This document shows, piece after piece, positions 1 through 64,000 of a DNA stretch of 64,000 nt. A program made the position numbers and the translations under genes. Positions within the stretch are counted from its first letter, which is position 1; each line of letters opens with the position of its first letter. The notes under the pieces were generated by a model, which worked only from the letters and a program-made list of their open reading frames with translations, had not been told where the DNA came from and did not search any database. The DNA is from Clostridium sp. CAG:710 (GTDB lineage: Bacteria > Bacillota_I > Bacilli_A > RF39 > UBA660): positions 24,252-88,251 of the forward strand of contig HF996851.1 of the NCBI GenBank assembly GCA_000432595.1, read 5' to 3'.

Positions 1-555
1 TTAAAAATAATTTTTATCGCATTAGCTATATGTGCAATTTTTACTACATTCGCATTAATTAGTGATTCCTCTTATGATGAATCCCATACGACTAAAGATA
101 TAAAGGAAAAGCCTTTTACTTTTAATAATATATCTATATCACTGCCAGAAACATATAAACTAGGTGAGTCAACAGAGAGCTATGAAGTACTTAATAATTA
201 TGGTAAAACAGGACCTACTCAAATTATGCTACAACAAGTAGGTATTGCTGTTAAAGATGATGAGAAGGTAAGTTATAAAGATAATTATGTGAAGTATATT
301 GGTGAAAGTGAAGATATAAAAGATACTAAAGAAGTAAAAGTTGATGGCCTAGAGGCATATAGAATTTTTAGTATTCATAAGAAGTATACAGATGAGTATT
401 ACTATACATATTTAATATTTGGAAGCAGTAATACATATATAATTACTTTCTATGATAATATTACTGACCCTAGCAATTCAAAATACTTAGAAAACTTTGA
501 AAGAGAAGCTAATATATTCTCTAACAAAATAGTGATTAATGAAGGACAATTATAG
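1..555 (+). CDS. hypothetical membrane-anchored protein (5' end upstream of window)
   Basis: The frame of the listed 226..555 ORF stays open back to nt 1 and begins with a hydrophobic stretch (IFIALAICAIFTTFALI). No family recognised. Confidence 0.5.
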   Translation, partial: LKIIFIALAICAIFTTFALISDSSYDESHTTKDIKEKPFTFNNISISLPETYKLGESTESYEVLNNYGKTGPTQIMLQQVGIAVKDDEKVSYKDNYVKYIGESEDIKDTKEVKVDGLEAYRIFSIHKKYTDEYYYTYLIFGSSNTYIITFYDNITDPSNSKYLENFEREANIFSNKIVINEGQL

Positions 556-612
556 TCCTTTTTTCTTGTTTATATTTAGAATTTATTCTAAAATAGATAT
601 TGGTGAAGTAAC

Positions 613-1251
613 ATGTATTTAGAAATAGATAATGAGAAATATAAAATTAATGTAATAAAAAAAGCAAGGAACAAAAATACTTATATAAGAGTAAATGATG
701 ATTTAGAAATTGTAGTTACTACTAATATATTTACTACTTCAAAAGAAATAGAAAGAATAATTAATGAGAATATAACATCAGTTACTAAAATGATCAATAA
801 AACAAAAGCAAAGAAAAATTATGCCTCATCATTTTATTATCTAGGACATAAATATGATATTGTGTATGTAAATTCCGATACTATTTCCTTTGGTAATGAT
901 AAGGTTTTTATTGGAAAGAGTGTTAATGTTGACAAATATTTAAAAAATGAAGCTACTAAATTATTTAAAAGTAGATTAGATAAAGTCTATTCAGAGTTTT
1001 CTAGAACTATTCCGTATCCAACATTAACTATTAGAAATATGAAGAGTAGATGGGGAGTATGTAATACTAAAACTCATAGAGTAACCCTTAATTTAGAACT
1101 TATTAGAAAAGATATAGTTTGTTTAGACTATGTAATTGTACATGAATTATCACATCTTATTCACGCTAATCACTCTAAAGAGTTTTGGACTCTAGTAGAA
1201 GAAAATTGTCCTGATTATAAAAAGATTAGAAAAATGATGAAAGAATATTAA
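613..1251 (+). CDS. YgjP-like (DUF45 / M48-type) metal-dependent hydrolase
   Basis: C-terminal HExxH block VIVHELSHLIHANHSKEFW, with typical length and layout for this family. Confidence 0.75.
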   Translation: MYLEIDNEKYKINVIKKARNKNTYIRVNDDLEIVVTTNIFTTSKEIERIINENITSVTKMINKTKAKKNYASSFYYLGHKYDIVYVNSDTISFGNDKVFIGKSVNVDKYLKNEATKLFKSRLDKVYSEFSRTIPYPTLTIRNMKSRWGVCNTKTHRVTLNLELIRKDIVCLDYVIVHELSHLIHANHSKEFWTLVEENCPDYKKIRKMMKEY

Positions 1252-1282
1252 AAATATATTATAATAATTTTAGGTGATAAAT

Positions 1283-2026
1283 ATGCTTATAACTAGTTTA
1301 GATAATGATAGAATTAAAAGTTATATAAAATTAAAAGATAGAAAATATAGAAAGAAAACAAAAACTTTCATAGTAGAAGGAATGCACCTTGTGCTAGAAG
1401 CATATAAAAGTGGGAATTTAATAGAGTTAATTCTTGAAAAAGATGAGGTTTTACCAATTGATGTACCAACTATATATGTGACCAATGAAATAATTAATAA
1501 GATTTCTTCACTTGATAATCCATCAAAAGTAATGGGACTATGTAAAATGAATGATAATAAAGAAGTAACAGGAAATAAAATTCTTCTATTAGACGGAGTA
1601 CAAGATCCTGGTAATTTAGGTACAATTATTAGAAGTAGTTTAGCTTTTAACGTTGATACAATAGTTACTAGCCTAGATACAGTTGATTTATATAATCCAA
1701 AAGTACTTCGTTCTACTCAAGGAATGATATTTCACTTAAATATAGTAAACATGGATTTAAAAGAAGCAATTGCTAAGTTAAAAAAAGAAGAATATCCAAT
1801 ATATGGAACTAAGGTTGAATATGGAAGTGATGTAAGTACTCTTCCAAAAAAAGATAGAAGAAAATACGCTCTTGTTATGGGAAATGAAGGAAATGGAATA
1901 AGTAGTGAAGTATCAGCTTTGTGTGATAGGTTTTTATATATTGATATGAATGATAAAGTAGAAAGCTTAAATGTTGCGGTTGCGACTAGTATTCTATTAT
2001 ACGAATTAAATAAAAATGTTGACTAG
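1283..2026 (+). CDS. TrmH/SpoU-family RNA 2'-O-methyltransferase
   Basis: SpoU motifs LLLDGVQDPGNLGTIIRS, LVMGNEGNGIS and LNVAVATSILLYE. ATG 1283 is preferred over GTG 1274 because AGGTGA lies 5 nt upstream. Confidence 0.85.
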   Translation: MLITSLDNDRIKSYIKLKDRKYRKKTKTFIVEGMHLVLEAYKSGNLIELILEKDEVLPIDVPTIYVTNEIINKISSLDNPSKVMGLCKMNDNKEVTGNKILLLDGVQDPGNLGTIIRSSLAFNVDTIVTSLDTVDLYNPKVLRSTQGMIFHLNIVNMDLKEAIAKLKKEEYPIYGTKVEYGSDVSTLPKKDRRKYALVMGNEGNGISSEVSALCDRFLYIDMNDKVESLNVAVATSILLYELNKNVD

Positions 2027-2906
2027 ACTTAATGTATTTAGTCCAATTCCAAAAGTTAAGTTTAAACTTAACAAAAATAACACAGGGGAGTATTATAATT
2101 CAACTAGAAAAGCAGCTTTAGAAAATATAAAAGCTAAAAATAATAAAGAAATACTATTAGAAGGTTTAAATATATATGATAAATATCTAAGCGATTATAC
2201 AAACACTTTATATCATAATCTTGAGACTTTAGAATTCAAAATCACAGATAGTATTAAATGTGATGGTTATTATAAATTAGATTGTAAAAATAACTTATGT
2301 ATTTTAAAGGATACAAGACTTTTACCTGCATATCATGAATTAATACATATTGCATCTTCTTACTATAATGAAGATAAAAATGAACTATACAGTGGTTTTT
2401 TATATTCATCTAATTTTGGCATAAATCTTGGAGAAGGAATAACAGAAGGATATGTTGAACTGTTATGCAGTAGGCACCTTAATAATAACTTTTTAACATA
2501 TAATTATGATATAAATGATGATTCTTGTACTACATCTTATTTGTATGCAAATATACTTGCACATCAATTAGAAATATTAATAGGAGAAGAAGAAATGAAA
2601 TATATGTTCTTTAATTATGGGTTCTTTCCTATAAATGAGTTTATTTCTAAACACACAGATCAAAAAACAGCATATAAATTTTTTAAATATTGTGATATTG
2701 CTGCGATATCTGATTTTCATAGAGATTTAATTCTAAATACATATATATTTAAAGCACAAAATATTTTATATGATATATGTAAAAATTACATGCCAGAAAA
2801 GCAAATGAATCTAGAAAAATATCTTGTATATAATTTAAATATACCAACTTGTGTAGCACTACAAGAAGAAATACAAAAACGTCATATAAAGAGTTTGGAG
2901 GTATAA
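2016..2906 (+). CDS. hypothetical protein with HExxH motif (putative metallopeptidase-like)
   Basis: 296-aa ORF overlapping both neighbours. The only recognisable motif is AYHELIHIASS. Confidence 0.45.
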   Translation: MLTRLNVFSPIPKVKFKLNKNNTGEYYNSTRKAALENIKAKNNKEILLEGLNIYDKYLSDYTNTLYHNLETLEFKITDSIKCDGYYKLDCKNNLCILKDTRLLPAYHELIHIASSYYNEDKNELYSGFLYSSNFGINLGEGITEGYVELLCSRHLNNNFLTYNYDINDDSCTTSYLYANILAHQLEILIGEEEMKYMFFNYGFFPINEFISKHTDQKTAYKFFKYCDIAAISDFHRDLILNTYIFKAQNILYDICKNYMPEKQMNLEKYLVYNLNIPTCVALQEEIQKRHIKSLEV

Positions 2907-2908
2907 AT

Positions 2909-3391
2909 ATGGAATATGTATATATTGGTAAAATAGTTAGTACTCATGGTATAAAGGGTGAGATTAAGCTAATTAGTGATTTTGAATATAAAGATAAAGT
3001 ATTTAAAAAAGGTATAAACATATATATAGGGCAAAACCATTGCCATGAGGTTATAAATACATATAGACATCATAAACAATATGATATGATAACTCTTTCT
3101 GGTTATAACAATATAAATGAAGTCCTAAAATATATGAAAAAAAATGTATATATAGATAAATCAGAAATAAATTTTGGCAGTGATATACTTATTTGTGATA
3201 TAATAGGAATGGAAGCATATGTTATGGATAAATTTATAGGGTATGTTACTTCAATATATAATACAGGAGTTAACTATAAAGTGGTTGAAATCATGAATGA
3301 TGGTAAGAAAACTCTTATTCCATATCATAAAGACTTTATTAAAAATATTGATGAATCAAATAAAAAAATAACATTTGCAAGGGAGGTATAG
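2909..3391 (+). CDS. rimM: 16S rRNA processing protein RimM
   Basis: MEYVYIGKIVSTHGIKGEIKL N-terminal signature. GGAGG precedes ATG 2909, so the listed start 2849 is an upstream extension. Sits next to trmD. Confidence 0.85.
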   Translation: MEYVYIGKIVSTHGIKGEIKLISDFEYKDKVFKKGINIYIGQNHCHEVINTYRHHKQYDMITLSGYNNINEVLKYMKKNVYIDKSEINFGSDILICDIIGMEAYVMDKFIGYVTSIYNTGVNYKVVEIMNDGKKTLIPYHKDFIKNIDESNKKITFAREV

Positions 3392-3392
3392 T

Positions 3393-4068
3393 ATGATTAG
3401 AATTGATATATTAACACTATTTCCTTCTATGTTTGATGGATTTTTAAATGAATCGATTATAAATCGTGCGATAAAAAGAAACCTAGTTCAAATTAATGTT
3501 ATTAATTTTAGAGATTATACACTAGATCCACATGGAAAAGTAGATGATACACCATATGGTGGAGGAGCAGGTATGGTTCTTACTCCACAACCTATATTTG
3601 ATGCAGTTGAAGACTTAAAAACAGAAAATACAAAAGTAATTTTACTAACACCAGATGGAAAAACATATAATCAAGAAATGGCTTATTCGTATTCTAAAGA
3701 AGAACACATAATACTAATATGTGGTCACTATGAAGGATTTGATGAGAGAATAAGAACACTTGCGGATAGTGAAATTAGTATTGGTGACTATGTTTTAACC
3801 GGTGGAGAAATACCAAGTATGGTTATAACAGATTCAATAACTAGACTTATTGATGGGGTAATAGAAAAAGAGTCACATGAATATGATTCATTTAATAATA
3901 ATTTACTCGATTATCCAACATATACTAAACCAAGAGATTTTAGAGGAATGAAAGTTCCTGATGTATTAACTTCTGGTAACCATAAAGAAATAGAAAAATA
4001 TAGATTAGAGCAACAAATCAAAAGGACAAAAGAAAGAAGACCAGATTTACTAAAAGAGGTGATTAAAG

Positions 4069-4079
<11 letters not shown>
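3393..4079 (+). CDS. trmD: tRNA (guanine37-N1)-methyltransferase TrmD
   Basis: MIRIDILTLFPSMF, DDTPYGGGAGMV, GHYEGFDER and GDYVLTGGE. Start taken at the internal ATG after GGGAGG. Confidence 0.95.
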
Positions 4080-5771
<1,692 letters not shown>

Positions 5772-5781
5772 TTTATAACCT

Positions 5782-5808
5782 GGGCAAGTAGTAAAATACT
5801 TGCCCTTT
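5782..5808 (+). terminator. eno terminator hairpin
   Basis: GGGCAAGTA (5782-5790) pairs with TACTTGCCC (5797-5805), followed by TTT. Confidence 0.7.
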
Positions 5809-5864
5809 ACACTTTTAACGTAAAGCATGTCCTAACAATGAATTCTAACTTGAAAAAGCGTTGG
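5806..5864 (+). repeat. direct repeat copy C (promoter-like module upstream of the S66 gene)
   Basis: 59 nt matching 6893-6951 at 56/59 positions. Continues into TTGAAA(5850-5855)-18 nt-TATAAA(5874-5879) and an AAAGGAG RBS. Confidence 0.9.
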
Positions 5865-5905
5865 AAGGAGGTCTATAAAAAAGATAGCATAAAGGAGTTA
5901 AAAAA

Positions 5906-6880
5906 ATGATTTATCCTAAAAAAATAAATAAAAATGATACAATAGAAATAATTTCACCGTCAAATGGCGTGAAAAGTAAAAAAATAAAAGAACTTGAAAA
6001 AGCAATAGAAAAATTAAATAGTTATGGATATAAAGTAGTCGAAGATAGATATGTAAGAAATGCTGAAAATGGTGTTAGTTCATCTGCATTTAATCGCTCA
6101 ATAGAGCTAAACAACGCAATTCAAAATAAAGGAATAAAAGCATTAATTGCATGTTCAGGTGGAGATTATTTAGTTCAAATTATGGATTTAATAAGTTTTG
6201 ATCAACTGAAAAAAAATATAAAGTGGATACAAGGTCAATCCGATATTACGCCTTTGTTATTTTATATAACAACTAAATTGGATATTGCAACAATTTATAG
6301 TTTTAATGCCAAATCTTTTGGTAATAATAATTTACCAGAATTAATGATAGAAAATAACATGGAATTTTTAAATGGAAAAATGCCAAAACAAATTGAATAT
6401 GGATATAAAATAGATAATGATAAAATAGAACAACCATGGGAATGTATAACAGAGGATAGAAAATTTAAGGGAAGAATTATAGGAGGATGTCTAGATTCGT
6501 TAAAAGATATAATAGGGACAAAATATGATTGTGTAAAAAGCTTTATAAAGAAATATAAAGATGATGGAATAATTTGGTATTTTGATGTGGCAGAAATGAC
6601 AAATGAAGATATATTAAGAACAATGTGGCAATTTAAAAGTGCTGGATGGTTTATAGCCTGTAAAGGTATTTTATTTGGAAGAATAGAAAATGAAATCAAT
6701 TATACAGGTATAACACTAAAAGATGCAATTAACTATAATCTTTTTGATTTAAACATCCCAATTTTTATAAATACAGATATAGGACACACAAATCCAGTAT
6801 ATACAATAATTAATGGTTCAATTGTAAAAGTAATTAAAGATAAAGATAATAAGCATATTATGGAGACAATTTTTGAATGA
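5906..6880 (+). CDS. S66-family LD-carboxypeptidase (LdcA/MccF-like)
   Basis: IEIISPSNGV N-terminus, GGDYLVQIMD, IQGQSDITPLL (nucleophile Ser context) and DIGHTNP near the C-terminus. Confidence 0.8.
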   Translation: MIYPKKINKNDTIEIISPSNGVKSKKIKELEKAIEKLNSYGYKVVEDRYVRNAENGVSSSAFNRSIELNNAIQNKGIKALIACSGGDYLVQIMDLISFDQLKKNIKWIQGQSDITPLLFYITTKLDIATIYSFNAKSFGNNNLPELMIENNMEFLNGKMPKQIEYGYKIDNDKIEQPWECITEDRKFKGRIIGGCLDSLKDIIGTKYDCVKSFIKKYKDDGIIWYFDVAEMTNEDILRTMWQFKSAGWFIACKGILFGRIENEINYTGITLKDAINYNLFDLNIPIFINTDIGHTNPVYTIINGSIVKVIKDKDNKHIMETIFE

Positions 6881-6892
6881 AAATATTAATTT

Positions 6893-6951
6893 TTTACACT
6901 TTTAGTGTAAAGCATGCCCTAACAATGAATTCTAACTTGAAAAAGCGTTGG
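6893..6951 (+). repeat. direct repeat copy D (promoter-like module with G7 tract)
   Basis: 56/59 identical to 5806-5864. Followed by a G7 run (6950-6956) and TAAAAT (6964-6969). Confidence 0.9.
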
Positions 6952-6984
6952 GGGGGAGGAGTGTAAAATAAATATATAAAATAA

Positions 6985-7428
6985 GAAAGAAAAGAATTAA
7001 TTGAAAAAGGACTTCTAACTAAAAAAGATTATACAAATACTGATTATGAAGGAAAAGATGAATATACTTATTTAAGCCCATGTGTAGAATATCTATCTTG
7101 TGATGAAATGAAGTTTTATTCAAAAGAAGAAATTACTAATGTTTATAAAAAATATTTTGGTAAAGATAAGAAACTTGATTTAACCAACTATCCATACTAT
7201 TTAGAAAAAAATGACGTCGCATTTAATTATACATGCTATGGAGCACCGGATTCTATAGATCAGATTACTAAAATAGACAGTAGTATGCCTACAAAAAATA
7301 CAGTTATACTTACATACTTAACAAAAATTACTGAAGATGATAAGACTACCGAGGAAAAATTTTCATTAACATTTAAGAAAGAAGGTTCTAATTGGGTATA
7401 CTCTGATCATAAGAAAATACAAAATTAA
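6985..7428 (+). pseudogene. 5'-truncated remnant ORF (listed as 7108..7428)
   Basis: The frame is open from 6985 (ERKELIEKGLLTKKDY...) with no ATG/GTG/TTG or RBS until the internal ATG at 7108. Its upstream end abuts repeat copy D. Confidence 0.35.
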
Positions 7429-7501
7429 TGTTTATTTAATAATATAGAAGGCTTATATTGTTAAGTCTTCTTTTTTTTGATAAAATAATATTGGTGTTGA
7501 T

Positions 7502-7972
7502 ATGAAAGAAAAATTGAAAATTATTTTAATTACAAGTATTTGCGTTTTTTTTGATCAAATTATAAAGTATTTAATTGTATCAAATTTTACTTTATATAAA
7601 AAGAATCCAATTATAGAGGGATTCTTTAATATAACTTATGTACAAAATAGGGGGGCAGCATGGGGAATATTAAATAATAATATTATTTTACTTGTTGTAA
7701 TAACTGTGCTTGCACTTGGATTTATATGTAGTTTTATATTTAAAGAGTCCAACATTAAAAAACTTGATATAGTACTTTATGGAATGTTACTTGGTGGGAT
7801 AATTGGTAACTTTATTGATAGAATATTTAGAGGATATGTAATTGACTTTTTAGATTTTATTATATTTGGTTATGATTTTCCTGTCTTTAATATCGCAGAT
7901 ATGCTTATAGTTATAAGTGTTGGTATAATGATTATAACTTATTGGAGGAGTAGAAATGAAAATACAGAGTAA
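7502..7972 (+). CDS. lspA: lipoprotein signal peptidase II
   Basis: VQNRGAAWGIL and FPVFNIADMLIVISVG motifs, four hydrophobic segments. Confidence 0.9.
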   Translation: MKEKLKIILITSICVFFDQIIKYLIVSNFTLYKKNPIIEGFFNITYVQNRGAAWGILNNNIILLVVITVLALGFICSFIFKESNIKKLDIVLYGMLLGGIIGNFIDRIFRGYVIDFLDFIIFGYDFPVFNIADMLIVISVGIMIITYWRSRNENTE

Positions 7973-8840
7973 AGAAGAAAATATTAGATTAGATCAGTAT
8001 TTAGCACGTGAATTAGATATTTCACGTAGTAAAATTCAAAAGGATATAAAAGAAGGATTAGTTAAAGTAAATGGTAAAAATGTAAACAGCAGTTTTTTAT
8101 TAAGTATTGATGATGAGATTGAAATTACTAAGAGGAATTCAAAACCATCTACAGTAGAACCATTAGATATTCCGCTAGATATAGTATATGAAGATGAATA
8201 CCTACTTGTTATTAATAAACAAAGTGGACTTGTTGTTCACCCGGCACCAGGACATTACACAGATACTTTAGTTAATGCATTAACTAATAAGTTTAAATTA
8301 TCCAATATAGATAATGAAAGACCTGGTATAGTACACAGAATTGATAAAGATACTAGTGGTTTAATGCTAGTTGCGAAAGACGATAAAACGCACGAATTGT
8401 TATCAGAAATGATTAAAAATAAAGAGGTTGAAAGAGTATATTGGGCTATAGTTGATGGAGTTATAAAACATGACACCGGTACAATAGATGCACCTATTGG
8501 AAGAGACCCTAATAATAGGCAAAAAATGTGCGTTACAGATAAATGCAGTAAAGAAGCTATAACAAATTTTAAAGTATTAAAAAGATTTGAAAAAAATACT
8601 TTAGTTGAGTGTAAACTAGATACTGGCAGAACTCATCAAATAAGAGTTCACTTTAATTACATTGGATATCCAGTACATGGTGATCCTGTATATGGAAGAA
8701 AAAGCAGCGTAGATTCATTTGGGCAATATCTTCATTCCAAAACCATTAGATTTGTTCATCCTATCACAAAAGAAGAATTGTTCTTTGATTCACCACTTCC
8801 ACCAGAGTTTGTCAAAAAACTTGAAAGTCTAGAACAGTAG
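7956..8840 (+). CDS. rluD: RluA-family 23S rRNA pseudouridine synthase (RluD-like)
   Basis: S4-like N-terminus (RLDQYLA), catalytic HRIDKDTSGLMLVAK and GRTHQIRVH. lspA-rluD synteny. Confidence 0.88.
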   Translation: MKIQSKEENIRLDQYLARELDISRSKIQKDIKEGLVKVNGKNVNSSFLLSIDDEIEITKRNSKPSTVEPLDIPLDIVYEDEYLLVINKQSGLVVHPAPGHYTDTLVNALTNKFKLSNIDNERPGIVHRIDKDTSGLMLVAKDDKTHELLSEMIKNKEVERVYWAIVDGVIKHDTGTIDAPIGRDPNNRQKMCVTDKCSKEAITNFKVLKRFEKNTLVECKLDTGRTHQIRVHFNYIGYPVHGDPVYGRKSSVDSFGQYLHSKTIRFVHPITKEELFFDSPLPPEFVKKLESLEQ

Positions 8841-8849
8841 TGTTATAAT
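8821..8849 (+). promoter_or_regulatory. candidate sigma-A promoter for the triple-HTH operon
   Basis: TTGAAA (8821-8826), 17-nt spacer, TG at 8841-8842 and TATAAT (8844-8849), i.e. an extended -10 TGtTATAAT. Confidence 0.5.
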
Positions 8850-8875
8850 AATTCCCAATTAGAGGGGGAATAGTA

Positions 8876-9445
8876 ATGCTAAATAATGTAGTTAAGGTAT
8901 TAATGGCCGCAAATGATTTAACGCCAACGGATATTATTTCGTCAAGTGGTATACCAAAGTCTTCCTTTTATAAAGATGGTGGTCTAAATATTGAAGAGAT
9001 TTCTTCTATATTTAATATATCAGATATTAATGTGGCTATATTAAATAGACTTGATGATAATGCCTATTCATATAAACAATTACTTTTTGAAGCTTTAAGA
9101 TGTTATTTATATAATTCTTCTATTTCTAACAGTAAGGGTGAATGCCATAGAGGAAAAGCTATAAAGTCAATTAGAAAAGCTGAAGGATTAAACATATCAG
9201 AGGCCTCAAAGATAACTGGAATTGCAACTTCAATTATTTGTCAAACTGAAAAAGGTCACATAGAGTTTTCTCTAAACAATATAAGAAAATATTCTAAAAC
9301 ATTTGATATTTTATCCAGTGAAATAGTAAGACTATTGGAACTAGAAGAGGATGGATACTCTTATCCTGAATTACTTTTTGAAGTATTAGGATACTATTTT
9401 GAAAAGCATCCAGAAGAAAAACAAAAACAAAAAGTAATGAAATAG
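8876..9445 (+). CDS. double XRE-like HTH module protein, paralogue 1
   Basis: Two ~90-aa modules, each an HTH-like segment followed by ...(D/E)(D/E)xGYSYxxLLFExLxxY. GAGGGGG RBS. Confidence 0.7.
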   Translation: MLNNVVKVLMAANDLTPTDIISSSGIPKSSFYKDGGLNIEEISSIFNISDINVAILNRLDDNAYSYKQLLFEALRCYLYNSSISNSKGECHRGKAIKSIRKAEGLNISEASKITGIATSIICQTEKGHIEFSLNNIRKYSKTFDILSSEIVRLLELEEDGYSYPELLFEVLGYYFEKHPEEKQKQKVMK

Positions 9446-10084
9446 GTGAGTACAATGTTAAATAAATCTTTAAAATTAATAAGAACAGTAAAAGGATTTG
9501 ACGCCAAAGCAGTATCACTTGAAATAGGTAGAGTTCCTACACATGTAAGCAAGATAGAAAGAGAAAACCTTCATATTTTACCTAATACTTTAGAATCTCT
9601 CTCATCAGTTTACCAAATGCCAATTTCTGAAATGGAGAGAATAAGTTCTCTTGATGATAAAGGATACAATACTCCAAGTATCATTAATGAAATATCAAAA
9701 TATTATATTCTTAAAGAAAGAAAAGAAATATTTGAAGCAAATCATCTAAAGTACGTTTTTGAAATACCTGAGTCCCCATTAAAACTGTTAAGAAAAATAA
9801 ATAATTATACAATAAAAGAAGTAAGTAGTATTACTAATGTTTCATTCTCTACTATAAGTAAGGCAGAACTTTTAATTGTAAGAATAACTGATAATACGAT
9901 ATCAGAACTTTCCCATGCATACAATATGCCAGAAGATATGATAAAAGAATTAATTAATAAACAAAGTAAAGGAACTAATAGACAAGAAATATTCTACATG
10001 ATTTCTAGATATTACATGAATGACGCTAAAGAATCTATTAAAGAATTAGAAAAATCATTAGGGAGTATAAAATATGCTAAATAG
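9446..10084 (+). CDS. double XRE-like HTH module protein, paralogue 2
   Basis: Modules LKLIRTVKGFDAKAVSLEIGRVPTHVSKIE...GYNTPSIINEISKYY and LKLLRKINNYTIKEVSSITNVSFSTISKAE...EIFYMISRYY. Start abuts the stop of paralogue 1. Confidence 0.7.
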   Translation: MSTMLNKSLKLIRTVKGFDAKAVSLEIGRVPTHVSKIERENLHILPNTLESLSSVYQMPISEMERISSLDDKGYNTPSIINEISKYYILKERKEIFEANHLKYVFEIPESPLKLLRKINNYTIKEVSSITNVSFSTISKAELLIVRITDNTISELSHAYNMPEDMIKELINKQSKGTNRQEIFYMISRYYMNDAKESIKELEKSLGSIKYAK

Positions 10085-10670
10085 TACAATTAAATTAATA
10101 AGATTAACTATTGGATATACAACAAATGCAGTTGCACAGGAAGCTGGATATACACTTGGCTATATTTTAAAGCTTGAAAATTCAAAAGAAAATATAAGCA
10201 AAAAACTCATGAATTCATTCCAAACAGTATATGATATGCCATTATCTAAAATTAAAGAAATAAGTAGGCTTGAAGATTATGGCTATACAAGAGCTGGAAT
10301 AATATCTGAGATATCAGACTACTACATCGCATCTGGCACTAATAAAAGTCCCAAAAAATATGTAAGTGAAGACCCAGAAGTACTAATCAAACTAATAAGA
10401 ATTGTAACTGGACAAACATTGGATGATGTTGCAGGTATAGCGGGTATTACTGAACAAAAGCTTTCTGCACTTGAAAGTTATGACTTAGAAATAACTAAAA
10501 AAGATCATTACAACTTAGCTAAAGCATTTGATATGACAAACTGCGAAATGGATAAATTAATGGATATGTATGATAAAGAACTTAGTAGAGTAGAATTACT
10601 TTCTGCAATATCTGAATACTATATAGAAAAAGAAATGAAGGTTAAAACAAAAGTTAAAGGCTTAAATTAA
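10074..10670 (+). CDS. double XRE-like HTH module protein, paralogue 3
   Basis: Modules IKLIRLTIGYTTNAVAQEAGYTLGYILKLE...GYTRAGIISEISDYY and LIKLIRIVTGQTLDDVAGIAGITEQKLSALE...ELLSAISEYY. Overlaps paralogue 2 by 11 nt. Confidence 0.7.
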   Translation: MLNSTIKLIRLTIGYTTNAVAQEAGYTLGYILKLENSKENISKKLMNSFQTVYDMPLSKIKEISRLEDYGYTRAGIISEISDYYIASGTNKSPKKYVSEDPEVLIKLIRIVTGQTLDDVAGIAGITEQKLSALESYDLEITKKDHYNLAKAFDMTNCEMDKLMDMYDKELSRVELLSAISEYYIEKEMKVKTKVKGLN

Positions 10671-10748
10671 GGCCTTTTTTTAGTTGCTTAAAATATACTT
10701 TATTTATTCTTTAAAATATTATATAATACAAGTACGGAAGGTGAAATT

Positions 10749-11894
10749 ATGTTAGAACGACTAGATGAGAAAAATGAAATGATAATGAAATTGCTTCATT
10801 ACTTTATAACACAAAAAAATTATAGTCCAATTATTTTACAGGGTGTTAATAATGAGATATGGCTTGAAAATATGGACTCCCAATATAGAATAATAAGAAT
10901 AGTATCTAATCATATCCATAATGAAGAACAACTTGAATATGATGTATTTAAAGCAAAACATATTGTAGGTAAAATAAAAAGAAAAACATTTACTTTTAAT
11001 ATGAATGTTTTAACAATTTTTACAGATATAAATGAAGATTTAAAACTTACTAATTTTAAAAACTATGATTTTATATATTTGGATACTGAAAAAGATCTAA
11101 AAAAGTATGATTTTGTTACTGAGGTTTTTCCTGATATTACAAAAAAGCTTAAATTTAGTGAAGATGGAGTATCACTATACTTAAAAATTACAGGGGAGAT
11201 TCATAAAAAAAATGTAGCAGACCAAGAAGAAGCGGAAGAGATTTTTAAACCTAAAAAGCCTATTATTACTTATATATTAATAGCTTTAAATGTATTAATT
11301 TTCCTATATATGATGATAGGAGATAATTATAGTAAAATGATAGAAGCATTTGCGGTTTATAAACCTTATATAGTACAAAGAGGTCAAATATATAGATTGC
11401 TTACTGGTGCTTTTTTACATGCCAATATATTCCATTTACTGTTTAACTGTTATGCACTATATGTAATTGGAAGCCAAACTGAATCATTTATGGGTAAGGC
11501 AAAATACTTATTTATCTATTTATTTAGTGCAATCTCAGGTAGTCTTCTTTCTATTACATTAAATCAAGCTGGAGTATCAATAGGTGCAAGTGGGGCAATA
11601 TTTGGACTTATGGGTTCATTATTATATTTTGGATATCACCATAGAGTCTACTTAGGAAATGTAATTACTTCACAAATAATTCCATTAATAGTTCTTAATC
11701 TTATTGTGGGATTCGCATCAGGTGGACAAATAGATAATTTTGCTCATATAGGTGGATTAATAGGTGGTATATTATTTACTATGGCACTTGGAGTAAAATA
11801 TAAAAGTTCTAGGTCTGAAATGATTAATGGATGGCTTATTTCATTAATATTTATTACATTTTTAGTTTTAATCTCATTTGGAATAATTGTCTAA
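10749..11894 (+). CDS. rhomboid-family intramembrane serine protease (GluP-like)
   Basis: GASGAIFGLMG (catalytic Ser) and FAHIGGLIGG (catalytic His) in a multi-TM C-terminal half. Soluble N-terminal domain. Confidence 0.85.
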   Translation: MLERLDEKNEMIMKLLHYFITQKNYSPIILQGVNNEIWLENMDSQYRIIRIVSNHIHNEEQLEYDVFKAKHIVGKIKRKTFTFNMNVLTIFTDINEDLKLTNFKNYDFIYLDTEKDLKKYDFVTEVFPDITKKLKFSEDGVSLYLKITGEIHKKNVADQEEAEEIFKPKKPIITYILIALNVLIFLYMMIGDNYSKMIEAFAVYKPYIVQRGQIYRLLTGAFLHANIFHLLFNCYALYVIGSQTESFMGKAKYLFIYLFSAISGSLLSITLNQAGVSIGASGAIFGLMGSLLYFGYHHRVYLGNVITSQIIPLIVLNLIVGFASGGQIDNFAHIGGLIGGILFTMALGVKYKSSRSEMINGWLISLIFITFLVLISFGIIV

Positions 11895-11960
11895 ATGTAT
11901 TGATAACTTTATGAAATAATGATAAAATGAAATAGAGTTAAGAAAATAGAGGTGCATAAT

Positions 11961-12212
11961 ATGGAAATAAGTGAGACACATGCTTATTCGATTGAATCTT
12001 TTGAAGAAGAAATCGTTAAAGATGTAATTAAAGATGTATATGAAGCTTTAGAAGAAAGAGGATATAACCCAATTAACCAACTTGTTGGTTATATAATGAG
12101 TGGAGATCCAGGTTATATTTCATCACATAAAGAAGCTAGAAATAAAATAACTAAAATAGAAAGAAATAAAATTCTAGAAGTAATACTTCGTGAATATATA
12201 AAGAGAATCTAA
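11961..12212 (+). CDS. IreB-family regulatory phosphoprotein (UPF0297/YrzL)
   Basis: VYEALEERGYNPINQLVGYIMSGDPGYISSHKEARN. ATG 11961 follows AGAGGTG. Synteny with ruvX. Confidence 0.8.
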   Translation: MEISETHAYSIESFEEEIVKDVIKDVYEALEERGYNPINQLVGYIMSGDPGYISSHKEARNKITKIERNKILEVILREYIKRI

Positions 12213-12649
12213 TGAGATATTTAGGCCTTGACTTAGGAAGCAGAACACTTGGAATGGCTGTCTCCGACCCCAGTGGAATTATTGCGACTAGTATTGGTAC
12301 TATTAGACATAACGAAGAATATGAAAGGCTTGTTTGTGAAGTAGAAAAGATAATAAAAGAACGTAACATTGATGAAATAGTTCTAGGACTGCCAAAAAAT
12401 ATGAATAATACAATTGGTTATAAAGGAGAACTTTCTTATAAATTTCGTGATATGTTAGAAGAAAAGACTAATCTAAAAGTTAACTTAGTTGATGAGAGAC
12501 TAACAACTAAACAAGCAACAGACTTACTTATATCTAATGATACTAGTAGAAAAAAAAGGAAAAAAGTTGTTGATACTATGGCAGCAACAATTATATTACA
12601 ATCATATTTGGATTTAATGAAAGGAAGAGAAAGAAATGGAAAATGTTAA
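12212..12649 (+). CDS. ruvX: Holliday-junction resolvase-like RuvX (YqgF)
   Basis: MRYLGLDLGSRTLGMAVSD, VLGLPKNMNNTIG and DERLTT. Confidence 0.9.
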   Translation: MRYLGLDLGSRTLGMAVSDPSGIIATSIGTIRHNEEYERLVCEVEKIIKERNIDEIVLGLPKNMNNTIGYKGELSYKFRDMLEEKTNLKVNLVDERLTTKQATDLLISNDTSRKKRKKVVDTMAATIILQSYLDLMKGRERNGKC

Positions 12650-12932
12650 TTCGTTTAAGTATGTTAATGAAGATGGAAAGGAAATAGTTTGTGATATTCT
12701 ATTTACATTTGATTCAGATGAGACTAAAAAAAGTTATATAGTATATACTGATAACTCAAGAGATGCAGAAGGTAATGTTCAAGTTTTCGCATCTGTTTAT
12801 AGTCCAAATGATGAAAAATTAAAACTTTCACCAATTGAAACAGAACAAGAATGGAAAATAATAGAAACAATACTTAATACATTACAAGAAGAAATAAACA
12901 AAAAATCTGAAGAAACTAATAACGAGCAATAA
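12636..12932 (+). CDS. DUF1292 (YrzB-like) protein
   Basis: DEDGKEIVCDILFTFDSDETKKSYIVYTDN pattern, in the conserved position after ruvX. Confidence 0.75.
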   Translation: MENVNSFKYVNEDGKEIVCDILFTFDSDETKKSYIVYTDNSRDAEGNVQVFASVYSPNDEKLKLSPIETEQEWKIIETILNTLQEEINKKSEETNNEQ

Positions 12933-12958
12933 GCTCGTTATTTATTAGGAGTAATGTT

Positions 12959-14035
12959 ATGAAATTAAAAAGAATATGGAAAGTAATAATTACATTAAGC
13001 CTTTTATTAATTATTATAATTATATTTGGAATATCTATCTATAATTATGAATTATCTCCTGTAGATAAAAAGAATAAAACAGATGTTGTTATTACCATTA
13101 AAAAGGGAACTTCTACACAAAATATAATTAAATCTTTAAAAAAAGCTGACCTTATTAGAAGTGAAGGTGCTGTATTAGTATACTTAAAACTTAATAAGGT
13201 AGGAGGTCTACAAGCATCATCTTATAAATTAAACAGGGCAATGTCTTCTAAAGAAATAATTAAAATAATAAATAGTGGCAAAGGATTTAATCCTGATGAA
13301 GTAACTATTACCTTTAAAGAAGGAAAGAATATGCGTAGTATTGCCAAAGTTATTTCTAAGAATACAAACAATAAATATGATGCAGTAATCTCTAAGTCTA
13401 ATGATAAAGATTATATTAATAGACTTGCCACTAAGTATTGGTTTATAGATAAAGATGTACAAAAAGATGGAACATTCTATAAACTAGAAGGATACTTATA
13501 TCCTAATACCTATGTATTTAAAAATAAAAATGTTACTATAGAAGATATATTTAATAAAATGCTTATTGAAACAGACAAAGTACTTTCAAAATATAAAACA
13601 GAGATCGAAAAAAGCAAATTATCTACTCAACAGATTATTACACTCTCTTCAATAGTAGAATTAGAAGGGCTTAGTGATAAAGATAGACCTAATATAGCTA
13701 GTGTATTTTATAATAGATTAAATAAAAACATGAGTCTAGGAAGTGATGTTACTGCTTGTTATGCACAAAAAATTGATGATACTACATTATGTCATAACAC
13801 AGCTAACTTTAACTATAAGAGTGATTATAATACTAGACTTGTAAGTAAATTAGGACTCCCAACAGGACCTATCTGTAATCCATCTGAATCAAGTATTAAA
13901 GCAGTTTTAAATGCACCAAAAACAGATTATTTATATTTTGTCGCAGATAAAGATACTAATGTATACTTTTTCAAAACTAAAGATGAGTTTGACAAAAAAA
14001 TAAAAGAACTTAAACAAAATGGGAAATGGTTATAA
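12959..14035 (+). CDS. mltG: endolytic murein transglycosylase MltG (YceG)
   Basis: N-terminal TM segment, TLSSIVELEG and ASVFYNRL...MSLGSDVT motifs. Confidence 0.9.
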   Translation: MKLKRIWKVIITLSLLLIIIIIFGISIYNYELSPVDKKNKTDVVITIKKGTSTQNIIKSLKKADLIRSEGAVLVYLKLNKVGGLQASSYKLNRAMSSKEIIKIINSGKGFNPDEVTITFKEGKNMRSIAKVISKNTNNKYDAVISKSNDKDYINRLATKYWFIDKDVQKDGTFYKLEGYLYPNTYVFKNKNVTIEDIFNKMLIETDKVLSKYKTEIEKSKLSTQQIITLSSIVELEGLSDKDRPNIASVFYNRLNKNMSLGSDVTACYAQKIDDTTLCHNTANFNYKSDYNTRLVSKLGLPTGPICNPSESSIKAVLNAPKTDYLYFVADKDTNVYFFKTKDEFDKKIKELKQNGKWL

Positions 14036-14634
14036 TGAATGATGATGTTAAAGAAATAAGAAAAAATGCACTAGATAAAAACATACCTATCATGCAAGAT
14101 GAAGGAATAGAATTTTTACTTAATTTTATAAAAAGTAATAATATAGAAAATATACTTGAAGTTGGTACCGCAGTAGGATATTCTGCGATTAGAATGGCAA
14201 GTATAAGTCCATTAATTAAAGTTACTTCAATAGAACGCGATAGTACTAGATATATGGAGGCAGTTAAAAACATTGCCAAGGAACACCTTGAAGATAGAAT
14301 TACTTTGATATTTAAAGATGCAATAGACGTTGAATTTGATAAAAATACTAAATTTGATTTAATTTTTATAGATGCAGCTAAGGGAAAAAATACAGACTTT
14401 TTTCAAAAATTTCAAAAGTATTTAAAGCCTAATGGATACATAATTACTGATAATCTTAAATTTCATGGCTGTGTTGATAAGCCTCTAGAAGAAATTGAAA
14501 GTAGAAATGTTAGAGGGCTAGTTAGAAAAATAAGAAGTTATATTGAATTTCTAAAGTCTAATGAAGAATTTGAAACAGAGTTTTATGATGTAGGTGATGG
14601 AGTATCAGTATCTAGGAGGAAGAGTAATGACTAG
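14026..14634 (+). CDS. trmR: SAM-dependent O-methyltransferase, TrmR/YrrM-like (tRNA ho5U methyltransferase)
   Basis: ILEVGTAVGYSAIRMA, LIFIDAAKG, YIITDN and VGDGVSVS align along the whole length with my memory of B. subtilis YrrM. ATG 14035 is an alternative start. Confidence 0.8.
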   Translation: MVIMNDDVKEIRKNALDKNIPIMQDEGIEFLLNFIKSNNIENILEVGTAVGYSAIRMASISPLIKVTSIERDSTRYMEAVKNIAKEHLEDRITLIFKDAIDVEFDKNTKFDLIFIDAAKGKNTDFFQKFQKYLKPNGYIITDNLKFHGCVDKPLEEIESRNVRGLVRKIRSYIEFLKSNEEFETEFYDVGDGVSVSRRKSND

Positions 14635-14842
14635 AGTTAAGGAAAACACTATATATAAACATTTTAAAGGTGGATTAGTTTACGTAATTGGAATTAGTAA
14701 ACACACTGAAACTATGGAAGAATTAGTAATATATGTACATAATGGTAAAATATGGGCAAGACCATATGATATGTTTATAAGTGAAGTTGATCATATCAAG
14801 TATCCTGATATAAAACAAAAATATAGATTTGAAGAGGTGTAG
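14627..14842 (+). CDS. DUF1653 protein
   Basis: YKHFKGGLVYVIGISKHTETMEELVIYVH...WARPYDMF. Internal ATG 14627 overlaps the trmR stop. Confidence 0.7.
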   Translation: MTRVKENTIYKHFKGGLVYVIGISKHTETMEELVIYVHNGKIWARPYDMFISEVDHIKYPDIKQKYRFEEV

Positions 14843-14892
14843 AACCTCTTTTCTTTTACAAATTAATTATGTAATGCTATAATAATGGAGTA

Positions 14893-15780
14893 TTGGAAGG
14901 AAGTGCTAACGTGAAGGTACTAGTTAAAATTAATTTAGAGTCTACAATAGATAAATATATAAATAAATGCGATGGATTAATACTTGGCATTTCACACTTT
15001 TCAGTTGGATTTAAAGATACATTTGATATAGAAAAAATATCTGAAATTATAGAAAAATATCCAAATAAAGATATATTTATTTCAATTAACAAATCTATTT
15101 TTAATAATGAATTAGAAGAGTTAGAAAAAGTACTTACACGCTTAAATAAAATGCCTATTAAAGGAATACTTTTCTATGATTTATCAATACTTTACTTAAA
15201 GAAAAAACATAATTTTAATTTTGATTTAGTATGGAATCAAACACATATGGTAACTAATTATAATACTTGTAATCATTACTATAAAAATGGCGTTAGATAT
15301 GGATTTATATCAAGTGAGATTACTAAAGAAGAGATACTTGAAATAAACAAATTAAGTAAAATGGACTTTTTATATACTATAGTAGGGCATCAAGTAATGT
15401 CTTTATCTAGAAGAAGTCTTTTAACTAACTATTATACTAGTATTTCTAAAGAATATGATGGTACTACTAAAGAAATATATGAACATGATAATAAATACTT
15501 AATTAGTGAAGATAATAATGGAACAATAATAAAAACGAGTACTATATTTAATGGGATAGAAATACTTCCTGAATTAATAGAAAATAATCTATCATACGTT
15601 GTAGTTGATGAAGACTTAATTGATTATAATATAATTTTAAATATACTTGATATAGTTAGTAATATAATACAAGGAAAAAATGTAGAAAACAACATAAATA
15701 AAAGTTATGAGTTAATTGGAAATAATACATCTTTTCTATATAAAAAGACTATATTTAAAGTAAAAAAGGATAATAAATAG
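14893..15780 (+). CDS. U32-family peptidase-like protein (YrrN-like)
   Basis: Position after trmR, and weak U32 N-domain similarity (GILFYDLSIL, VGHQVMSLSRR). Start uncertain. Confidence 0.65.
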   Translation: MEGSANVKVLVKINLESTIDKYINKCDGLILGISHFSVGFKDTFDIEKISEIIEKYPNKDIFISINKSIFNNELEELEKVLTRLNKMPIKGILFYDLSILYLKKKHNFNFDLVWNQTHMVTNYNTCNHYYKNGVRYGFISSEITKEEILEINKLSKMDFLYTIVGHQVMSLSRRSLLTNYYTSISKEYDGTTKEIYEHDNKYLISEDNNGTIIKTSTIFNGIEILPELIENNLSYVVVDEDLIDYNIILNILDIVSNIIQGKNVENNINKSYELIGNNTSFLYKKTIFKVKKDNK

Positions 15781-15789
15781 AGGTGGAAT

Positions 15790-16245
15790 ATGAAAAGATT
15801 TTTATATTTACTAGAAGAACTAGTTGTATACATATTTGGATTTTTTGTAACTAATATGATAAGGGCAGTATTTTATTTAAATTCAGTTAAAACATATGAT
15901 GATCTAGATCTATGGATTAGTTGTTTTAGAGGAAATTGTACTATAAAAAATACACCAGACTTCTTCATATATGTTATTGGATTAGTATTAATATCTCTAT
16001 TATTTATATTTGTTTGGAAATTTATTAAAAAAATTCATCTAAAGATTGGAAAATCTAAGTTGTACATAGTACTTGAAATAATATTATTTGTTATATACTA
16101 TATACTGAATACTATTCAGTTATATGAATTAATATATAAACCATTTAAACTTGGAATATTTATGAACATATTATTAAGCATTACAATGATATTCCCATTA
16201 ATCTATATTATGTATGATAAATCTTTAGAAAGACAAGGAAAGTAA
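15790..16245 (+). CDS. hypothetical integral membrane protein
   Basis: 151 aa with about four hydrophobic segments, wedged between the two U32 genes. Confidence 0.5.
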   Translation: MKRFLYLLEELVVYIFGFFVTNMIRAVFYLNSVKTYDDLDLWISCFRGNCTIKNTPDFFIYVIGLVLISLLFIFVWKFIKKIHLKIGKSKLYIVLEIILFVIYYILNTIQLYELIYKPFKLGIFMNILLSITMIFPLIYIMYDKSLERQGK

Positions 16246-16249
16246 CATT

Positions 16250-17431
16250 ATGAAAAAAATAGAGCTTTTATCTCCAGCAGGAGATTTAGAAAGATTAAAA
16301 TTAACTTTATTATATGGAGCTGATGCAGTATATATTGGGGGTATGGAATATAGCCTTAGGGCAAACGCAACTAATTTTAGTATAGAGCAAATAAAAGAAG
16401 CATGTGAATTTGCTCATAAATTAGGTAAAAAAGTATATCTAACCCTAAATATAGTATTTCATGATGAAGATATAGAGGGCGTAGATAAATATATTAGTGA
16501 TGTAGTAGAAGCTGGTATTGATGCATTTATAGTTAGTGATCCATTTATAATAAGTCATATTAAAGATAATTATGATGTAGAAGTACATCTTTCCACACAA
16601 GCATCAACAACTAATGTAGATAGTGTTTTATATTTTAAAAATGAAGGTGTAGATAGAGTGGTTTTAGCACGTGAATTATCAAAAGATGAAATAAAAGAGA
16701 TAATTGAAAAAACAGGCGTTGATATAGAGGTTTTTATTCATGGCGCAATGTGTACTTTCTATAGTGGTAGATGTGTGTTATCTAACTATTTAACAAATAG
16801 AGACTCTAATAGGGGTGGATGTAGTCAAGTTTGTCGTTTTGCGTTTTCCCTAGAAGATGGATATGATAAGTTTACTATGGCTACAAAAGACTTAAATATG
16901 TCTGGTTATATTAAGGATTTAATTGATATCGGAGTTAGCTCCTTAAAAGTAGAAGGAAGAATGCGCTCTTTATATTATTTAGCTACAGTTATTGGTACAT
17001 ATAGAAAAATAATAGATGCATGTTATAGCGATACATTAAACAAAGAGTTTTTAGATAAACAAGTAAAAATACTAGGACGTGTTGCGAATAGAGAAACAAG
17101 TACTCATTATTTTTTAAAAAAAGCAGATTTTACTGATCAATATTATACTGGTAGACAAGAAATATCAAATCAAGACTTTCTAGGGCTTGTAACCTCTTAT
17201 GATAGAGAAAATAAGATATTAACACTATCAGAAAGAAACTACTTTGAAAAAGGTTGGAAGGTAGAAGTATTTACTCCAAGAGGAGATGTTATTCCATTTA
17301 CTATAGATGAAGTCTACGATGAAGCGCTAAACCCAATTGGAGTCGCAAGACACCCAGAAGAAGTTATAAAATTAAAATTAGATACTGATAAAGAAATAGA
17401 ACAGTATTCAATGATGAGACTTAGCATTTAG
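16250..17431 (+). CDS. U32-family peptidase (YrrO-like)
   Basis: ELLSPAGDLERLK, GADAVYIGG, VFIHGAMCTFYSGRCVLSNY and SLKVEGRMRS. Confidence 0.85.
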   Translation: MKKIELLSPAGDLERLKLTLLYGADAVYIGGMEYSLRANATNFSIEQIKEACEFAHKLGKKVYLTLNIVFHDEDIEGVDKYISDVVEAGIDAFIVSDPFIISHIKDNYDVEVHLSTQASTTNVDSVLYFKNEGVDRVVLARELSKDEIKEIIEKTGVDIEVFIHGAMCTFYSGRCVLSNYLTNRDSNRGGCSQVCRFAFSLEDGYDKFTMATKDLNMSGYIKDLIDIGVSSLKVEGRMRSLYYLATVIGTYRKIIDACYSDTLNKEFLDKQVKILGRVANRETSTHYFLKKADFTDQYYTGRQEISNQDFLGLVTSYDRENKILTLSERNYFEKGWKVEVFTPRGDVIPFTIDEVYDEALNPIGVARHPEEVIKLKLDTDKEIEQYSMMRLSI

Positions 17432-17443
17432 GAGGAATTGTTT

Positions 17444-18535
17444 ATGAATGATAATTTATCAAAATATGCTTGTAGAAATATGGATGCTCTAAGACTAAAT
17501 CCAGAAAAAGAAGATAGCCGTCCACCTTTTTTTCATGACACAGACCGTATTATATTTTCCAATTCATTCTCAAGATATATAGACAAAACACAAGTGTTTT
17601 CATTTAATTCAAATGACCACATAACAAGAAGAATAACTCATGTTATAATGGTTAGTAAAATATCAAGAACTATTGGCAGATATTTAAACCTTAATGAGGA
17701 TTTATTAGAGGCAATTGCACTTGGGCATGATGTTGGTCATTGCCCTTTAGGCCATACAGGTGAAATGTTTCTAAATAAAATAATAAATTCTAGTATAAAT
17801 GAGGCATTTATGCATAATATACAAAGTGTTAGAAACTATATGGTACTAGAGAAAAATGGAAAAGGTAGTAACCTTACAATTCAAGTTTTAGATGGAATTA
17901 TGTGTCATAATGGAGAAGTTCTTAATAATATATATAGTCCAGTAAAAAAGACAAAGAAAGAATTTTTAGAAGAATATAATAAGGCTCTTAAAGATAATAA
18001 TGTTTCACTTTCAATTAGACCAATGACCCTAGAAGGCTGCGTTGTAAGAATATCAGATGTTATCGCATATATAGGAAGAGATATAGAAGACGCAATAGGC
18101 CTTGGGGTAATAAAAAGAAGTGATATTCCAGAAGAAATTACTGGTGTTTTAGGAAATAACAATAAAGATATAATAAATACCATAATATTAGATATAGTAG
18201 AAAATAGTAAGGATAAACCATATATTAAAATGAGTGATAAAATATATGATGCATTAGATAAATTAAAAGAATTTAACTATAGTAATATATATAATAAAGC
18301 AAATAATGAATTTGGAAAAGAATACTATAGTAATGCATTTCAGTCACTATTTGAAAAATATTTGAGTGATTTAAATACTAATAATAAAGAGAGTAGTATA
18401 TATAAAGTATATTTGAATAATATGGATAATAGTTATATAGAAAATACTAAAAAAGAAAGAATTGTCATAGATTATATTGCTGGAATGACAGATAATTTCT
18501 TTATTAGTGAATATAATAATTGTATCAAGTGTTAA
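17444..18535 (+). CDS. HD-domain dNTP triphosphohydrolase-like protein
   Basis: FFHDTDRIIFS, TRRITHV, LGHDVGHCPLGHTGE and YIAGMTDNF. ATG 17444 lies 8 nt after GGAGG. Confidence 0.8.
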   Translation: MNDNLSKYACRNMDALRLNPEKEDSRPPFFHDTDRIIFSNSFSRYIDKTQVFSFNSNDHITRRITHVIMVSKISRTIGRYLNLNEDLLEAIALGHDVGHCPLGHTGEMFLNKIINSSINEAFMHNIQSVRNYMVLEKNGKGSNLTIQVLDGIMCHNGEVLNNIYSPVKKTKKEFLEEYNKALKDNNVSLSIRPMTLEGCVVRISDVIAYIGRDIEDAIGLGVIKRSDIPEEITGVLGNNNKDIINTIILDIVENSKDKPYIKMSDKIYDALDKLKEFNYSNIYNKANNEFGKEYYSNAFQSLFEKYLSDLNTNNKESSIYKVYLNNMDNSYIENTKKERIVIDYIAGMTDNFFISEYNNCIKC

Positions 18536-18545
18536 CAAAAATATA

Positions 18546-18574
18546 TTGACAAATACTACTTTTTGTAGTATCAT
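18546..18574 (+). promoter_or_regulatory. candidate sigma-A promoter of greA
   Basis: TTGACA (18546-18551), 17-nt spacer, TATCAT (18569-18574). Confidence 0.5.
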
Positions 18575-18605
18575 GATGAAGATGTTGCGAAAGAGGTGTT
18601 GTTGT

Positions 18606-19076
18606 ATGAAAGAAAAGAAAATTTACTTAACTCAACAAGGTTTTGAAGAACTTAAAAGTGAGTTGGATAATTTAATAAATGTTAAACGTCCTGCGAATAT
18701 TCAAGCAATTAAAGAAGCAAGAGCATTAGGTGATTTATCTGAAAATGCCGACTATGATGCTGCTAAAAACGATCAAGCTGAAATCGAAGGAAGAATTAAA
18801 AAAATAGAAAAAATGTTAGAAAACGTTGAAATAATTGAAAAAGGTGATTCTTCAGTTGTATCACTTGGTACTACTGTATCTATTAAATATGTAGATGATG
18901 AAGATGAAACTGATGAATACCAAATAGTTGGTAGTCAAGAAGCTGACCCATTTATGAGCAAAATTTCTAATGAAAGTCCAATCGCCAAAGCTATTATGAA
19001 TAAAAAGGTTGGAGATATAGTAGAAGTTGAAAGTCCTAATGGCGTTTATAAAATAGAAATTATTGATATTAAATAA
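18606..19076 (+). CDS. greA: transcription elongation factor GreA
   Basis: MKEKKIYLTQQGFEELKSELDNL, GDLSENADYDAAK and SPIAKAIMNKKVGD. The listed start 18507 is an upstream extension. Confidence 0.95.
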   Translation: MKEKKIYLTQQGFEELKSELDNLINVKRPANIQAIKEARALGDLSENADYDAAKNDQAEIEGRIKKIEKMLENVEIIEKGDSSVVSLGTTVSIKYVDDEDETDEYQIVGSQEADPFMSKISNESPIAKAIMNKKVGDIVEVESPNGVYKIEIIDIK

Positions 19077-19079
19077 GTT

Positions 19080-19101
19080 AAAGACTATAAAGTCTTTTTT
19101 C
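19080..19101 (+). terminator. greA terminator
   Basis: AAGACT (19081-19086) pairs with AGTCTT (19091-19096), then a T run. Confidence 0.8.
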
Positions 19102-19109
19102 TTTATTAG

Positions 19110-20246
<1,137 letters not shown>

Positions 20247-20248
<2 letters not shown>

Positions 20249-20612
20249 AATTTTCTTTTTTTGATTTATTAATTCCTATAATGCTTCCAAATATACATGA
20301 TAAAAATATTATTAAATAATAAATCAGTAGTGATAAATTTGGTTTATTTCCAAAACCAGCATAACTAAGTAAAAATAATATGACTATTGAAACAACAGCT
20401 ATTTTAATACCCTCTAAATAGCCTTTATTTTGTGCTTTTCTTCCTATATAACTTCCACCTATAAAGAATGATAAAACAATTAAAATAAGCTTAAAATACT
20501 TTAATGCATTAGGAAGAATATTAAAATAATTAAAAATAGTAATTATTAAACCCGATATTAAAAGACCTACTAATATATATAAAAGACTTTTTAAATATTT
20601 AACTATGAACAT
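20247..20612 (-). CDS. small integral membrane protein (4 TM)
   Basis: 121 aa, almost entirely hydrophobic helices. GGAG-type RBS upstream on the minus strand. Confidence 0.6.
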
Positions 20613-20688
20613 AACCTCAACTCCTAGTAAATGTTATGTATTGAATAAAAAAATATGCAAATAATCATAATAGTTATAGGAGGTTAAT

Positions 20689-21336
20689 ATGGACTACTTA
20701 ATAGTTTTATCTAGAACACTACTTTTTTATATTATTATCACAATAATTTATAGATTCATGGGTAAAAGAGAAATAGGACAACTTGGAATAGTTGATTTAA
20801 TAGTTTCAATCCTAATAGCTGAATTAGCAGCCATTTCAATTGATAATAGAGAAGAAAGCGTATTTCTATCAATACTTCCAATAGTACTTTTAGTAGTTAT
20901 ACAAGTAGGAATGTCATACATATCACTTAAAAGTTCAAAAATAAGAAATGCATTTGATGGAAACCCTTCAGTAATAATTAATAATGGAAGGTTAAACTTT
21001 AATGAAATGGTAAGGCAAAGATATAATTTAGAAGACTTACTAACCCAACTAAGAGATAAAAATATAAGAAGTATAGAAGAAGTAGATTATGCAGTACTAG
21101 AAACAAGTGGCAAGTTATCAGTATTTAGAAAAGAAAAGGAAAGAAGAGGAGAATATCCTATGCCACTCATATTAGATGGAATAATTGATTATGACACATT
21201 AAAACAAATTGGTAAAAACAAAGAGTGGATAACAAATATGCTTATAGAGGACAATGTAGAATTAGAAAATGTTTTTTATGCCTTTTATAGAAAAAATAAA
21301 TTATATATAATTAAAGACAATGATTTGAGAAAATGA
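20689..21336 (+). CDS. DUF421 (YetF-like) membrane protein
   Basis: MGKREIGQLGIVDLIVSILIAELAA N-terminal signature, soluble C-terminal domain. Confidence 0.8.
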   Translation: MDYLIVLSRTLLFYIIITIIYRFMGKREIGQLGIVDLIVSILIAELAAISIDNREESVFLSILPIVLLVVIQVGMSYISLKSSKIRNAFDGNPSVIINNGRLNFNEMVRQRYNLEDLLTQLRDKNIRSIEEVDYAVLETSGKLSVFRKEKERRGEYPMPLILDGIIDYDTLKQIGKNKEWITNMLIEDNVELENVFYAFYRKNKLYIIKDNDLRK

Positions 21337-21348
21337 TTGTCTTTTTTT
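21313..21348 (+). terminator. terminator after the DUF421 gene
   Basis: AAAGACAAT (21313-21321) pairs with ATTGTCTTT (21336-21344), then T7. Confidence 0.75.
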
Positions 21349-21371
21349 CTTATTTATTATAATATTAATTT
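21335..21371 (+). repeat. 37-bp direct repeat, left copy
   Basis: gattgtctttttttcttatttattataatattaattt is identical to 22592-22628. Confidence 0.95.
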
Positions 21372-21406
21372 GAAATTACAACTGTAGTAAGAAAGGATGA
21401 GGTGGT

Positions 21407-22591
21407 ATGAAATATGTATTAATGAATAAAAATACTGAGGTTTTAATCGCAAATTATGATGAAGGTATTAAAGTGTTTGATAAAATAATAGAAATAAGAA
21501 ATATAGAATATGCCCCATTAATTATAAAAAAATCATATGAAATGAAAGAAGATTTTAGATTTAACTTAAATGACTGGTTTATTGGAAGAGGTATACCTTC
21601 ATGGAGAGATGAACTTGATATGTTACTTGCACGATTAAATATTTCCACACCACTTGAATTATTTGATAGGGCATTTGCTCTTTCCTTATCAGATCAGTAT
21701 TGGATTAAACAGGTAGGGAGTAATATTAAATATGAAGATGTAAACTTTTTTGACCACGACTTTGACTCTGCAGAATTTGTAGAAGCAAGTTTTTCTGATA
21801 ATTATGATTCAATAACAAGAAAAGAAACGCTAATGAGCCCAAATAATACTACCGATGGTATGTTAAAAAAATCTTGGATAATAGAAGATGGTAAAAGATA
21901 TTTATTAAAAGGTGGATATAAAAATGATTATCTACAGCCATTCAATGAAGTTTTGGCATCTATAATATGTGATAAATTAGGCTTTGATCACGTTACTTAT
22001 ACATTAGATACATTTAAGAATAAAGTAGTATCTAAATGCCTTTGTTTTATAAATAAAGATACAGAACTAATACCTGCATCTCAAATAATGTATGGAATTA
22101 CAAAACATAAAACAAGTGAGGATTATAATGAGTATATTAAAATACTTGAACAAAATGGAATAAAAAACGCAAGAGAAAAAATAGAAAATATGTATATATT
22201 AGATTTTTTAATGATGAATGAGGATAGGCATTTAAATAATTTTGGAATAATAAGAGATGTTAATACATTAGAATGGCTTGATGTTGCACCTATATTTGAC
22301 AATGGTGAATCTTTAAAGATGACTATATATAATAGTGATGAAATATCCATTAATGGAGAAGGAAGACTATTTTACAATATAGTAACATTTGATGATATTA
22401 TAAAAGCTGTTAAGGATATTAAAAGAATAGATATCTCTAAACTTGATGGAGTAGTAGAAGAATATGATGAATTACTTCATAAATATCAAAATATAACAGG
22501 AATAACTGAAGATAGAATAAATAAACTTTGTATACTATTAAATAGACAGATAAAAAAGTTATCACATCTTATCGCAGAAAAGACAATTTAA
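21407..22591 (+). CDS. HipA-like Ser/Thr kinase domain protein
   Basis: FLMMNEDRHLNNFGIIRD catalytic-loop motif typical of HipA_C. DxxxxN and upstream P-loop-like context. Confidence 0.7.
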   Translation: MKYVLMNKNTEVLIANYDEGIKVFDKIIEIRNIEYAPLIIKKSYEMKEDFRFNLNDWFIGRGIPSWRDELDMLLARLNISTPLELFDRAFALSLSDQYWIKQVGSNIKYEDVNFFDHDFDSAEFVEASFSDNYDSITRKETLMSPNNTTDGMLKKSWIIEDGKRYLLKGGYKNDYLQPFNEVLASIICDKLGFDHVTYTLDTFKNKVVSKCLCFINKDTELIPASQIMYGITKHKTSEDYNEYIKILEQNGIKNAREKIENMYILDFLMMNEDRHLNNFGIIRDVNTLEWLDVAPIFDNGESLKMTIYNSDEISINGEGRLFYNIVTFDDIIKAVKDIKRIDISKLDGVVEEYDELLHKYQNITGITEDRINKLCILLNRQIKKLSHLIAEKTI

Positions 22592-22606
22592 GATTGTCTT
22601 TTTTTC
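22579..22606 (+). terminator. terminator after the HipA-like gene
   Basis: AAAGACAAT (22579-22587) pairs with ATTGTCTTT (22593-22601), then a T run. Same stem as 21313-21348. Confidence 0.75.
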
Positions 22607-22628
22607 TTATTTATTATAATATTAATTT
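22592..22628 (+). repeat. 37-bp direct repeat, right copy
   Basis: Identical to 21335-21371. Confidence 0.95.
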
Positions 22629-22663
22629 ATAAGAATAATAGTAGTTCATGGTGGAGGTAGTAT

Positions 22664-23035
22664 ATGAATTTAGATTTATTAAAATTTGCATTAGAAGACT
22701 CTTGGAATAGGGATACTTGTTATCCATTTGTTAGTTGGGATAGTAGTAATCCAAGTGTTGGTCAAGATGAAGTTACTTCACTTGTTGTAAACGATTTTTT
22801 AGGCGGAGAGATAATTAAAAGTATTGATGAAGATGGCATTCATTATTATAACTTAGTAGGGGAAGAACCACTTGATTTTACAAATCAAACCTCACTAGTA
22901 AAAGGAGATATAGTATCTAGAAAAGAATTATTAAAAAACAGAAATACAGCGCTTAGATATTTCATATTATCAGAATGCGTTAAAGATTCGATGCAAAATA
23001 ATTCTAAGGTAAAAGAAAAAGTGTATAAGATATAA
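22664..23035 (+). CDS. hypothetical protein, possibly YunG-like
   Basis: WNRDTCYPFVSWDSSNPSVGQDEVTSLVVNDFLGGEI...HYYNL resembles the YunG pattern as I recall it. Not verified. Confidence 0.45.
   Translation: MNLDLLKFALEDSWNRDTCYPFVSWDSSNPSVGQDEVTSLVVNDFLGGEIIKSIDEDGIHYYNLVGEEPLDFTNQTSLVKGDIVSRKELLKNRNTALRYFILSECVKDSMQNNSKVKEKVYKI
23012..23031 (+). repeat. 20-bp direct repeat, left copy
   Basis: aaagaaaaagtgtataagat is identical to 24964-24983. Confidence 0.95.
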
Positions 23036-23038
23036 CAT

Positions 23039-23062
23039 AGAGCGAAATTTTGCTCTTTTTTT
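23039..23062 (+). terminator. terminator after the YunG-like gene
   Basis: AGAGC (23039-23043) pairs with GCTCT (23052-23056), then T7. Confidence 0.7.
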
Positions 23063-23197
23063 AATGCATTGTTAAATAAATAATTGCCTACTTAATGGTT
23101 TCAATTGTATATTTTTCCTCTCTCACTTGTCTACTTTAAGCTTATCACTACAATTTAAATAAAAATTTTACCCTTTACACCAAACAAATATTCTATC

Positions 23198-23227
23198 TTG
23201 ATTTTCAATGGGGGGGGGGTGTATACT
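23198..23227 (+). promoter_or_regulatory. promoter-like module with G10 tract (copy A)
   Basis: TTGATT (23198-23203), an 18-nt spacer holding G10 (23210-23219), then TATACT (23222-23227). AAGGAAGG RBS and ATG 23264 lie downstream. Confidence 0.5.
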
Positions 23228-23263
23228 GATTATAGATTAAAATAAGGAAGGTACGAATGCAAA

Positions 23264-24952
23264 ATGAGAGATAGAAAGAAAAGAAATATTATAATTGGTG
23301 CTTTATGCTGCCTACTAGTATTTATGGGAATTGGTTATGCAATATTATCACAAACCCTAAATATAAGTGGTACAGCTAATATGCAAGGTAATTGGAGTGT
23401 AAAAATAACTAATATGAAGTTATTAGAAGCTAATAAAACAGGAAGGGCAGAGAATGTATCAAATACTTTCACCGATACTACTGCATCATTTGAAGCAAAC
23501 TTATGGATGCCAGGAGATTCTATTGAATATGAAGTAACAGTAGAGAATCAAGGCAATATAGATGCAGTATTAAAAGATATAATTCAAACAAAAACAAATA
23601 AAGATAAAAATCTTAAATTTAGTAATAGCTTAATAGGAACAGAAGTATTAACTTCAGGTTCAAAAATGAGTTTTACAATGAAAGTTGAAATTCCAGAAGA
23701 AGCAGAAACACTACCAGAAGTAAAAGAATCAAAATATGAAATACAATTAATTTATATTCAGTATAATGGAGGAGAATATACACCACCCACACAATCCATT
23801 GGGACTCTAGCAGAAAGAATTCTAGCAGACAATACAGCATTACCAGATACAAATATAGATTTTTCCGAGATAAGTAGTGATACAAATGGAAAGGGATTAT
23901 ACTATACAAATAAAAATACAGAAGATAATAAAACGACATATTACTTTAGAGGTGATATTACTAACAATTATGTTAAGTTTGCAACTCAGACTAAAAATAC
24001 ATGTAAATATAATGGCAAGGACATAGCATATTATGATCCTACAAATGGGGTACTTGAATATAATCCAATAGAAGCACAATGCTTATCAACAAATGTATGT
24101 GTAACTACTAGTGTCCTTGGCAATTTTGTTGGTTTTGATGAAGCAACGTGCGTAGATGGGGGTGGTACATTTACACCAGACAAGGCAATATTCACACAAA
24201 ATACAGCCGAAGATATTGTATGGAGAATCATAAGAATAAATGAAGATGGAAGCGTAAGACTTATTACTGAAAATCCAGTGGGAAGTAGTGCATATAATGC
24301 CATATATCGTGATAATGCATATGCTGGATATATGTATGGTGCAACGGGCTCATCGACATATAAAGAGACCCATAAAAATACAAATAACAGTACAGTAAAG
24401 ACATACCTAGATAATTGGTATAAAACCAATCTAAATGGTTATACTTCATATATGTCTACTACTGCAGGCTTTTGTAATGATAGAAGCATTGCTCCAACTT
24501 CTAAGACATGGAGTAATGATGATACTGCATTAGGCTATGAGAGGAAAACGACATATTATGGTGCATATAATAGATTAAAAAATACACATCAACCGCAGTT
24601 TGCATGTCCAGAAATAAATGATTTATTTACAACAACTGCAAGTTCAAACGGCAACAAAGCTTTAACATATCCAGTTGGGTTATTAACAGCAGACGAAATT
24701 TCATATGCCGGAAGTACATATTTTAAATCAGATGACAACTATTTAGATACTACTGCTTATTGGACAATGTCACCACGACAATTTAGTGGTTCTACTGCCG
24801 AAGAAGACAATGATCTCTATATTTTTGATGAGGCACTATCCGGAACAATTCCAGGGGTTATTTTTGGTGTACGTCCTGTAATTAATCTATCAGATGATGT
24901 TGGCGTAGTAAGCGGTGATGGAACAAAAGATAGTCCATATGTAGTAAAATAA
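23264..24952 (+). CDS. secreted/surface protein: TasA/camelysin-like N-terminal module plus a C-terminal domain of the type often fused to Firmicute pilins
   Basis: Signal/anchor MRDRKKRNIIIGALCCLLVFMGIGYA, then LSQTLNISGTAN...FEANLWMPGDSIEYEVTVENQGNIDAVL. C-terminal NNYVKF...VWRIIRINEDGSVRLI...YWTMSP...VRPVINL...GDGTKDSPY. Confidence 0.7.
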   Translation: MRDRKKRNIIIGALCCLLVFMGIGYAILSQTLNISGTANMQGNWSVKITNMKLLEANKTGRAENVSNTFTDTTASFEANLWMPGDSIEYEVTVENQGNIDAVLKDIIQTKTNKDKNLKFSNSLIGTEVLTSGSKMSFTMKVEIPEEAETLPEVKESKYEIQLIYIQYNGGEYTPPTQSIGTLAERILADNTALPDTNIDFSEISSDTNGKGLYYTNKNTEDNKTTYYFRGDITNNYVKFATQTKNTCKYNGKDIAYYDPTNGVLEYNPIEAQCLSTNVCVTTSVLGNFVGFDEATCVDGGGTFTPDKAIFTQNTAEDIVWRIIRINEDGSVRLITENPVGSSAYNAIYRDNAYAGYMYGATGSSTYKETHKNTNNSTVKTYLDNWYKTNLNGYTSYMSTTAGFCNDRSIAPTSKTWSNDDTALGYERKTTYYGAYNRLKNTHQPQFACPEINDLFTTTASSNGNKALTYPVGLLTADEISYAGSTYFKSDDNYLDTTAYWTMSPRQFSGSTAEEDNDLYIFDEALSGTIPGVIFGVRPVINLSDDVGVVSGDGTKDSPYVVK

Positions 24953-24963
24953 TTAACTTATAT

Positions 24964-24983
24964 AAAGAAAAAGTGTATAAGAT
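24964..24983 (+). repeat. 20-bp direct repeat, right copy
   Basis: Identical to 23012-23031. Confidence 0.95.
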
Positions 24984-25006
24984 TTAAACATCTTTACACT
25001 TTTTTT
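24970..25006. terminator. bidirectional terminator between the surface-protein and histidine-kinase genes
   Basis: AAAGTGTA (24970-24977) pairs with TACACTTT (24995-25002), with inner AAGAT/ATCTT pairs. A run before, T run after. Confidence 0.8.
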
Positions 25007-26417
25007 CTTTTGGTATTTCAAAATAGAAAGTAGAACCCCTATCTTTTTTTGAAGTGACTCCATATTTATAATTATGTAATTCAAATATATTTTTTACAAT
25101 TGAAAGTCCTAATCCAGTACCAAGCATATTACGTTTATGCTTTTTGTTACTTTTATAATACTTATCCCAAATTAAATTTATTTCTTCTTTTTTAATACCT
25201 TTTCCAGTATCTATTACTTCAACTCTGCATGAAGCATCTTCATTATCATTAATCTTAATTTTAACTACTTTATCATCACCAGTATAATTTACCGCATTAC
25301 TTATAAGATTATATAAAACTTGTTCCATCTTTTGTTTATCAGCATGAATCATAATTTTTTCCTTGTTACATTCAAATACAAATTTATATTTTTCAGTTAA
25401 AGAAAATATTTCATATCTATCTATTATTATTTGAGTTAATTTTACTAAATCAAAGTCTTCTTCATTTAATTCATATATATTTGCTTGCATTTTAGATAAA
25501 TCTAATATATCGCTTACTAATAGATTTAATCTATCAACTTCACTGGTTATTACATTAAGATTTTCTTCGCGTTTTTCATCATCTTTATAAGTTATATCTC
25601 TTACCATTTCTGCATATGCCTTAATCATTGTAAGAGGTGTTTTTAAATCATGTGATACATTAGCAAGTAATTCTCTTCTTAATTCATTGGTTTTAGAAAG
25701 TTCATCTTTTGCATAATTTAATGAAGTTGTTAATTCCTGTATTTCACTTATATTACTATCACTCTTAAACTCTTCTTTATAATCTCCTTTAGCTACTTTT
25801 TTAGCGGATTTACTAAGTGTTGTAATAGGCTTAGAAAGCTTTTGAGAAATAAAGAATCCAACTACAAATGAAAGTAATAATATTACTATTGAAACAGTTA
25901 AAAACTGATTTTTTAGAATAGTAACAGTAGAATCTATTGGATTTATTGATGTAGTTAAAAAGTAATATGTATCACTATCAACAGCGAAAGCATAAACCAT
26001 ACTTTTAACTTCATATTTTTTACTAGTAGATTTAAATATAATGTCTTTATTATTGTTTTTTTCTAGTTCATTTTTATATACCTCGACATCACTAGTAGGT
26101 ACACAACTTTTATTCATATTATTGTTATAAGTTATTAATGTGCCATTATCTAATATATTTATACATATTCCTTTATTAAAGAGTAGGTCGTTTAGTACAT
26201 CACTCATATCTTTACCTCTTGAATATTTTTCTTTTATTTTTAAAGAGGCAAGTTTAATTTCACGCGTTTTAGACCATTCATAGTATTTATCAAGAAACAA
26301 TATCTGAAATAGGAATAGGAAGAAAAGTATCAGTATAGAGAATCCTGTAAGATATACCCATATCGTATTTTTAAGAGAAATATTCTTAAATTTATTTTGC
26401 TTCAAATTTATATCCAA
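24984..26417 (-). CDS. sensor histidine kinase (HAMP-HisKA-HATPase)
   Basis: Two TM segments, H-box ANVSHDLKTPLTMIKAYAEMV, N-box LISNAVNYT, and G-boxes DTGKGI and GTGLGLSIV. Confidence 0.9.
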   Translation of the reverse strand: MDINLKQNKFKNISLKNTIWVYLTGFSILILFFLFLFQILFLDKYYEWSKTREIKLASLKIKEKYSRGKDMSDVLNDLLFNKGICINILDNGTLITYNNNMNKSCVPTSDVEVYKNELEKNNNKDIIFKSTSKKYEVKSMVYAFAVDSDTYYFLTTSINPIDSTVTILKNQFLTVSIVILLLSFVVGFFISQKLSKPITTLSKSAKKVAKGDYKEEFKSDSNISEIQELTTSLNYAKDELSKTNELRRELLANVSHDLKTPLTMIKAYAEMVRDITYKDDEKREENLNVITSEVDRLNLLVSDILDLSKMQANIYELNEEDFDLVKLTQIIIDRYEIFSLTEKYKFVFECNKEKIMIHADKQKMEQVLYNLISNAVNYTGDDKVVKIKINDNEDASCRVEVIDTGKGIKKEEINLIWDKYYKSNKKHKRNMLGTGLGLSIVKNIFELHNYKYGVTSKKDRGSTFYFEIPKEKKCKDV

Positions 26418-27054
26418 CCCCTCTTACAGTAATAATTAAGTCTCTATACTTTCCAAGACTATTTCTAAGCATCTTAATATGAGTATCTACAGTTCTATCA
26501 TCTCCAAAGAAGTCGTATCCCCATATTTTATTAAGAAGTGTCTCTCTTGAAATTGCGATGTTTTTATTTTTAATAAAGTAGGCGAGTAGGTCAAATTCTT
26601 TTGGTGTAACTCTAATTTCCTCATCATCTATAGTAATAACTCTTCCCATAAAGTTAACCTTTAATCCTTCATATATAAAGTCTTCAGTTAAATCATCATT
26701 ATTTCTTCTGGTTACTGCCTTAACACGCGCTACTAATTCTTTAGGCGAAAATGGCTTTGCAATAAAATCGTCAACACCTAAATCAAATCCTAAGAGTTTA
26801 TCATATTCTTCACTACGTGCAGACAATATTATTGTAGGAATTCTTCGTTGCCCTTTAATAGTTTTATATGCAGTATAACCATCCATTTTAGGCATCATTA
26901 TATCTAGTATCATTAAATCAATTGTATGTTTATTGCACATGTCTATTGCTTCTTCACCATTTTCAGCTTCAAGTACTTCAAAATTTTCTTTTAAAAGATA
27001 TTCTTTTATAACATCTCTTATTAATTTTTCATCATCAACAACTAGTATTTTCAT
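26392..27054 (-). CDS. OmpR-family response regulator
   Basis: MKILVVDDEK, LDIMMPKMDG, and a winged-helix C-terminus (TVDTHIKMLRNSLG, VRGVGYKF). ATG at 27054 follows GGAGGT. Confidence 0.92.
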   Translation of the reverse strand: MKILVVDDEKLIRDVIKEYLLKENFEVLEAENGEEAIDMCNKHTIDLMILDIMMPKMDGYTAYKTIKGQRRIPTIILSARSEEYDKLLGFDLGVDDFIAKPFSPKELVARVKAVTRRNNDDLTEDFIYEGLKVNFMGRVITIDDEEIRVTPKEFDLLAYFIKNKNIAISRETLLNKIWGYDFFGDDRTVDTHIKMLRNSLGKYRDLIITVRGVGYKFEAK

Positions 27055-27116
27055 ATCTACCTCCAAATAATATTATACATATTAATGTGTTCTTTGTGTG
27101 AAAAAGAGAAAAAAGA

Positions 27117-28592
27117 TTAGTCATTATTTCTAATTTCTTCTAATCTTTTAACTTTAGCATTATTTTTATCTAGTGTTTGCTTAAATGAATATGAGTAATC
27201 AGTAAGCATTTTTTTATTAACTTTTAGTTGTGCTTCAGCATCATCAAGCATCTTTATAAAATTATCAAATTCTTTAATATCTCCTTGATACTCACCGCAT
27301 TGATTCATAAAATCATTTCTCAAGTCAGAAATTTTACCAAATGCATCATCAATTTTTAATGAAGCTGTATCTACTTCATATATAGCATTATTAATATCTT
27401 TACTAAAGTCATCATATCTAACTCTAGTAGTTTGACGTGTTTTATCTCTTCTTTCAATAAAATTGGCAGCTAAATCAACAGCTTGAATAATCATTCCTGA
27501 TTTTACAATCATACCTGCAGGAGTAGGAGGTACTTTTTTACTGGCATTAAAAAGTAATGCAGCGGCAATAAGGTTTTCGGTATGCGTTATAAATTCTGTA
27601 TATGTTTCAATATTAGTAGTTATATCTCCATTAGATTTTATTTTTTCTTCTAAATCATATATTATTGCATCTTGACTCTTTGTAAAAGCATCAATTCTTT
27701 TATTTATATCATCTATATTATCAAAGCTATTAACCATTAAATCAAATTCATCATCTCTAATGTTAAACTTATCTAATTTATCATCTAGCTCATTTTGTAA
27801 AGATTCAGATTCCTTTTCTCCCATCGCAATTTTATCTATTACTGATATATATTCTTCTATTTTTTGTATGTCATCATATAAAACATTATCTTTAACATTT
27901 TCAGTATATTCTCTTACAATTCTATATAAATCATTATCGTTAATAAAATCTCTTAAATTAATATTATCATGATCTTTTGTATCATATTTTTCTTTTATTT
28001 TTTCAAACTTTCTTATTAGATCAAGTAATTCTTCTCTTAATTTTTCTATCTCTTTTGTATCGTATTCTTTTTCCTCTTTATCATGAATAACCATCATTTC
28101 ATACTCAAGTTTTTCTAATTCAGCTAAATCCTCTTTTATTACCCGAGTTAATTCTTTTATTATCGCAAGTTCAAGTAGCTTATCATCTTGTTTAACCTCA
28201 TCAACAATAGGTGTTTCTATCTTTATAGGAGGAGGTGGAAGAATAGTAACTTCTTCTGTTTCTTTTACGGTTTCTTCATCTACATGTTCTGAAGAACTAG
28301 CATCATTAGAAATTTTTGTTTTAGAAACAGTAGGATTATTTTCCTTTGCCTTAGGAGGAGTAATACCTTTATCTTTTTCTTTTTCCTTTTCTACATCTTC
28401 TTTAATTGCTGGATGTAGTGGGGTAGTTTGATTTTCTAATGACTTTGCATCTTCAACTGTTTGTACATATGTTATCCTACTTTTTCTTTTCTCTTTTTTC
28501 TCATCATCTAAAGAGACTATTTTATTCTTTTTACTTTTTCCAAAAAAAAGGGATGCAATTCTGTCAGATCCCTTATCTCCATTAGCACTCAT
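27117..28592 (-). CDS. hypothetical Lys/Glu-rich coiled-coil protein
   Basis: 491 aa with a low-complexity charged N-terminal third and one hydrophobic stretch (AAALLFNAS...GMIVKSGMIIQAVDLAANFI). No family recognised. Confidence 0.55.
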   Translation of the reverse strand: MSANGDKGSDRIASLFFGKSKKNKIVSLDDEKKEKRKSRITYVQTVEDAKSLENQTTPLHPAIKEDVEKEKEKDKGITPPKAKENNPTVSKTKISNDASSSEHVDEETVKETEEVTILPPPPIKIETPIVDEVKQDDKLLELAIIKELTRVIKEDLAELEKLEYEMMVIHDKEEKEYDTKEIEKLREELLDLIRKFEKIKEKYDTKDHDNINLRDFINDNDLYRIVREYTENVKDNVLYDDIQKIEEYISVIDKIAMGEKESESLQNELDDKLDKFNIRDDEFDLMVNSFDNIDDINKRIDAFTKSQDAIIYDLEEKIKSNGDITTNIETYTEFITHTENLIAAALLFNASKKVPPTPAGMIVKSGMIIQAVDLAANFIERRDKTRQTTRVRYDDFSKDINNAIYEVDTASLKIDDAFGKISDLRNDFMNQCGEYQGDIKEFDNFIKMLDDAEAQLKVNKKMLTDYSYSFKQTLDKNNAKVKRLEEIRNND

Positions 28593-29461
28593 TATTCAGT
28601 TCCTCTTCTTAATAGTTCAATATTATCTTTCATTAATGAAGTATATGTTTTCTTATTATCTCTATCTTCATCAGATATATTATCTAGTTTATTAATTGTT
28701 ATTACTTCTGCATCAGTTTCATTTTTTAATTTTTTTAATGATTCAGGTTCTTTATCACCACTTAATATAAATATCTTATCAGATCCATCTTTTAGGGAAT
28801 TATAAGCCTTATCAACATTTCTTTCATTTTCAGATTTATCATCTATTAATATTACATCAAATCCATATTTTGTTAAATACTGTAATGAAGGAGATGCAAC
28901 AACCAAAGTTTTATTTGAAGCATTCTCACTTAACATCTTTATATCAGCATCTAATTCAGATAACTCAACTTTTAAATTTACATATGCTTCTTCTATTTCT
29001 TCTTTGATATACTTACTATCTATTAATTCATCAAGACTATTTTTAATATTTTGACTTATCATAAGTAGGTTAGATGGATTTAACCATAACTCTTCTATAC
29101 CATATTGAATTTCCATACCAAAGTTAGCATCCATTATCATTATGTTTTTATTTTTATTTACTAATTTTAATGCGATATCTTTATCAGAACTTAATCCATT
29201 ATATACAAATAGATCTTTTTTACTAAAATCTTTGTATTCTTTTGATGTAATCTTATATTCATCTATATCAACACCATCTGGATATATTGAATTTACTACT
29301 GAGTTATTTCCATATAATTGATTTACTACATATTCAAGTGGATATACAGTAGTTATAATACTTATATCCTCCATATCATCTCTTTTAAAACATCCTGTTG
29401 TTATAACACCAAGCAATAATATAATAGCTAATAATTTAAATATACTTTTCATTTTTTTCAT
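28592..29461 (-). CDS. lipoprotein with ZnuA/TroA-like solute-binding fold (metal ligands apparently missing)
   Basis: Lipobox [23 protein letters not shown]...[31 protein letters not shown] follows the ZnuA pattern, but the conserved His positions are Asp/Glu. ATG 29461 follows AAGGAG. Confidence 0.55.
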
Positions 29462-29681
29462 TTTTTTCTCCTTCGCAACACACCGGATCAAATCCTCCCT
29501 TAGAGAGTGGATTACACCTTAATATTCTTTTTATTGATAAATAACTTCCCTTTATAAAACCATATCTATTTATGGCTTCTATAGAATAATTAGAACATGT
29601 AGGAATATATTTACATTTAAAGTGACTAGAAAAAGGCATTTTTTGATAAAGTTTTATTAAAAAAATTGCAAGTCTTTTCAT
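29436..29681 (-). CDS. yidD: membrane protein insertion efficiency factor YidD
   Basis: [45 protein letters not shown]. Confidence 0.85.
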
Positions 29682-29822
29682 ACAATCACCATATGTATTA
29701 TTTTACTATTAAAAAAAGATTTTATCAACAATAAAGGAAAAAAATCCCTAGAAGTTTGACAAAAATTCAAAAAAAGTTTTAAATATAGATATATAAAAAA
29801 CATTAATATTAGGAGAAATATT

Positions 29823-30617
29823 ATGGATTTTGAAATAACATTATTAAGTATAAATGAATTAGATAATTGCATCAAGGAAATGCCTATAACTGATATATCA
29901 TTATTAATGGGGGGTAGTATTGAAACTATATTTAATGTTTCAAACGATTTAACATTTGCTGGTAGAGCAGGAACATATTATACTAAAGATTTTATAGATG
30001 GAAGTGTAATTTATTTAGATGGAACAGCCTCCTCAGTTCTAAGAGAAGATTCAGTACTTGACTCTTGCAAATCTATTCGTCCAGTTTTAAAATTTAATAA
30101 AGATTTAACTAAAGAGCTTAAAACAAAAAAAGTGATGCTTGGTATGTATCCACAATATGTAGTTGATTTAGAAAAACAAATAAAGATAGAAAAAAATTTT
30201 AAATATAAAAAATTATTATTAACTGGAAATTCATATACATTTCCAAATGGAAAAAGTTATGAATATGAATACAATGGTGAAAGATTTGTAAGAGTAATTA
30301 ATAATAGTAATTGCCCAGTAGTTTTATCTAATGGACTTATATATCACAAAGATTGGTATGCTTGGGTTAAAGTAGAACCAGTAATATGGATTGTAAAAGA
30401 AAATATGCTTGTCTCTTCAAAAGGCCTATTATCAGGGATCCCATTTAATAATTCACAAGAATTTAGTGAATTTAAGGATACCGTTATAAGTAGATTTATT
30501 AATGAAAACATAAAAAAAGAATTATTCCAAGATAAAAATCAAACAAGAATAATCGAAATAGAAAAAGACATTATTAAAAGTAAACAATATAAAATTAATT
30601 ATTTTGATATATTATGA
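29823..30617 (+). CDS. hypothetical protein
   Basis: 264-aa ORF with an AGGAG RBS. Contains SIRPVLKF and VEPVIWIV segments. No family assigned with confidence. Confidence 0.5.
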   Translation: MDFEITLLSINELDNCIKEMPITDISLLMGGSIETIFNVSNDLTFAGRAGTYYTKDFIDGSVIYLDGTASSVLREDSVLDSCKSIRPVLKFNKDLTKELKTKKVMLGMYPQYVVDLEKQIKIEKNFKYKKLLLTGNSYTFPNGKSYEYEYNGERFVRVINNSNCPVVLSNGLIYHKDWYAWVKVEPVIWIVKENMLVSSKGLLSGIPFNNSQEFSEFKDTVISRFINENIKKELFQDKNQTRIIEIEKDIIKSKQYKINYFDIL

Positions 30618-30668
30618 TATATATAGACTTTAACTTATTAATTATGATACAATTGTGTAGGTGATTAT

Positions 30669-31334
30669 ATGAAAGAATTATTTGATAGACTTAATATTAA
30701 GCCTAAAAACTTAGAATTATATACAACTGCTTTTTCACATTCATCATATGTGAATGAAAATCACATTAAAAGTGACTATGAAAGATTAGAATTTTTAGGA
30801 GACGCAGTCTTAGAACTAGTCGCAAGTGATTATTTATATAAAACCAAAACAATAAATGAGGGTGAAATGACCAAGTTAAGAGCTAGTTATGTATGTGAAA
30901 ATGCATGTTATGAATATTCTAAAGATTTAAACTTAAGTAAATATATTAAAGTTGGACATGGTGAAGAAATAGATGGTGGAAGATATAAAAAAGTAATATT
31001 AGCTGATATATTTGAAGCACTAATGGGTGCAATATACCTAGATTTAGGATTCTCTACTGCAAAAAGAGTAATTGATAGTATTGTTATTCCATATGTAGAA
31101 GATCCAAATATATTATTTTTTAGCGACTATAAGTCAGCTTTGCAAGAATATGTTCAAACTAAACAAAAAAGTTTAGAATATGAAGTTGTTCTTGAACAAG
31201 GACCTGCACACAACAAGCTATTTACAACAGTTGTAAAAATTGATGGTATTATATATGGAAAAGGAAGTGCTGGTTCTAAAAAAGAAGCAGAACAAGAGGC
31301 AGCACGTGATGCATTAAAGATACTTGCTAGATAG
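30669..31334 (+). CDS. rnc: ribonuclease III
   Basis: ERLEFLGDAVLELV signature and a C-terminal dsRBD (GPAHNKLF...GSKKEAEQEAARDAL). Confidence 0.93.
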   Translation: MKELFDRLNIKPKNLELYTTAFSHSSYVNENHIKSDYERLEFLGDAVLELVASDYLYKTKTINEGEMTKLRASYVCENACYEYSKDLNLSKYIKVGHGEEIDGGRYKKVILADIFEALMGAIYLDLGFSTAKRVIDSIVIPYVEDPNILFFSDYKSALQEYVQTKQKSLEYEVVLEQGPAHNKLFTTVVKIDGIIYGKGSAGSKKEAEQEAARDALKILAR

Positions 31335-31414
31335 TAATATCTTTTCTTTTTTTAAAAAATATGGTATAATTAGAAAGCTTTTATCAAGTGTATATATAAA
31401 GAAAGGAGAAAAAA

Positions 31415-33067
31415 ATGAGTAAAATTAAAATTTTTAGTTTAGGTGGACTAAACGAAAACGGTAAAAACATGTATGTAGTCGATGTTGATGATAATATATT
31501 TATATTTGATGCAGGACTTAAATACGGTAATGATAAGATGTTGGGTATTGATTATATTTTACCTGACTATACTTATATAAAAGAAAATAAGGATAAAATA
31601 AAGGGTATATTTTTAACACACGGTCATGATTCAAATATGGGTGCTACTGCAGATATTTTATATGACATGCCAGATTTACCTATATATGCAACTAAATATA
31701 CAATGGAAATATTAAAAATTGATTTAGAGGAAAACAATATTAAGGCAACTAATTTAAAAGAAATTAGACCTCATTCTAAATTAACATTTGGAGATCTAGC
31801 TGTTTTTCCAATAAGTGTAACACATTCAATCCCAGATGCAGTATGTTATGTTTTATATACTAAAGATGGAGCTATTGTATATACAGGAGACTTTGTATTT
31901 GATTCAACTATGATGAAAAATTATAAAACAGATATTGGTAAACTTGCTTATGTTGGAAAACAAGGTGTACTATGTCTATTAAGTGAATCAATATATGCAG
32001 AAAAACCTGGACATACTAGTCCAAACAATAGGGTAAGCGACTTTGTCGCAGATGTATTTGCTAAAACCAGTGATAGAATTATTGCTACTATAATGACTGC
32101 ACACATATATAGAGTCCAAGAAATATTTAATGAAGTAATGGAGACTAAAAGAAAAGTTGTTATAATGGGCAAAAGCCTTCAGCACTTAATAAATAGATCT
32201 ATAGATTTAGGTTATATTGATTTTGATAAAGATAGAATTGGAGACTTATCTAATTTAAATGATAAGGGTGTAGTAGTACTAATAAGTGATGAAAAAGAAA
32301 AACCATTTATGAATCTAGAAAGAATAATAAGAGGATTTGATAAATATATCAAATTAAAAGATACAGATACTATTTTTATAACTGAACCAAGTTATGAAGG
32401 AATAGAAAGAAGACTTGCTCTTATTATGGATGAGATTGCAATGGCTAATGTAAATGTTGTATGCTTATCATCTAAGAAACATTTATTACACCATGCATCA
32501 CGAGAAGATTTAATGCTTATGATTAACCTTATGAATCCTAAATATTATTTTCCGGTAAAAGGAGAATATCGTCATCAAGTAATGAATGCAGAAATCGCAG
32601 AAGAAGTAGGTATACCAAAAGAAAACATAATCTTAAAACAAAATGGCGATGTAGCTACTTTTGTAGATGGTAATTTAACTGATGATATTGAACACGTTAA
32701 TGTTGATGAAATATTAATTGATGGAAAAAGCCAAGGAGATATAGGAGATCTTGTTTTAAAAGATAGAGAAATGCTTGGAGAAAATGGTATTGTTATAATA
32801 AGTGCCACTCTTGATAAAGCAACAAAACAAATTCTAGCTGGACCTGAGGTTCTAACTAGAGGATTTGTATATGTTAAAGAAAGTGGAGACTTAATAAAAG
32901 AAACTCAAGATATATGCTTGGAAATACTTAAAAATAACATAGAAATATCTTCTTCAAGAGTTGACTATACAACTATAAAAAATGAGGTAAGAGAAAAGCT
33001 TGGAAAGTTCTATTACAAAGAGACAGAAAGTAAGCCAATGATTATCACTGTTATACAAGAAGTCTAA
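31415..33067 (+). CDS. RNase J-family protein with a degenerate metal-binding site (J2-like)
   Basis: Collinear with RNase J (GGLNENGKNMYVV, THSIPDA, TGDFVFD, beta-CASP and C-terminal domain). But HGHEDH reads HGHDSN and PVHGE reads PVKGE. Confidence 0.85.
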   Translation: MSKIKIFSLGGLNENGKNMYVVDVDDNIFIFDAGLKYGNDKMLGIDYILPDYTYIKENKDKIKGIFLTHGHDSNMGATADILYDMPDLPIYATKYTMEILKIDLEENNIKATNLKEIRPHSKLTFGDLAVFPISVTHSIPDAVCYVLYTKDGAIVYTGDFVFDSTMMKNYKTDIGKLAYVGKQGVLCLLSESIYAEKPGHTSPNNRVSDFVADVFAKTSDRIIATIMTAHIYRVQEIFNEVMETKRKVVIMGKSLQHLINRSIDLGYIDFDKDRIGDLSNLNDKGVVVLISDEKEKPFMNLERIIRGFDKYIKLKDTDTIFITEPSYEGIERRLALIMDEIAMANVNVVCLSSKKHLLHHASREDLMLMINLMNPKYYFPVKGEYRHQVMNAEIAEEVGIPKENIILKQNGDVATFVDGNLTDDIEHVNVDEILIDGKSQGDIGDLVLKDREMLGENGIVIISATLDKATKQILAGPEVLTRGFVYVKESGDLIKETQDICLEILKNNIEISSSRVDYTTIKNEVREKLGKFYYKETESKPMIITVIQEV

Positions 33068-33114
33068 AATTTAACGAAATTTTACAAAAAAAGCCAAAAA
33101 ATGTCGAAAATATG

Positions 33115-33143
33115 TTGAGTTACTAGAAAAGTTGTGATATAAT
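33115..33143 (+). promoter_or_regulatory. candidate sigma-A promoter of rpsU
   Basis: TTGAGT (33115-33120), 17-nt spacer, extended -10 TGaTATAAT (33135-33143). Confidence 0.55.
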
Positions 33144-33178
33144 TTTTTCTAGTTGAAAACGGAAGGAGGGGAAGTTGA

Positions 33179-33373
33179 ATGACAAGAGTTTCAGTTAAGA
33201 ATGGTGGCTTAGATGCAGCGCTTAAAAAATTTAAACAAAAATTAGCAAGAGACGGAGTTCCTTCTGAAAAACGTAAAAGAGAATTTTATGACAAACCTGG
33301 TATTAGAAGAAGAGAGGCAAAAAAAGCCGGAATAAAGAACGCACGTAAAAGAAATAAGGCTAACAAAGATTAG
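33179..33373 (+). CDS. rpsU: 30S ribosomal protein S21
   Basis: Small basic protein: VKNGGLDAALKKFK...EKRKREFYDKPGIRRREAKK. GGAGGGG RBS. Confidence 0.93.
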   Translation: MTRVSVKNGGLDAALKKFKQKLARDGVPSEKRKREFYDKPGIRRREAKKAGIKNARKRNKANKD

Positions 33374-33436
33374 TCTTTTTTTATTGAAATTTTTAGTTAG
33401 TTTATATTATAATAATAATGAACTGGAGATGATTAT

Positions 33437-33886
33437 ATGAATTTACTAGAAAAGATGAAAAGTGATTTAATTACTGCAATGAAAGAAAAAGATAAAGAGC
33501 GTCTTACTGTATTAAGAATGGTGAAAGGTGCTATTCAACTTGAAGTGATTAATAATAAAAAAGAAGAAAATGAAGAATTATTAATTGATGTTGTTTCTAA
33601 ACAAATTAAAATGAGAAAAGAATCTATTTCTGAATTTGAAAAAGGTGGAAGAAATGATTTAATTGAAGCTACCCAAAAGGAAATTGATATATTATCTGAA
33701 TATTTACCAAAACAATTATCTAGTGAAGAAATAGATGCAATCATTGATAATGTATTTAAGAAAGTAAATCCAACTAGCCCAAAAGATATGGGAGCCATTA
33801 TGAAGGAAGCTACACCATTATTAAAGGGAAAAGCTGATATGAAAGAAGTAAGTAATAAAATCAAGGATAGAATTAATTCTTTATAA
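33437..33886 (+). CDS. GatB/YqeY domain protein
   Basis: LKSDLITAMKEKDKERLTVLRMVKGAIQ and ILSEYLPKQLSSEE. rpsU-yqeY synteny. Confidence 0.85.
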   Translation: MNLLEKMKSDLITAMKEKDKERLTVLRMVKGAIQLEVINNKKEENEELLIDVVSKQIKMRKESISEFEKGGRNDLIEATQKEIDILSEYLPKQLSSEEIDAIIDNVFKKVNPTSPKDMGAIMKEATPLLKGKADMKEVSNKIKDRINSL

Positions 33887-33896
33887 TTCTTTTCTT

Positions 33897-33970
33897 GCCG
33901 ATATAGTTTAGTGGCAAAACAGGTCCTTGGTAAGGATCAGAGGACAGTCCGATTCTGTCTATCGGCACCA
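33897..33970 (+). tRNA. tRNA-Thr (anticodon GGT) with an atypical T-loop
   Basis: Manual fold: acceptor GCCGATA/TATCGGC, D stem GTTT/AAAC with loop AGTGGCA, anticodon stem GGTCC/GGATC with loop TTGGTAA, 4-nt variable loop, T stem GACAG/CTGTC with loop TCCGATT, discriminator A, encoded CCA. Confidence 0.6.
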
Positions 33971-34009
33971 TTGGCGAATCTGTTCAAACTATTCGAACTT
34001 ATATATATG

Positions 34010-34035
34010 AATCAATCAGAAATGATTGATTTTTT
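34010..34035 (+). terminator. terminator after the tRNA
   Basis: ATCAATCA (34011-34018) pairs with TGATTGAT (34023-34030), then T5. Confidence 0.85.
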
Positions 34036-34066
34036 CGCTTTTTTTTGAAAAAATCATAGAAAGGAT

Positions 34067-34756
34067 TTGTCTATGGTAAATATTATTACAGAAGAAATTG
34101 AAATTGAAGAATCTTTAGAACCAAAGTTAAGAGTAATATGTGATTTTTGTAATACTATTCCAATAATAATAAATGGAAGTATTAGAAGAATTGATAAAAC
34201 TAATTTAACTTATATTGAGCCACATAGAATATATATTAAAAGCAATTTATATCTAGCATTTAATTATTCAAGTGATATATATGTTAATAACCTAGGTAAG
34301 AAGATTAAATTATATTTAATTAAAGAATTTGAAAGATTAAAAAGAAACGAAACATATCAAGAAAAAATAGAATGGCATGCAAATAGATTATTGTCAAAAT
34401 TAAATATGTTGTTCATACTGATGCAATAAAGAAATATATTGTTCCAAATTTAACAGAACAACAAATTAAATTCGTTTATGCAAATGAAGCAGATGTATTA
34501 AATGTTGCTTTATTTGGTATGACAGATAAAAAATGGATAGAAGATAACCCAGAACTTGCTAAAAATGGAAAATATTAGAGATTATACAGATTTACTTCAT
34601 CTAATAATTTTAAATAATTTAGAAAACACAAATGCAGAATTAATTAGAATGAATATAAAGCAATCTGATAGATTAATTAGTTTAAATGAATCTGCAAGGA
34701 ATCAAATGGAAGCATTAAAAAATAATAAAAATATTAAAGAACTAGAAGTATTATAA
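34067..34756 (+). pseudogene. decayed KilA-N/antirepressor-associated C-terminal-type gene (two frameshifts)
   Basis: Three collinear pieces: frame 2 (..KLYLIKEFERLK..SKLN), frame 1 from 34387 (YVVHTDAIKKYIVPNLTEQQIKFVYANEADVLNVALFGMT..NPELAKNG) and frame 2 again (NIRDYTDLLHLIILNNLENTNAELI...RLISLNESARNQM). Together they match a family consensus I recall. Confidence 0.5.
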
Positions 34757-34813
34757 CAACAAGTTAATAATGAAGATAATAAGTATTTAATTGATAGTAA
34801 ATAATTTAAGAAA

Positions 34814-34841
34814 TTGACATTTATAAAATATAGTGTATAAT
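34814..34841 (+). promoter_or_regulatory. orphan consensus promoter
   Basis: TTGACA (34814-34819), 16-nt spacer, TATAAT (34836-34841). Confidence 0.5.
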
Positions 34842-34847
34842 AATCAA

Positions 34848-34953
34848 GTAAGTGAGGAGATATAAGATATTATTATTAAGCTATCTCGGGTATTAACCTA
34901 CACGAACTTTCAAAAGTACGGAGTCACGAATTAGTGATTTACCGTGCTTTTTT
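34848..34953 (+). ncRNA. candidate ~100-nt small RNA or leader
   Basis: Bounded by the promoter above and by an imperfect hairpin (34916-34947) plus T6 (34948-34953). Has a strong GTGAGGAGA but no ATG/GTG/TTG at start distance. Confidence 0.3.
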
Positions 34954-35067
34954 CTATTTTTAAATGGTAATTCACAAGAAAAGAAAGGAAGCGAATATTA
35001 GTATGGAAAACAAGAAATTGGAAAATTTTATGCAACATCGTTTAATGATATTGCTTTTGAGTTTATT

Positions 35068-35361
35068 GTGTTTGATGATACTACAATAGATTGTCCTACT
35101 TTAGGCTTACAAGATTATAATTATATTGAACTGAAACCAAGATTTGAATTACACGGACATAAAGTAGATGAAGAATTATTTGATTATTTAAAACACAATG
35201 GAATGATTAGATATAGTAATGATATGGCTTATCTTTATGGATTTACTGATACAAAAGGTTATGATAGTAATCCAAGACATTATGGTGTAGGTAGTCCTTA
35301 TAAATGGGCAAAGAAAAAAGAACCTATATTAGTAATGCAAAGAAAAGGACAATTAAATTAG
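35068..35361 (+). CDS. hypothetical protein (start uncertain, possibly frameshifted)
   Basis: GTG-start ORF whose frame is open from 35002. An RBS-preceded ATG at 35003 sits in a different frame. Confidence 0.3.
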   Translation: MFDDTTIDCPTLGLQDYNYIELKPRFELHGHKVDEELFDYLKHNGMIRYSNDMAYLYGFTDTKGYDSNPRHYGVGSPYKWAKKKEPILVMQRKGQLN

Positions 35362-35467
35362 AATAAAGCACAATAACTTAATATAAAAAGTATTATGCTT
35401 CTTATATTGCTAATAAGAAAATAGAAAAATATGATATAATTAAATAGAAAAATAGGAAGTGATTGAA

Positions 35468-36448
35468 TTGAATATTATTGAAGTAAAAAATCTTTCAAAA
35501 GATTATAAATATAAAGTTAGAAATGAAGAAAAAGTTTTTTTATATAATTTATTTAATGAACAAGAAAAAGTTGTAAAAGCCGTTAATAATATTTCCTTTA
35601 ATGTTGAAGAAGGAGAAACAGTTGCATTTATTGGACCAAATGGTGCTGGTAAATCAACTACTATAAAAATGTTAACAGGTATTTTATACCCAACAAAAGG
35701 TGATATCAAAATATGCGGTTTAACTCCAATTAAAGATAGAAATAAACTTGCTTATAAGATTGGTACTGTATTTGGACAAAGAAGTCAATTATTACCAAAT
35801 TTACCATTAACAGAAAGTATGGAAATGTTTGGTGCAATGTATGATATGGATAAAGTTGCAATAAAGAAAAGAATAAATGAATTATCAGAATTATTTGATT
35901 TGAAAGAATTTATTAAGCAACCAGTTAGAAAACTTTCTTTAGGTCAAAGAATGCGAGCTGAAATTGCAACATCTTTAATACATAGCCCTAAAATTATATT
36001 TTTGGATGAGCCAACTATTGGACTTGATGTTGTCTCTAAAAAAAGTTTAAGGGATTTATTATTAAAGATTAATAAAGAAGAAAAAGTTACAATTTTTTTA
36101 ACAAGTCATGATACTGAAGATATTCAAAGTATCTGTGATAGATGTGTAATCATAAATCACGGAAAAATAATTATTGATACTTCGACAAAGCAATTAATAA
36201 GTGATTATGTTAAAAATAAAAATATAATTATAACTCCAAATGTAGAGTTTATAGAATTTCCAGAATTATCAGCTGGTATGACATATATTAAAAAAAGTAA
36301 GAATCAAGTAATAGTTGGAGTTGATACTGAAAAAATACATACTCAAAAAGCCTTACAAGAATTAATTAAAGTTTTTGATATTGATGATGTTAATATAGAT
36401 AATGAATCACTTGAAAATATTATAAGGAGTATTTATGAAAAAAATTAA
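35468..36448 (+). CDS. ABC transporter ATP-binding protein (COG4586-type)
   Basis: Walker [10 protein letters not shown], signature LSLGQRMR, Walker [14 protein letters not shown]-loop SHD. TTG 35468 lies 8 nt after AGGAAG and gives [13 protein letters not shown]. Confidence 0.9.
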
Positions 36449-37232
36449 GTTTGCTTTTACTGTCATAAAAATATTCATGAAAAATCAAATGCAAGATAGA
36501 ACAAACTTAATATTAGATGTTTTCAATATGGTATCCAGGTGCTTGATTGTATTCTTATTATATGCTTATATATTTAAGTTGCAAGGTGGAAGTATTAATG
36601 GAGTAGACTACAAAACAACAATGTGGAGCATGTTTATTTATTTTTGCATTATGATTTTAAATATTAGAAGATTAGATAATATTATAATGACAGAAGTTAA
36701 AAGTGGGAATGTTGAAATGTTTATGAATAAACCCACTAATTATTTAACAATTAGTTTTATGAAAGTAATTGGTCAAGGTATATTTTCATTCTTATTCATA
36801 AGCATCTTAGGATCTATAATTATGGCGTTATCTGTAGGTATTCCTAACTTAAATTTATCAGTTTTTATACCTACATTTATAATTACATTATTTTTAGGTC
36901 AAATATTAGGTTTATTAATATATGGAATAATAGGGCTTATGGCATTTTTTATACAGGATATACGACCAATACATTGGATAGTAGATAAATTTGTAATGAT
37001 ACTTGGTGGAAGTTATTTACCAATATCAATGTTTCCAAATTTTATGAAAATAATTGCTTATGTAAGTCCATTTGGTGCAATTAATTTTGCTTCAAGTACC
37101 GTGTATGATTCTTGGAATAATGAGTTTGTTATGAGAATTGCATTGCAATTGTTATGGATAGGTATTTTTGGTATATTAATGCACTATGTATATAAAAAAT
37201 CAAAAGAAAAGGCAATGATAAATGGAGGTTAA
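36435..37232 (+). CDS. ABC-2-type transporter permease
   Basis: 265 aa with about six hydrophobic segments. Overlaps the ATPase stop. Confidence 0.7.
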
Positions 37233-37234
37233 TT

Positions 37235-38026
37235 ATGGGAAGTGTTAAATTAGCTTTATTAAATATAAAGAAAAACTTTAGAAACGAAAAAGAATTGAAA
37301 AGTTCCTTCATTATTTCAGTTGTAGGTATGGCAATAAATAATATATCATTCCTAATATTATGGTATTATTTTGGCAAAACAATAGGAGAATTAAATGGAT
37401 GGAAACCAATGGACATTTTTGGCTTATATGGTTTTGGGACTACTTCTTACGGTATTGTTGCATCATTGTTCTCTGGAATGTTTAATATTCCAAATTATAT
37501 AAGTAGCGGTAATTTTGACAAGTATTTATTAACCCCAAAGAATATACTTTTAAAAGTATCAACATCTAAAATATCAACAAGTGCTTTTGGCGATTTATTA
37601 TTCGGGATTGTTTGCTTTATTATATTTGCTTTTTGGAGTAAATTAACATTAATTCAATTATTATTATCAATTTTATTAGTAATAATTGCTTCTATAATTT
37701 TTTATTCATTTTCATTAATATGTATGAGTATATCATTTTATTTAATGGATGGTCATAATGTTTCGCAAGGTTTATATGGAATGTTTTTAAGTAACTCTTT
37801 ATATCATGGTGGAGCATTTACAGGATTATTAAGGGTAATATTTACATTTGTAATACCATCTTTATTGTTAGGAGCAATACCAGTTGAGATAGTAAAGAAT
37901 TTATCAATTTCTAATCTGATTATGATAATATTATCAACTATATTTTGGTTTATATTATCAATTATGTTCTTTTATAAATCATTAAAGAAATATGAAAGTA
38001 ACAATTTGTTTGGATTTGGAAGTTAA
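37235..38026 (+). CDS. ABC-2-type transporter permease
   Basis: 263 aa with about six hydrophobic segments, starting 3 nt after the previous stop. Confidence 0.7.
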   Translation: MGSVKLALLNIKKNFRNEKELKSSFIISVVGMAINNISFLILWYYFGKTIGELNGWKPMDIFGLYGFGTTSYGIVASLFSGMFNIPNYISSGNFDKYLLTPKNILLKVSTSKISTSAFGDLLFGIVCFIIFAFWSKLTLIQLLLSILLVIIASIIFYSFSLICMSISFYLMDGHNVSQGLYGMFLSNSLYHGGAFTGLLRVIFTFVIPSLLLGAIPVEIVKNLSISNLIMIILSTIFWFILSIMFFYKSLKKYESNNLFGFGS

Positions 38027-38191
38027 ACAAAGTAGCATAAAAATTATAGCTACTTTTTCTATTCTTTGGTAAAATATTATTAGAAATTGATATAAAACTA
38101 TAAATATTTCTAATTTGTGAGTAAAAGTTTGAAATAACTTAACCACTCGCACCATAGTGATTGATACTTGAACTTTCCAAGTTTAAAAAAT

Positions 38192-38217
38192 AAAAACTAA
38201 CCGCTGGTTAGTTTTTT
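38192..38217. terminator. hairpin with A run and T run (bidirectional terminator-like)
   Basis: ACTAACC (38196-38202) pairs with GGTTAGT (38206-38212). A run before, T6 after. Confidence 0.65.
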
Positions 38218-38293
38218 GTTGAAAAAGTCAAATAAAATATCATTTTATATAGGAAAAATCAGTTATTTGTGAACATTACTAATAGATTATAAT

Positions 38294-39028
38294 TTATTGA
38301 CTAAAACTATTATTATAAATATCCAGAAAAGAACTAACAAATCTTGCTTGTTCCTTTTCCTCAGCTGTTCCAGTAGTAACTTGCCAACCATAAGTTTTAT
38401 AATTTTTATAAGTAAAATTATTTAAAGGCAATAGATTAAATTCTTTTCGTATTAACTCTATTCCTTTAGAATAATCTTTCTTTAATCTGTTAAATGCTTT
38501 ATTAGGATTTTTAAATACAGCATAACCATATTTATTTGCTCCAATATCAAAATCAATATTTATCTTTCCAAATTTATTCACATCTACATTTCCTTTAATA
38601 TTACTATATTTAGTTACGTATATTTGTGAATACTTTAAATTGCTATCCAAAATATAACCCCACTTAACTAGCAATACTTTTCCTAATGTAGCGAATGCAA
38701 TGATGAACAAAGCTGAAGTAATAAGTATTAAGAACTTATTCTTTTTATTTTTATCATCACTAAATTTTAAAATTTCTAAAAGATTCTTTTCTGATTGCTT
38801 TTTTATTTCTTTTTCTTTTAAATGCTCTCCTGCAAATAACTCATTTAATGAGATTCCCAAAGTATAACAAAGTTCTTGCATAATTGAAGCATCTGGAAGA
38901 TTTAAACCTCTTTCCCATTTACTAACGGCATTTTTACTAACGCCTAATTTTTCTGCGAGTTGTTCTTGTGTGGTTTCTTTTGATTTTCTTGATTCCGAAA
39001 TAAATTTACCAATTTTTATTTGATTCAT
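38294..39028 (-). CDS. XRE-family HTH protein with a TM segment and an extracytoplasmic domain
   Basis: MNQIKIGKFISESRKSKETTQEQLAEKLGVSKNAVSKWERGLNLPD HTH_3 motif, then TM FLILITSALFIIAFATLGKVLLV. Confidence 0.8.
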   Translation of the reverse strand: MNQIKIGKFISESRKSKETTQEQLAEKLGVSKNAVSKWERGLNLPDASIMQELCYTLGISLNELFAGEHLKEKEIKKQSEKNLLEILKFSDDKNKKNKFLILITSALFIIAFATLGKVLLVKWGYILDSNLKYSQIYVTKYSNIKGNVDVNKFGKINIDFDIGANKYGYAVFKNPNKAFNRLKKDYSKGIELIRKEFNLLPLNNFTYKNYKTYGWQVTTGTAEEKEQARFVSSFLDIYNNSFSQ

Positions 39029-39464
39029 ATTTTCCTCCTTTCAAAAAAATCATACTATTTAAGAGTAAAAAATTACACATACCTAAGGTTTACAAATTAG
39101 GAAATATTATTTTTAAATTTTATATTTACTAAAAATCTATTTTATTAGAAGCAATTCTTTCAATTACTGAAGTATCAATCAATATTTATGTTTTTAAGTT
39201 TAATATTAATTTCATTTAATATATTATTCATATAATTATCAAAATAATATATTGGTTTAATTTAATGAAACAATTGCAGTTTTATCACTTTAATAATATT
39301 ATACTACAAATGTCAGTGTAACTGTTACTGTGTTTTTTTACTAAAGTTAAATAATTAAAAGTTGTTTAACTCTAAACTTTATGAAACCATAGCAATTGAT
39401 GTTTTAACTCTTCGAGTCCAAGTAATAAGTGCTAACTAGTTAGTTTTTGTTATTATTAGCCTTA

Positions 39465-39496
39465 TAAAAAAGATTAGTTATTTTTAAAACTAATCT
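39465..39496 (-). terminator. terminator of the second XRE-TM gene
   Basis: AGATTAGTT (39471-39479) pairs with AACTAATCT (39488-39496). The A6 run at 39465-39470 is a T run on the minus strand. Confidence 0.8.
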
Positions 39497-39509
39497 AAAT
39501 TATAATTTG

Positions 39510-40118
39510 TTATTTACTTATAACTTTTTTATGCCATGATTTTTTATTGCAATTAGGGCATTTCATTTTTCTTGTTCTATTAACATGCATAGAAAACAAA
39601 ACACTTTTATAAGTTGGAATATATTTATAATTACAATTTGAACATTCATAGTATCCAGCAATTTGTTCGATTCTTATTGCATAACTTATTCCAATAGCAA
39701 ACGGAATAATGCCAAATACAATTAATACTATTCTTGTCCAATCCTCCATTTGAACAAAAGATGCAATCATAATGCAAAGAAACATAATTATTGATACTAT
39801 TACTCCAATAAATATTTCTAAGATAAGTAACTCCTTATCTCTTTTCTCTTTAATTTTTATCATTTCAAGTAAGTTTTCTTCTAATTTTTTTTCATTATCC
39901 CTCATATCCACAACACAACCACTAAATAGATCATTTATTGTAATATTTAATATCTTACATAATTCTTGAATATTAGAGGCATCAGGAATACAATTTCCGT
40001 TTTCCCATTTTGAAACAGCTCTATCTGTCACATCTAATTTTTCTGCAAGCTCACTTTGAGTTAATCTTTTTTCTTTTCTTGTTTCCTGAATAAATTTACC
40101 AATCTTAATTTGATCCAT
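39510..40118 (-). CDS. XRE-family HTH protein with TM segments and a C-terminal zinc ribbon
   Basis: MDQIKIGKFIQETRKEKRLTQSELAEKLDVTDRAVSKWENGNCIPD, two TM segments, and CSNC...CPNC. Confidence 0.8.
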   Translation of the reverse strand: MDQIKIGKFIQETRKEKRLTQSELAEKLDVTDRAVSKWENGNCIPDASNIQELCKILNITINDLFSGCVVDMRDNEKKLEENLLEMIKIKEKRDKELLILEIFIGVIVSIIMFLCIMIASFVQMEDWTRIVLIVFGIIPFAIGISYAIRIEQIAGYYECSNCNYKYIPTYKSVLFSMHVNRTRKMKCPNCNKKSWHKKVISK

Positions 40119-40173
40119 AAAGTTTTTCTCCTTTCAGATTAAATCATATACAAATTTTTATAAATTTAATACG

Positions 40174-40189
40174 AACTCAAAGTTGAGTT
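40174..40189. promoter_or_regulatory. perfect palindrome, candidate operator
   Basis: AACTCAA-AG-TTGAGTT, 56-71 nt upstream of the XRE gene start, in a divergent intergenic region. No T run, so not a terminator. Confidence 0.3.
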
Positions 40190-40424
40190 TAGTAAATCAC
40201 TATAAAAATATTATAACATAAATGCTACCATATTTATATTTTAATAAAATTAATATGGAAACATTAAAGACTATTTAAATGGTTTAAACTTTAATATATA
40301 GAATTTAAAATTAGAAAATATCTAAAATTTTAGCTAGAAAGCTTTATATTAAATATTATACATGATATAATTTATTTATTAATGAGGTAGATTTTGCGAA
40401 TTTATTAAAATATGGGAGAGATAT

Positions 40425-40946
40425 ATGAGAGATATGTATTTAAAGGGTTTAAGCTTAGCATTAGAGGATGGCTGTTACATAAAAGCATTTTGTTGCTCTA
40501 TGCACTATCCAATTGTTAGAGTAGAAAAGCTAAACGAAGAAACAGGAACAACAGAACTAGTTGCGTATGCAGAGCACAATAATGTTTTATGTGCACTTAA
40601 TGATGCTTCTAATAATATTATTAATGAAGCTGAAAACGCTCCTGAATCAGGAATTATATGTGAACGTACATTTTTAGATGATGTAATTAGAACGGGATAC
40701 ACATTAAGGTTTTATAAGCTTAATAATGATAATATTTTGTCAAGTATATGTACTCGTGGTGAAAAAGCCATAGTAATAGACTGTGTAATTTCTAATAGCC
40801 TTGAATCAGGTATTAAAGATCTAAATGAATCTTTAGAAATGTATTATAATGATACATATCACTTTTATAAGCACGCAAAAGAAGTAGTGAATAATTCAAC
40901 TGATATTTTAGAATATCAAAAAACCATTGGTTCTAAAGATAAGTAA
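40425..40946 (+). CDS. hypothetical protein
   Basis: 173-aa ORF with a GGGAGAG RBS. No family recognised. Confidence 0.45.
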   Translation: MRDMYLKGLSLALEDGCYIKAFCCSMHYPIVRVEKLNEETGTTELVAYAEHNNVLCALNDASNNIINEAENAPESGIICERTFLDDVIRTGYTLRFYKLNNDNILSSICTRGEKAIVIDCVISNSLESGIKDLNESLEMYYNDTYHFYKHAKEVVNNSTDILEYQKTIGSKDK

Positions 40947-40962
40947 TAATAGAGGTATTAAA

Positions 40963-41292
40963 ATGGAGAGAGTATACAACAAATTAGTAAGAGATAAAAT
41001 TCCTGATATAATAAAGAAAAATAATGAAGAGTGTATAATAACTACATTAAATGAAGAAGAATATAAAAAAGCCTTAGAAGATAAATTAGTAGAAGAATTA
41101 AATGAAGTGTTAGAAAGTACTGGAAATAATAGAATAGAAGAACTTTCCGATATGATAGAAGTTATAACTTCATTAGCGAAATTAGAAGGTAAAACACTAA
41201 ATGATGTTATAGAAGCTTCTTCTAAAAAGAAAGAAAAAAGAGGTGGATTTGATAATAAGATTTTTCTCCTTAAAGTAACAACTAAAGAATAA
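40963..41292 (+). CDS. MazG-like nucleoside triphosphate pyrophosphohydrolase (small all-alpha type)
   Basis: MERVYNKLVRDKIPDII...KLVEELNEVLES...EELSDMIEVI pattern. ATG 40963 follows AGAGGT. Confidence 0.65.
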   Translation: MERVYNKLVRDKIPDIIKKNNEECIITTLNEEEYKKALEDKLVEELNEVLESTGNNRIEELSDMIEVITSLAKLEGKTLNDVIEASSKKKEKRGGFDNKIFLLKVTTKE

Positions 41293-41306
41293 TAAATTCT
41301 TAATTT

Positions 41307-41342
41307 AAAAATACTTAGTTTTAAATTACTAAGTATTTTTTT
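41307..41342 (+). terminator. strong terminator after the MazG-like gene
   Basis: ATACTTAGT (41311-41319) pairs with ACTAAGTAT (41328-41336), extended by A/T pairs, then a T run. Confidence 0.85.
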
Positions 41343-41409
41343 ATACTGAACCTGCATATTGAAAAAATCTATATTTTGTGGTAACATAACACCTACAAGA
41401 GGGGATAGT

Positions 41410-41775
41410 ATGGTTACAAAAAAAATAGACCTATCATATATACTTGGTACGGTTTTGCTTTCTAGGGGAATTATTACTTATGAAGATTTATGTAAAATCA
41501 CTTCTAGAATGAGGCAAATAAATAAAAGTTACAATATTGATGATGATTATAATACTTTACTCGAAGTAGTTGATGAGTGGAGAGATTTCTTCTATATTGA
41601 TCCAGATGATATTAGCGTTGTAAAGTTTACCAAACAAGCAAACACTAATAGAAATACTACATCTATGGTTTTCGCATCTATGATAGATGATGATGTGTAT
41701 ATTGATATACATAAATCTATAAAATTTGTAAATGAGGGTAAAAAACTTCATCTTACTATTTTTAAGGGGGAATAA
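41410..41775 (+). CDS. hypothetical protein
   Basis: 122 aa from the ATG after GAGGGG. The listed start 41359 lies inside the terminator region. Confidence 0.45.
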   Translation: MVTKKIDLSYILGTVLLSRGIITYEDLCKITSRMRQINKSYNIDDDYNTLLEVVDEWRDFFYIDPDDISVVKFTKQANTNRNTTSMVFASMIDDDVYIDIHKSIKFVNEGKKLHLTIFKGE

Positions 41776-41777
41776 AA

Positions 41778-42506
41778 ATGGAAAGCATTTCCATGTTTGA
41801 TATTAATATTAATAGTGAAAGCTTTGAAGGGGGCTTTTCTGATAATTATAAATGTAAATTTAATAATGAAGAATACATGTTTAAAAAATATGAGTATCCT
41901 GACCAAATGATTTCTAAATTTTTTATAGATAAAATGGATGAGATAAGTAAACTATCTTCAATTTTGCCATATGTACCACGTTATTGGGTTGAGATAGGAA
42001 ATGAGAAAATAGGATATTTAACTAAAATCCATGATGGAAAAGATCTGGGACTATCAACTAATATTGGTGAAATCGCTGTATTATTAAAAGAAGCAAAAGA
42101 ACAGTTAATACTTATGCATGATATTGGATTAATTCATGGAGATATCCATTATTGTAATATTATGTATAGTGATGAATCTACAGATTTTATTGATTATGAT
42201 AACTCATCATATTTAAACTTTAATCCAGATGCCACAAAATATTCACTTAATGCATTTAACTTTGCTAAAGCATTTGGTATTTCAAAAGAATTAGATGTTT
42301 TTCTATTTAATAAAATGACATTTGAACTTATAAATGACCTTGATGGTAATAGAGAGGTTGAAAAAAATATTAGAGATAAAGAGTATGGAATTTTTACCGA
42401 TAAAGAATCAAAAAAGATATGTAGAGCCCTAATTCTAGAAGGAAAACCCTCTACTGAATTTTTGATAGATTCACCATCAGTAAAAAAATTAGTTAGAACA
42501 AGATAA
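41778..42506 (+). CDS. protein-kinase-like fold protein (APH/Kdo/RIO-like)
   Basis: EEYMFKKY (Lys), LMHDIGLIHGDIHYCNIMY (HGDxxxxN catalytic loop), DFIDYDNS (DxD). Starts 3 nt after the previous stop. Confidence 0.6.
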   Translation: MESISMFDININSESFEGGFSDNYKCKFNNEEYMFKKYEYPDQMISKFFIDKMDEISKLSSILPYVPRYWVEIGNEKIGYLTKIHDGKDLGLSTNIGEIAVLLKEAKEQLILMHDIGLIHGDIHYCNIMYSDESTDFIDYDNSSYLNFNPDATKYSLNAFNFAKAFGISKELDVFLFNKMTFELINDLDGNREVEKNIRDKEYGIFTDKESKKICRALILEGKPSTEFLIDSPSVKKLVRTR

Positions 42507-42593
42507 ATTTCTTGTTTTAATTTTGATTTAATATACAAAACGCTATCAAAAATTTAGAAATTAATGTATAATAACTAATGCAGGTGAAGTAAT

Positions 42594-45146
42594 ATGAAAC
42601 GTAGTGAAGTAGATAGAAGTAAACTTAGTCCAATGATGGTTCAATACATGAATATAAAAGATAAATATAATGATACCATTATATTTTTTAGGCTTGGAGA
42701 TTTCTATGAAATGTTTTTTGAAGATGCAATACTATGCAGTAGAGAACTAGAACTTGCATTGACCGGTAAAAATGCTGGACTTGATGAGAGAGTCCCAATG
42801 TGTGGAATTCCATATCACGCTTATAATACATATCTAGATAAATTAATTGAAAAAGGATATAAAGTTGCGATCTGTGAACAGTTAAGCGATCCAAAAACAA
42901 CTAAAGGTATGGTAGAAAGAGATGTTATTCAAGTAGTAACCAGAGGTACTATAATGGATAATTCATTAAAAGAAAAAGACAGCAACTATATTGGTAATAT
43001 CTATGATTTTGAATATTGCTATGGAATGAGTTATGTAGATATAACGACTGGACATTTTTACGTTTTAATGCTTTCAAATGATAAAAATAAAATTATAGAA
43101 GAAATAATAAACCGTGGTATTAATGAGGTAATAGTTAATAGTAAAATTGATAGAGAAATATTAAATACATTAAGAGAAACTTATCATATATTAGTTACAA
43201 TTACAGATAATATATATGAAGAAGAAAACTATAATAAAATCTATAGTGATATAGAAGATGTTAGATTAGTTACTACTATTAAACATTTATTGAAGTATAT
43301 AATTTCTGTAAAAAAAGGAGATCTATCTCACTTACAAAAAGCAAAAGTAATTAACCTAAATAATTATTTATTATTTGATGTACACACAAAAAAGAATCTT
43401 GAATTAACTATGACTATGAGGCTAAGAGAAAGAACTTATTCGCTTTTATGGCTATTAGATAAAACCAAAACCGCAATGGGAGGAAGATTTTTAAAAGAAT
43501 CAATTGAAAACCCTCTTACTGATGAAGTAGAGATAAAAAGAAGATATTCCATTATTGAAAAATTACTTACAGAATTCATTTTAAGAGAAGATTTAAGAAA
43601 TGCGCTAAGTAATGTATATGACTTAGAAAGACTATCTTCTAGAATATGTTATGGCAATTTAAATGCAAGAGACCTAATTCAGCTTAAAACAACACTTAAA
43701 GCCTTACCAGAGATTAACAATATACTTACAGAATTAAAATATGGGAAAAATATTGAAACTTTAGATGAATTATATAACTTGCTTTCCTCATCAATTAATG
43801 AAACTCCACCGCTAAGTATTAAAGAAGGCTCATTAATTAAAGAAGGATATAGTAAAGAATTAGATGAACTTAGAAGTATTAGTAGTGGCTCAAAAGATTT
43901 TATATTAAATCTAGAACAAGAAGAAAGAGAAAGAACAGGTATTAAAAATCTAAGAGTTGGTTTCAATAAAGTTTTTGGTTACTATATTGAAGTAAGTAAG
44001 GGAAGCATACCATTGGTAAAAGATGAGTTCAATTATGAAAGAAGACAAACACTTTCTAATTGTGAAAGATTTATTACTCCTCTTTTAAAAGAAAAAGAAA
44101 ATATAATTTTAGGTGCTGAAGAGAAAATAATCAATTTAGAATACAAATTATTTATGGATATTAGAGATAAAGTAAGAGAATATATTCCAACTATTCAAGC
44201 AATATCAAAAGTAATTGCAGAAGTTGATATGATGGTATCACTAGCTGTTGTAGCAGAAGAAAATAACTATGTAAAACCAGTAATTAATCATTCAAGAATT
44301 GTAGATATTAGAGATGGAAGACACCCTGTAGTGGAACACGTTAATAAATCAGATTATGTTCCTAATGACATAGTAATGAAAGACGGAGTAAATATTTTAC
44401 TTATCACAGGACCTAATATGGCAGGTAAATCAACTTATATGAGACAATTTGCGATTATAGTAATAATGGCACAGATGGGTTCTTTTGTACCAGCTAAAAG
44501 TTGTAATATTCCTATATTTGATAGAATATTTACAAGAATTGGCGCAAGTGATGATCTAGTTAGTGGAGATTCTACATTCATGATAGAAATGAAAGAAGCA
44601 AACATGGCAATTAGTGAAGCAACAGAAAATAGTTTAATACTATTTGATGAATTAGGAAGAGGAACAGCTACATATGATGGAATGAGTCTAGCACAAGCAA
44701 TACTTGAATATATTCACGATAAAATAAAAGCAAAGACTTTGTTTTCAACACATTATCATGAATTAACCTCATTATCAGGAGATCTTAGAAATTTAAGAAA
44801 CGTACACGTTAGTGCAGTAGAAGAAGATGGAAAAATAACATTTTTACATAAAGTTAAAATGGGTGCAGTTGATAGAAGCTATGGTATACATGTAGCCTCA
44901 TTAGCACATTTACCTAAATCATTAATTGATAGAGCAAGCGAAATATTAAGTGTATATGAAAATAAAAACAATAAAAAGCAACCATTTACACAAACAACTC
45001 TTTTCTTACAACCAGAAGAAGAACCAACAAAAGAAAGTAAAATAGAAGAAGAATTAAAACAAATAAACCCACTTGAGGTTACACCAATTGAAGCTTTAAA
45101 TATTCTATATAAATTAAAACAAGAATTAGAAGATAAAAATAAATAA
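42594..45146 (+). CDS. mutS: DNA mismatch repair protein MutS
   Basis: SPMMVQYMNIKDKYNDTIIFFRLGDFYEMFFEDA, Walker A GPNMAGKSTYMRQ, DELGRGTATYDG, STHYHEL. Confidence 0.96.
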   Translation: MKRSEVDRSKLSPMMVQYMNIKDKYNDTIIFFRLGDFYEMFFEDAILCSRELELALTGKNAGLDERVPMCGIPYHAYNTYLDKLIEKGYKVAICEQLSDPKTTKGMVERDVIQVVTRGTIMDNSLKEKDSNYIGNIYDFEYCYGMSYVDITTGHFYVLMLSNDKNKIIEEIINRGINEVIVNSKIDREILNTLRETYHILVTITDNIYEEENYNKIYSDIEDVRLVTTIKHLLKYIISVKKGDLSHLQKAKVINLNNYLLFDVHTKKNLELTMTMRLRERTYSLLWLLDKTKTAMGGRFLKESIENPLTDEVEIKRRYSIIEKLLTEFILREDLRNALSNVYDLERLSSRICYGNLNARDLIQLKTTLKALPEINNILTELKYGKNIETLDELYNLLSSSINETPPLSIKEGSLIKEGYSKELDELRSISSGSKDFILNLEQEERERTGIKNLRVGFNKVFGYYIEVSKGSIPLVKDEFNYERRQTLSNCERFITPLLKEKENIILGAEEKIINLEYKLFMDIRDKVREYIPTIQAISKVIAEVDMMVSLAVVAEENNYVKPVINHSRIVDIRDGRHPVVEHVNKSDYVPNDIVMKDGVNILLITGPNMAGKSTYMRQFAIIVIMAQMGSFVPAKSCNIPIFDRIFTRIGASDDLVSGDSTFMIEMKEANMAISEATENSLILFDELGRGTATYDGMSLAQAILEYIHDKIKAKTLFSTHYHELTSLSGDLRNLRNVHVSAVEEDGKITFLHKVKMGAVDRSYGIHVASLAHLPKSLIDRASEILSVYENKNNKKQPFTQTTLFLQPEEEPTKESKIEEELKQINPLEVTPIEALNILYKLKQELEDKNK

Positions 45147-45220
45147 ATTTCTAACTATTGTTATTTTACTAATAAATTAGTATAATTATCTTATAATATT
45201 AGTAGTAAAGGAGTTAGAGT

Positions 45221-45904
45221 ATGAATGTTATTGATGTAGCAGTAGTTTTACTTATATTATGTGCTGGTGTAGTTGGATTAAAAAGAGGGGTTTTTAAAGA
45301 ACTAGTTATGACTGTAGGGCTTTTAATAGTGTATATTCTTGCATTTAAATTAAAAGATCCTATTGCTAATTGGCTTAGTCTAAATCTACCATTTTTTAAC
45401 TTTGGTGGAGATTTCTATGGAGCAACAGCTCTAAACATTTTATTATATCAAGCAATTGCATTTATAATTATGTTTGCACTTCTTATGGTAGTGTTTAATG
45501 TAATATTAAGTATCACAGGAGTTTTTGAAAAGGTATTAAAATTCACAGTCATTTTAGGAATTCCATCTAAAATTCTTGGATTTATAGTTGGACTTATTGA
45601 AGGATACATTGTTATGTTTATGGTTTTATTTGTACTTAATCTACCATTCCTTAGAGTAGATGTAGTAGAACAATCACGCCTTAGAGAACCAATACTTAAT
45701 TCATCACCAATACTATCAAATGTAGCTCATAATGCGAATAATGCAATTTCTGATATTTATAAGCTTGAAAAGAATTTTATGAATAATAAAAATGTAGATT
45801 ACTTTAATAATGAAACTGTCAGAATACTTCTTAAATATAATATAGTTACTAGAGAATACATAGATAAATTAGAAGCATCAGGCAAAATAAATATTAATAT
45901 ATAA
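45221..45904 (+). CDS. cvpA: CvpA-family membrane protein
   Basis: MNVIDVAVVLLILCAGVVGLKRGVFKEL N-terminus, four TM segments. Confidence 0.75.
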   Translation: MNVIDVAVVLLILCAGVVGLKRGVFKELVMTVGLLIVYILAFKLKDPIANWLSLNLPFFNFGGDFYGATALNILLYQAIAFIIMFALLMVVFNVILSITGVFEKVLKFTVILGIPSKILGFIVGLIEGYIVMFMVLFVLNLPFLRVDVVEQSRLREPILNSSPILSNVAHNANNAISDIYKLEKNFMNNKNVDYFNNETVRILLKYNIVTREYIDKLEASGKININI

Positions 45905-45914
45905 AGGAGACATT

Positions 45915-46208
45915 ATGATAAAATTAGATAAAGAAAATTTTGATGAAGTTATAAAAGAGGGTAGAGTATTAGTTGATTTCTACGCTGACTGGTGTGGTCC
46001 TTGTAGAATGCTTGCCCCTGTTTTAGAAGAAATTTCAAATGAAAATATTATAAAAATAGTAAAAGTAAACGTAGATAATCATGAAGACATTGCTAGAAGA
46101 TATGGAGTTATGAGTATTCCAACACTAGTACTATTTGAAAATGGAAATGAGCAAAAAAGAAATACTGGTTTTATTCCAAGGGAAGCAGTAGAAGATTTTA
46201 TAAAATAA
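45915..46208 (+). CDS. trxA: thioredoxin
   Basis: VLVDFYADWCGPCRMLAP and MSIPTLVLFENG. Confidence 0.92.
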   Translation: MIKLDKENFDEVIKEGRVLVDFYADWCGPCRMLAPVLEEISNENIIKIVKVNVDNHEDIARRYGVMSIPTLVLFENGNEQKRNTGFIPREAVEDFIK

Positions 46209-46239
46209 AAAAAGCACTTTTATAAGTGCGTATCCAAAA

Positions 46240-46572
46240 CTATAAGAAGAAGCTTGGCTCTCCAGAGTTATTATAACTTGTTGATGGGGAAGAGTTATTT
46301 GTTGTAGTCATATTAGAAGAGTTGTTACTTACAACTTCTTCTTTTTTTGTATCATCGTCCCTAACTGCCCCCATAACTCTAAATACTGTTTTAGCGTTAT
46401 TTATTATTGGTTTTACTTGATAGGCAAGAGGTATAGCTTGATTTACAATATTTAATGTTTTTTGTGTATTATTTAGGATAGCTCCCCAATCGAATTTTGC
46501 CTTCAAACCAGCAAAAAATCCAGTTGGTCTTGTATAGTATGGATAAAAATTATTGAAGCCACTATTAAACAT
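46240..46572 (-). CDS. hypothetical protein (possibly YqfQ/VrrA-like)
   Basis: 110-aa ORF with a GGTGGA-type RBS and an Asn/Ser-rich C-terminus. Family assignment is from memory only. Confidence 0.4.
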   Translation of the reverse strand: MFNSGFNNFYPYYTRPTGFFAGLKAKFDWGAILNNTQKTLNIVNQAIPLAYQVKPIINNAKTVFRVMGAVRDDDTKKEEVVSNNSSNMTTTNNSSPSTSYNNSGEPSFFL

Positions 46573-46675
46573 ATATCCACCTCACTTTATTATATGAATT
46601 TGTTAAAAATTGTTTAATTTTAAATCAATATATGTTATACTTTATTAGAATATGGAATAATAGAGGAGGTTTACT

Positions 46676-48043
46676 ATGGGTATTTTTAAATCTAAAAACA
46701 GCAAAAATAAAGATAAAACCACTTTTAAACTTGAAGGAGATGAACTTGCTAAAGAGCTTGAAAGAGTAAAACAAGAAAGTAGTGAGTTCAAAGGCGAAAA
46801 AGTAGAAATCCAAGATAAAAAAGAAAAGCCAAAGAAACTAACTCAATTTAAATATGTAGTTAAAGCATCTAATGGTGAGAAAATAAAAGGTGTATTTGAT
46901 GCTGAAACTCAAGATGATGTTAGAATTTTTCTTGTTAATGGTGGTTATGAAATAGTAAGTATTGCACCTGTTAGTAAACTAGAACTTAATATAAATATAG
47001 GGTCTAACAAAATTAAAAATAACGATTTAGCTTTTATGTTGACACAATTATCTACATACGTAAAAGCAGGAATTCCACTTATTGATTCAGTTAGAATTTT
47101 ATCAAAACAAACTACAAAAGCAAACTATAGAAGAATACTAGATAAAGTAGTATATGAACTTATTATGGGTGAAAAGTTTTCTTCTGCACTTGAAAAACAA
47201 GGAAATGTTTTTCCAAAATTACTAATTAACATGGTAAAAACATCTGAAATGACAGGTGATTTATCAGGTACATTAGATGAGATGGCAGACTATTATACTG
47301 AAATAGAAAAGACAAGAAAACAAATGATATCAGCAATGGTATATCCAGCAGTTATATTAGTATTAGCAATTGCTGCCATTATATTTATTGTTGTAACAGT
47401 AGTGCCACAATTTATAGAAATGTTTAGAAGTAACAATGCAAAACTTCCAAGTATAACTCTATTTATAATTAATGCAAGTAACTTCCTAACACAAAAATGG
47501 TATATTATAGCAATTATTCTTCTTGTTGTTTTAATTGTTTACAGAACGTTATATAAAAACGTTAAAGGATTTAGAAAAGCAATGCAAACAATATTTATGA
47601 AAACTCCTGTAATTGGTAATGTAATTATATATAATGAAGTTGCTAATTTCACAAGAACATTTGCTTCACTATTAAACCATAACGTATTTATAACTGATAG
47701 TATGGAAATCCTATCTACAATATCAGATAATGAAATATATAAAGATATAATCAGTAGAACCCTAATTGGACTTAGTAAAGGTGATAAAATAAGCGAAACA
47801 TTTAAAGGAGAATGGGCATTTCCAATCATAGCTTATGAAATGTTAGTAACCGGTGAAAATACTGGTCAATTAGCACTAATGATGGAAAAGGTTGCAGATT
47901 ATTATCAGGAACTTCATAAAAATGCAGTTTCTATGATTAAAAGCTTAGTTGAACCAGTTATAATCTGTCTACTAGCTGTTGCAGTTGGATTTATTATGTT
48001 ATCAATAATAATCCCAATGTTCGATTTATATCAACAAATGTAA
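46676..48043 (+). CDS. GspF/PilC/ComGB-family type IV pilus or competence platform protein
   Basis: Two T2SF repeats (LAFMLTQLSTYVKAGIPLIDSV...; FTRTFASLLNHNVFITDSM...) and three TM segments. GGAGG RBS. Confidence 0.85.
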   Translation: MGIFKSKNSKNKDKTTFKLEGDELAKELERVKQESSEFKGEKVEIQDKKEKPKKLTQFKYVVKASNGEKIKGVFDAETQDDVRIFLVNGGYEIVSIAPVSKLELNINIGSNKIKNNDLAFMLTQLSTYVKAGIPLIDSVRILSKQTTKANYRRILDKVVYELIMGEKFSSALEKQGNVFPKLLINMVKTSEMTGDLSGTLDEMADYYTEIEKTRKQMISAMVYPAVILVLAIAAIIFIVVTVVPQFIEMFRSNNAKLPSITLFIINASNFLTQKWYIIAIILLVVLIVYRTLYKNVKGFRKAMQTIFMKTPVIGNVIIYNEVANFTRTFASLLNHNVFITDSMEILSTISDNEIYKDIISRTLIGLSKGDKISETFKGEWAFPIIAYEMLVTGENTGQLALMMEKVADYYQELHKNAVSMIKSLVEPVIICLLAVAVGFIMLSIIIPMFDLYQQM

Positions 48044-48059
48044 TACGAGGAGTGGTTAA

Positions 48060-48788
48060 ATGAATACACTTTATGTAGTTTTATTCTTTATATTTGGTAC
48101 TATATTTGGCTCATTCTTTGGAGTTGTTGGAAGTAGAATTCCAAACAATGAGTCTATAGTTACACCAAGTAGTCATTGTAATAAGTGTTCTCATAAATTA
48201 AAATGGTATGAATTAATACCAATTTTTTCGTATATAATTCAAGGCGGAAAATGTAGTAAATGTGGTAGTAGTATACCAATCCTTTATCCAATAACAGAAC
48301 TAATTAGTGGATTATTATTTGCAGTTTCTTACTTTTGTTTCGGATTTAGTACTAAACTTTTTATAGCACTCCTAGTAGCTTCATTACTAGTTATAGTTAT
48401 AATAACAGACGTTACATATTTAATTATTCCAGATGAAGTAACACTAACTTTTTCGATATTAGTTATTTTAGTTAAACTAATTAGTCTAGATTTTAGAGGA
48501 ACTTTTTATTCAATTTTATCAGGTATTTTGTTATTTTCACTAATGTATTGTATAATGATATTAGGTAACAAACTATTTAAAAAAGAAACACTAGGAGGGG
48601 CAGATATTAAACTGATGTTCTTTGTAGGACTAGTTGTATTTCCATCCCTTGGAATATTTACTATATTCTTATCTAGTTGTTTAGCACTCCCAGTTTCACT
48701 ATATTTATTATTAAAAGATAAAAATAGTATTATCCCATATGGACCATTTATATTAATGGCATTATTCCTAGTATACTGTTTTAATTAA
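48060..48788 (+). CDS. A24-family prepilin peptidase
   Basis: Zinc-ribbon CNKCSHKLKWYELIPIFSY...CSKCG, and catalytic Asp contexts IIPDEV and LGGADIKLM. Confidence 0.88.
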   Translation: MNTLYVVLFFIFGTIFGSFFGVVGSRIPNNESIVTPSSHCNKCSHKLKWYELIPIFSYIIQGGKCSKCGSSIPILYPITELISGLLFAVSYFCFGFSTKLFIALLVASLLVIVIITDVTYLIIPDEVTLTFSILVILVKLISLDFRGTFYSILSGILLFSLMYCIMILGNKLFKKETLGGADIKLMFFVGLVVFPSLGIFTIFLSSCLALPVSLYLLLKDKNSIIPYGPFILMALFLVYCFN

Positions 48789-48804
48789 AAAGGAGGAGGA
48801 TCCT

Positions 48805-50631
48805 ATGTATATATTAGATGCATACGTATCAGAAGATTTAGCGTTATTCCTAGGTAAAACTCTAAATTTAATTCATATTGCGGCACCTATATTACTAATT
48901 GTTTTTGTAACTATTGACCTAATAAAAGCAATTCTTTCACAGGATAATGAAATAGTAAGTAAAACCGTTAGAAGTATTAAAAATAGAACTATCGCATGTA
49001 TAATGATATTCTTTTTACCAACTATAGTTGAAGTAATATTTACTCAAGCATCTGTTACATTAAACCTAGATAAAAAAGAATATGAGGATATATTATCCAC
49101 ATATAAATCGGTAATTAATTCAGAAAACATTAAAGTTGGAGATAAAACCCAAACTACAGATATAAGTAGTAACCTTTTATATACATTAGAATCAAAAGAA
49201 AAAAAAGATGATACTAAAAAAGAAGAATTATTAACAAAATCTAAAGTTATTACAAAATATATCTTCACAGGCTTAAAATTTCAGGATCTAGCACTAGGCT
49301 TTTCTAGTGATGATTTAACTATTACATATGATGGAAAAACCTATAGTATAAATGATAGACTTAACATTTCTTATCAAAGTCTATTTGCTAGGGATGTAGT
49401 AGATAATGGGGACTATGTAATAGCGACCGTAACGTTTAAAAATGCAACCATTAATAATACAAAAGTGGATAGTGGAAGCATCTCATACTTCTATTCTAAA
49501 GAAACAGATAAATACTTATTAGAAAAAATAAATATTGAAACATCAAAAAGTATAAGTGATTTTACTTCTAAAACTAAAACAAGTGAAAAGCCAGATGAAA
49601 TAAATGCATCTAGTAAATTCGCATCTACTAATCCAGAATATAATTATGATAAATTAAATAATTTAAAAGAATCAGACATTTCTAAAATATATGAAGCAAA
49701 TAAAGAAAACATTGTTATGCTTAATACAATATCAAATCAAGCTACTGTAAATAGAGCAACGGGCTTCTTTATAAGTGATGGAGTAATCACAACATCATGG
49801 AGTTACTTAGAAAATTCATTCATGATAGGAGATACTATAATTGTTAGTGATGTATTAAATAATACATATAAATGTGTTGGACTTGTCGCAATGGATACAG
49901 AAAATGATATCGCAGTTATAAAATTAGATAAAAAATCAGGAACACATGTTAAATTTGGTGATAAAACAAATCTATCTATTAATGATCCAGTTATAACTAT
50001 AACTAGTAAAACAGGCGTAGGACTTTCTAGTTTAGTTGGAATTGTATCATCAGTTAATGATAATCTAATTAATGTTTTACCACTTGAAAAAAATGATTGG
50101 GGTTCCGCAGTATTTAATACAGATGGATATGTAGTTGGAATTAATAATTCAAAACTATTAAATTCAGAGTTATCTAACGCATCAAGCATAGATACATTAA
50201 AAACATTATCATCAAAACTTAAAAATACTAAATTAAAAGATATTAAAGCCACTTCTCTAGAAGAAGTAAAAAGTAAGTATTATTATAAAGAAAAAAATAA
50301 AGAAGAAATAAAAAAGCTTGTTGATACAAAGATTTGGAATAAATATAAATCTATTGGAAATATAGAAAATACAATTGCACTTAACTTAGTAAAAGCAAGT
50401 TATTATAATGATACATTGAGTCTAAGATATGAAAACAACACAAGCAAGTACATTGATACACTAAGTTATGTAGAAGACTTTACAACAACACTTACTAATC
50501 AAGGATATACATTAAAATATAAGTCTGGTGAAAATACAAGACTTATGTACACTAAAGGTAGAGATAAAGTAGTTATCACAGAAGAATTTGATTATTTAAT
50601 CATCTTATTAGTAAGGGGTAGGGTACTATGA
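48805..50631 (+). CDS. membrane-anchored protein with a degenerate S1/HtrA-like (Trypsin_2) domain
   Basis: Two N-terminal TM segments. ATGFFISDGVITTSWSYL / DIAVIKLD / NDWGSAVFNTDGYVVGIN aligns to GSGFiisdGyIlTNaHV / DlAvlKl / GNSGGpl..G.viGIN. Confidence 0.55.
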   Translation: MYILDAYVSEDLALFLGKTLNLIHIAAPILLIVFVTIDLIKAILSQDNEIVSKTVRSIKNRTIACIMIFFLPTIVEVIFTQASVTLNLDKKEYEDILSTYKSVINSENIKVGDKTQTTDISSNLLYTLESKEKKDDTKKEELLTKSKVITKYIFTGLKFQDLALGFSSDDLTITYDGKTYSINDRLNISYQSLFARDVVDNGDYVIATVTFKNATINNTKVDSGSISYFYSKETDKYLLEKINIETSKSISDFTSKTKTSEKPDEINASSKFASTNPEYNYDKLNNLKESDISKIYEANKENIVMLNTISNQATVNRATGFFISDGVITTSWSYLENSFMIGDTIIVSDVLNNTYKCVGLVAMDTENDIAVIKLDKKSGTHVKFGDKTNLSINDPVITITSKTGVGLSSLVGIVSSVNDNLINVLPLEKNDWGSAVFNTDGYVVGINNSKLLNSELSNASSIDTLKTLSSKLKNTKLKDIKATSLEEVKSKYYYKEKNKEEIKKLVDTKIWNKYKSIGNIENTIALNLVKASYYNDTLSLRYENNTSKYIDTLSYVEDFTTTLTNQGYTLKYKSGENTRLMYTKGRDKVVITEEFDYLIILLVRGRVL

Positions 50632-51161
50632 GACAGGAACGTTTAGATAAAAAGAAAAGATTACTAAGAGGAGCTTCTCTAACATTTGTATTCGCAATAG
50701 TACTAGTTATTCTTTGGATAATGTTTTTTAAAAACAGAACTTATATAAAACAATATGAAAGTAAATATTTATCATTTAGTTATGATAGTACATGGAAAGT
50801 AAGCAAGAAAGATACATATTCTGCATCCCTTACTCATAGAACTAATAGCTTTATTGATATGAAAGTTACTAAAATAGGTTCTTACTACAAAAGTGGTGAT
50901 TTAACAAGAATTGCTAGTGAAGTAAAATATGAAATAGAAAAACAAAATGCTAAATACAAATTATTAAAAGAAGAAGATAGTTCAACTAATTCAAAAGAAA
51001 TATATAAAATATTATATGAAAATAATGATACACAGTCATTAATTGTTATTGTTAAAGGCGATAACTATGTATGTGTAATTAACTGTGTAGCAAAAGATAT
51101 GTACTTTGATATGTTGTTTGATAGTTTTAATACAATAATCAATAGTGTTAAGATTAAATAA
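50628..51161 (+). CDS. hypothetical membrane-anchored protein
   Basis: 177 aa, one N-terminal TM segment (SLTFVFAIVLVILWIMFF). Overlaps the previous stop by 4 nt. Confidence 0.5.
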   Translation: MRQERLDKKKRLLRGASLTFVFAIVLVILWIMFFKNRTYIKQYESKYLSFSYDSTWKVSKKDTYSASLTHRTNSFIDMKVTKIGSYYKSGDLTRIASEVKYEIEKQNAKYKLLKEEDSSTNSKEIYKILYENNDTQSLIVIVKGDNYVCVINCVAKDMYFDMLFDSFNTIINSVKIK

Positions 51162-51193
51162 ATTTTTAAGTATAAATAATTGGAGGTGAGAAT

Positions 51194-52507
51194 ATGAATA
51201 ATGATGATTATAAAAGAGATACTCAAAATAAAAACTCTTTTATTTATTCATATTTAAATAATACTCCAATTAATGTTCCATCGGGCGAAGAAGATATAGA
51301 AGTACTTGATTTTGACACAGAATTAGATAAACCAGTTGTTGAAACAGATCTTTCACACGCAACTGAAGGATTAGAAAAAATTAATACAGATAATAATACT
51401 GATAAAATGAAGATGGAGGACTTACTAAAAAAGACAGTAGCTCCTAAAGTAGAACATGAGATGAAAACTAGAAGGCAAAATAAAACCTTCTTTGTAACAT
51501 CTATTCTAGCTGGTGCATCATTTGTAGTTATAGTATTAATCGCAATTTTTACAAAAGGAACTTCATTTTATGTAGATTCTAGCGAAGTATATTATGAAAA
51601 TAAAAAGGTAGAAAAAGTAGAAGAATATCAAACCGCAGTAGTAACCGATAATATATATACAGGTGTAACAGTAAATAATATATCTGATGCAAAAAAACTA
51701 ATTGAAAATGATTCAACTAACCAAAAAGCAAAATGTAATAATGTTAAAACTAAAGAAGTAGAAAAAAGAATAGAAAAAAACTATGGAATAACTGCGATTA
51801 ACTTTTGTGAAATGGATTATGATTTTGCATTAGAAATAGAAAATGTTATTAAAACAGTATATAAAGAATTTCCAAGTATTAAAGGATATATTACTAATAT
51901 AACACTAATAAATACCCCAGAATTTACTAACTATATTGCATCATTTGTATCAGCAAAATTGTTCGCTAAATCAAATACTAAGAATACGTATCCCAACGTT
52001 TATAAAATGTCGATTTTCCTAAATGCAAGTTACTTTTTAAATAAAGATTATTTAACAGCAACAGTTAATGATTCATCATCATATGGATATTTTCCTAGTA
52101 ATGCAACTAGATATACTATAGTAGCACATGAATTAGGACATTACTTATCATTCTTAGCAGAAATGAGATCAACTACAGACTTAGATAGTGTGCTTCTTCT
52201 TACAAAAGAAAACTATAGAGAATATTCTAATTTAATTAGTGATTCAAATAATGGAGTATTCTCACTTAAAATGATAAATGAAGCATATGAATCATATAAT
52301 AAATCACATAAAGGTGAATTTAGTAATGCAGATAAATTTAGGGAAAGTATCTCAGAGTATGCAATGGCAACAGATGCAAATGGTAGCTATATTTATGATG
52401 AAACAATCGCAGAAGCATTTCATGATTATTATGTAAATAGAACTAAGGCAAAACCTGCAAGTAAAGAGATAATGAAAGTACTAAGAAAATATTTAAATAA
52501 AAAATAA
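51194..52507 (+). CDS. hypothetical membrane-anchored protein with HExxH motif
   Basis: 437 aa, TM segment FFVTSILAGASFVVIVLIAIF, later TIVAHELGHYLSF. Confidence 0.5.
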   Translation: MNNDDYKRDTQNKNSFIYSYLNNTPINVPSGEEDIEVLDFDTELDKPVVETDLSHATEGLEKINTDNNTDKMKMEDLLKKTVAPKVEHEMKTRRQNKTFFVTSILAGASFVVIVLIAIFTKGTSFYVDSSEVYYENKKVEKVEEYQTAVVTDNIYTGVTVNNISDAKKLIENDSTNQKAKCNNVKTKEVEKRIEKNYGITAINFCEMDYDFALEIENVIKTVYKEFPSIKGYITNITLINTPEFTNYIASFVSAKLFAKSNTKNTYPNVYKMSIFLNASYFLNKDYLTATVNDSSSYGYFPSNATRYTIVAHELGHYLSFLAEMRSTTDLDSVLLLTKENYREYSNLISDSNNGVFSLKMINEAYESYNKSHKGEFSNADKFRESISEYAMATDANGSYIYDETIAEAFHDYYVNRTKAKPASKEIMKVLRKYLNKK

Positions 52508-52540
52508 AAGTATTGGTTATACTATGAAGGGTGATTAATA

Positions 52541-53491
52541 ATGATAGTAAGACTTGGTTATGTATCATTACCACTTAGTATAAATATTACATCTTCAAAA
52601 ACTATAACTTACACAAGATTTAAAAATATAAATGATGGTTTTAATAAGATAGATTCAATTATATTAGATAATCTAGATGCTTTATATGAAATATTAAAAT
52701 ATAATAAAGCCAATAATATACATTTTTATAGAATGACATCTGCCTTAATACCACTTGCGACATTAGATGATGTTAAATTTGATTATATTACCCCCTACTT
52801 AAAATTGTATAAAAAAGTAGGGGATTTTGCTAATAAAAATGAGATTAGAGTTGATGCACATCCTGATCAATTTTGCGTTTTAAATAGTATAAATAAAGAT
52901 ATTGTAAAAAATAGTATTGAAATATTAAAGTACCAAAAAGCACTTTCTAAAGCATTTAAATTTACTAGTTTTAAATTAGTACTTCATGTAGGTAGTAGTG
53001 CAGGTGGTAAAAAGGCAAGTATAACCAGATTTATTAATAATTTTAATAAATTAGAAGATTGTATTAAAAAAATGATAATACTAGAAAATGATGATAAAGT
53101 ATTTAATATAATAGATGTTTTAGAACTATCAGAAAAGTTAAAAATACCAATGGTACTTGACTATCACCATTATATATGTAATAACAATAATGAAGATATA
53201 GAAAAGTATTTACCTAGAATATTTAATACTTGGAAAGGTGAAGTATATCCTCCAAAAGTTCATTTTTCTACACCAAAATCTAAAAGAAAAAATGAATTTA
53301 GATCTCATAATGATTTTATAAATGTAAATGATTTTATAACATTTTTAGAAATAGTAAAAAAATATACTGATAAGTTAGATATAATGATTGAAGCAAAAGC
53401 AAAGGATTTAGCACTATTTAAATTAGTAAGAGAATTAAAATATAAAAAAGAATATCAATTTATTGATGATACAAGTTTTATTGTAAAGTAA
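52541..53491 (+). CDS. uvsE: UV damage endonuclease UvsE/UVDE
   Basis: MIVRLGYVSLPLS, IHFYRMTSALIPLA, VDAHPDQFCVLNS, LVLHVGS and MIEAKAKD. Confidence 0.88.
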   Translation: MIVRLGYVSLPLSINITSSKTITYTRFKNINDGFNKIDSIILDNLDALYEILKYNKANNIHFYRMTSALIPLATLDDVKFDYITPYLKLYKKVGDFANKNEIRVDAHPDQFCVLNSINKDIVKNSIEILKYQKALSKAFKFTSFKLVLHVGSSAGGKKASITRFINNFNKLEDCIKKMIILENDDKVFNIIDVLELSEKLKIPMVLDYHHYICNNNNEDIEKYLPRIFNTWKGEVYPPKVHFSTPKSKRKNEFRSHNDFINVNDFITFLEIVKKYTDKLDIMIEAKAKDLALFKLVRELKYKKEYQFIDDTSFIVK

Positions 53492-54052
53492 TTATTTTGG
53501 ATATATTTAACTTGTAAAATATAATGATATTAATGTATAATAATAATGTTAAGATAAAGGAGTAGTAAAATGAAAGATAGAAAGAAAAGAAATATTATAA
53601 TTGGCTCTTTATGCTCTTTGCTTGTATTTATGGGTATTGGTTATGCAGTATTATCGCAGACTCTAAATATAAGTGGTACAGCAAATATGAAAGGTACTTG
53701 GGATATAAAAATAACTGATATAAGTGAAGCAAGTAGAACTGGAAAAGCAGATTCAGGTACACCAACTATTTCATCAAGTGGAGTATCTGCATCATTTGAA
53801 GCAAACTTATGGATGCCAGGAGACTCAATAACTTATAATATTACAGTAAAGAATAATGGTAATATAGATGCAGCTTTAAAAGAGTTAGTACCATCAGTAG
53901 AAAATGGCGTACAACAAGTAAAATTCAGTAATAATGCAGTACAAGGAAAAGTATTAAGGCAAAGTGAAAGTTATACTTTTCAAGTAAGTGTAGTATTTGA
54001 TGAAGATGCAACTGAGATACCACAAGATTCAAAAACAAATCCACCAAAATAC

Positions 54053-54148
54053 ACAATATCATTAACATTTGTACAATATACAGGAAATAGTTTATATACA
54101 CCAACAAATGAAACAACAGATAATTCATGTTTTGTGATTAATACAGCA
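54053..54148 (+). repeat. tandem duplication, unit 1
   Basis: 96 nt matching 54150-54245 at 92/96 positions. The period is 97 nt, with a junction T at 54149. Confidence 0.9.
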
Positions 54149-54149
54149 T

Positions 54150-54245
54150 ACAATATCATTAACATTTGTACAATATACAGGGAATAGTTTATATACACCA
54201 GTTAATGAAACAACAGATAATTCATGTTTTGTGATTAATACAGCA
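54150..54245 (+). repeat. tandem duplication, unit 2
   Basis: See unit 1. Differences are A/G in caggaaat vs cagggaat, and ACA/GTT in ccaacaaatg vs ccagttaatg. Confidence 0.9.
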
Positions 54246-55290
54246 GGAGAAATAACAGGATATGATTATAATTGTGGTACAGTAGTAACAGTACCTGCAG
54301 AAATTGATGGAATTCAAGTTAAAAGTATAACATCTATTGCTTTTGCTGAAACCAGTTCTTATAATGTATGGATGTATGGCAAAGAAGAAAGTGCAGATGT
54401 AACAAAAACTTATTACATTTTTAAAGATCAAAATGCAAGAGCATTATTCTTAGAATCACAAGGAATAACTCAAGAAGAGTTAGATGCTGAAGAAAACACA
54501 TATAATTATTTAAAAGGTGATCCTGCATTACAGAATATTGATTTGGGAATTTTTGAAATGGGCGTGAATATTTTTAGGAATTCAACTGGTAAAATAATTA
54601 CAGACACTTATGGCAATGTTGCACTTACAGAATTAGACCTAAGTCATGCTGATTATCTGGAAAATGTTGAATGTTTAGATTGGGTTCCAAACTTAAAAAC
54701 ATTGAATTTAAATTCAACATCTGAAACATTAAAAATTAATAACACAATAAATTATGCATATTATTTTAATAACCCTTATCTCAATTATCAAGATGATAAC
54801 ATAAATGAAACTCTTCAACAATATATAAAAACATTAGATTTGTTAGTTGTAAATGCGGATAATTTTGCTACACTAAGTTCTTCAAGGTTAGAAATGTTTG
54901 TGGGAAACCAAAAAATTAAAACACTTATTGTATTGGATGGAAAAAATAAACATACAATTGAAAGCTCTAATCTTTTTCAATCGACTACTTCAGAAATCAA
55001 AAATGTTATTATTGATGATGGTATAGTTGAAATAAAAAATAGCGTTTTTTCAAGCCACAGTATTGAACACGTGACACTTCCAGCAACGTTAAAAACAATT
55101 GGCAGTTACACTTTTGCTTTTAATAAATTAACAAACACAGGTCTTGGTAAACTTCCTAGTTCATTAACTAGCTTATCTACATATGCATTTAGTGATAATC
55201 CCGATTTAACTCAAATAACATTAACTTCTCCAAAAGACTTGCCTGGTTGGCCAAATGGTGGAACAGTTGATGGTAAGACAGTAATATATG

Positions 55291-55317
55291 AAAGATAGAT
55301 TTTTCTATCTTTTTTTC
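55291..55317 (+). terminator. terminator after the LRR gene
   Basis: AAAGATAGA (55291-55299) pairs with TCTATCTTT (55304-55312), then a T run. Confidence 0.85.
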
Positions 55318-55358
55318 TTTTATAGTTGTATAATAAATATTATTGGAGGGATATTACT

Positions 55359-57095
55359 ATGAATAATCAAAATATTATAAATGAAATACGTAGTAAAATA
55401 GATATAGTTGATTTAATTAGCGAATATGTTCCTCTATCTCAAAAGGGCAAAAACTATTTTGGAGTTTGTCCTTTTCACAATGATACTAATCCTTCTATGA
55501 GTGTATCTAGAGAAAAACAAATTTATAAATGTTTCTCTTGTGGTGCAAGTGGCAATATATTTACATTTGTTAGTGAATATGAAAATATCTCTTTTAAAGA
55601 AGCACTTAACCTTTTAGCAAATAAAATTGGATATAAGATAGACACAGGTAAAAGTTATACTAAACCAGATTTATATAAAAAATATTATGATATGTATGAT
55701 CTTGCTACTAAATTTTATCAAAATAATATTAATACTCATGAAGGAAAAGAAGCTAAAGAATATTTAAAAAACAGACAAATAAATGAAGAAATAATAAAAA
55801 GATTTCAAGTGGGATTTTCTCTTGATAAAAAAAATTCATTAATTGAACTTTTAATAAAAAAAGGATATACAGTAAAAGAACTTGTTCAATATGGTCTTGC
55901 AGTAGAGGACCACGATGTTTATATAAATCGTATAATGTTTCCACTATATGATACATCAGGTAGAGTAGTTGCATTTAGTGGAAGAATATATGGAAATTCT
56001 AAACTTAATAAATATGTAAATACAAAAGAAACTCCAATATTTAAAAAAGGGCAATGCTTATATAATTATCATATAGCAAAAGAAGCATCACGTAAAAAAG
56101 GATTTGTAATAATAATGGAAGGTTTTATGGATGTTATTAGAGCAAGTACTGTAGGATATGATAATGTAGTTGCATTAATGGGAACTGCACTTACTAGTGA
56201 ACAACTTGGGTTAATAAAAAGGTTATCACTAAATATAATATTATGTTTTGATGGAGATAGAGCTGGAGAACACGCAACTATGAGTGCTGGAGAACAATTA
56301 GAAAAAATTGGAATAAATCCTAAAGTAATTGCATTAACTGGAGGAGATGATCCTGATACATTCATAATAAAAAATGGAAAAGAAAGATTTGATTCTCTAG
56401 TAGAATCAGCTATTAATTTTAGTGATTATAAAATAAAAGCTTTAAAAAGTGGAGTAAATTTTCAAAGTGATATAGAACTTTCTAACTATATTGATAAGGT
56501 AATTAAAGAAGTAAGTTTAATAAAAGATGACATAAGAAGAGAGATAATACTAAAAAAACTTGCAATTGAAGTAAATATAGGGTATAATACCCTAGAAAAA
56601 AGGTTAGACAAGTATATATCTGAATCTAAGCCTGTAGAAGTTGCAAATCCAATTAAAAATAATGAAAAGCCTCATTTGACTAGATATCAAAAGGCAGTTA
56701 ATGCATTTCTTTATAACATGATGACTAATCCAGATGTAATAGAACGTTATAATAGAGAAAATATTTGTCTTTTAACTCCAGTTAATAGATATCTAGCTAA
56801 TGAAATATCATTTTATTATGAAAAAATTGGTAGTATAAATATTGCAGATATGTATACCTATCTAGCTGATAAAGAAGAGTTATTAGCGCTTGTTAAAGAG
56901 ATTACAGAAACAGATGAGTATGATTGTAGTGCAAAAGCAATTGATGATTATATAGATGTGATTAATGATTATAATAAGAGGCAAGAGATTAAACGCCTAA
57001 ATGAGATGATAAGAAAAGAAAATGATCCAATGGAAAAATCAAAAATTGCTGAACAGATTAGGCTAATAAAAATTGGGGAGAGTAAGAATGGTTAA
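55359..57095 (+). CDS. dnaG: DNA primase
   Basis: Zinc finger [13 protein letters not shown]...[10 protein letters not shown] and [13 protein letters not shown]...DGDRAG. ATG 55359 follows GGAGGG. Confidence 0.93.
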
Positions 57096-58182
57096 CGAAA
57101 TTAAAACAATTGAAGATAGAAAAAAATCTTTAATTAAAAAAGGTAAGGCTAATGGATATGTAACATATGAAGAAATGGCCGAAGAATTAAAAGGACTAGA
57201 AGTTGATTCTGATACCCTTGATGATTTATATAATACATTAGTTGAAAATCACATTGAAATTATATCTGAGACTACAGATAATTCTGAAGATGATAATGAT
57301 GAAAATCCAGGGGATTTAGTTGTTGAAGATTTAACCCTATCTAAGGACATTAAAATAAATGATCCCGTTAGGATGTATTTAAAAGAAATAGGTAGAATTA
57401 ATCTACTTACTAGTGATGAAGAATTTGAATATGCACGTCTTGCTGAACAAGGCGATGAACATGCAAAAAAAATGCTTGCAGAATCAAATCTTCGTCTAGT
57501 AGTATCAATCGCAAAAAGATATGTTGGTAGAGGAATGCTTTTCCTTGATTTAATACAAGAAGGTAATATAGGACTTATGAAAGCAGTAGAAAAATTTGAT
57601 CCAACTAAAGGATATAAGTTTTCTACATATGCTACTTGGTGGATTAGACAAGCTATAACAAGAGCTATCGCAGACCAAGCAAGAACTATACGTGTGCCTG
57701 TACATATGGTAGAAACGATTAATAAACTTGCGCGTGTACAAAGGCAATTAACACAAGAATTAAATCGTGAACCAACAGAAGAAGAAATTGCTAAGAAGTT
57801 AGGAGTAACTGTTGACAAAGTTCGAGAAGTATATAAGATAAGTCAAGATCCAGTTTCTCTAGAAACTCCAATTGGTGAAGAAGATGATTCACATTTAGGA
57901 GATTTCATTAAAGATGAAAGAACTATGTCACCAGAGGAGTATGCAACAGTAGAACTTTTAAAAGAAGAATTAGCTAGCGTATTATTAACATTAACTGAAC
58001 GTGAAGAAAAAGTATTAAGACTTCGTTTTGGTCTTGATGATGGACAATGCAGGACACTAGAAGAAGTTGGACAAATATTTGGCGTTACAAGAGAAAGAAT
58101 TCGTCAGATTGAAGCTAAAGCATTAAGAAAACTTCGTCATCCATCACGTTCAAGAAAACTTAAGGATTTCTTGATCGATTAA
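57088..58182 (+). CDS. rpoD: primary sigma factor RpoD/SigA
   Basis: [90 protein letters not shown]. Confidence 0.96.
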
Positions 58183-58961
58183 TGAAAATTAATAATAGAC
58201 TTAAAAATGTAGCTAATTTTGTTTTAAAAGATTCGAATGTGATAGATGTAGGCTGTGATCATGCGTTATTATGTATCTATTTAGCAAGTAATTATCCTAA
58301 TATGAGGCTTATTGCATCTGATGTAAGAGAAGGACCTCTTAAACAAGCAAAAGCAAACATAGAAAAGTATGGCTTAGAAGATAGGATTACACTTAAATTA
58401 GGTGATGGAATTGCTACTATAGATAATGATACGAATGTTATTGTTATATCTGGCATGGGTGGTATTACAATTGCTGATATTATAACAAAAAATAAAGAAA
58501 AATTAGATAAAATAGATCAGATAGTTGTATCTCCTAATAATGATTTCTATGCAGTAAGAAGTGAAATTACAAAATTAGGCTTTATAATTGATAGAGAAGA
58601 AGTAATAAAAGAAAGAGATAAATTTTATTTAATAATTAGTTTTGTCAAAGGAAAGAAAAAATACAAAAAAAGAGAACTTTACTTTGGAAGTAAATGTATC
58701 TTATATGATAAGACTCTAAGAGAGTATTATAAAGGACAATTCCTATTACTATTTAATAAGTATTCTAGACTTCCTGATAAAAGAATATTTGCAAAGCATA
58801 AAATAAAAGTTAAAATAGATATGCTAGCAGATGATATAGATATGTTAGATAAAAAACAAGCAAGAGAAGAAAGAAAAATGAAAAGGGAAGCAAAAAGACT
58901 TGCAAGAATAGAAAAAAGACAAGCTAAGAAAGAAAAGAAGTTATTAGAAAAAAGTGTTTAA
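58182..58961 (+). CDS. trmK: tRNA (adenine22-N1)-methyltransferase TrmK with a Lys/Glu-rich tail
   Basis: RLKNVANFV...VIDVGCDHALLCIYL..., ASDVREGPL, ISGMGG. The position after sigA matches Bacillus. Confidence 0.8.
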   Translation: MKINNRLKNVANFVLKDSNVIDVGCDHALLCIYLASNYPNMRLIASDVREGPLKQAKANIEKYGLEDRITLKLGDGIATIDNDTNVIVISGMGGITIADIITKNKEKLDKIDQIVVSPNNDFYAVRSEITKLGFIIDREEVIKERDKFYLIISFVKGKKKYKKRELYFGSKCILYDKTLREYYKGQFLLLFNKYSRLPDKRIFAKHKIKVKIDMLADDIDMLDKKQAREERKMKREAKRLARIEKRQAKKEKKLLEKSV

Positions 58962-59035
58962 GGGACTTAAAAAGAGTTCCTTTTTTTATTCAAAATTTAA
59001 TGTCTACTTGCTTTGTATCAAGCAAATATTCCGTC

Positions 59036-59065
59036 TTGATTTTCAATGGGGGAGGGGTGTATACT
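59036..59065 (+). promoter_or_regulatory. promoter-like module with an interrupted G tract (copy B)
   Basis: TTGATT (59036-59041), an 18-nt spacer holding GGGGGAGGGG (59048-59057), then TATACT (59060-59065). 40/43 identical to the copy A core. Confidence 0.5.
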
Positions 59066-59098
59066 TAATATATATTAAAATAGGAGAGGTTAGAAAGT

Positions 59099-62000
59099 AT
59101 GGATAGTAAAGATAAAGGCTTAACCCTAAGTCAAAAGATTGTTACAGACGCAGTACTAAGAAAGAATGATTATAATAAAAGAGAATGGTTATCCAGAAGA
59201 TATGGAAAAGGTAGAAAACTTGATCAAGCATTTGAAAAAATCTTTTCATCAATTTCATATAATGGATTTAAAGTTGAATTACTACTAAAATTGAATGCAG
59301 GTGATGATAGGATTTCAGATGTAATTGAGAATGAAATAGATTCTACAGGAGACTTTCATTACATAAAAAATATGATACTTCCAGAAATCAGGCATGTAAA
59401 AGATGAAAAAAAGAGATTTGATTTGATAAAAAAAGTGGACAATAAAGTCATTACAATATTAGGTAAAAATACCAATTATGAAAATAAATATATTTTTGAT
59501 TTGAGGGATGTTACAGATTACATTAATGATTTGTCTAAGATGCTTGAAGATTTTAACGAACCAGAATTTATATTATCATTTTTAAGCTTAGACAGATATG
59601 ATCTAGGTTCAATTGTGAAAAAAATGTCAACATTGACTATTGATGAGAAATTGCTTTCATCATTTCCTAAGGTTGCACAAACTATAGATGAAAATAATGA
59701 TGCTAAAATAGAATCAATTTGCCAATATTTTTATCATTTGGATGATAAACAAAAGTTGATACTTATTAATTGCATGCCTGAGAATAAGCTTCCATACATA
59801 TTATTGGATAGTGATTTTTTATGCCAATTGCCTTCCCTAAAAGAAAAAATAAATAATGCATCAAACAAAGATGAAAATGATTTGAAATTATTGTATGAGA
59901 AAATATCAAGATTTGAATTGTCAAAAGATGCTCCAGAAGGAGTAAAAAAAATGTATTATGCTCATAATTATGGTAGATATTCTGACATACTCGAACAATT
60001 AAAAATCCCATCTAATATTGAATTCCTGATAGAAAAAAATATTGATTTAAATCTAATTTTTAGTGTCAAAGATAATGAACAAAATTATGTAAATGTAAAT
60101 GCCATTGCTAGTCAATTCGATGATAAAAAAGATGCAATAAAAACAATTGCTTTATATAAAGCAATAACTTATTATAAAGATTATGTTGATAGTAAAGATC
60201 CAAAGGAAAGCATATATCAGCATATATATAATAGTATTATTGCTGGATCAAAATATTTAGAGAATATGCCAGAAGATTTTAAGAAAGAACACCCTGATTT
60301 ATTTTTAAGTCAAGATACTCCAGAAGAATTGAGAGAGTTGCTTTGCAATAGAGGATTGACATCCGAAAAATTGTTAGAACATCCAGAGTGGATTGATGTT
60401 TTGGCTGAAGGAAGCATTAATTTAAATGCGATATTCCATTTTGGAAGAAATCATAAAATAAATAATGAAGAATCAATTAATGATTTTGAGACTCGTAAAG
60501 AAACAATCAAGTGTATTGCAATATATAAACAAATGAACTGTAGCTTAAGTAGTACAATCATAAATAAAGAATCCATTTATCAAGAAATGAGAAGCGCGAT
60601 TTTACATGGCCGCGCCTATCCAGAAGATATGCCAGAAGATTTTAAGAAAGCACACCCTGATTTATTTTTAAGTCAAGATGCTCCAGAAAAGTTAAAAAAC
60701 TATTTTTACGATTCTAATGGTGGATGTTTTATGTCATTCAAAAAAATACAAGAGCATAAAGATTGGTTACCATTTATTACGGGAAAAAGATTAACTGCTT
60801 CGTTGCTTAGGGATCCAACTCATAATAAAAAAATGATGAAATATTTTGAAGTTTTTGGAGAAGAAAAGGCTATCAAATTAGGAATTTCTAGAACCGAAAC
60901 TATTGAACAAATGGTATTTTCAAATCAAGCGGATTTGATGAAAGCATGGTATGACAAAACAGGTCAAAAATTTATACCGGATTTTGTAATAATGCAAAAT
61001 TTCAAAATAGAAGAGGCTGATAAATTTTTAACATCTGGTAAAATTTGGAGTAACTTAATGAAAATCAAAAGCTTTACTCAAACTCCAGAAGCAAGAGAGG
61101 CTATGTTAAAACTTGCCTATTCATTTGGTGCCTTTGATCAAGATCAAAGAGGAATTAAAAAATTACAAGATTTATTAGTGGGACTACCTAAGAAAATCGA
61201 TTTGGAGCAAGCACATATATTTGAGCAAATAGCTACACAAATTGATTACAATGGTCAAACGGATTTAATAGAGTCATTAAGGCAAGAAAATGTTGATATT
61301 GATTTTTCAAAAAATATATTTGAGCAAATATATAGAAAAAATGAAGACGGCTCTTATACTTTGACTATTAATGCTCAAAGTTGTCCTAAATCAGCACAGG
61401 CTATTAGAGGCGTTTTAGAAAAATTTAGAGAAGTACCAATGCTTACACCAGATAAAGCGCATCATTATCTAGGTGGTTTCAAATTAGAATATGATTCTGA
61501 TTTTAGGGAGTTTTTCTTATCGAATTTTGACATTATTATTGGCGATAGTAAGTATTTGTCACAAATTTCTGCAATACAACGTAGATTCAAAGAAATAAAA
61601 ACTAGATATTCAAATGTTAATTTAACATTGGATTTAGCCATGAGTTATATCAATAATAATAAATATGAAAATGTAAATACTGGAAACGAAAGAGTAACAC
61701 AAGTAGCAGGACTTCAAAATTATTCTCAGCAAGATTTTGAAATTCTTCAACAAATTTATAATTATGGCAAACAGAGAACGTTTAGCAGTATTCCTCGTAT
61801 TTCGTCAGATAAAAGTGTGAATCTTCCATCTGGAACTTATCATTATGAAATTTTGAGACTTGATGATCCTAGGGCAATGTCAATAGGTTTTGAAAGCGAT
61901 TGTTGTCAGAGATTAGGAGAACCTGCAGAAGTTTGCATGGAACATAGTATGGTTGATAAAAATGGAAGAGTATTTATTATAACAAATACTGCTGGAGAGA

Positions 62001-62935
62001 TAGTTGCCCAAAGTTGGGTATGGAGAAACAAAGATGTGTTGTGTTTTGATAATATAGAAGTTCCAGATCAAAAAATGTGGGATAATGGAATACAAAGAGG
62101 ACGAGAAGATTCAGGTATAAGAAATCAATTTACTGATGATATATTAGCAATTTATAAGATGGTTGCTCATGAATTGATAGAAGTAGATGAAAAAGTTTAT
62201 AAGGAATTACTCGATAGTAGTAAAATTACACAAGAACAATATGAGGGATTAAGATTAGGAAAAATTACAGCTGGTCTTGGATATAGTAATATAAAAGGAT
62301 CATTAAAAACTTTGCCAATTGATAAAACAATTTTATCAAGACCATTACCTTTTGAAGGACCAGTCAAATTATCTAGAGGACTTTATACTAGCGATTCTAC
62401 TACTCAATATATTTTAGAAGAACGAGAAGATAGAAAAGATTTTGAGGGTGAAACACTTCCAGTGCACAGTGATACCTATATTGAATATAGCGATTCTAAT
62501 TTTGCAAAGAAATCTTTACTTACTTTGGAAAAATTAGAAATAGTTACCAAAGAAGATCCAAGGCATTTGGAAACAGCTGTTAGTGATCATACTGATCCAG
62601 AACATCTTGTTACTGAAATAGCGAAAAACTATGAATTAAACCCGGAAACCACAAGAATAGTAATGAATCCCAATTTTGCTATTATATATGATGTCAATGA
62701 TAATAAATTGGAAATAGGAGATTTGCTTTTTAACACTAAAATTAATAATGGAGAACAGCAAATGAATATTGAAAATCAAGTTGTAATGCAAATAAGATTA
62801 GCATTAGAACAAATTGCTAATAATAAAGAAGTTGATATATCTAACCTAGATGAAAAACAAAAAGAAATGTATGCTAAGGTTACTGGTTTAACAGAAGAAA
62901 TAGATATAGAAAGAGGTGTTGGTCATGCAAGATAA
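59099..62935 (+). CDS. giant hypothetical protein (1278 aa) with internal repeats
   Basis: Uninterrupted ORF with a GGAGAGG RBS and no TM or signal sequence. PEDFKK(E/A)HPDLFLSQD(T/A)PE repeats. Cys-rich C-terminal block GFESDCCQRLGEPAEVCMEHSM...AQSWVWRN. Confidence 0.7.
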   Translation: MDSKDKGLTLSQKIVTDAVLRKNDYNKREWLSRRYGKGRKLDQAFEKIFSSISYNGFKVELLLKLNAGDDRISDVIENEIDSTGDFHYIKNMILPEIRHVKDEKKRFDLIKKVDNKVITILGKNTNYENKYIFDLRDVTDYINDLSKMLEDFNEPEFILSFLSLDRYDLGSIVKKMSTLTIDEKLLSSFPKVAQTIDENNDAKIESICQYFYHLDDKQKLILINCMPENKLPYILLDSDFLCQLPSLKEKINNASNKDENDLKLLYEKISRFELSKDAPEGVKKMYYAHNYGRYSDILEQLKIPSNIEFLIEKNIDLNLIFSVKDNEQNYVNVNAIASQFDDKKDAIKTIALYKAITYYKDYVDSKDPKESIYQHIYNSIIAGSKYLENMPEDFKKEHPDLFLSQDTPEELRELLCNRGLTSEKLLEHPEWIDVLAEGSINLNAIFHFGRNHKINNEESINDFETRKETIKCIAIYKQMNCSLSSTIINKESIYQEMRSAILHGRAYPEDMPEDFKKAHPDLFLSQDAPEKLKNYFYDSNGGCFMSFKKIQEHKDWLPFITGKRLTASLLRDPTHNKKMMKYFEVFGEEKAIKLGISRTETIEQMVFSNQADLMKAWYDKTGQKFIPDFVIMQNFKIEEADKFLTSGKIWSNLMKIKSFTQTPEAREAMLKLAYSFGAFDQDQRGIKKLQDLLVGLPKKIDLEQAHIFEQIATQIDYNGQTDLIESLRQENVDIDFSKNIFEQIYRKNEDGSYTLTINAQSCPKSAQAIRGVLEKFREVPMLTPDKAHHYLGGFKLEYDSDFREFFLSNFDIIIGDSKYLSQISAIQRRFKEIKTRYSNVNLTLDLAMSYINNNKYENVNTGNERVTQVAGLQNYSQQDFEILQQIYNYGKQRTFSSIPRISSDKSVNLPSGTYHYEILRLDDPRAMSIGFESDCCQRLGEPAEVCMEHSMVDKNGRVFIITNTAGEIVAQSWVWRNKDVLCFDNIEVPDQKMWDNGIQRGREDSGIRNQFTDDILAIYKMVAHELIEVDEKVYKELLDSSKITQEQYEGLRLGKITAGLGYSNIKGSLKTLPIDKTILSRPLPFEGPVKLSRGLYTSDSTTQYILEEREDRKDFEGETLPVHSDTYIEYSDSNFAKKSLLTLEKLEIVTKEDPRHLETAVSDHTDPEHLVTEIAKNYELNPETTRIVMNPNFAIIYDVNDNKLEIGDLLFNTKINNGEQQMNIENQVVMQIRLALEQIANNKEVDISNLDEKQKEMYAKVTGLTEEIDIERGVGHAR
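60264..60326 (+). repeat. intragenic repeat, copy 1
   Basis: 63 nt, 61/63 identical to 60627-60689. Offset 363 nt, which is in frame. Confidence 0.85.
60627..60689 (+). repeat. intragenic repeat, copy 2
   Basis: See copy 1. Confidence 0.85.
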
Positions 62936-63950
62936 TAATTTTGATAAAATAATATCAGATGCCCTACTAACAAATAAAAAAAATTTAAGTCAAAATATAA
63001 AACCAATAATAAATCAAATAAGTAAAGTAATTAAAGATAATAAGAAAATAATTAAGCAAGCAAACGAGATAGACAAAAAAAATAACAATGGTTTTTTGAT
63101 GGATTTTAATGTCATTGATAATATATTAGAAAATCTATCAAAAGAAGATATTTTATATGGTAAAGTAGTATTACAGCAAAAAGATGATGATAAAAAGATT
63201 ATTTACGGAAAAGAAATTCTGGACTATGGCAACATCGTGGTTATAAATGATGGAAATCCATATGTAACTATAGAAATGGCTTTGAGAAATATAATGGCTG
63301 GAAATACTACAATATTTTCAAATAAAGGATATATGTATGGTACTAATCGATTATTAATACAAATGATCCAGGCAGTATTAGAACAATTTAATATTTCAAA
63401 AAGCCTAATACAATTAGCAATCACTGAAGATTTTACGGAAATCTTATCCAATTATGCTAATATTGACCTAGTTGTATGTATTGGAGATCACGATTTACAA
63501 AATCAAATACTAAGCAAATCAAAAAACAAAACAATTATAAGCGGATATGAAAATTTTGATTTATATATTGATGATATAACTCATGCTGACTTTATAAACA
63601 AAATCATGAATTTAGGTTTGAACATTCAGATGTATGTAAATGATAATATAAAATCAAATTATCCTGATGCTATTAAAGTAAATGACATTGATGAAGCAAT
63701 CGCCCAAATCAATTATATTGGAAATAGATATGCAGCTTCTATATTTACAACATCAGAAGCTAATGCATCAGAATTTATAAAAAAGGTAAAATCTAAAATA
63801 GTTACCGTCAATACAAGTCCAACCATAGAAAGAATGATAGATATAAATCAAGCAGATTTGGTTAATGAAAAGACAATAATTTATCCGATGAGTTATAAAT
63901 TTGATAAAACAACTCAAAAGATATATATAAAAGAAAAAGAAACAGAATAA
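62925..63950 (+). CDS. truncated ProA-like (gamma-glutamyl phosphate reductase-like) protein
   Basis: IIKQANEIDKKNNNG, NIVVINDGNPYVTIEMALRNIMAGNTTIFSNKG, IDLVVCIGDHDL and DEAIAQINYIGNRYAASIFTTSE...VNTSPT are collinear with ProA. About 60 residues around the expected catalytic Cys are absent. ATG 62925 follows AAGAGGTG and overlaps the upstream stop by 11 nt. Confidence 0.55.
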   Translation: MQDNNFDKIISDALLTNKKNLSQNIKPIINQISKVIKDNKKIIKQANEIDKKNNNGFLMDFNVIDNILENLSKEDILYGKVVLQQKDDDKKIIYGKEILDYGNIVVINDGNPYVTIEMALRNIMAGNTTIFSNKGYMYGTNRLLIQMIQAVLEQFNISKSLIQLAITEDFTEILSNYANIDLVVCIGDHDLQNQILSKSKNKTIISGYENFDLYIDDITHADFINKIMNLGLNIQMYVNDNIKSNYPDAIKVNDIDEAIAQINYIGNRYAASIFTTSEANASEFIKKVKSKIVTVNTSPTIERMIDINQADLVNEKTIIYPMSYKFDKTTQKIYIKEKETE

Positions 63951-64000
63951 GCAATACTATCATATAAAATATATATTATAGTTAGAGAAAGGAGATAAGA

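Follow-up and report, generated by a model that had tools for sequence, protein, structure and literature searches.

Contingency loci are well known from a handful of cultured pathogens. In Neisseria meningitidis, the porA (poly-G) and opc (poly-C) promoters carry a homopolymer of ~9–14 nt between the −35 and −10 hexamers, and the gain or loss of one nucleotide makes transcription of a surface-protein gene graded or ON/OFF, with tract lengths that differ between strains. In the fim2 and fim3 promoters of Bordetella pertussis, a poly-C tract separates the site of the BvgA activator from the −10. Campylobacter jejuni, which lacks MutS and MutL, has poly-G contingency loci that lie mostly in coding regions and act through frameshifts. 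The mechanisms of SSR phase variation are summarized in a review (PMC11868660); as cited there, the work of Rosengarten and Wise (1990/1991) on the Vlp proteins of Mycoplasma hyorhinis describes a poly-A tract in each vlp promoter spacer. Our literature searches returned no description of SSR phase variation for uncultured gut Bacilli lineages, that is, for MAGs labelled Bacilli, Tenericutes, or "Mycoplasma sp. CAG". The window analyzed here is the whole stretch of 64,000 nucleotides of Clostridium sp. CAG:710 (contig HF996851.1). From comparisons made at the sequence level, we consider it likely that a G10 tract in this window is a slippage-prone repeat in the spacer of a sigma-A-type promoter, where changes in the tract would alter the spacing of the hexamers and their contact with RNA polymerase.

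The tract precedes a gene for a 562-aa protein (23264..24952, plus strand). Upstream of it, a YunG-like gene (22664–23035; YunG by Pfam match) ends in an intrinsic terminator at 23039..23066 (plus strand), a 7-bp stem followed by a T-run, so the 562-aa gene needs a promoter of its own within ~200 nt. This interval contains a −35-like hexamer, TTGATT (23198..23203), and a −10-like hexamer, TATACT (23222..23227), separated by a putative promoter spacer of 18 nt (23204..23221) that consists of TTCAAT, the G10 homopolymer (23210..23219), and TG. A transcription start is predicted near 23234–23235. It would be followed by a Shine–Dalgarno sequence, AAGGAAGG (23244..23251), kept as AAGGAAGG, GAAGAGG, or AAGAGAGG in other cassette copies, and by the ATG at 23264, 36 nt past the −10. 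All of these elements lie on the plus strand, and the coordinates that an earlier, sequence-only reading had given for the tract, the hexamers, the 18-nt spacer, the ribosome-binding site, and the start codon were confirmed throughout. The TTGATT/TATACT pair agrees with the sigma-70 consensus in 9 of 12 bases, a score reached by 7 sites in the region where 5.5 would be expected; because a hexamer scan of this kind does not rise above the shuffled expectation, we relied on comparative conservation instead. By that measure, the CTTG core of the −35 is invariant in six aligned cassette types, and TATAAT occupies the position of the −10 in other cassette types and species. An invertible promoter was rejected, as the sole flanking inverted repeat (TACACC/GGTGTA) is not conserved in other copies.

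The tract is exceptional in its own genome. The GC content of the window is 27%, G runs of at least 10 are expected 0.001 times under a first-order Markov model, and G10 is the longest homopolymer of the whole window. Five overlapping matches to G7 were observed in the window against 0.23 in shuffles. Runs of A or T of at least 9 are absent from the 64-kb window against ~13 expected, so the genome avoids long homopolymers; A runs of at least 8 number 12 across the whole window against 26 expected. The depletion of long A/T homopolymers suggests genome-wide selection against slippery tracts.

A separate observation concerns the leader. A 6-nt insertion (TACGAA, 23252–23257), seen as an indel relative to contig L089, lies between the Shine–Dalgarno sequence and the start codon and creates an out-of-frame ATG at 23257. 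The resulting 5-codon uORF (ATG CAA AAT GAG AGA TAG, 23257..23274, plus strand) overlaps the main start, and its ATG has the better Shine–Dalgarno distance of the two. In most other strains, a C/T difference makes this position a minimal ATG–TAA (ATGTAAAATG variants).

To compare the tract across strains, we located orthologous promoters by exact-protein look-up and by a flank-pattern scan of metagenome contigs. Among 11 assemblies with identical flanks, the tract is G8 in one (L002), G9 in four (L083, L100, L101, and L103), G10 in five (the window, L001, L097, L098, and L099), and G11 in one (L104), all of these lengths being short-read metagenome consensus, where homopolymers are error-prone (coverage of L002 is ~8×), and L083 and L101, at 0 SNPs apart in the flanks, being possibly the same strain rather than independent. 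The corresponding spacers measure 16, 17, 18, and 19 nt, and the G run alone differs among them. The tract is the sole indel in 4.7 kb relative to L002 (68 SNPs, ~99% identity) and in 10.5 kb relative to L083 (98 SNPs, ~99% identity); L001 and the window show 0 indels in 7.7 kb. Tract length does not follow the SNP distances between strains. L098 (G10) and L104 (G11) are separated by 1 SNP in 1.24 kb, and among strains with the P0064 allele, tract length does not follow a 6-nt indel that lies 620 nt from it. Together, these findings indicate that the tract undergoes repeated change, at a pace above that of point mutation. T7 and A7 homopolymers in the same alignments yield no separate indel column, with at most one T7/T6 difference beside the 6-nt indel. 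The sequence-only reading had proposed a hypermutable tract, a proposal that invariant length between strains would have contradicted; with lengths from G8 to G11, the proposal survives.

The same behavior is found at other promoters, and it depends on whether the G run is uninterrupted. Pure tracts of at least 9 varied in all five comparisons of identical proteins across samples, covering about three species: the window protein, P0001 (10, 10, and 8); P0064 (9, 10, and 11); P0028, at the enolase–lspA site (10, 10, and 9); P0089, from another species (11 and 10); and P0093 (12 and 10). Of six assemblies, the window among them, only L192 has G8 in place of the shorter G7 at 6950. Interrupted or G-free promoters were invariant in each of four comparisons, namely cassette A1 with GGAAGGAGG (8 of 8), cassette B2 at 59035 with GGGGGAGGGG (2 of 2), P0037 with GGGTGGGGG (3 of 3), and P0047 with A6GG, counted as G-free (2 of 2). 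Variability limited to pure tracts is the behavior expected of slipped-strand mispairing and is hard to square with random assembly error. The phase-variation reading proposed earlier thus gains support on two counts, in that length varies between near-identical strains and that variation needs an uninterrupted tract. The locked variants also share a single spacing: the spacer is 18 nt in every one of GGATGGGGGG, GGATGTGGGG, GGGGGTGAGG, GGGGGAGGGG, and GGGTGGGGG, and it is fixed at 17 nt in the G-free version of the cassette.

These observations are consistent with a mechanism in which slipped-strand mispairing at replication would add or remove single Gs, each change shifting the distance between −35 and −10 by 1 bp, such that RNA polymerase would contact both hexamers better or worse. 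The tract would then provide heritable, reversible, and stochastic volume or ON–OFF control. Given that locked cassettes are fixed at 18 nt and the G-free version at 17 nt, we infer an active range of 17–18 nt, in which case the G10 allele of the window is most likely "on". G9 would also be on and possibly stronger than G10, and G8 or G11 is most likely weak or off. Spacers of 16–19 nt are no less compatible with a graded control of volume than with strict ON/OFF switching, and the observed range may never fully silence the promoter. The proposal presumes that the hexamers are a promoter in use, that tract length would affect its transcription, and that switching would take place within a single population. 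MutS is encoded in the window at 42594–45146; mismatch repair should therefore dampen slippage, which must operate despite it. Slippage in Neisseria likewise operates despite mismatch repair.

The tract and its hexamers are part of a larger conserved unit. Module B (23182..23263, plus strand) is a conserved promoter and 5′-UTR cassette whose homology between genomic contexts begins ~14 nt 5′ of the −35; the sequence upstream of AACAAATATTC is unrelated among module B loci. Across unrelated genomic contexts, the homology covers the 5′ UTR and reaches the codons of the signal peptide, a pattern suggestive of a promoter-plus-leader cassette. We recovered 19 further loci with an intact module of this type, plus two contigs that break at the cassette. 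An exact-pattern scan for module B in the GTDB representative genomes gave no match, and either the species representative is without the exact cassette or the species is missing from that collection. The sequence-only reading had pointed to four copies in the window that differ exactly at the G segment. Four G-rich strings do exist, at 5849, 6936, 23197, and 59035, but they form two pairs, type A (5849 and 6936) and type B (23197 and 59035), and the members of each pair show further differences beyond the G segment (88% identity over 72 nt for 5793/6880; 82% over 85 nt for 23173/59011), which makes this a weak argument for hypermutability.

The two types have in common only a scaffold of ATTCTAnCTTGA, ~8 nt, a G-rich segment, and TAnAnT, and an nhmmer profile of module B gave no match in type-A modules or in the loci of other species. 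By direct alignment, all six cassette types align on the invariant CTTG core and the TAnAnT hexamer. Hybrid promoters bridge types A and B, with TTGAAA-AACCGTT-G9/10-TG-TATAAT in L201–203 and an interrupted form in L108–110. In related MAG species, the layout upstream of the same protein family is TTGnnn, 2–13 nt, G7–G12, and TATAAT; the DNA of these loci is no longer alignable, and the proteins are 33–48% identical. Twelve of 20 tracts of at least G7 in other species lie between TTGnnn and a −10 hexamer, with spacers of 17–20 nt, upstream of family members, and the −10 is a perfect TATAAT in 11 of these 12 and GATAAT in L197. In L003–L082 (460 kb, other species), every run of at least 7 that was counted is G on the gene strand, and no C run of at least 7 was found. 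The conserved order of −35, G tract, and −10 in paralogs and other species supports the placement of the tract in a candidate promoter spacer. That a perfect mononucleotide run is kept at the same promoter position in species so distant, although their genomes avoid homopolymers elsewhere, argues for selection on the tract itself. Most of the assembled spacers in other species are 19–20 nt long, which could fit a family that is "mostly OFF" or could mean that the −35 assignment there is wrong. In other species, some G10–G12 tracts lie outside promoter spacers (L035 at 2054 and 4015; L053 at 46 and 2405). They seem to occupy the loop of long inverted repeats (AAGGCTTTATACTTCT ... AGAAGTAAAAATAAAGCCTT), a different kind of element that occurs more than once in a contig.

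Other copies in the window differ in the genes that they precede. The second module-B promoter (59036..59065, plus strand) has the locked, interrupted tract GGGGGAGGGG (59048–59057) in an 18-nt spacer and is identical in L188. It lies upstream of a 1278-aa ORF (59099–62935) that has no Pfam or NCBIfam match and lacks a signal peptide, so use of the cassette is not confined to surface proteins. This ORF contains internal repeats spaced 363 nt (60254–60349 and 60617–60712). Cassette A1 (5850..5879, plus strand) combines TTGAAA, an 18-nt spacer with the interrupted GGAAGGAGG, and TATAAA upstream of an LD-carboxypeptidase gene (5906–6880), and the duplicate A2 (6937..6969, plus strand) combines TTGAAA, a 21-nt spacer with G7 (6950–6956), and TAAAAT. 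At 21-nt spacing, A2 is probably non-functional. The LD-carboxypeptidase gene is thus bracketed by two 88%-identical type-A cassettes (5793–5864 and 6880–6951). At the enolase–lspA site in L201–L204, the place of the LD-carboxypeptidase is taken by a family gene of 567 aa whose promoter has a pure G9/G10 tract, and the site is a cassette-replacement hot spot. A tblastn search for the remnant of a family gene after cassette A2 found none.

A paralog of the 562-aa protein at 53570–55298 shares the N-terminal domain and has an LRR-like C-terminus. A 97-nt tandem duplication (54053–54149 and 54150–54246) splits it into ORFs of 205 aa and 355 aa, and removing one 97-nt copy restores an ORF of 543 aa. 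The ortholog in L093 has a single 97-nt copy and a module-B G10 promoter; in the window, the upstream region of the paralog is different and has no G tract.

The 562-aa protein consists of a signal/anchor helix, a beta-sandwich domain, and a conserved C-terminal domain. Its N-terminus, MRDRKKRNIIIGALCCLLVFMGIGYA, has a basic stretch followed by a hydrophobic helix and contains no lipobox of the form [LVI][ASTVI][GAS]C, the residues before Cys being G-A-L and A-L-C. Of the earlier description of the product as a secreted surface protein, export is well supported, and surface location is presumed. Pfam and NCBIfam searches with the protein gave sub-threshold matches only, and a profile search of the PDB gave no sequence match. 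A Foldseek search of the PDB with an AlphaFold model of moderate quality (pLDDT 66.5) gave none at E ≤ 1e-3 and generic beta-sandwich matches above that value. The beta-sandwich domain has a weak, sub-threshold similarity to TasA/BsaA. Assignment as a SipW-dependent TasA/BsaA matrix protein was rejected on profile scores below the curated cut-offs (18.7 bits against 60 for TIGR04090; 15.4 against 450 for TasA NF046066, the latter on the paralog). The protein has more than 4,296 homologs at E ≤ 1e-5, which makes for a very large family; none of them has a Pfam-annotated function, and all are named only "hypothetical protein" in their sources. Nearly all relatives of the protein and of MutS are found in MAGs of uncultured organisms from the guts of animals and humans, under the labels Bacilli bacterium, Tenericutes, Mycoplasma sp. 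CAG:472, or Erysipelotrichaceae; for MutS, identity to the closest match is 87%. An origin from a mobile element was rejected, as megablast of 15–35 kb against plasmids and phages gave no match and the region carries the chromosomal genes for enolase, MutS, DnaG, and RNase J.

The locus itself is hyperdiverse. Between 23264–24952 and the orthologous loci of L095 and L096–L110, the flanks are 98–99% identical and the gene alleles 73–92%, and alleles also differ in length (489 aa versus 562 aa). The upstream neighbor varies among a YunG gene, a 213-aa ORF, and DcuC, and L002 has a downstream insertion of an IS that encodes an rve transposase. The chromosomal sites that hold family genes are replacement hot spots.

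In at least one related species (L200), the family is also a DGR target. P0096, which is 44% identical to the window protein, has its VR at the position homologous to window-protein residues 503–537. The VR (6521–6617) lies at the 3′ end of the gene and is followed by the TR (6806–6902), bAvd (7075–7419), and a reverse transcriptase (7403–8938), a complete DGR within the region 5001–8938; VR and TR are 82% identical, with mismatches at TR adenines. The promoter of P0096 also contains a G tract, G11, within a spacer of 19 nt. The window gene was rejected as a DGR target, there being no TR-like copy of 24740–24900 and no reverse transcriptase in the window. A broader proposal, which we put forward tentatively and at slightly less than even odds of being right, is that the tract is one instance of an anciently conserved poly-G promoter cassette by which a clade of uncultured, host-associated gut Bacilli stochastically switches members of a very large and wholly unannotated family of exported proteins. 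Mutagenesis of the C-terminal domain by DGRs (in some species) and the replacement of cassettes or alleles at fixed chromosomal sites would add to this, the whole amounting to a multi-layer system of surface variation.

Could the tract be truly invariant, with the length differences arising from sequencing or assembly through Illumina homopolymer indels, PCR stutter, or two-colour poly-G errors? The reliance on short-read consensus, at low coverage in some cases such as L002, leaves room for this explanation. So do three contigs (L088, L105, and L204) that end at or beside the G tract or cassette, an observation that fits either heterogeneity of the tract within samples or a multi-copy cassette repeat that breaks assemblies. 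We nevertheless judge an artefact very unlikely. Many independent studies have the tract in the interior of long contigs, bounded on either side by identical flanks, whereas two-colour poly-G errors arise at read ends and not between conserved flanks. The lengths also recur across samples (G9 four times and G10 five), the T7/A7 controls and the interrupted G-rich copies are stable, and the same position carries tracts in different species. A true promoter further upstream, with the poly-G transcribed as part of the 5′ leader and acting through RNA structure, transcriptional slippage, or an attenuator, seems to us about as unlikely, or slightly more so. Alternative hexamer pairs that could serve it are present at 23084 and at 23127 (TTGTCT-16-TACAAT), but they lie in sequence that is not conserved among the cassette copies, and the tracts of other species run straight into a perfect TATAAT. 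Action at the RNA level finds little encouragement either: Rfam gave no match at E ≤ 1 in 23030–23300, the whole window yielding one tRNA only at the gathering threshold, and the predicted fold of the tract region is less stable than that of shuffled controls (z = +1.31), results on which a structured RNA or riboswitch was rejected.

A third alternative takes the G-rich segment as a fixed structural or regulatory element of the promoter, for example, a site for the adjacent OmpR-type regulator or a spacer that tunes promoter strength, with the drift in length as tolerated noise. The 562-aa gene keeps its histidine kinase and OmpR-type response regulator neighbors even where the upstream side is rearranged, as this alternative would have it, although the cassettes at 59035, at the enolase–lspA site, and in L106 do not lie beside a two-component system. 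Similarly, G-richness is retained even in interrupted copies and tract lengths cluster tightly at 9–10, yet one family promoter appears to work without Gs (A6GG, in L106), and a perfect run of 9–12 across species is not what a fixed element would be expected to leave in a genome that avoids homopolymers. On balance, we regard a fixed element as unlikely and favor a slippage-prone spacer.

If a slippage-prone spacer is indeed what the tract provides, these gut bacteria vary exposed proteins stochastically, which would bear on immune (IgA) evasion, phage resistance, and strain persistence in the human gut. The signature of a −35, G(n), and TATAAT can be counted directly in metagenomic reads, and it would single out a family of over 4,000 unnamed members as likely interaction factors. 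It would also account for the tendency of assemblies from these genomes to break at sites of this kind. Should the multi-layer system also be real, it would resemble those that pathogenic mycoplasmas possess, here in abundant commensals for which metagenomes are the only source.

The mechanism proposed here is already known from porA, opc, vlp, and fim; what is new is its proposed occurrence in this organism and this gene family. Here as in C. jejuni, G9–G11 tracts of hypervariable length stand out in an AT-rich genome, and many loci per genome affect, or in the present case would affect, surface structures. Unlike the C. jejuni tracts, those described here lie in putative promoters, and the window contains a gene for MutS. 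As in fim2 and fim3, a long G/C homopolymer in the promoter region would set the spacing for transcription, and the fim product is likewise a surface structure; dependence on the BvgA activator is a feature of fim, and no activator dependence is known here. The Vlp system is closer in its host, a relative among the reduced-genome, host-associated Bacilli/Mollicutes, and in its design, with a homopolymer in the promoter spacer and a multigene family of exported proteins that has a promoter and signal-peptide block in common. The differences are that the tract here is poly-G, that the product, for want of a lipobox, is no lipoprotein, that the sequences are not homologous, and that the genes are dispersed; rather than a tandem cluster of the Vlp type, the window has one gene with a pure tract and one disrupted paralog 30 kb away. 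With porA and opc, the locus has in common a homopolymer between −35- and −10-like hexamers whose length varies among strains; the mechanism would be analogous, and the systems are not homologous. The host here is an unrelated, low-GC, uncultured lineage of gut Bacilli, and the protein family is unrelated; unlike the neisserial tracts, the tract here belongs to a cassette that is common to many paralogs and conserved across species.

Follow-up and report, generated by a model that had tools for sequence, protein, structure and literature searches.

The assembled sequence between uvdE and dnaG carries a surface-protein gene that reads as two separate open reading frames, divided by a tandem duplication of 97 bp. 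Positions are given in the coordinates of the window, by which we mean the whole 64,000-nucleotide stretch of DNA that was analysed. The host belongs to an uncultured human-gut Bacilli lineage with a GC content of 27%. Its best RpoD match in the genome collection (92%) came from a rabbit-gut MAG named 'uncultured Bacilli', and neighbouring matches were labelled Bacilli, Tenericutes or Acholeplasmataceae; searching this genome collection with the split-gene protein and an invariant 25-mer returned no match. Upstream of the split gene lie mutS (42594-45146) and, at 46676-50631, genes for a T2SSF-family protein, a prepilin peptidase (A24) and a 608-aa trypsin-like protein. Judging from their annotation, the T2SSF and prepilin peptidase genes could belong to a pseudopilus for DNA uptake (competence). 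Further along, a 62-bp direct repeat (60264-60325 and 60627-60688, 97% identity by BLAST, 363 bp apart) is located inside a 1278-aa ORF at 59099-62935.

Anatomy of the split gene

The features of the split gene are as follows.

53512-53541, plus strand: promoter-like site TTGTAA-N18-TATAAT upstream of the split gene, a consensus match only
53570-54187, plus strand: ORF A (205 aa), which makes up the 5' part of the split gene and encodes a TM/signal helix at the N-terminus, then the beta-sandwich N-module
54052-54148, plus strand: first copy of the duplication (unit 1), carrying the C...GGA...ACA haplotype and encoding YTISLTFVQYTGNSLYTPTNETTDNSCFVINTA
54149-54245, plus strand: second copy of the duplication (unit 2), carrying the T...GGG...GTT haplotype, in which Val replaces Thr
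54231-55298, plus strand: ORF B, the 3' fragment, 355 aa, with a GTG start and BspA-type leucine-rich repeats; identical to protein P0136

Tandem Repeats Finder placed the repeat at 54053-54245, with a period of 97, 2.0 copies, 95% matches and a score of 358, and across the 64-kb window it was the sole tandem repeat scoring 80 or more. The initial annotation had described two 96-nt units (54053-54148 and 54150-54245) that are joined by a single T to give the 97-nt period. The repeat is thus present, and the 96-nt units show four differences, at index 33 (A/G) and at indices 52-54 (ACA/GTT), but the T is not a joiner. Among the loci compared, a T precedes the unit (codon TAT) in 14 of 18, or in 10 of 12 haplotypes, with a C in the loci L109/L110 and L111. 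Because most alleles have a T at this position, T 54149 appears to be templated, forming the first base of unit 2. The corrected units are therefore 97 nt long (54052-54148 and 54149-54245) and 92/97 identical, the fifth difference being C/T at the first base, and between them run identical stretches of 32, 18 and 42 nt without interruption. The junction at 54148/54149 reads GCA/TACAAT and contains no Ns; the junction-spanning letters of the two-unit form are GTGATTAATACAGCATACAATATCATTAACATTTG.

The reading frames follow the course that had been proposed for them. ORF A reads unit 1 in frame, continues for 12 out-of-frame codons and terminates at the stop at 54187, ending in ...VINTAYNIINICTIYRE, and the frame of ORF B gives unit 2 as TISLTFVQYTGNSLYTPVNETTDNSCFVINTAGEITG, yielding ORFs of 205 and 355 aa. 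The first start codon in the latter frame is the GTG at 54231, just 5' of which no AGGAGG-type ribosome-binding site was seen. Deleting either unit yields a 543-aa ORF of the same length as the syntenic orthologues (95-96% identity), as expected from the original proposal that removal of one unit restores a 543-codon gene. The arrangement is therefore that of an intragenic tandem duplication that disrupts the product and whose frame is restored by loss of one copy. With a 97-nt period and two copies, it differs from a simple-sequence-repeat contingency tract, which has units of 1-9 nt.

Its sequence identifies the restored gene as a predicted 543-codon BspA-type LRR surface-protein gene. The protein is laid out as a hydrophobic helix (residues 3-23), a beta-sandwich (approximately 46-170), a linker (170-205) and a C-terminal LRR region. 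Pfam LRR_5 (PF13306) matched residues 434-520 with an E-value of 6.1e-13 and 49.2 bits, above the gathering threshold of 27.7, and the family profile matched PDB entries 4fd0, 4gt6, 4h09 and PcpA 4cp6 with E-values of 1e-19 to 4e-25. In its C-terminal repeats, and in the variation of repeat number between alleles, the split gene resembles other BspA-type LRR surface proteins; unlike them, it has the repeats fused to a conserved N-terminal TM helix and beta-sandwich module. The duplicated 32 codons correspond to the last strand of this N-module and the linker: in the structure model, the unit 1 peptide forms the final beta-strand and the low-confidence linker, residues 170-205 of which have a pLDDT below 50. 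The AlphaFold model of the N-module has a mean pLDDT of 65, that is, low confidence, and a Foldseek search with it gave no match at an E-value of 0.001 or better. In sequence, the N-module of the split-gene protein has sub-threshold similarity to DUF7507/DUF11, and the profile of the SipW-dependent matrix protein, TIGR04090, reached 18.7 bits against a cut-off of 60 in the 562-aa paralogue only. A kinship of the N-module with TasA/SipW is accordingly a lead only.

The 562-aa paralogue (23264-24952) had been said to share the architecture of the restored gene. This holds for the N-terminal module of about 178 residues, which the two have in common at 52% identity, but not for the C-terminus, which is unrelated and gave no LRR_5 match. 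The N-module family (MxxRKKRNIIIG...GIGYAxLSQTLNISGTA...PGDxIxYxVTVxNxGNIDA) combines this module with unrelated C-termini both in the 562-aa protein and in a 516-aa member, the latter found at L111 15964-17514, about 4 kb past the window end. Going by this pattern, the common N-module may serve for export or anchoring.

Upstream of the paralogue at 23264, a G10 tract (23210-23219) fills the 18-nt spacer of a promoter-like TTGATT-N18-TATACT (window 23198-23227), in a genome with a G content of 15.6%. The same element of about 80 nt, G tract included, also precedes the N-module genes at a second locus in other samples, where the tract is G10 in L095 (1441-1462) and L105 (1447-1468) and G9 in L089 (1442-1462). 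The 80-nt element recurs before the 1278-aa gene at 59099, here with an interrupted tract at 59042-59063 (GGGGGAGGGG). The G9/G10 spacer is a candidate homopolymer site for promoter phase variation in this surface-protein family. The upstream region of the split gene, unlike these paralogue sites, holds no homopolymer tract.

Alleles of the locus in other gut metagenomes

Orthologues of exactly 543 aa, with 95-96% identity and uvdE-dnaG synteny, are present on long contigs of several human-gut metagenome assemblies. Across the strains compared at the uvdE-dnaG locus (window 53570-55298 together with L087-L102 and L108-L113), DnaG is 99-100% and UvdE 85-98% identical at the amino acid level. 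Among the same strains, the N-module is 95-98% identical and the 3' end is conserved, with a hypervariable C-terminal LRR region in between (38-96% aa identity); LRR counts differ between alleles, giving proteins of 543, 567, 589 and 635 aa. Such a layout resembles the exchange of a surface adhesin by cassettes. The conserved N-terminal module of about 0.6 kb occurs in many alleles and at a second locus (L095 165-3252, L089 149-3270), which shares the 5' leader and 3' end and has an N-module about 96% identical, and where a 386-aa multi-pass membrane protein is encoded upstream in the place of uvdE. The module in L095/L089 aligns to 53565-54148, extending to 54329.

Disrupted members of the family were also found. 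In L113 (ERZ28638108 scaffold_20, 233 kb; positions 3001-4781), loss of a single nucleotide outside any homopolymer or repeat, which turns GAT into GA within ...EELDAMVESDN..., leaves the orthologue in pieces of 275 and 319 aa. Truncated N-module proteins on long contigs include P0181 (293 aa) and P0180 (138 aa), and P0168 and P0169, on ENA contigs of 3-6 kb, continue from N-module residues 1-131 into unrelated tails. With 20 member sequences, the P0169 form need not be a chimera and may stem from a genuine recombinant or truncated gene.

We then compared each unit of the duplication with single-copy alleles. Unit 1 is identical to the L111 allele (ERZ1311279) at 97/97 positions and matches L002, L004 and L005 at 96/97; unit 2 is identical to the L108 allele (ERZ28595380) at 97/97 and matches L109 at 96/97. 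All five differences between the units are standing polymorphisms in single-copy intact genes, and the Thr-to-Val variant TPVNETT alone occurs in at least nine intact proteins. The units are thus not copies of the resident sequence that are identical or carry private mutations only; each is a different natural allele.

An independent metagenome contig, L109/L110 (ERZ501293), comes from essentially the same strain as the window and carries an intact 543-aa gene. From 43570 to 54148 the window differs from L110 by 22 mismatches, all of which fall in 53635-54106, and from 54150 to 64000 by none in 9,851 bp. Over 20.4 kb, the window and L109/L110 thus differ only by these 22 sites, by the extra copy and by T 54149, which is C in L109/L110. 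The substituted region is given below.

53635-54106, plus strand: 22-substitution patch, in tracts 53635-53679, 53824-53842, 54004, 54023, 54085 and 54104-54106

L111, in which the gene is likewise intact, differs from the window at 11 sites in the module and at four in the 9.85-kb right flank, and L112 (MetaHIT run ERR011125), a contig that begins within the gene, is 100% identical over 9,486 bp. The window, L109/L110 and L111 are hence near-isogenic (0-4 SNPs per 10 kb of flank) and have lineage-specific N-module markers in common. The same three assemblies differ by dense short tracts, for example by eight changes in 19 bp at 53824-53842 (PGDSITYNITV vs PGDAVVYNVTV). Such differences would reflect either frequent short-patch gene conversion or mixing of haplotypes by the assembler. 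Regarding the donor of the 22-site patch, none of the 23 aligning loci exceeded 96.5% over the full 579 bp except L111, with 98.1%; the paralogues within the window were rejected as donors, being too diverged (74-80% nucleotide identity).

These comparisons bear directly on the age of the duplication. The units differ at 5/97 positions, as compared with 0/1,053 elsewhere in the gene and none in about 19-20 kb of flanks (against L109/L110). Divergence of the copies in place, at 5/97, should also have left about 54 changes across the other 1,053 bp of the gene, where none is present. Divergence in place is ruled out by this disparity and by the clean flanks: since each unit is a pre-existing allele and the rest is identical to a contig with an intact gene, the copies did not diverge where they stand. 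Read against the population alleles, the mismatches mark the juxtaposition of two haplotypes, not age, a pattern that typifies either a haplotype-derived false duplication or allelic recombination. The initial annotation had taken four mismatches to argue against both an assembly artefact and a very recent event, an argument that fails, as all five correspond to existing alleles (L111 and L108, 97/97 each).

The two-unit form itself was encountered only once. The junction 35-mer had no match in the genome and metagenome contig collections, and all 162 other family proteins, as well as all 21 loci carrying that part of the gene, have one copy. A protein search with ORF A did not find its out-of-frame tail in other proteins. 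The product of ORF A (P0179) and ORF B are each on record on one NCBI contig only (98,036 bp), with ORF B also appearing in MetaClust, a listing that may not be independent. Among the proteins and loci compared, same-gene duplications in independent samples were not found. The comparison of orthologues that had been called for earlier thus yields single-unit intact alleles (for instance L109/L110 and L111) and no second case of the two-unit form. A reversible OFF state, raised as a possibility in the initial annotation, is unsupported, the duplication having been seen once among all assemblies searched.

Origin of the two-unit form

Taken as a biological feature, the duplication is probably not real and, if real, would be an ordinary gene-disrupting duplication. 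The account that we favour, with moderate confidence, is that of a false tandem duplication created when two haplotypes were joined in metagenome assembly. The left sequence would follow an L111-type module haplotype (C-GGA-ACA) up to 54148, and the right sequence an L108/L109-type haplotype (GGG-GTT) from 54149/54150. The 97-nt overlap between them, with its five differing sites, would not have been merged, and abutting the two pieces would have produced the frameshift. Were this the case, the organism would carry one intact 543-codon gene. False duplications of alternative haplotypes, along with read-length duplications at contig boundaries, are a common assembly error (Rhie et al. 2021, PMC8081667). 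As in those heterotype and contig-boundary duplications (PMC8081667), the two units are alternative haplotypes of one locus that lie in tandem, probably at a place where haplotypes diverge and where, in other assemblies, contigs end, and the result is just as readily mistaken for a partial gene duplication. The published cases were described in diploid vertebrate long-read assemblies, whereas the haplotypes here would be those of gut-metagenome strains or of paralogous modules.

The position of the repeat is in keeping with such a join. Both the patch and the junction lie wholly within the module that is common to alleles and loci. In other metagenomes, five contigs start within an interval reaching from 4 nt before to about 50 nt after the unit end, and one sample has two contigs that end at residues 55 and 193 and leave out the module in between. 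In P0183 the N-module gives way at residue ~208 to a tail rich in Gly, Pro, Cys, Gln and Arg that is unlike the gene family, which we read as a foreign, chimeric join. Going by these contig ends, the repeat spot would be a branch point of short-read assembly graphs; it is also a natural recombination boundary.

Several observations speak against an assembly join. On reading the sequence, the unit ends have only AATACA in common, 92 nt apart. A pure cycle in a de Bruijn graph cannot yield the junction, so the model has to invoke a later step (scaffolding, gap closing or contig merging). T 54149, moreover, matches neither the C found before the unit in this lineage nor the G found after it, so that the model needs a third haplotype or a filler base. 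The assembly is otherwise flawless, with no differences in about 20 kb. Finally, the short-tract mosaicism between the window, L109 and L111 could be real gene conversion, which would make a combination of duplication and conversion less far-fetched.

In a second explanation, possible though in our estimate less likely, the duplication is a real and very recent structural lesion of one clone, without dedicated function. It could have arisen by a single illegitimate recombination between N-module alleles, with DNA from a sister strain, a homology anchor on the left and no homology at 54148/54149, or in two steps, with 97 bp first duplicated spontaneously and an L108-type allele then donating a single short conversion tract (T...GGG...GTT). 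The gene would then be a frameshifted young pseudogene, open to chance reversion by slippage or recombination, as is any tandem duplication. In support, the flanks are error-free when set against an independent assembly, so the assembler was generally reliable, and the lineage markers common to the window, L109 and L111, coupled with their short-tract differences, form the pattern expected of frequent short-patch recombination. C-terminal cassettes of 38-96% aa identity beside conserved flanks suggest that crossovers near this spot are common in nature, the independent 1-nt break in L113 (275 + 319 aa) suggests that the gene is dispensable, and the upstream T2SSF and prepilin peptidase genes might provide a DNA-uptake pseudopilus. 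The entry of ORF B in MetaClust would also fit, though this listing may not be independent. Against a lesion, the event would call for an illegitimate join, rare in itself and backed by no more than 1 nt of microhomology, or else for two events at the same site on a background without other changes in 20 kb; it occurs a single time; and it falls where other assemblies break or form chimeras. Slippage between microhomologies can be discarded as the source, given that the AATACA copies are 92 and not 97 nt apart and the true boundaries have 1 nt in common.

We consider it unlikely that the repeat is a selected reversible switch, with the two-unit form as the OFF and the one-unit form as the ON state of an LRR adhesin, a reading modelled on the capsule-gene duplications of pneumococci. 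In pneumococci the duplicated copies are identical, clonal cultures give rise at high frequency to many different duplications, and cells of both phases have been seen. At the present locus, by contrast, two alleles stand side by side in an event that is unique and known from assembled sequence. A fresh slipped duplication would have identical copies, and not two different alleles as seen here. One-unit alleles do exist in essentially isogenic backgrounds (L109, L111), as a switch would predict, but excision would recreate neither of them, because 11-22 other sites differ. The identical runs of 32 and 42 nt would permit excision, every product of which regains the frame, and the paralogues offer another hint of variable expression in the gene family, in the G9/G10 tract of their promoter-like spacers. 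A documented precedent is the reversible loss of capsule by spontaneous sequence duplication in pneumococcal serotypes 3, 8 and 37 (Waite et al. 2001, 2003, as cited in PMC4243769), and the likeness to the S. pneumoniae genes cap3A, cap8E and tts lies in an intra-ORF duplication that abolishes the product and a precise copy loss that restores it. Contrary to what a switch would imply, the 162 proteins and 21 loci compared show no second duplication here, and the only other break examined in DNA, that of L113, is a plain 1-nt deletion outside repeats. Mismatch repair is a further point against switching, mutS being encoded nearby. Lovett and Feschenko reportedly found in 1996 that mismatches between tandem repeats of about 100 bp lower their excision in E. 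coli through MutS-dependent mismatch repair, in an engineered tetA reporter in which a copy is said to be lost by replication misalignment or recombination. The present repeat is comparable in its length of about 100 bp and its divergence of about 4-5%, and stabilisation by mismatches argues against efficient switching here. Improbable, too, is a broader recombination-driven system of surface-protein variation that would combine N-module mini-cassette conversions in otherwise clonal genomes, wholesale swaps of C-terminal LRR cassettes and homopolymer-G promoter switching of paralogues. The two-allele duplication of 97 bp would then be a genuine side product of such recombination, turning the gene OFF in a way that is inherited and now and then reversed.

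Consequences for reading the locus

The case calls for caution, as a frameshifting tandem duplication with few mismatches mimics an aged and meaningful switch. An annotator who trusted the assembled sequence would record a split gene or pseudogene here and build a story of phase variation on it. Alleles from the population reveal the mismatches as imported haplotype differences, of the kind that a join in a mixed-strain assembly would produce. If the duplication is real after all, it would represent an ordinary inactivation by tandem duplication, reversible in principle, at a hypervariable LRR adhesin locus of an uncultured gut bacterium.
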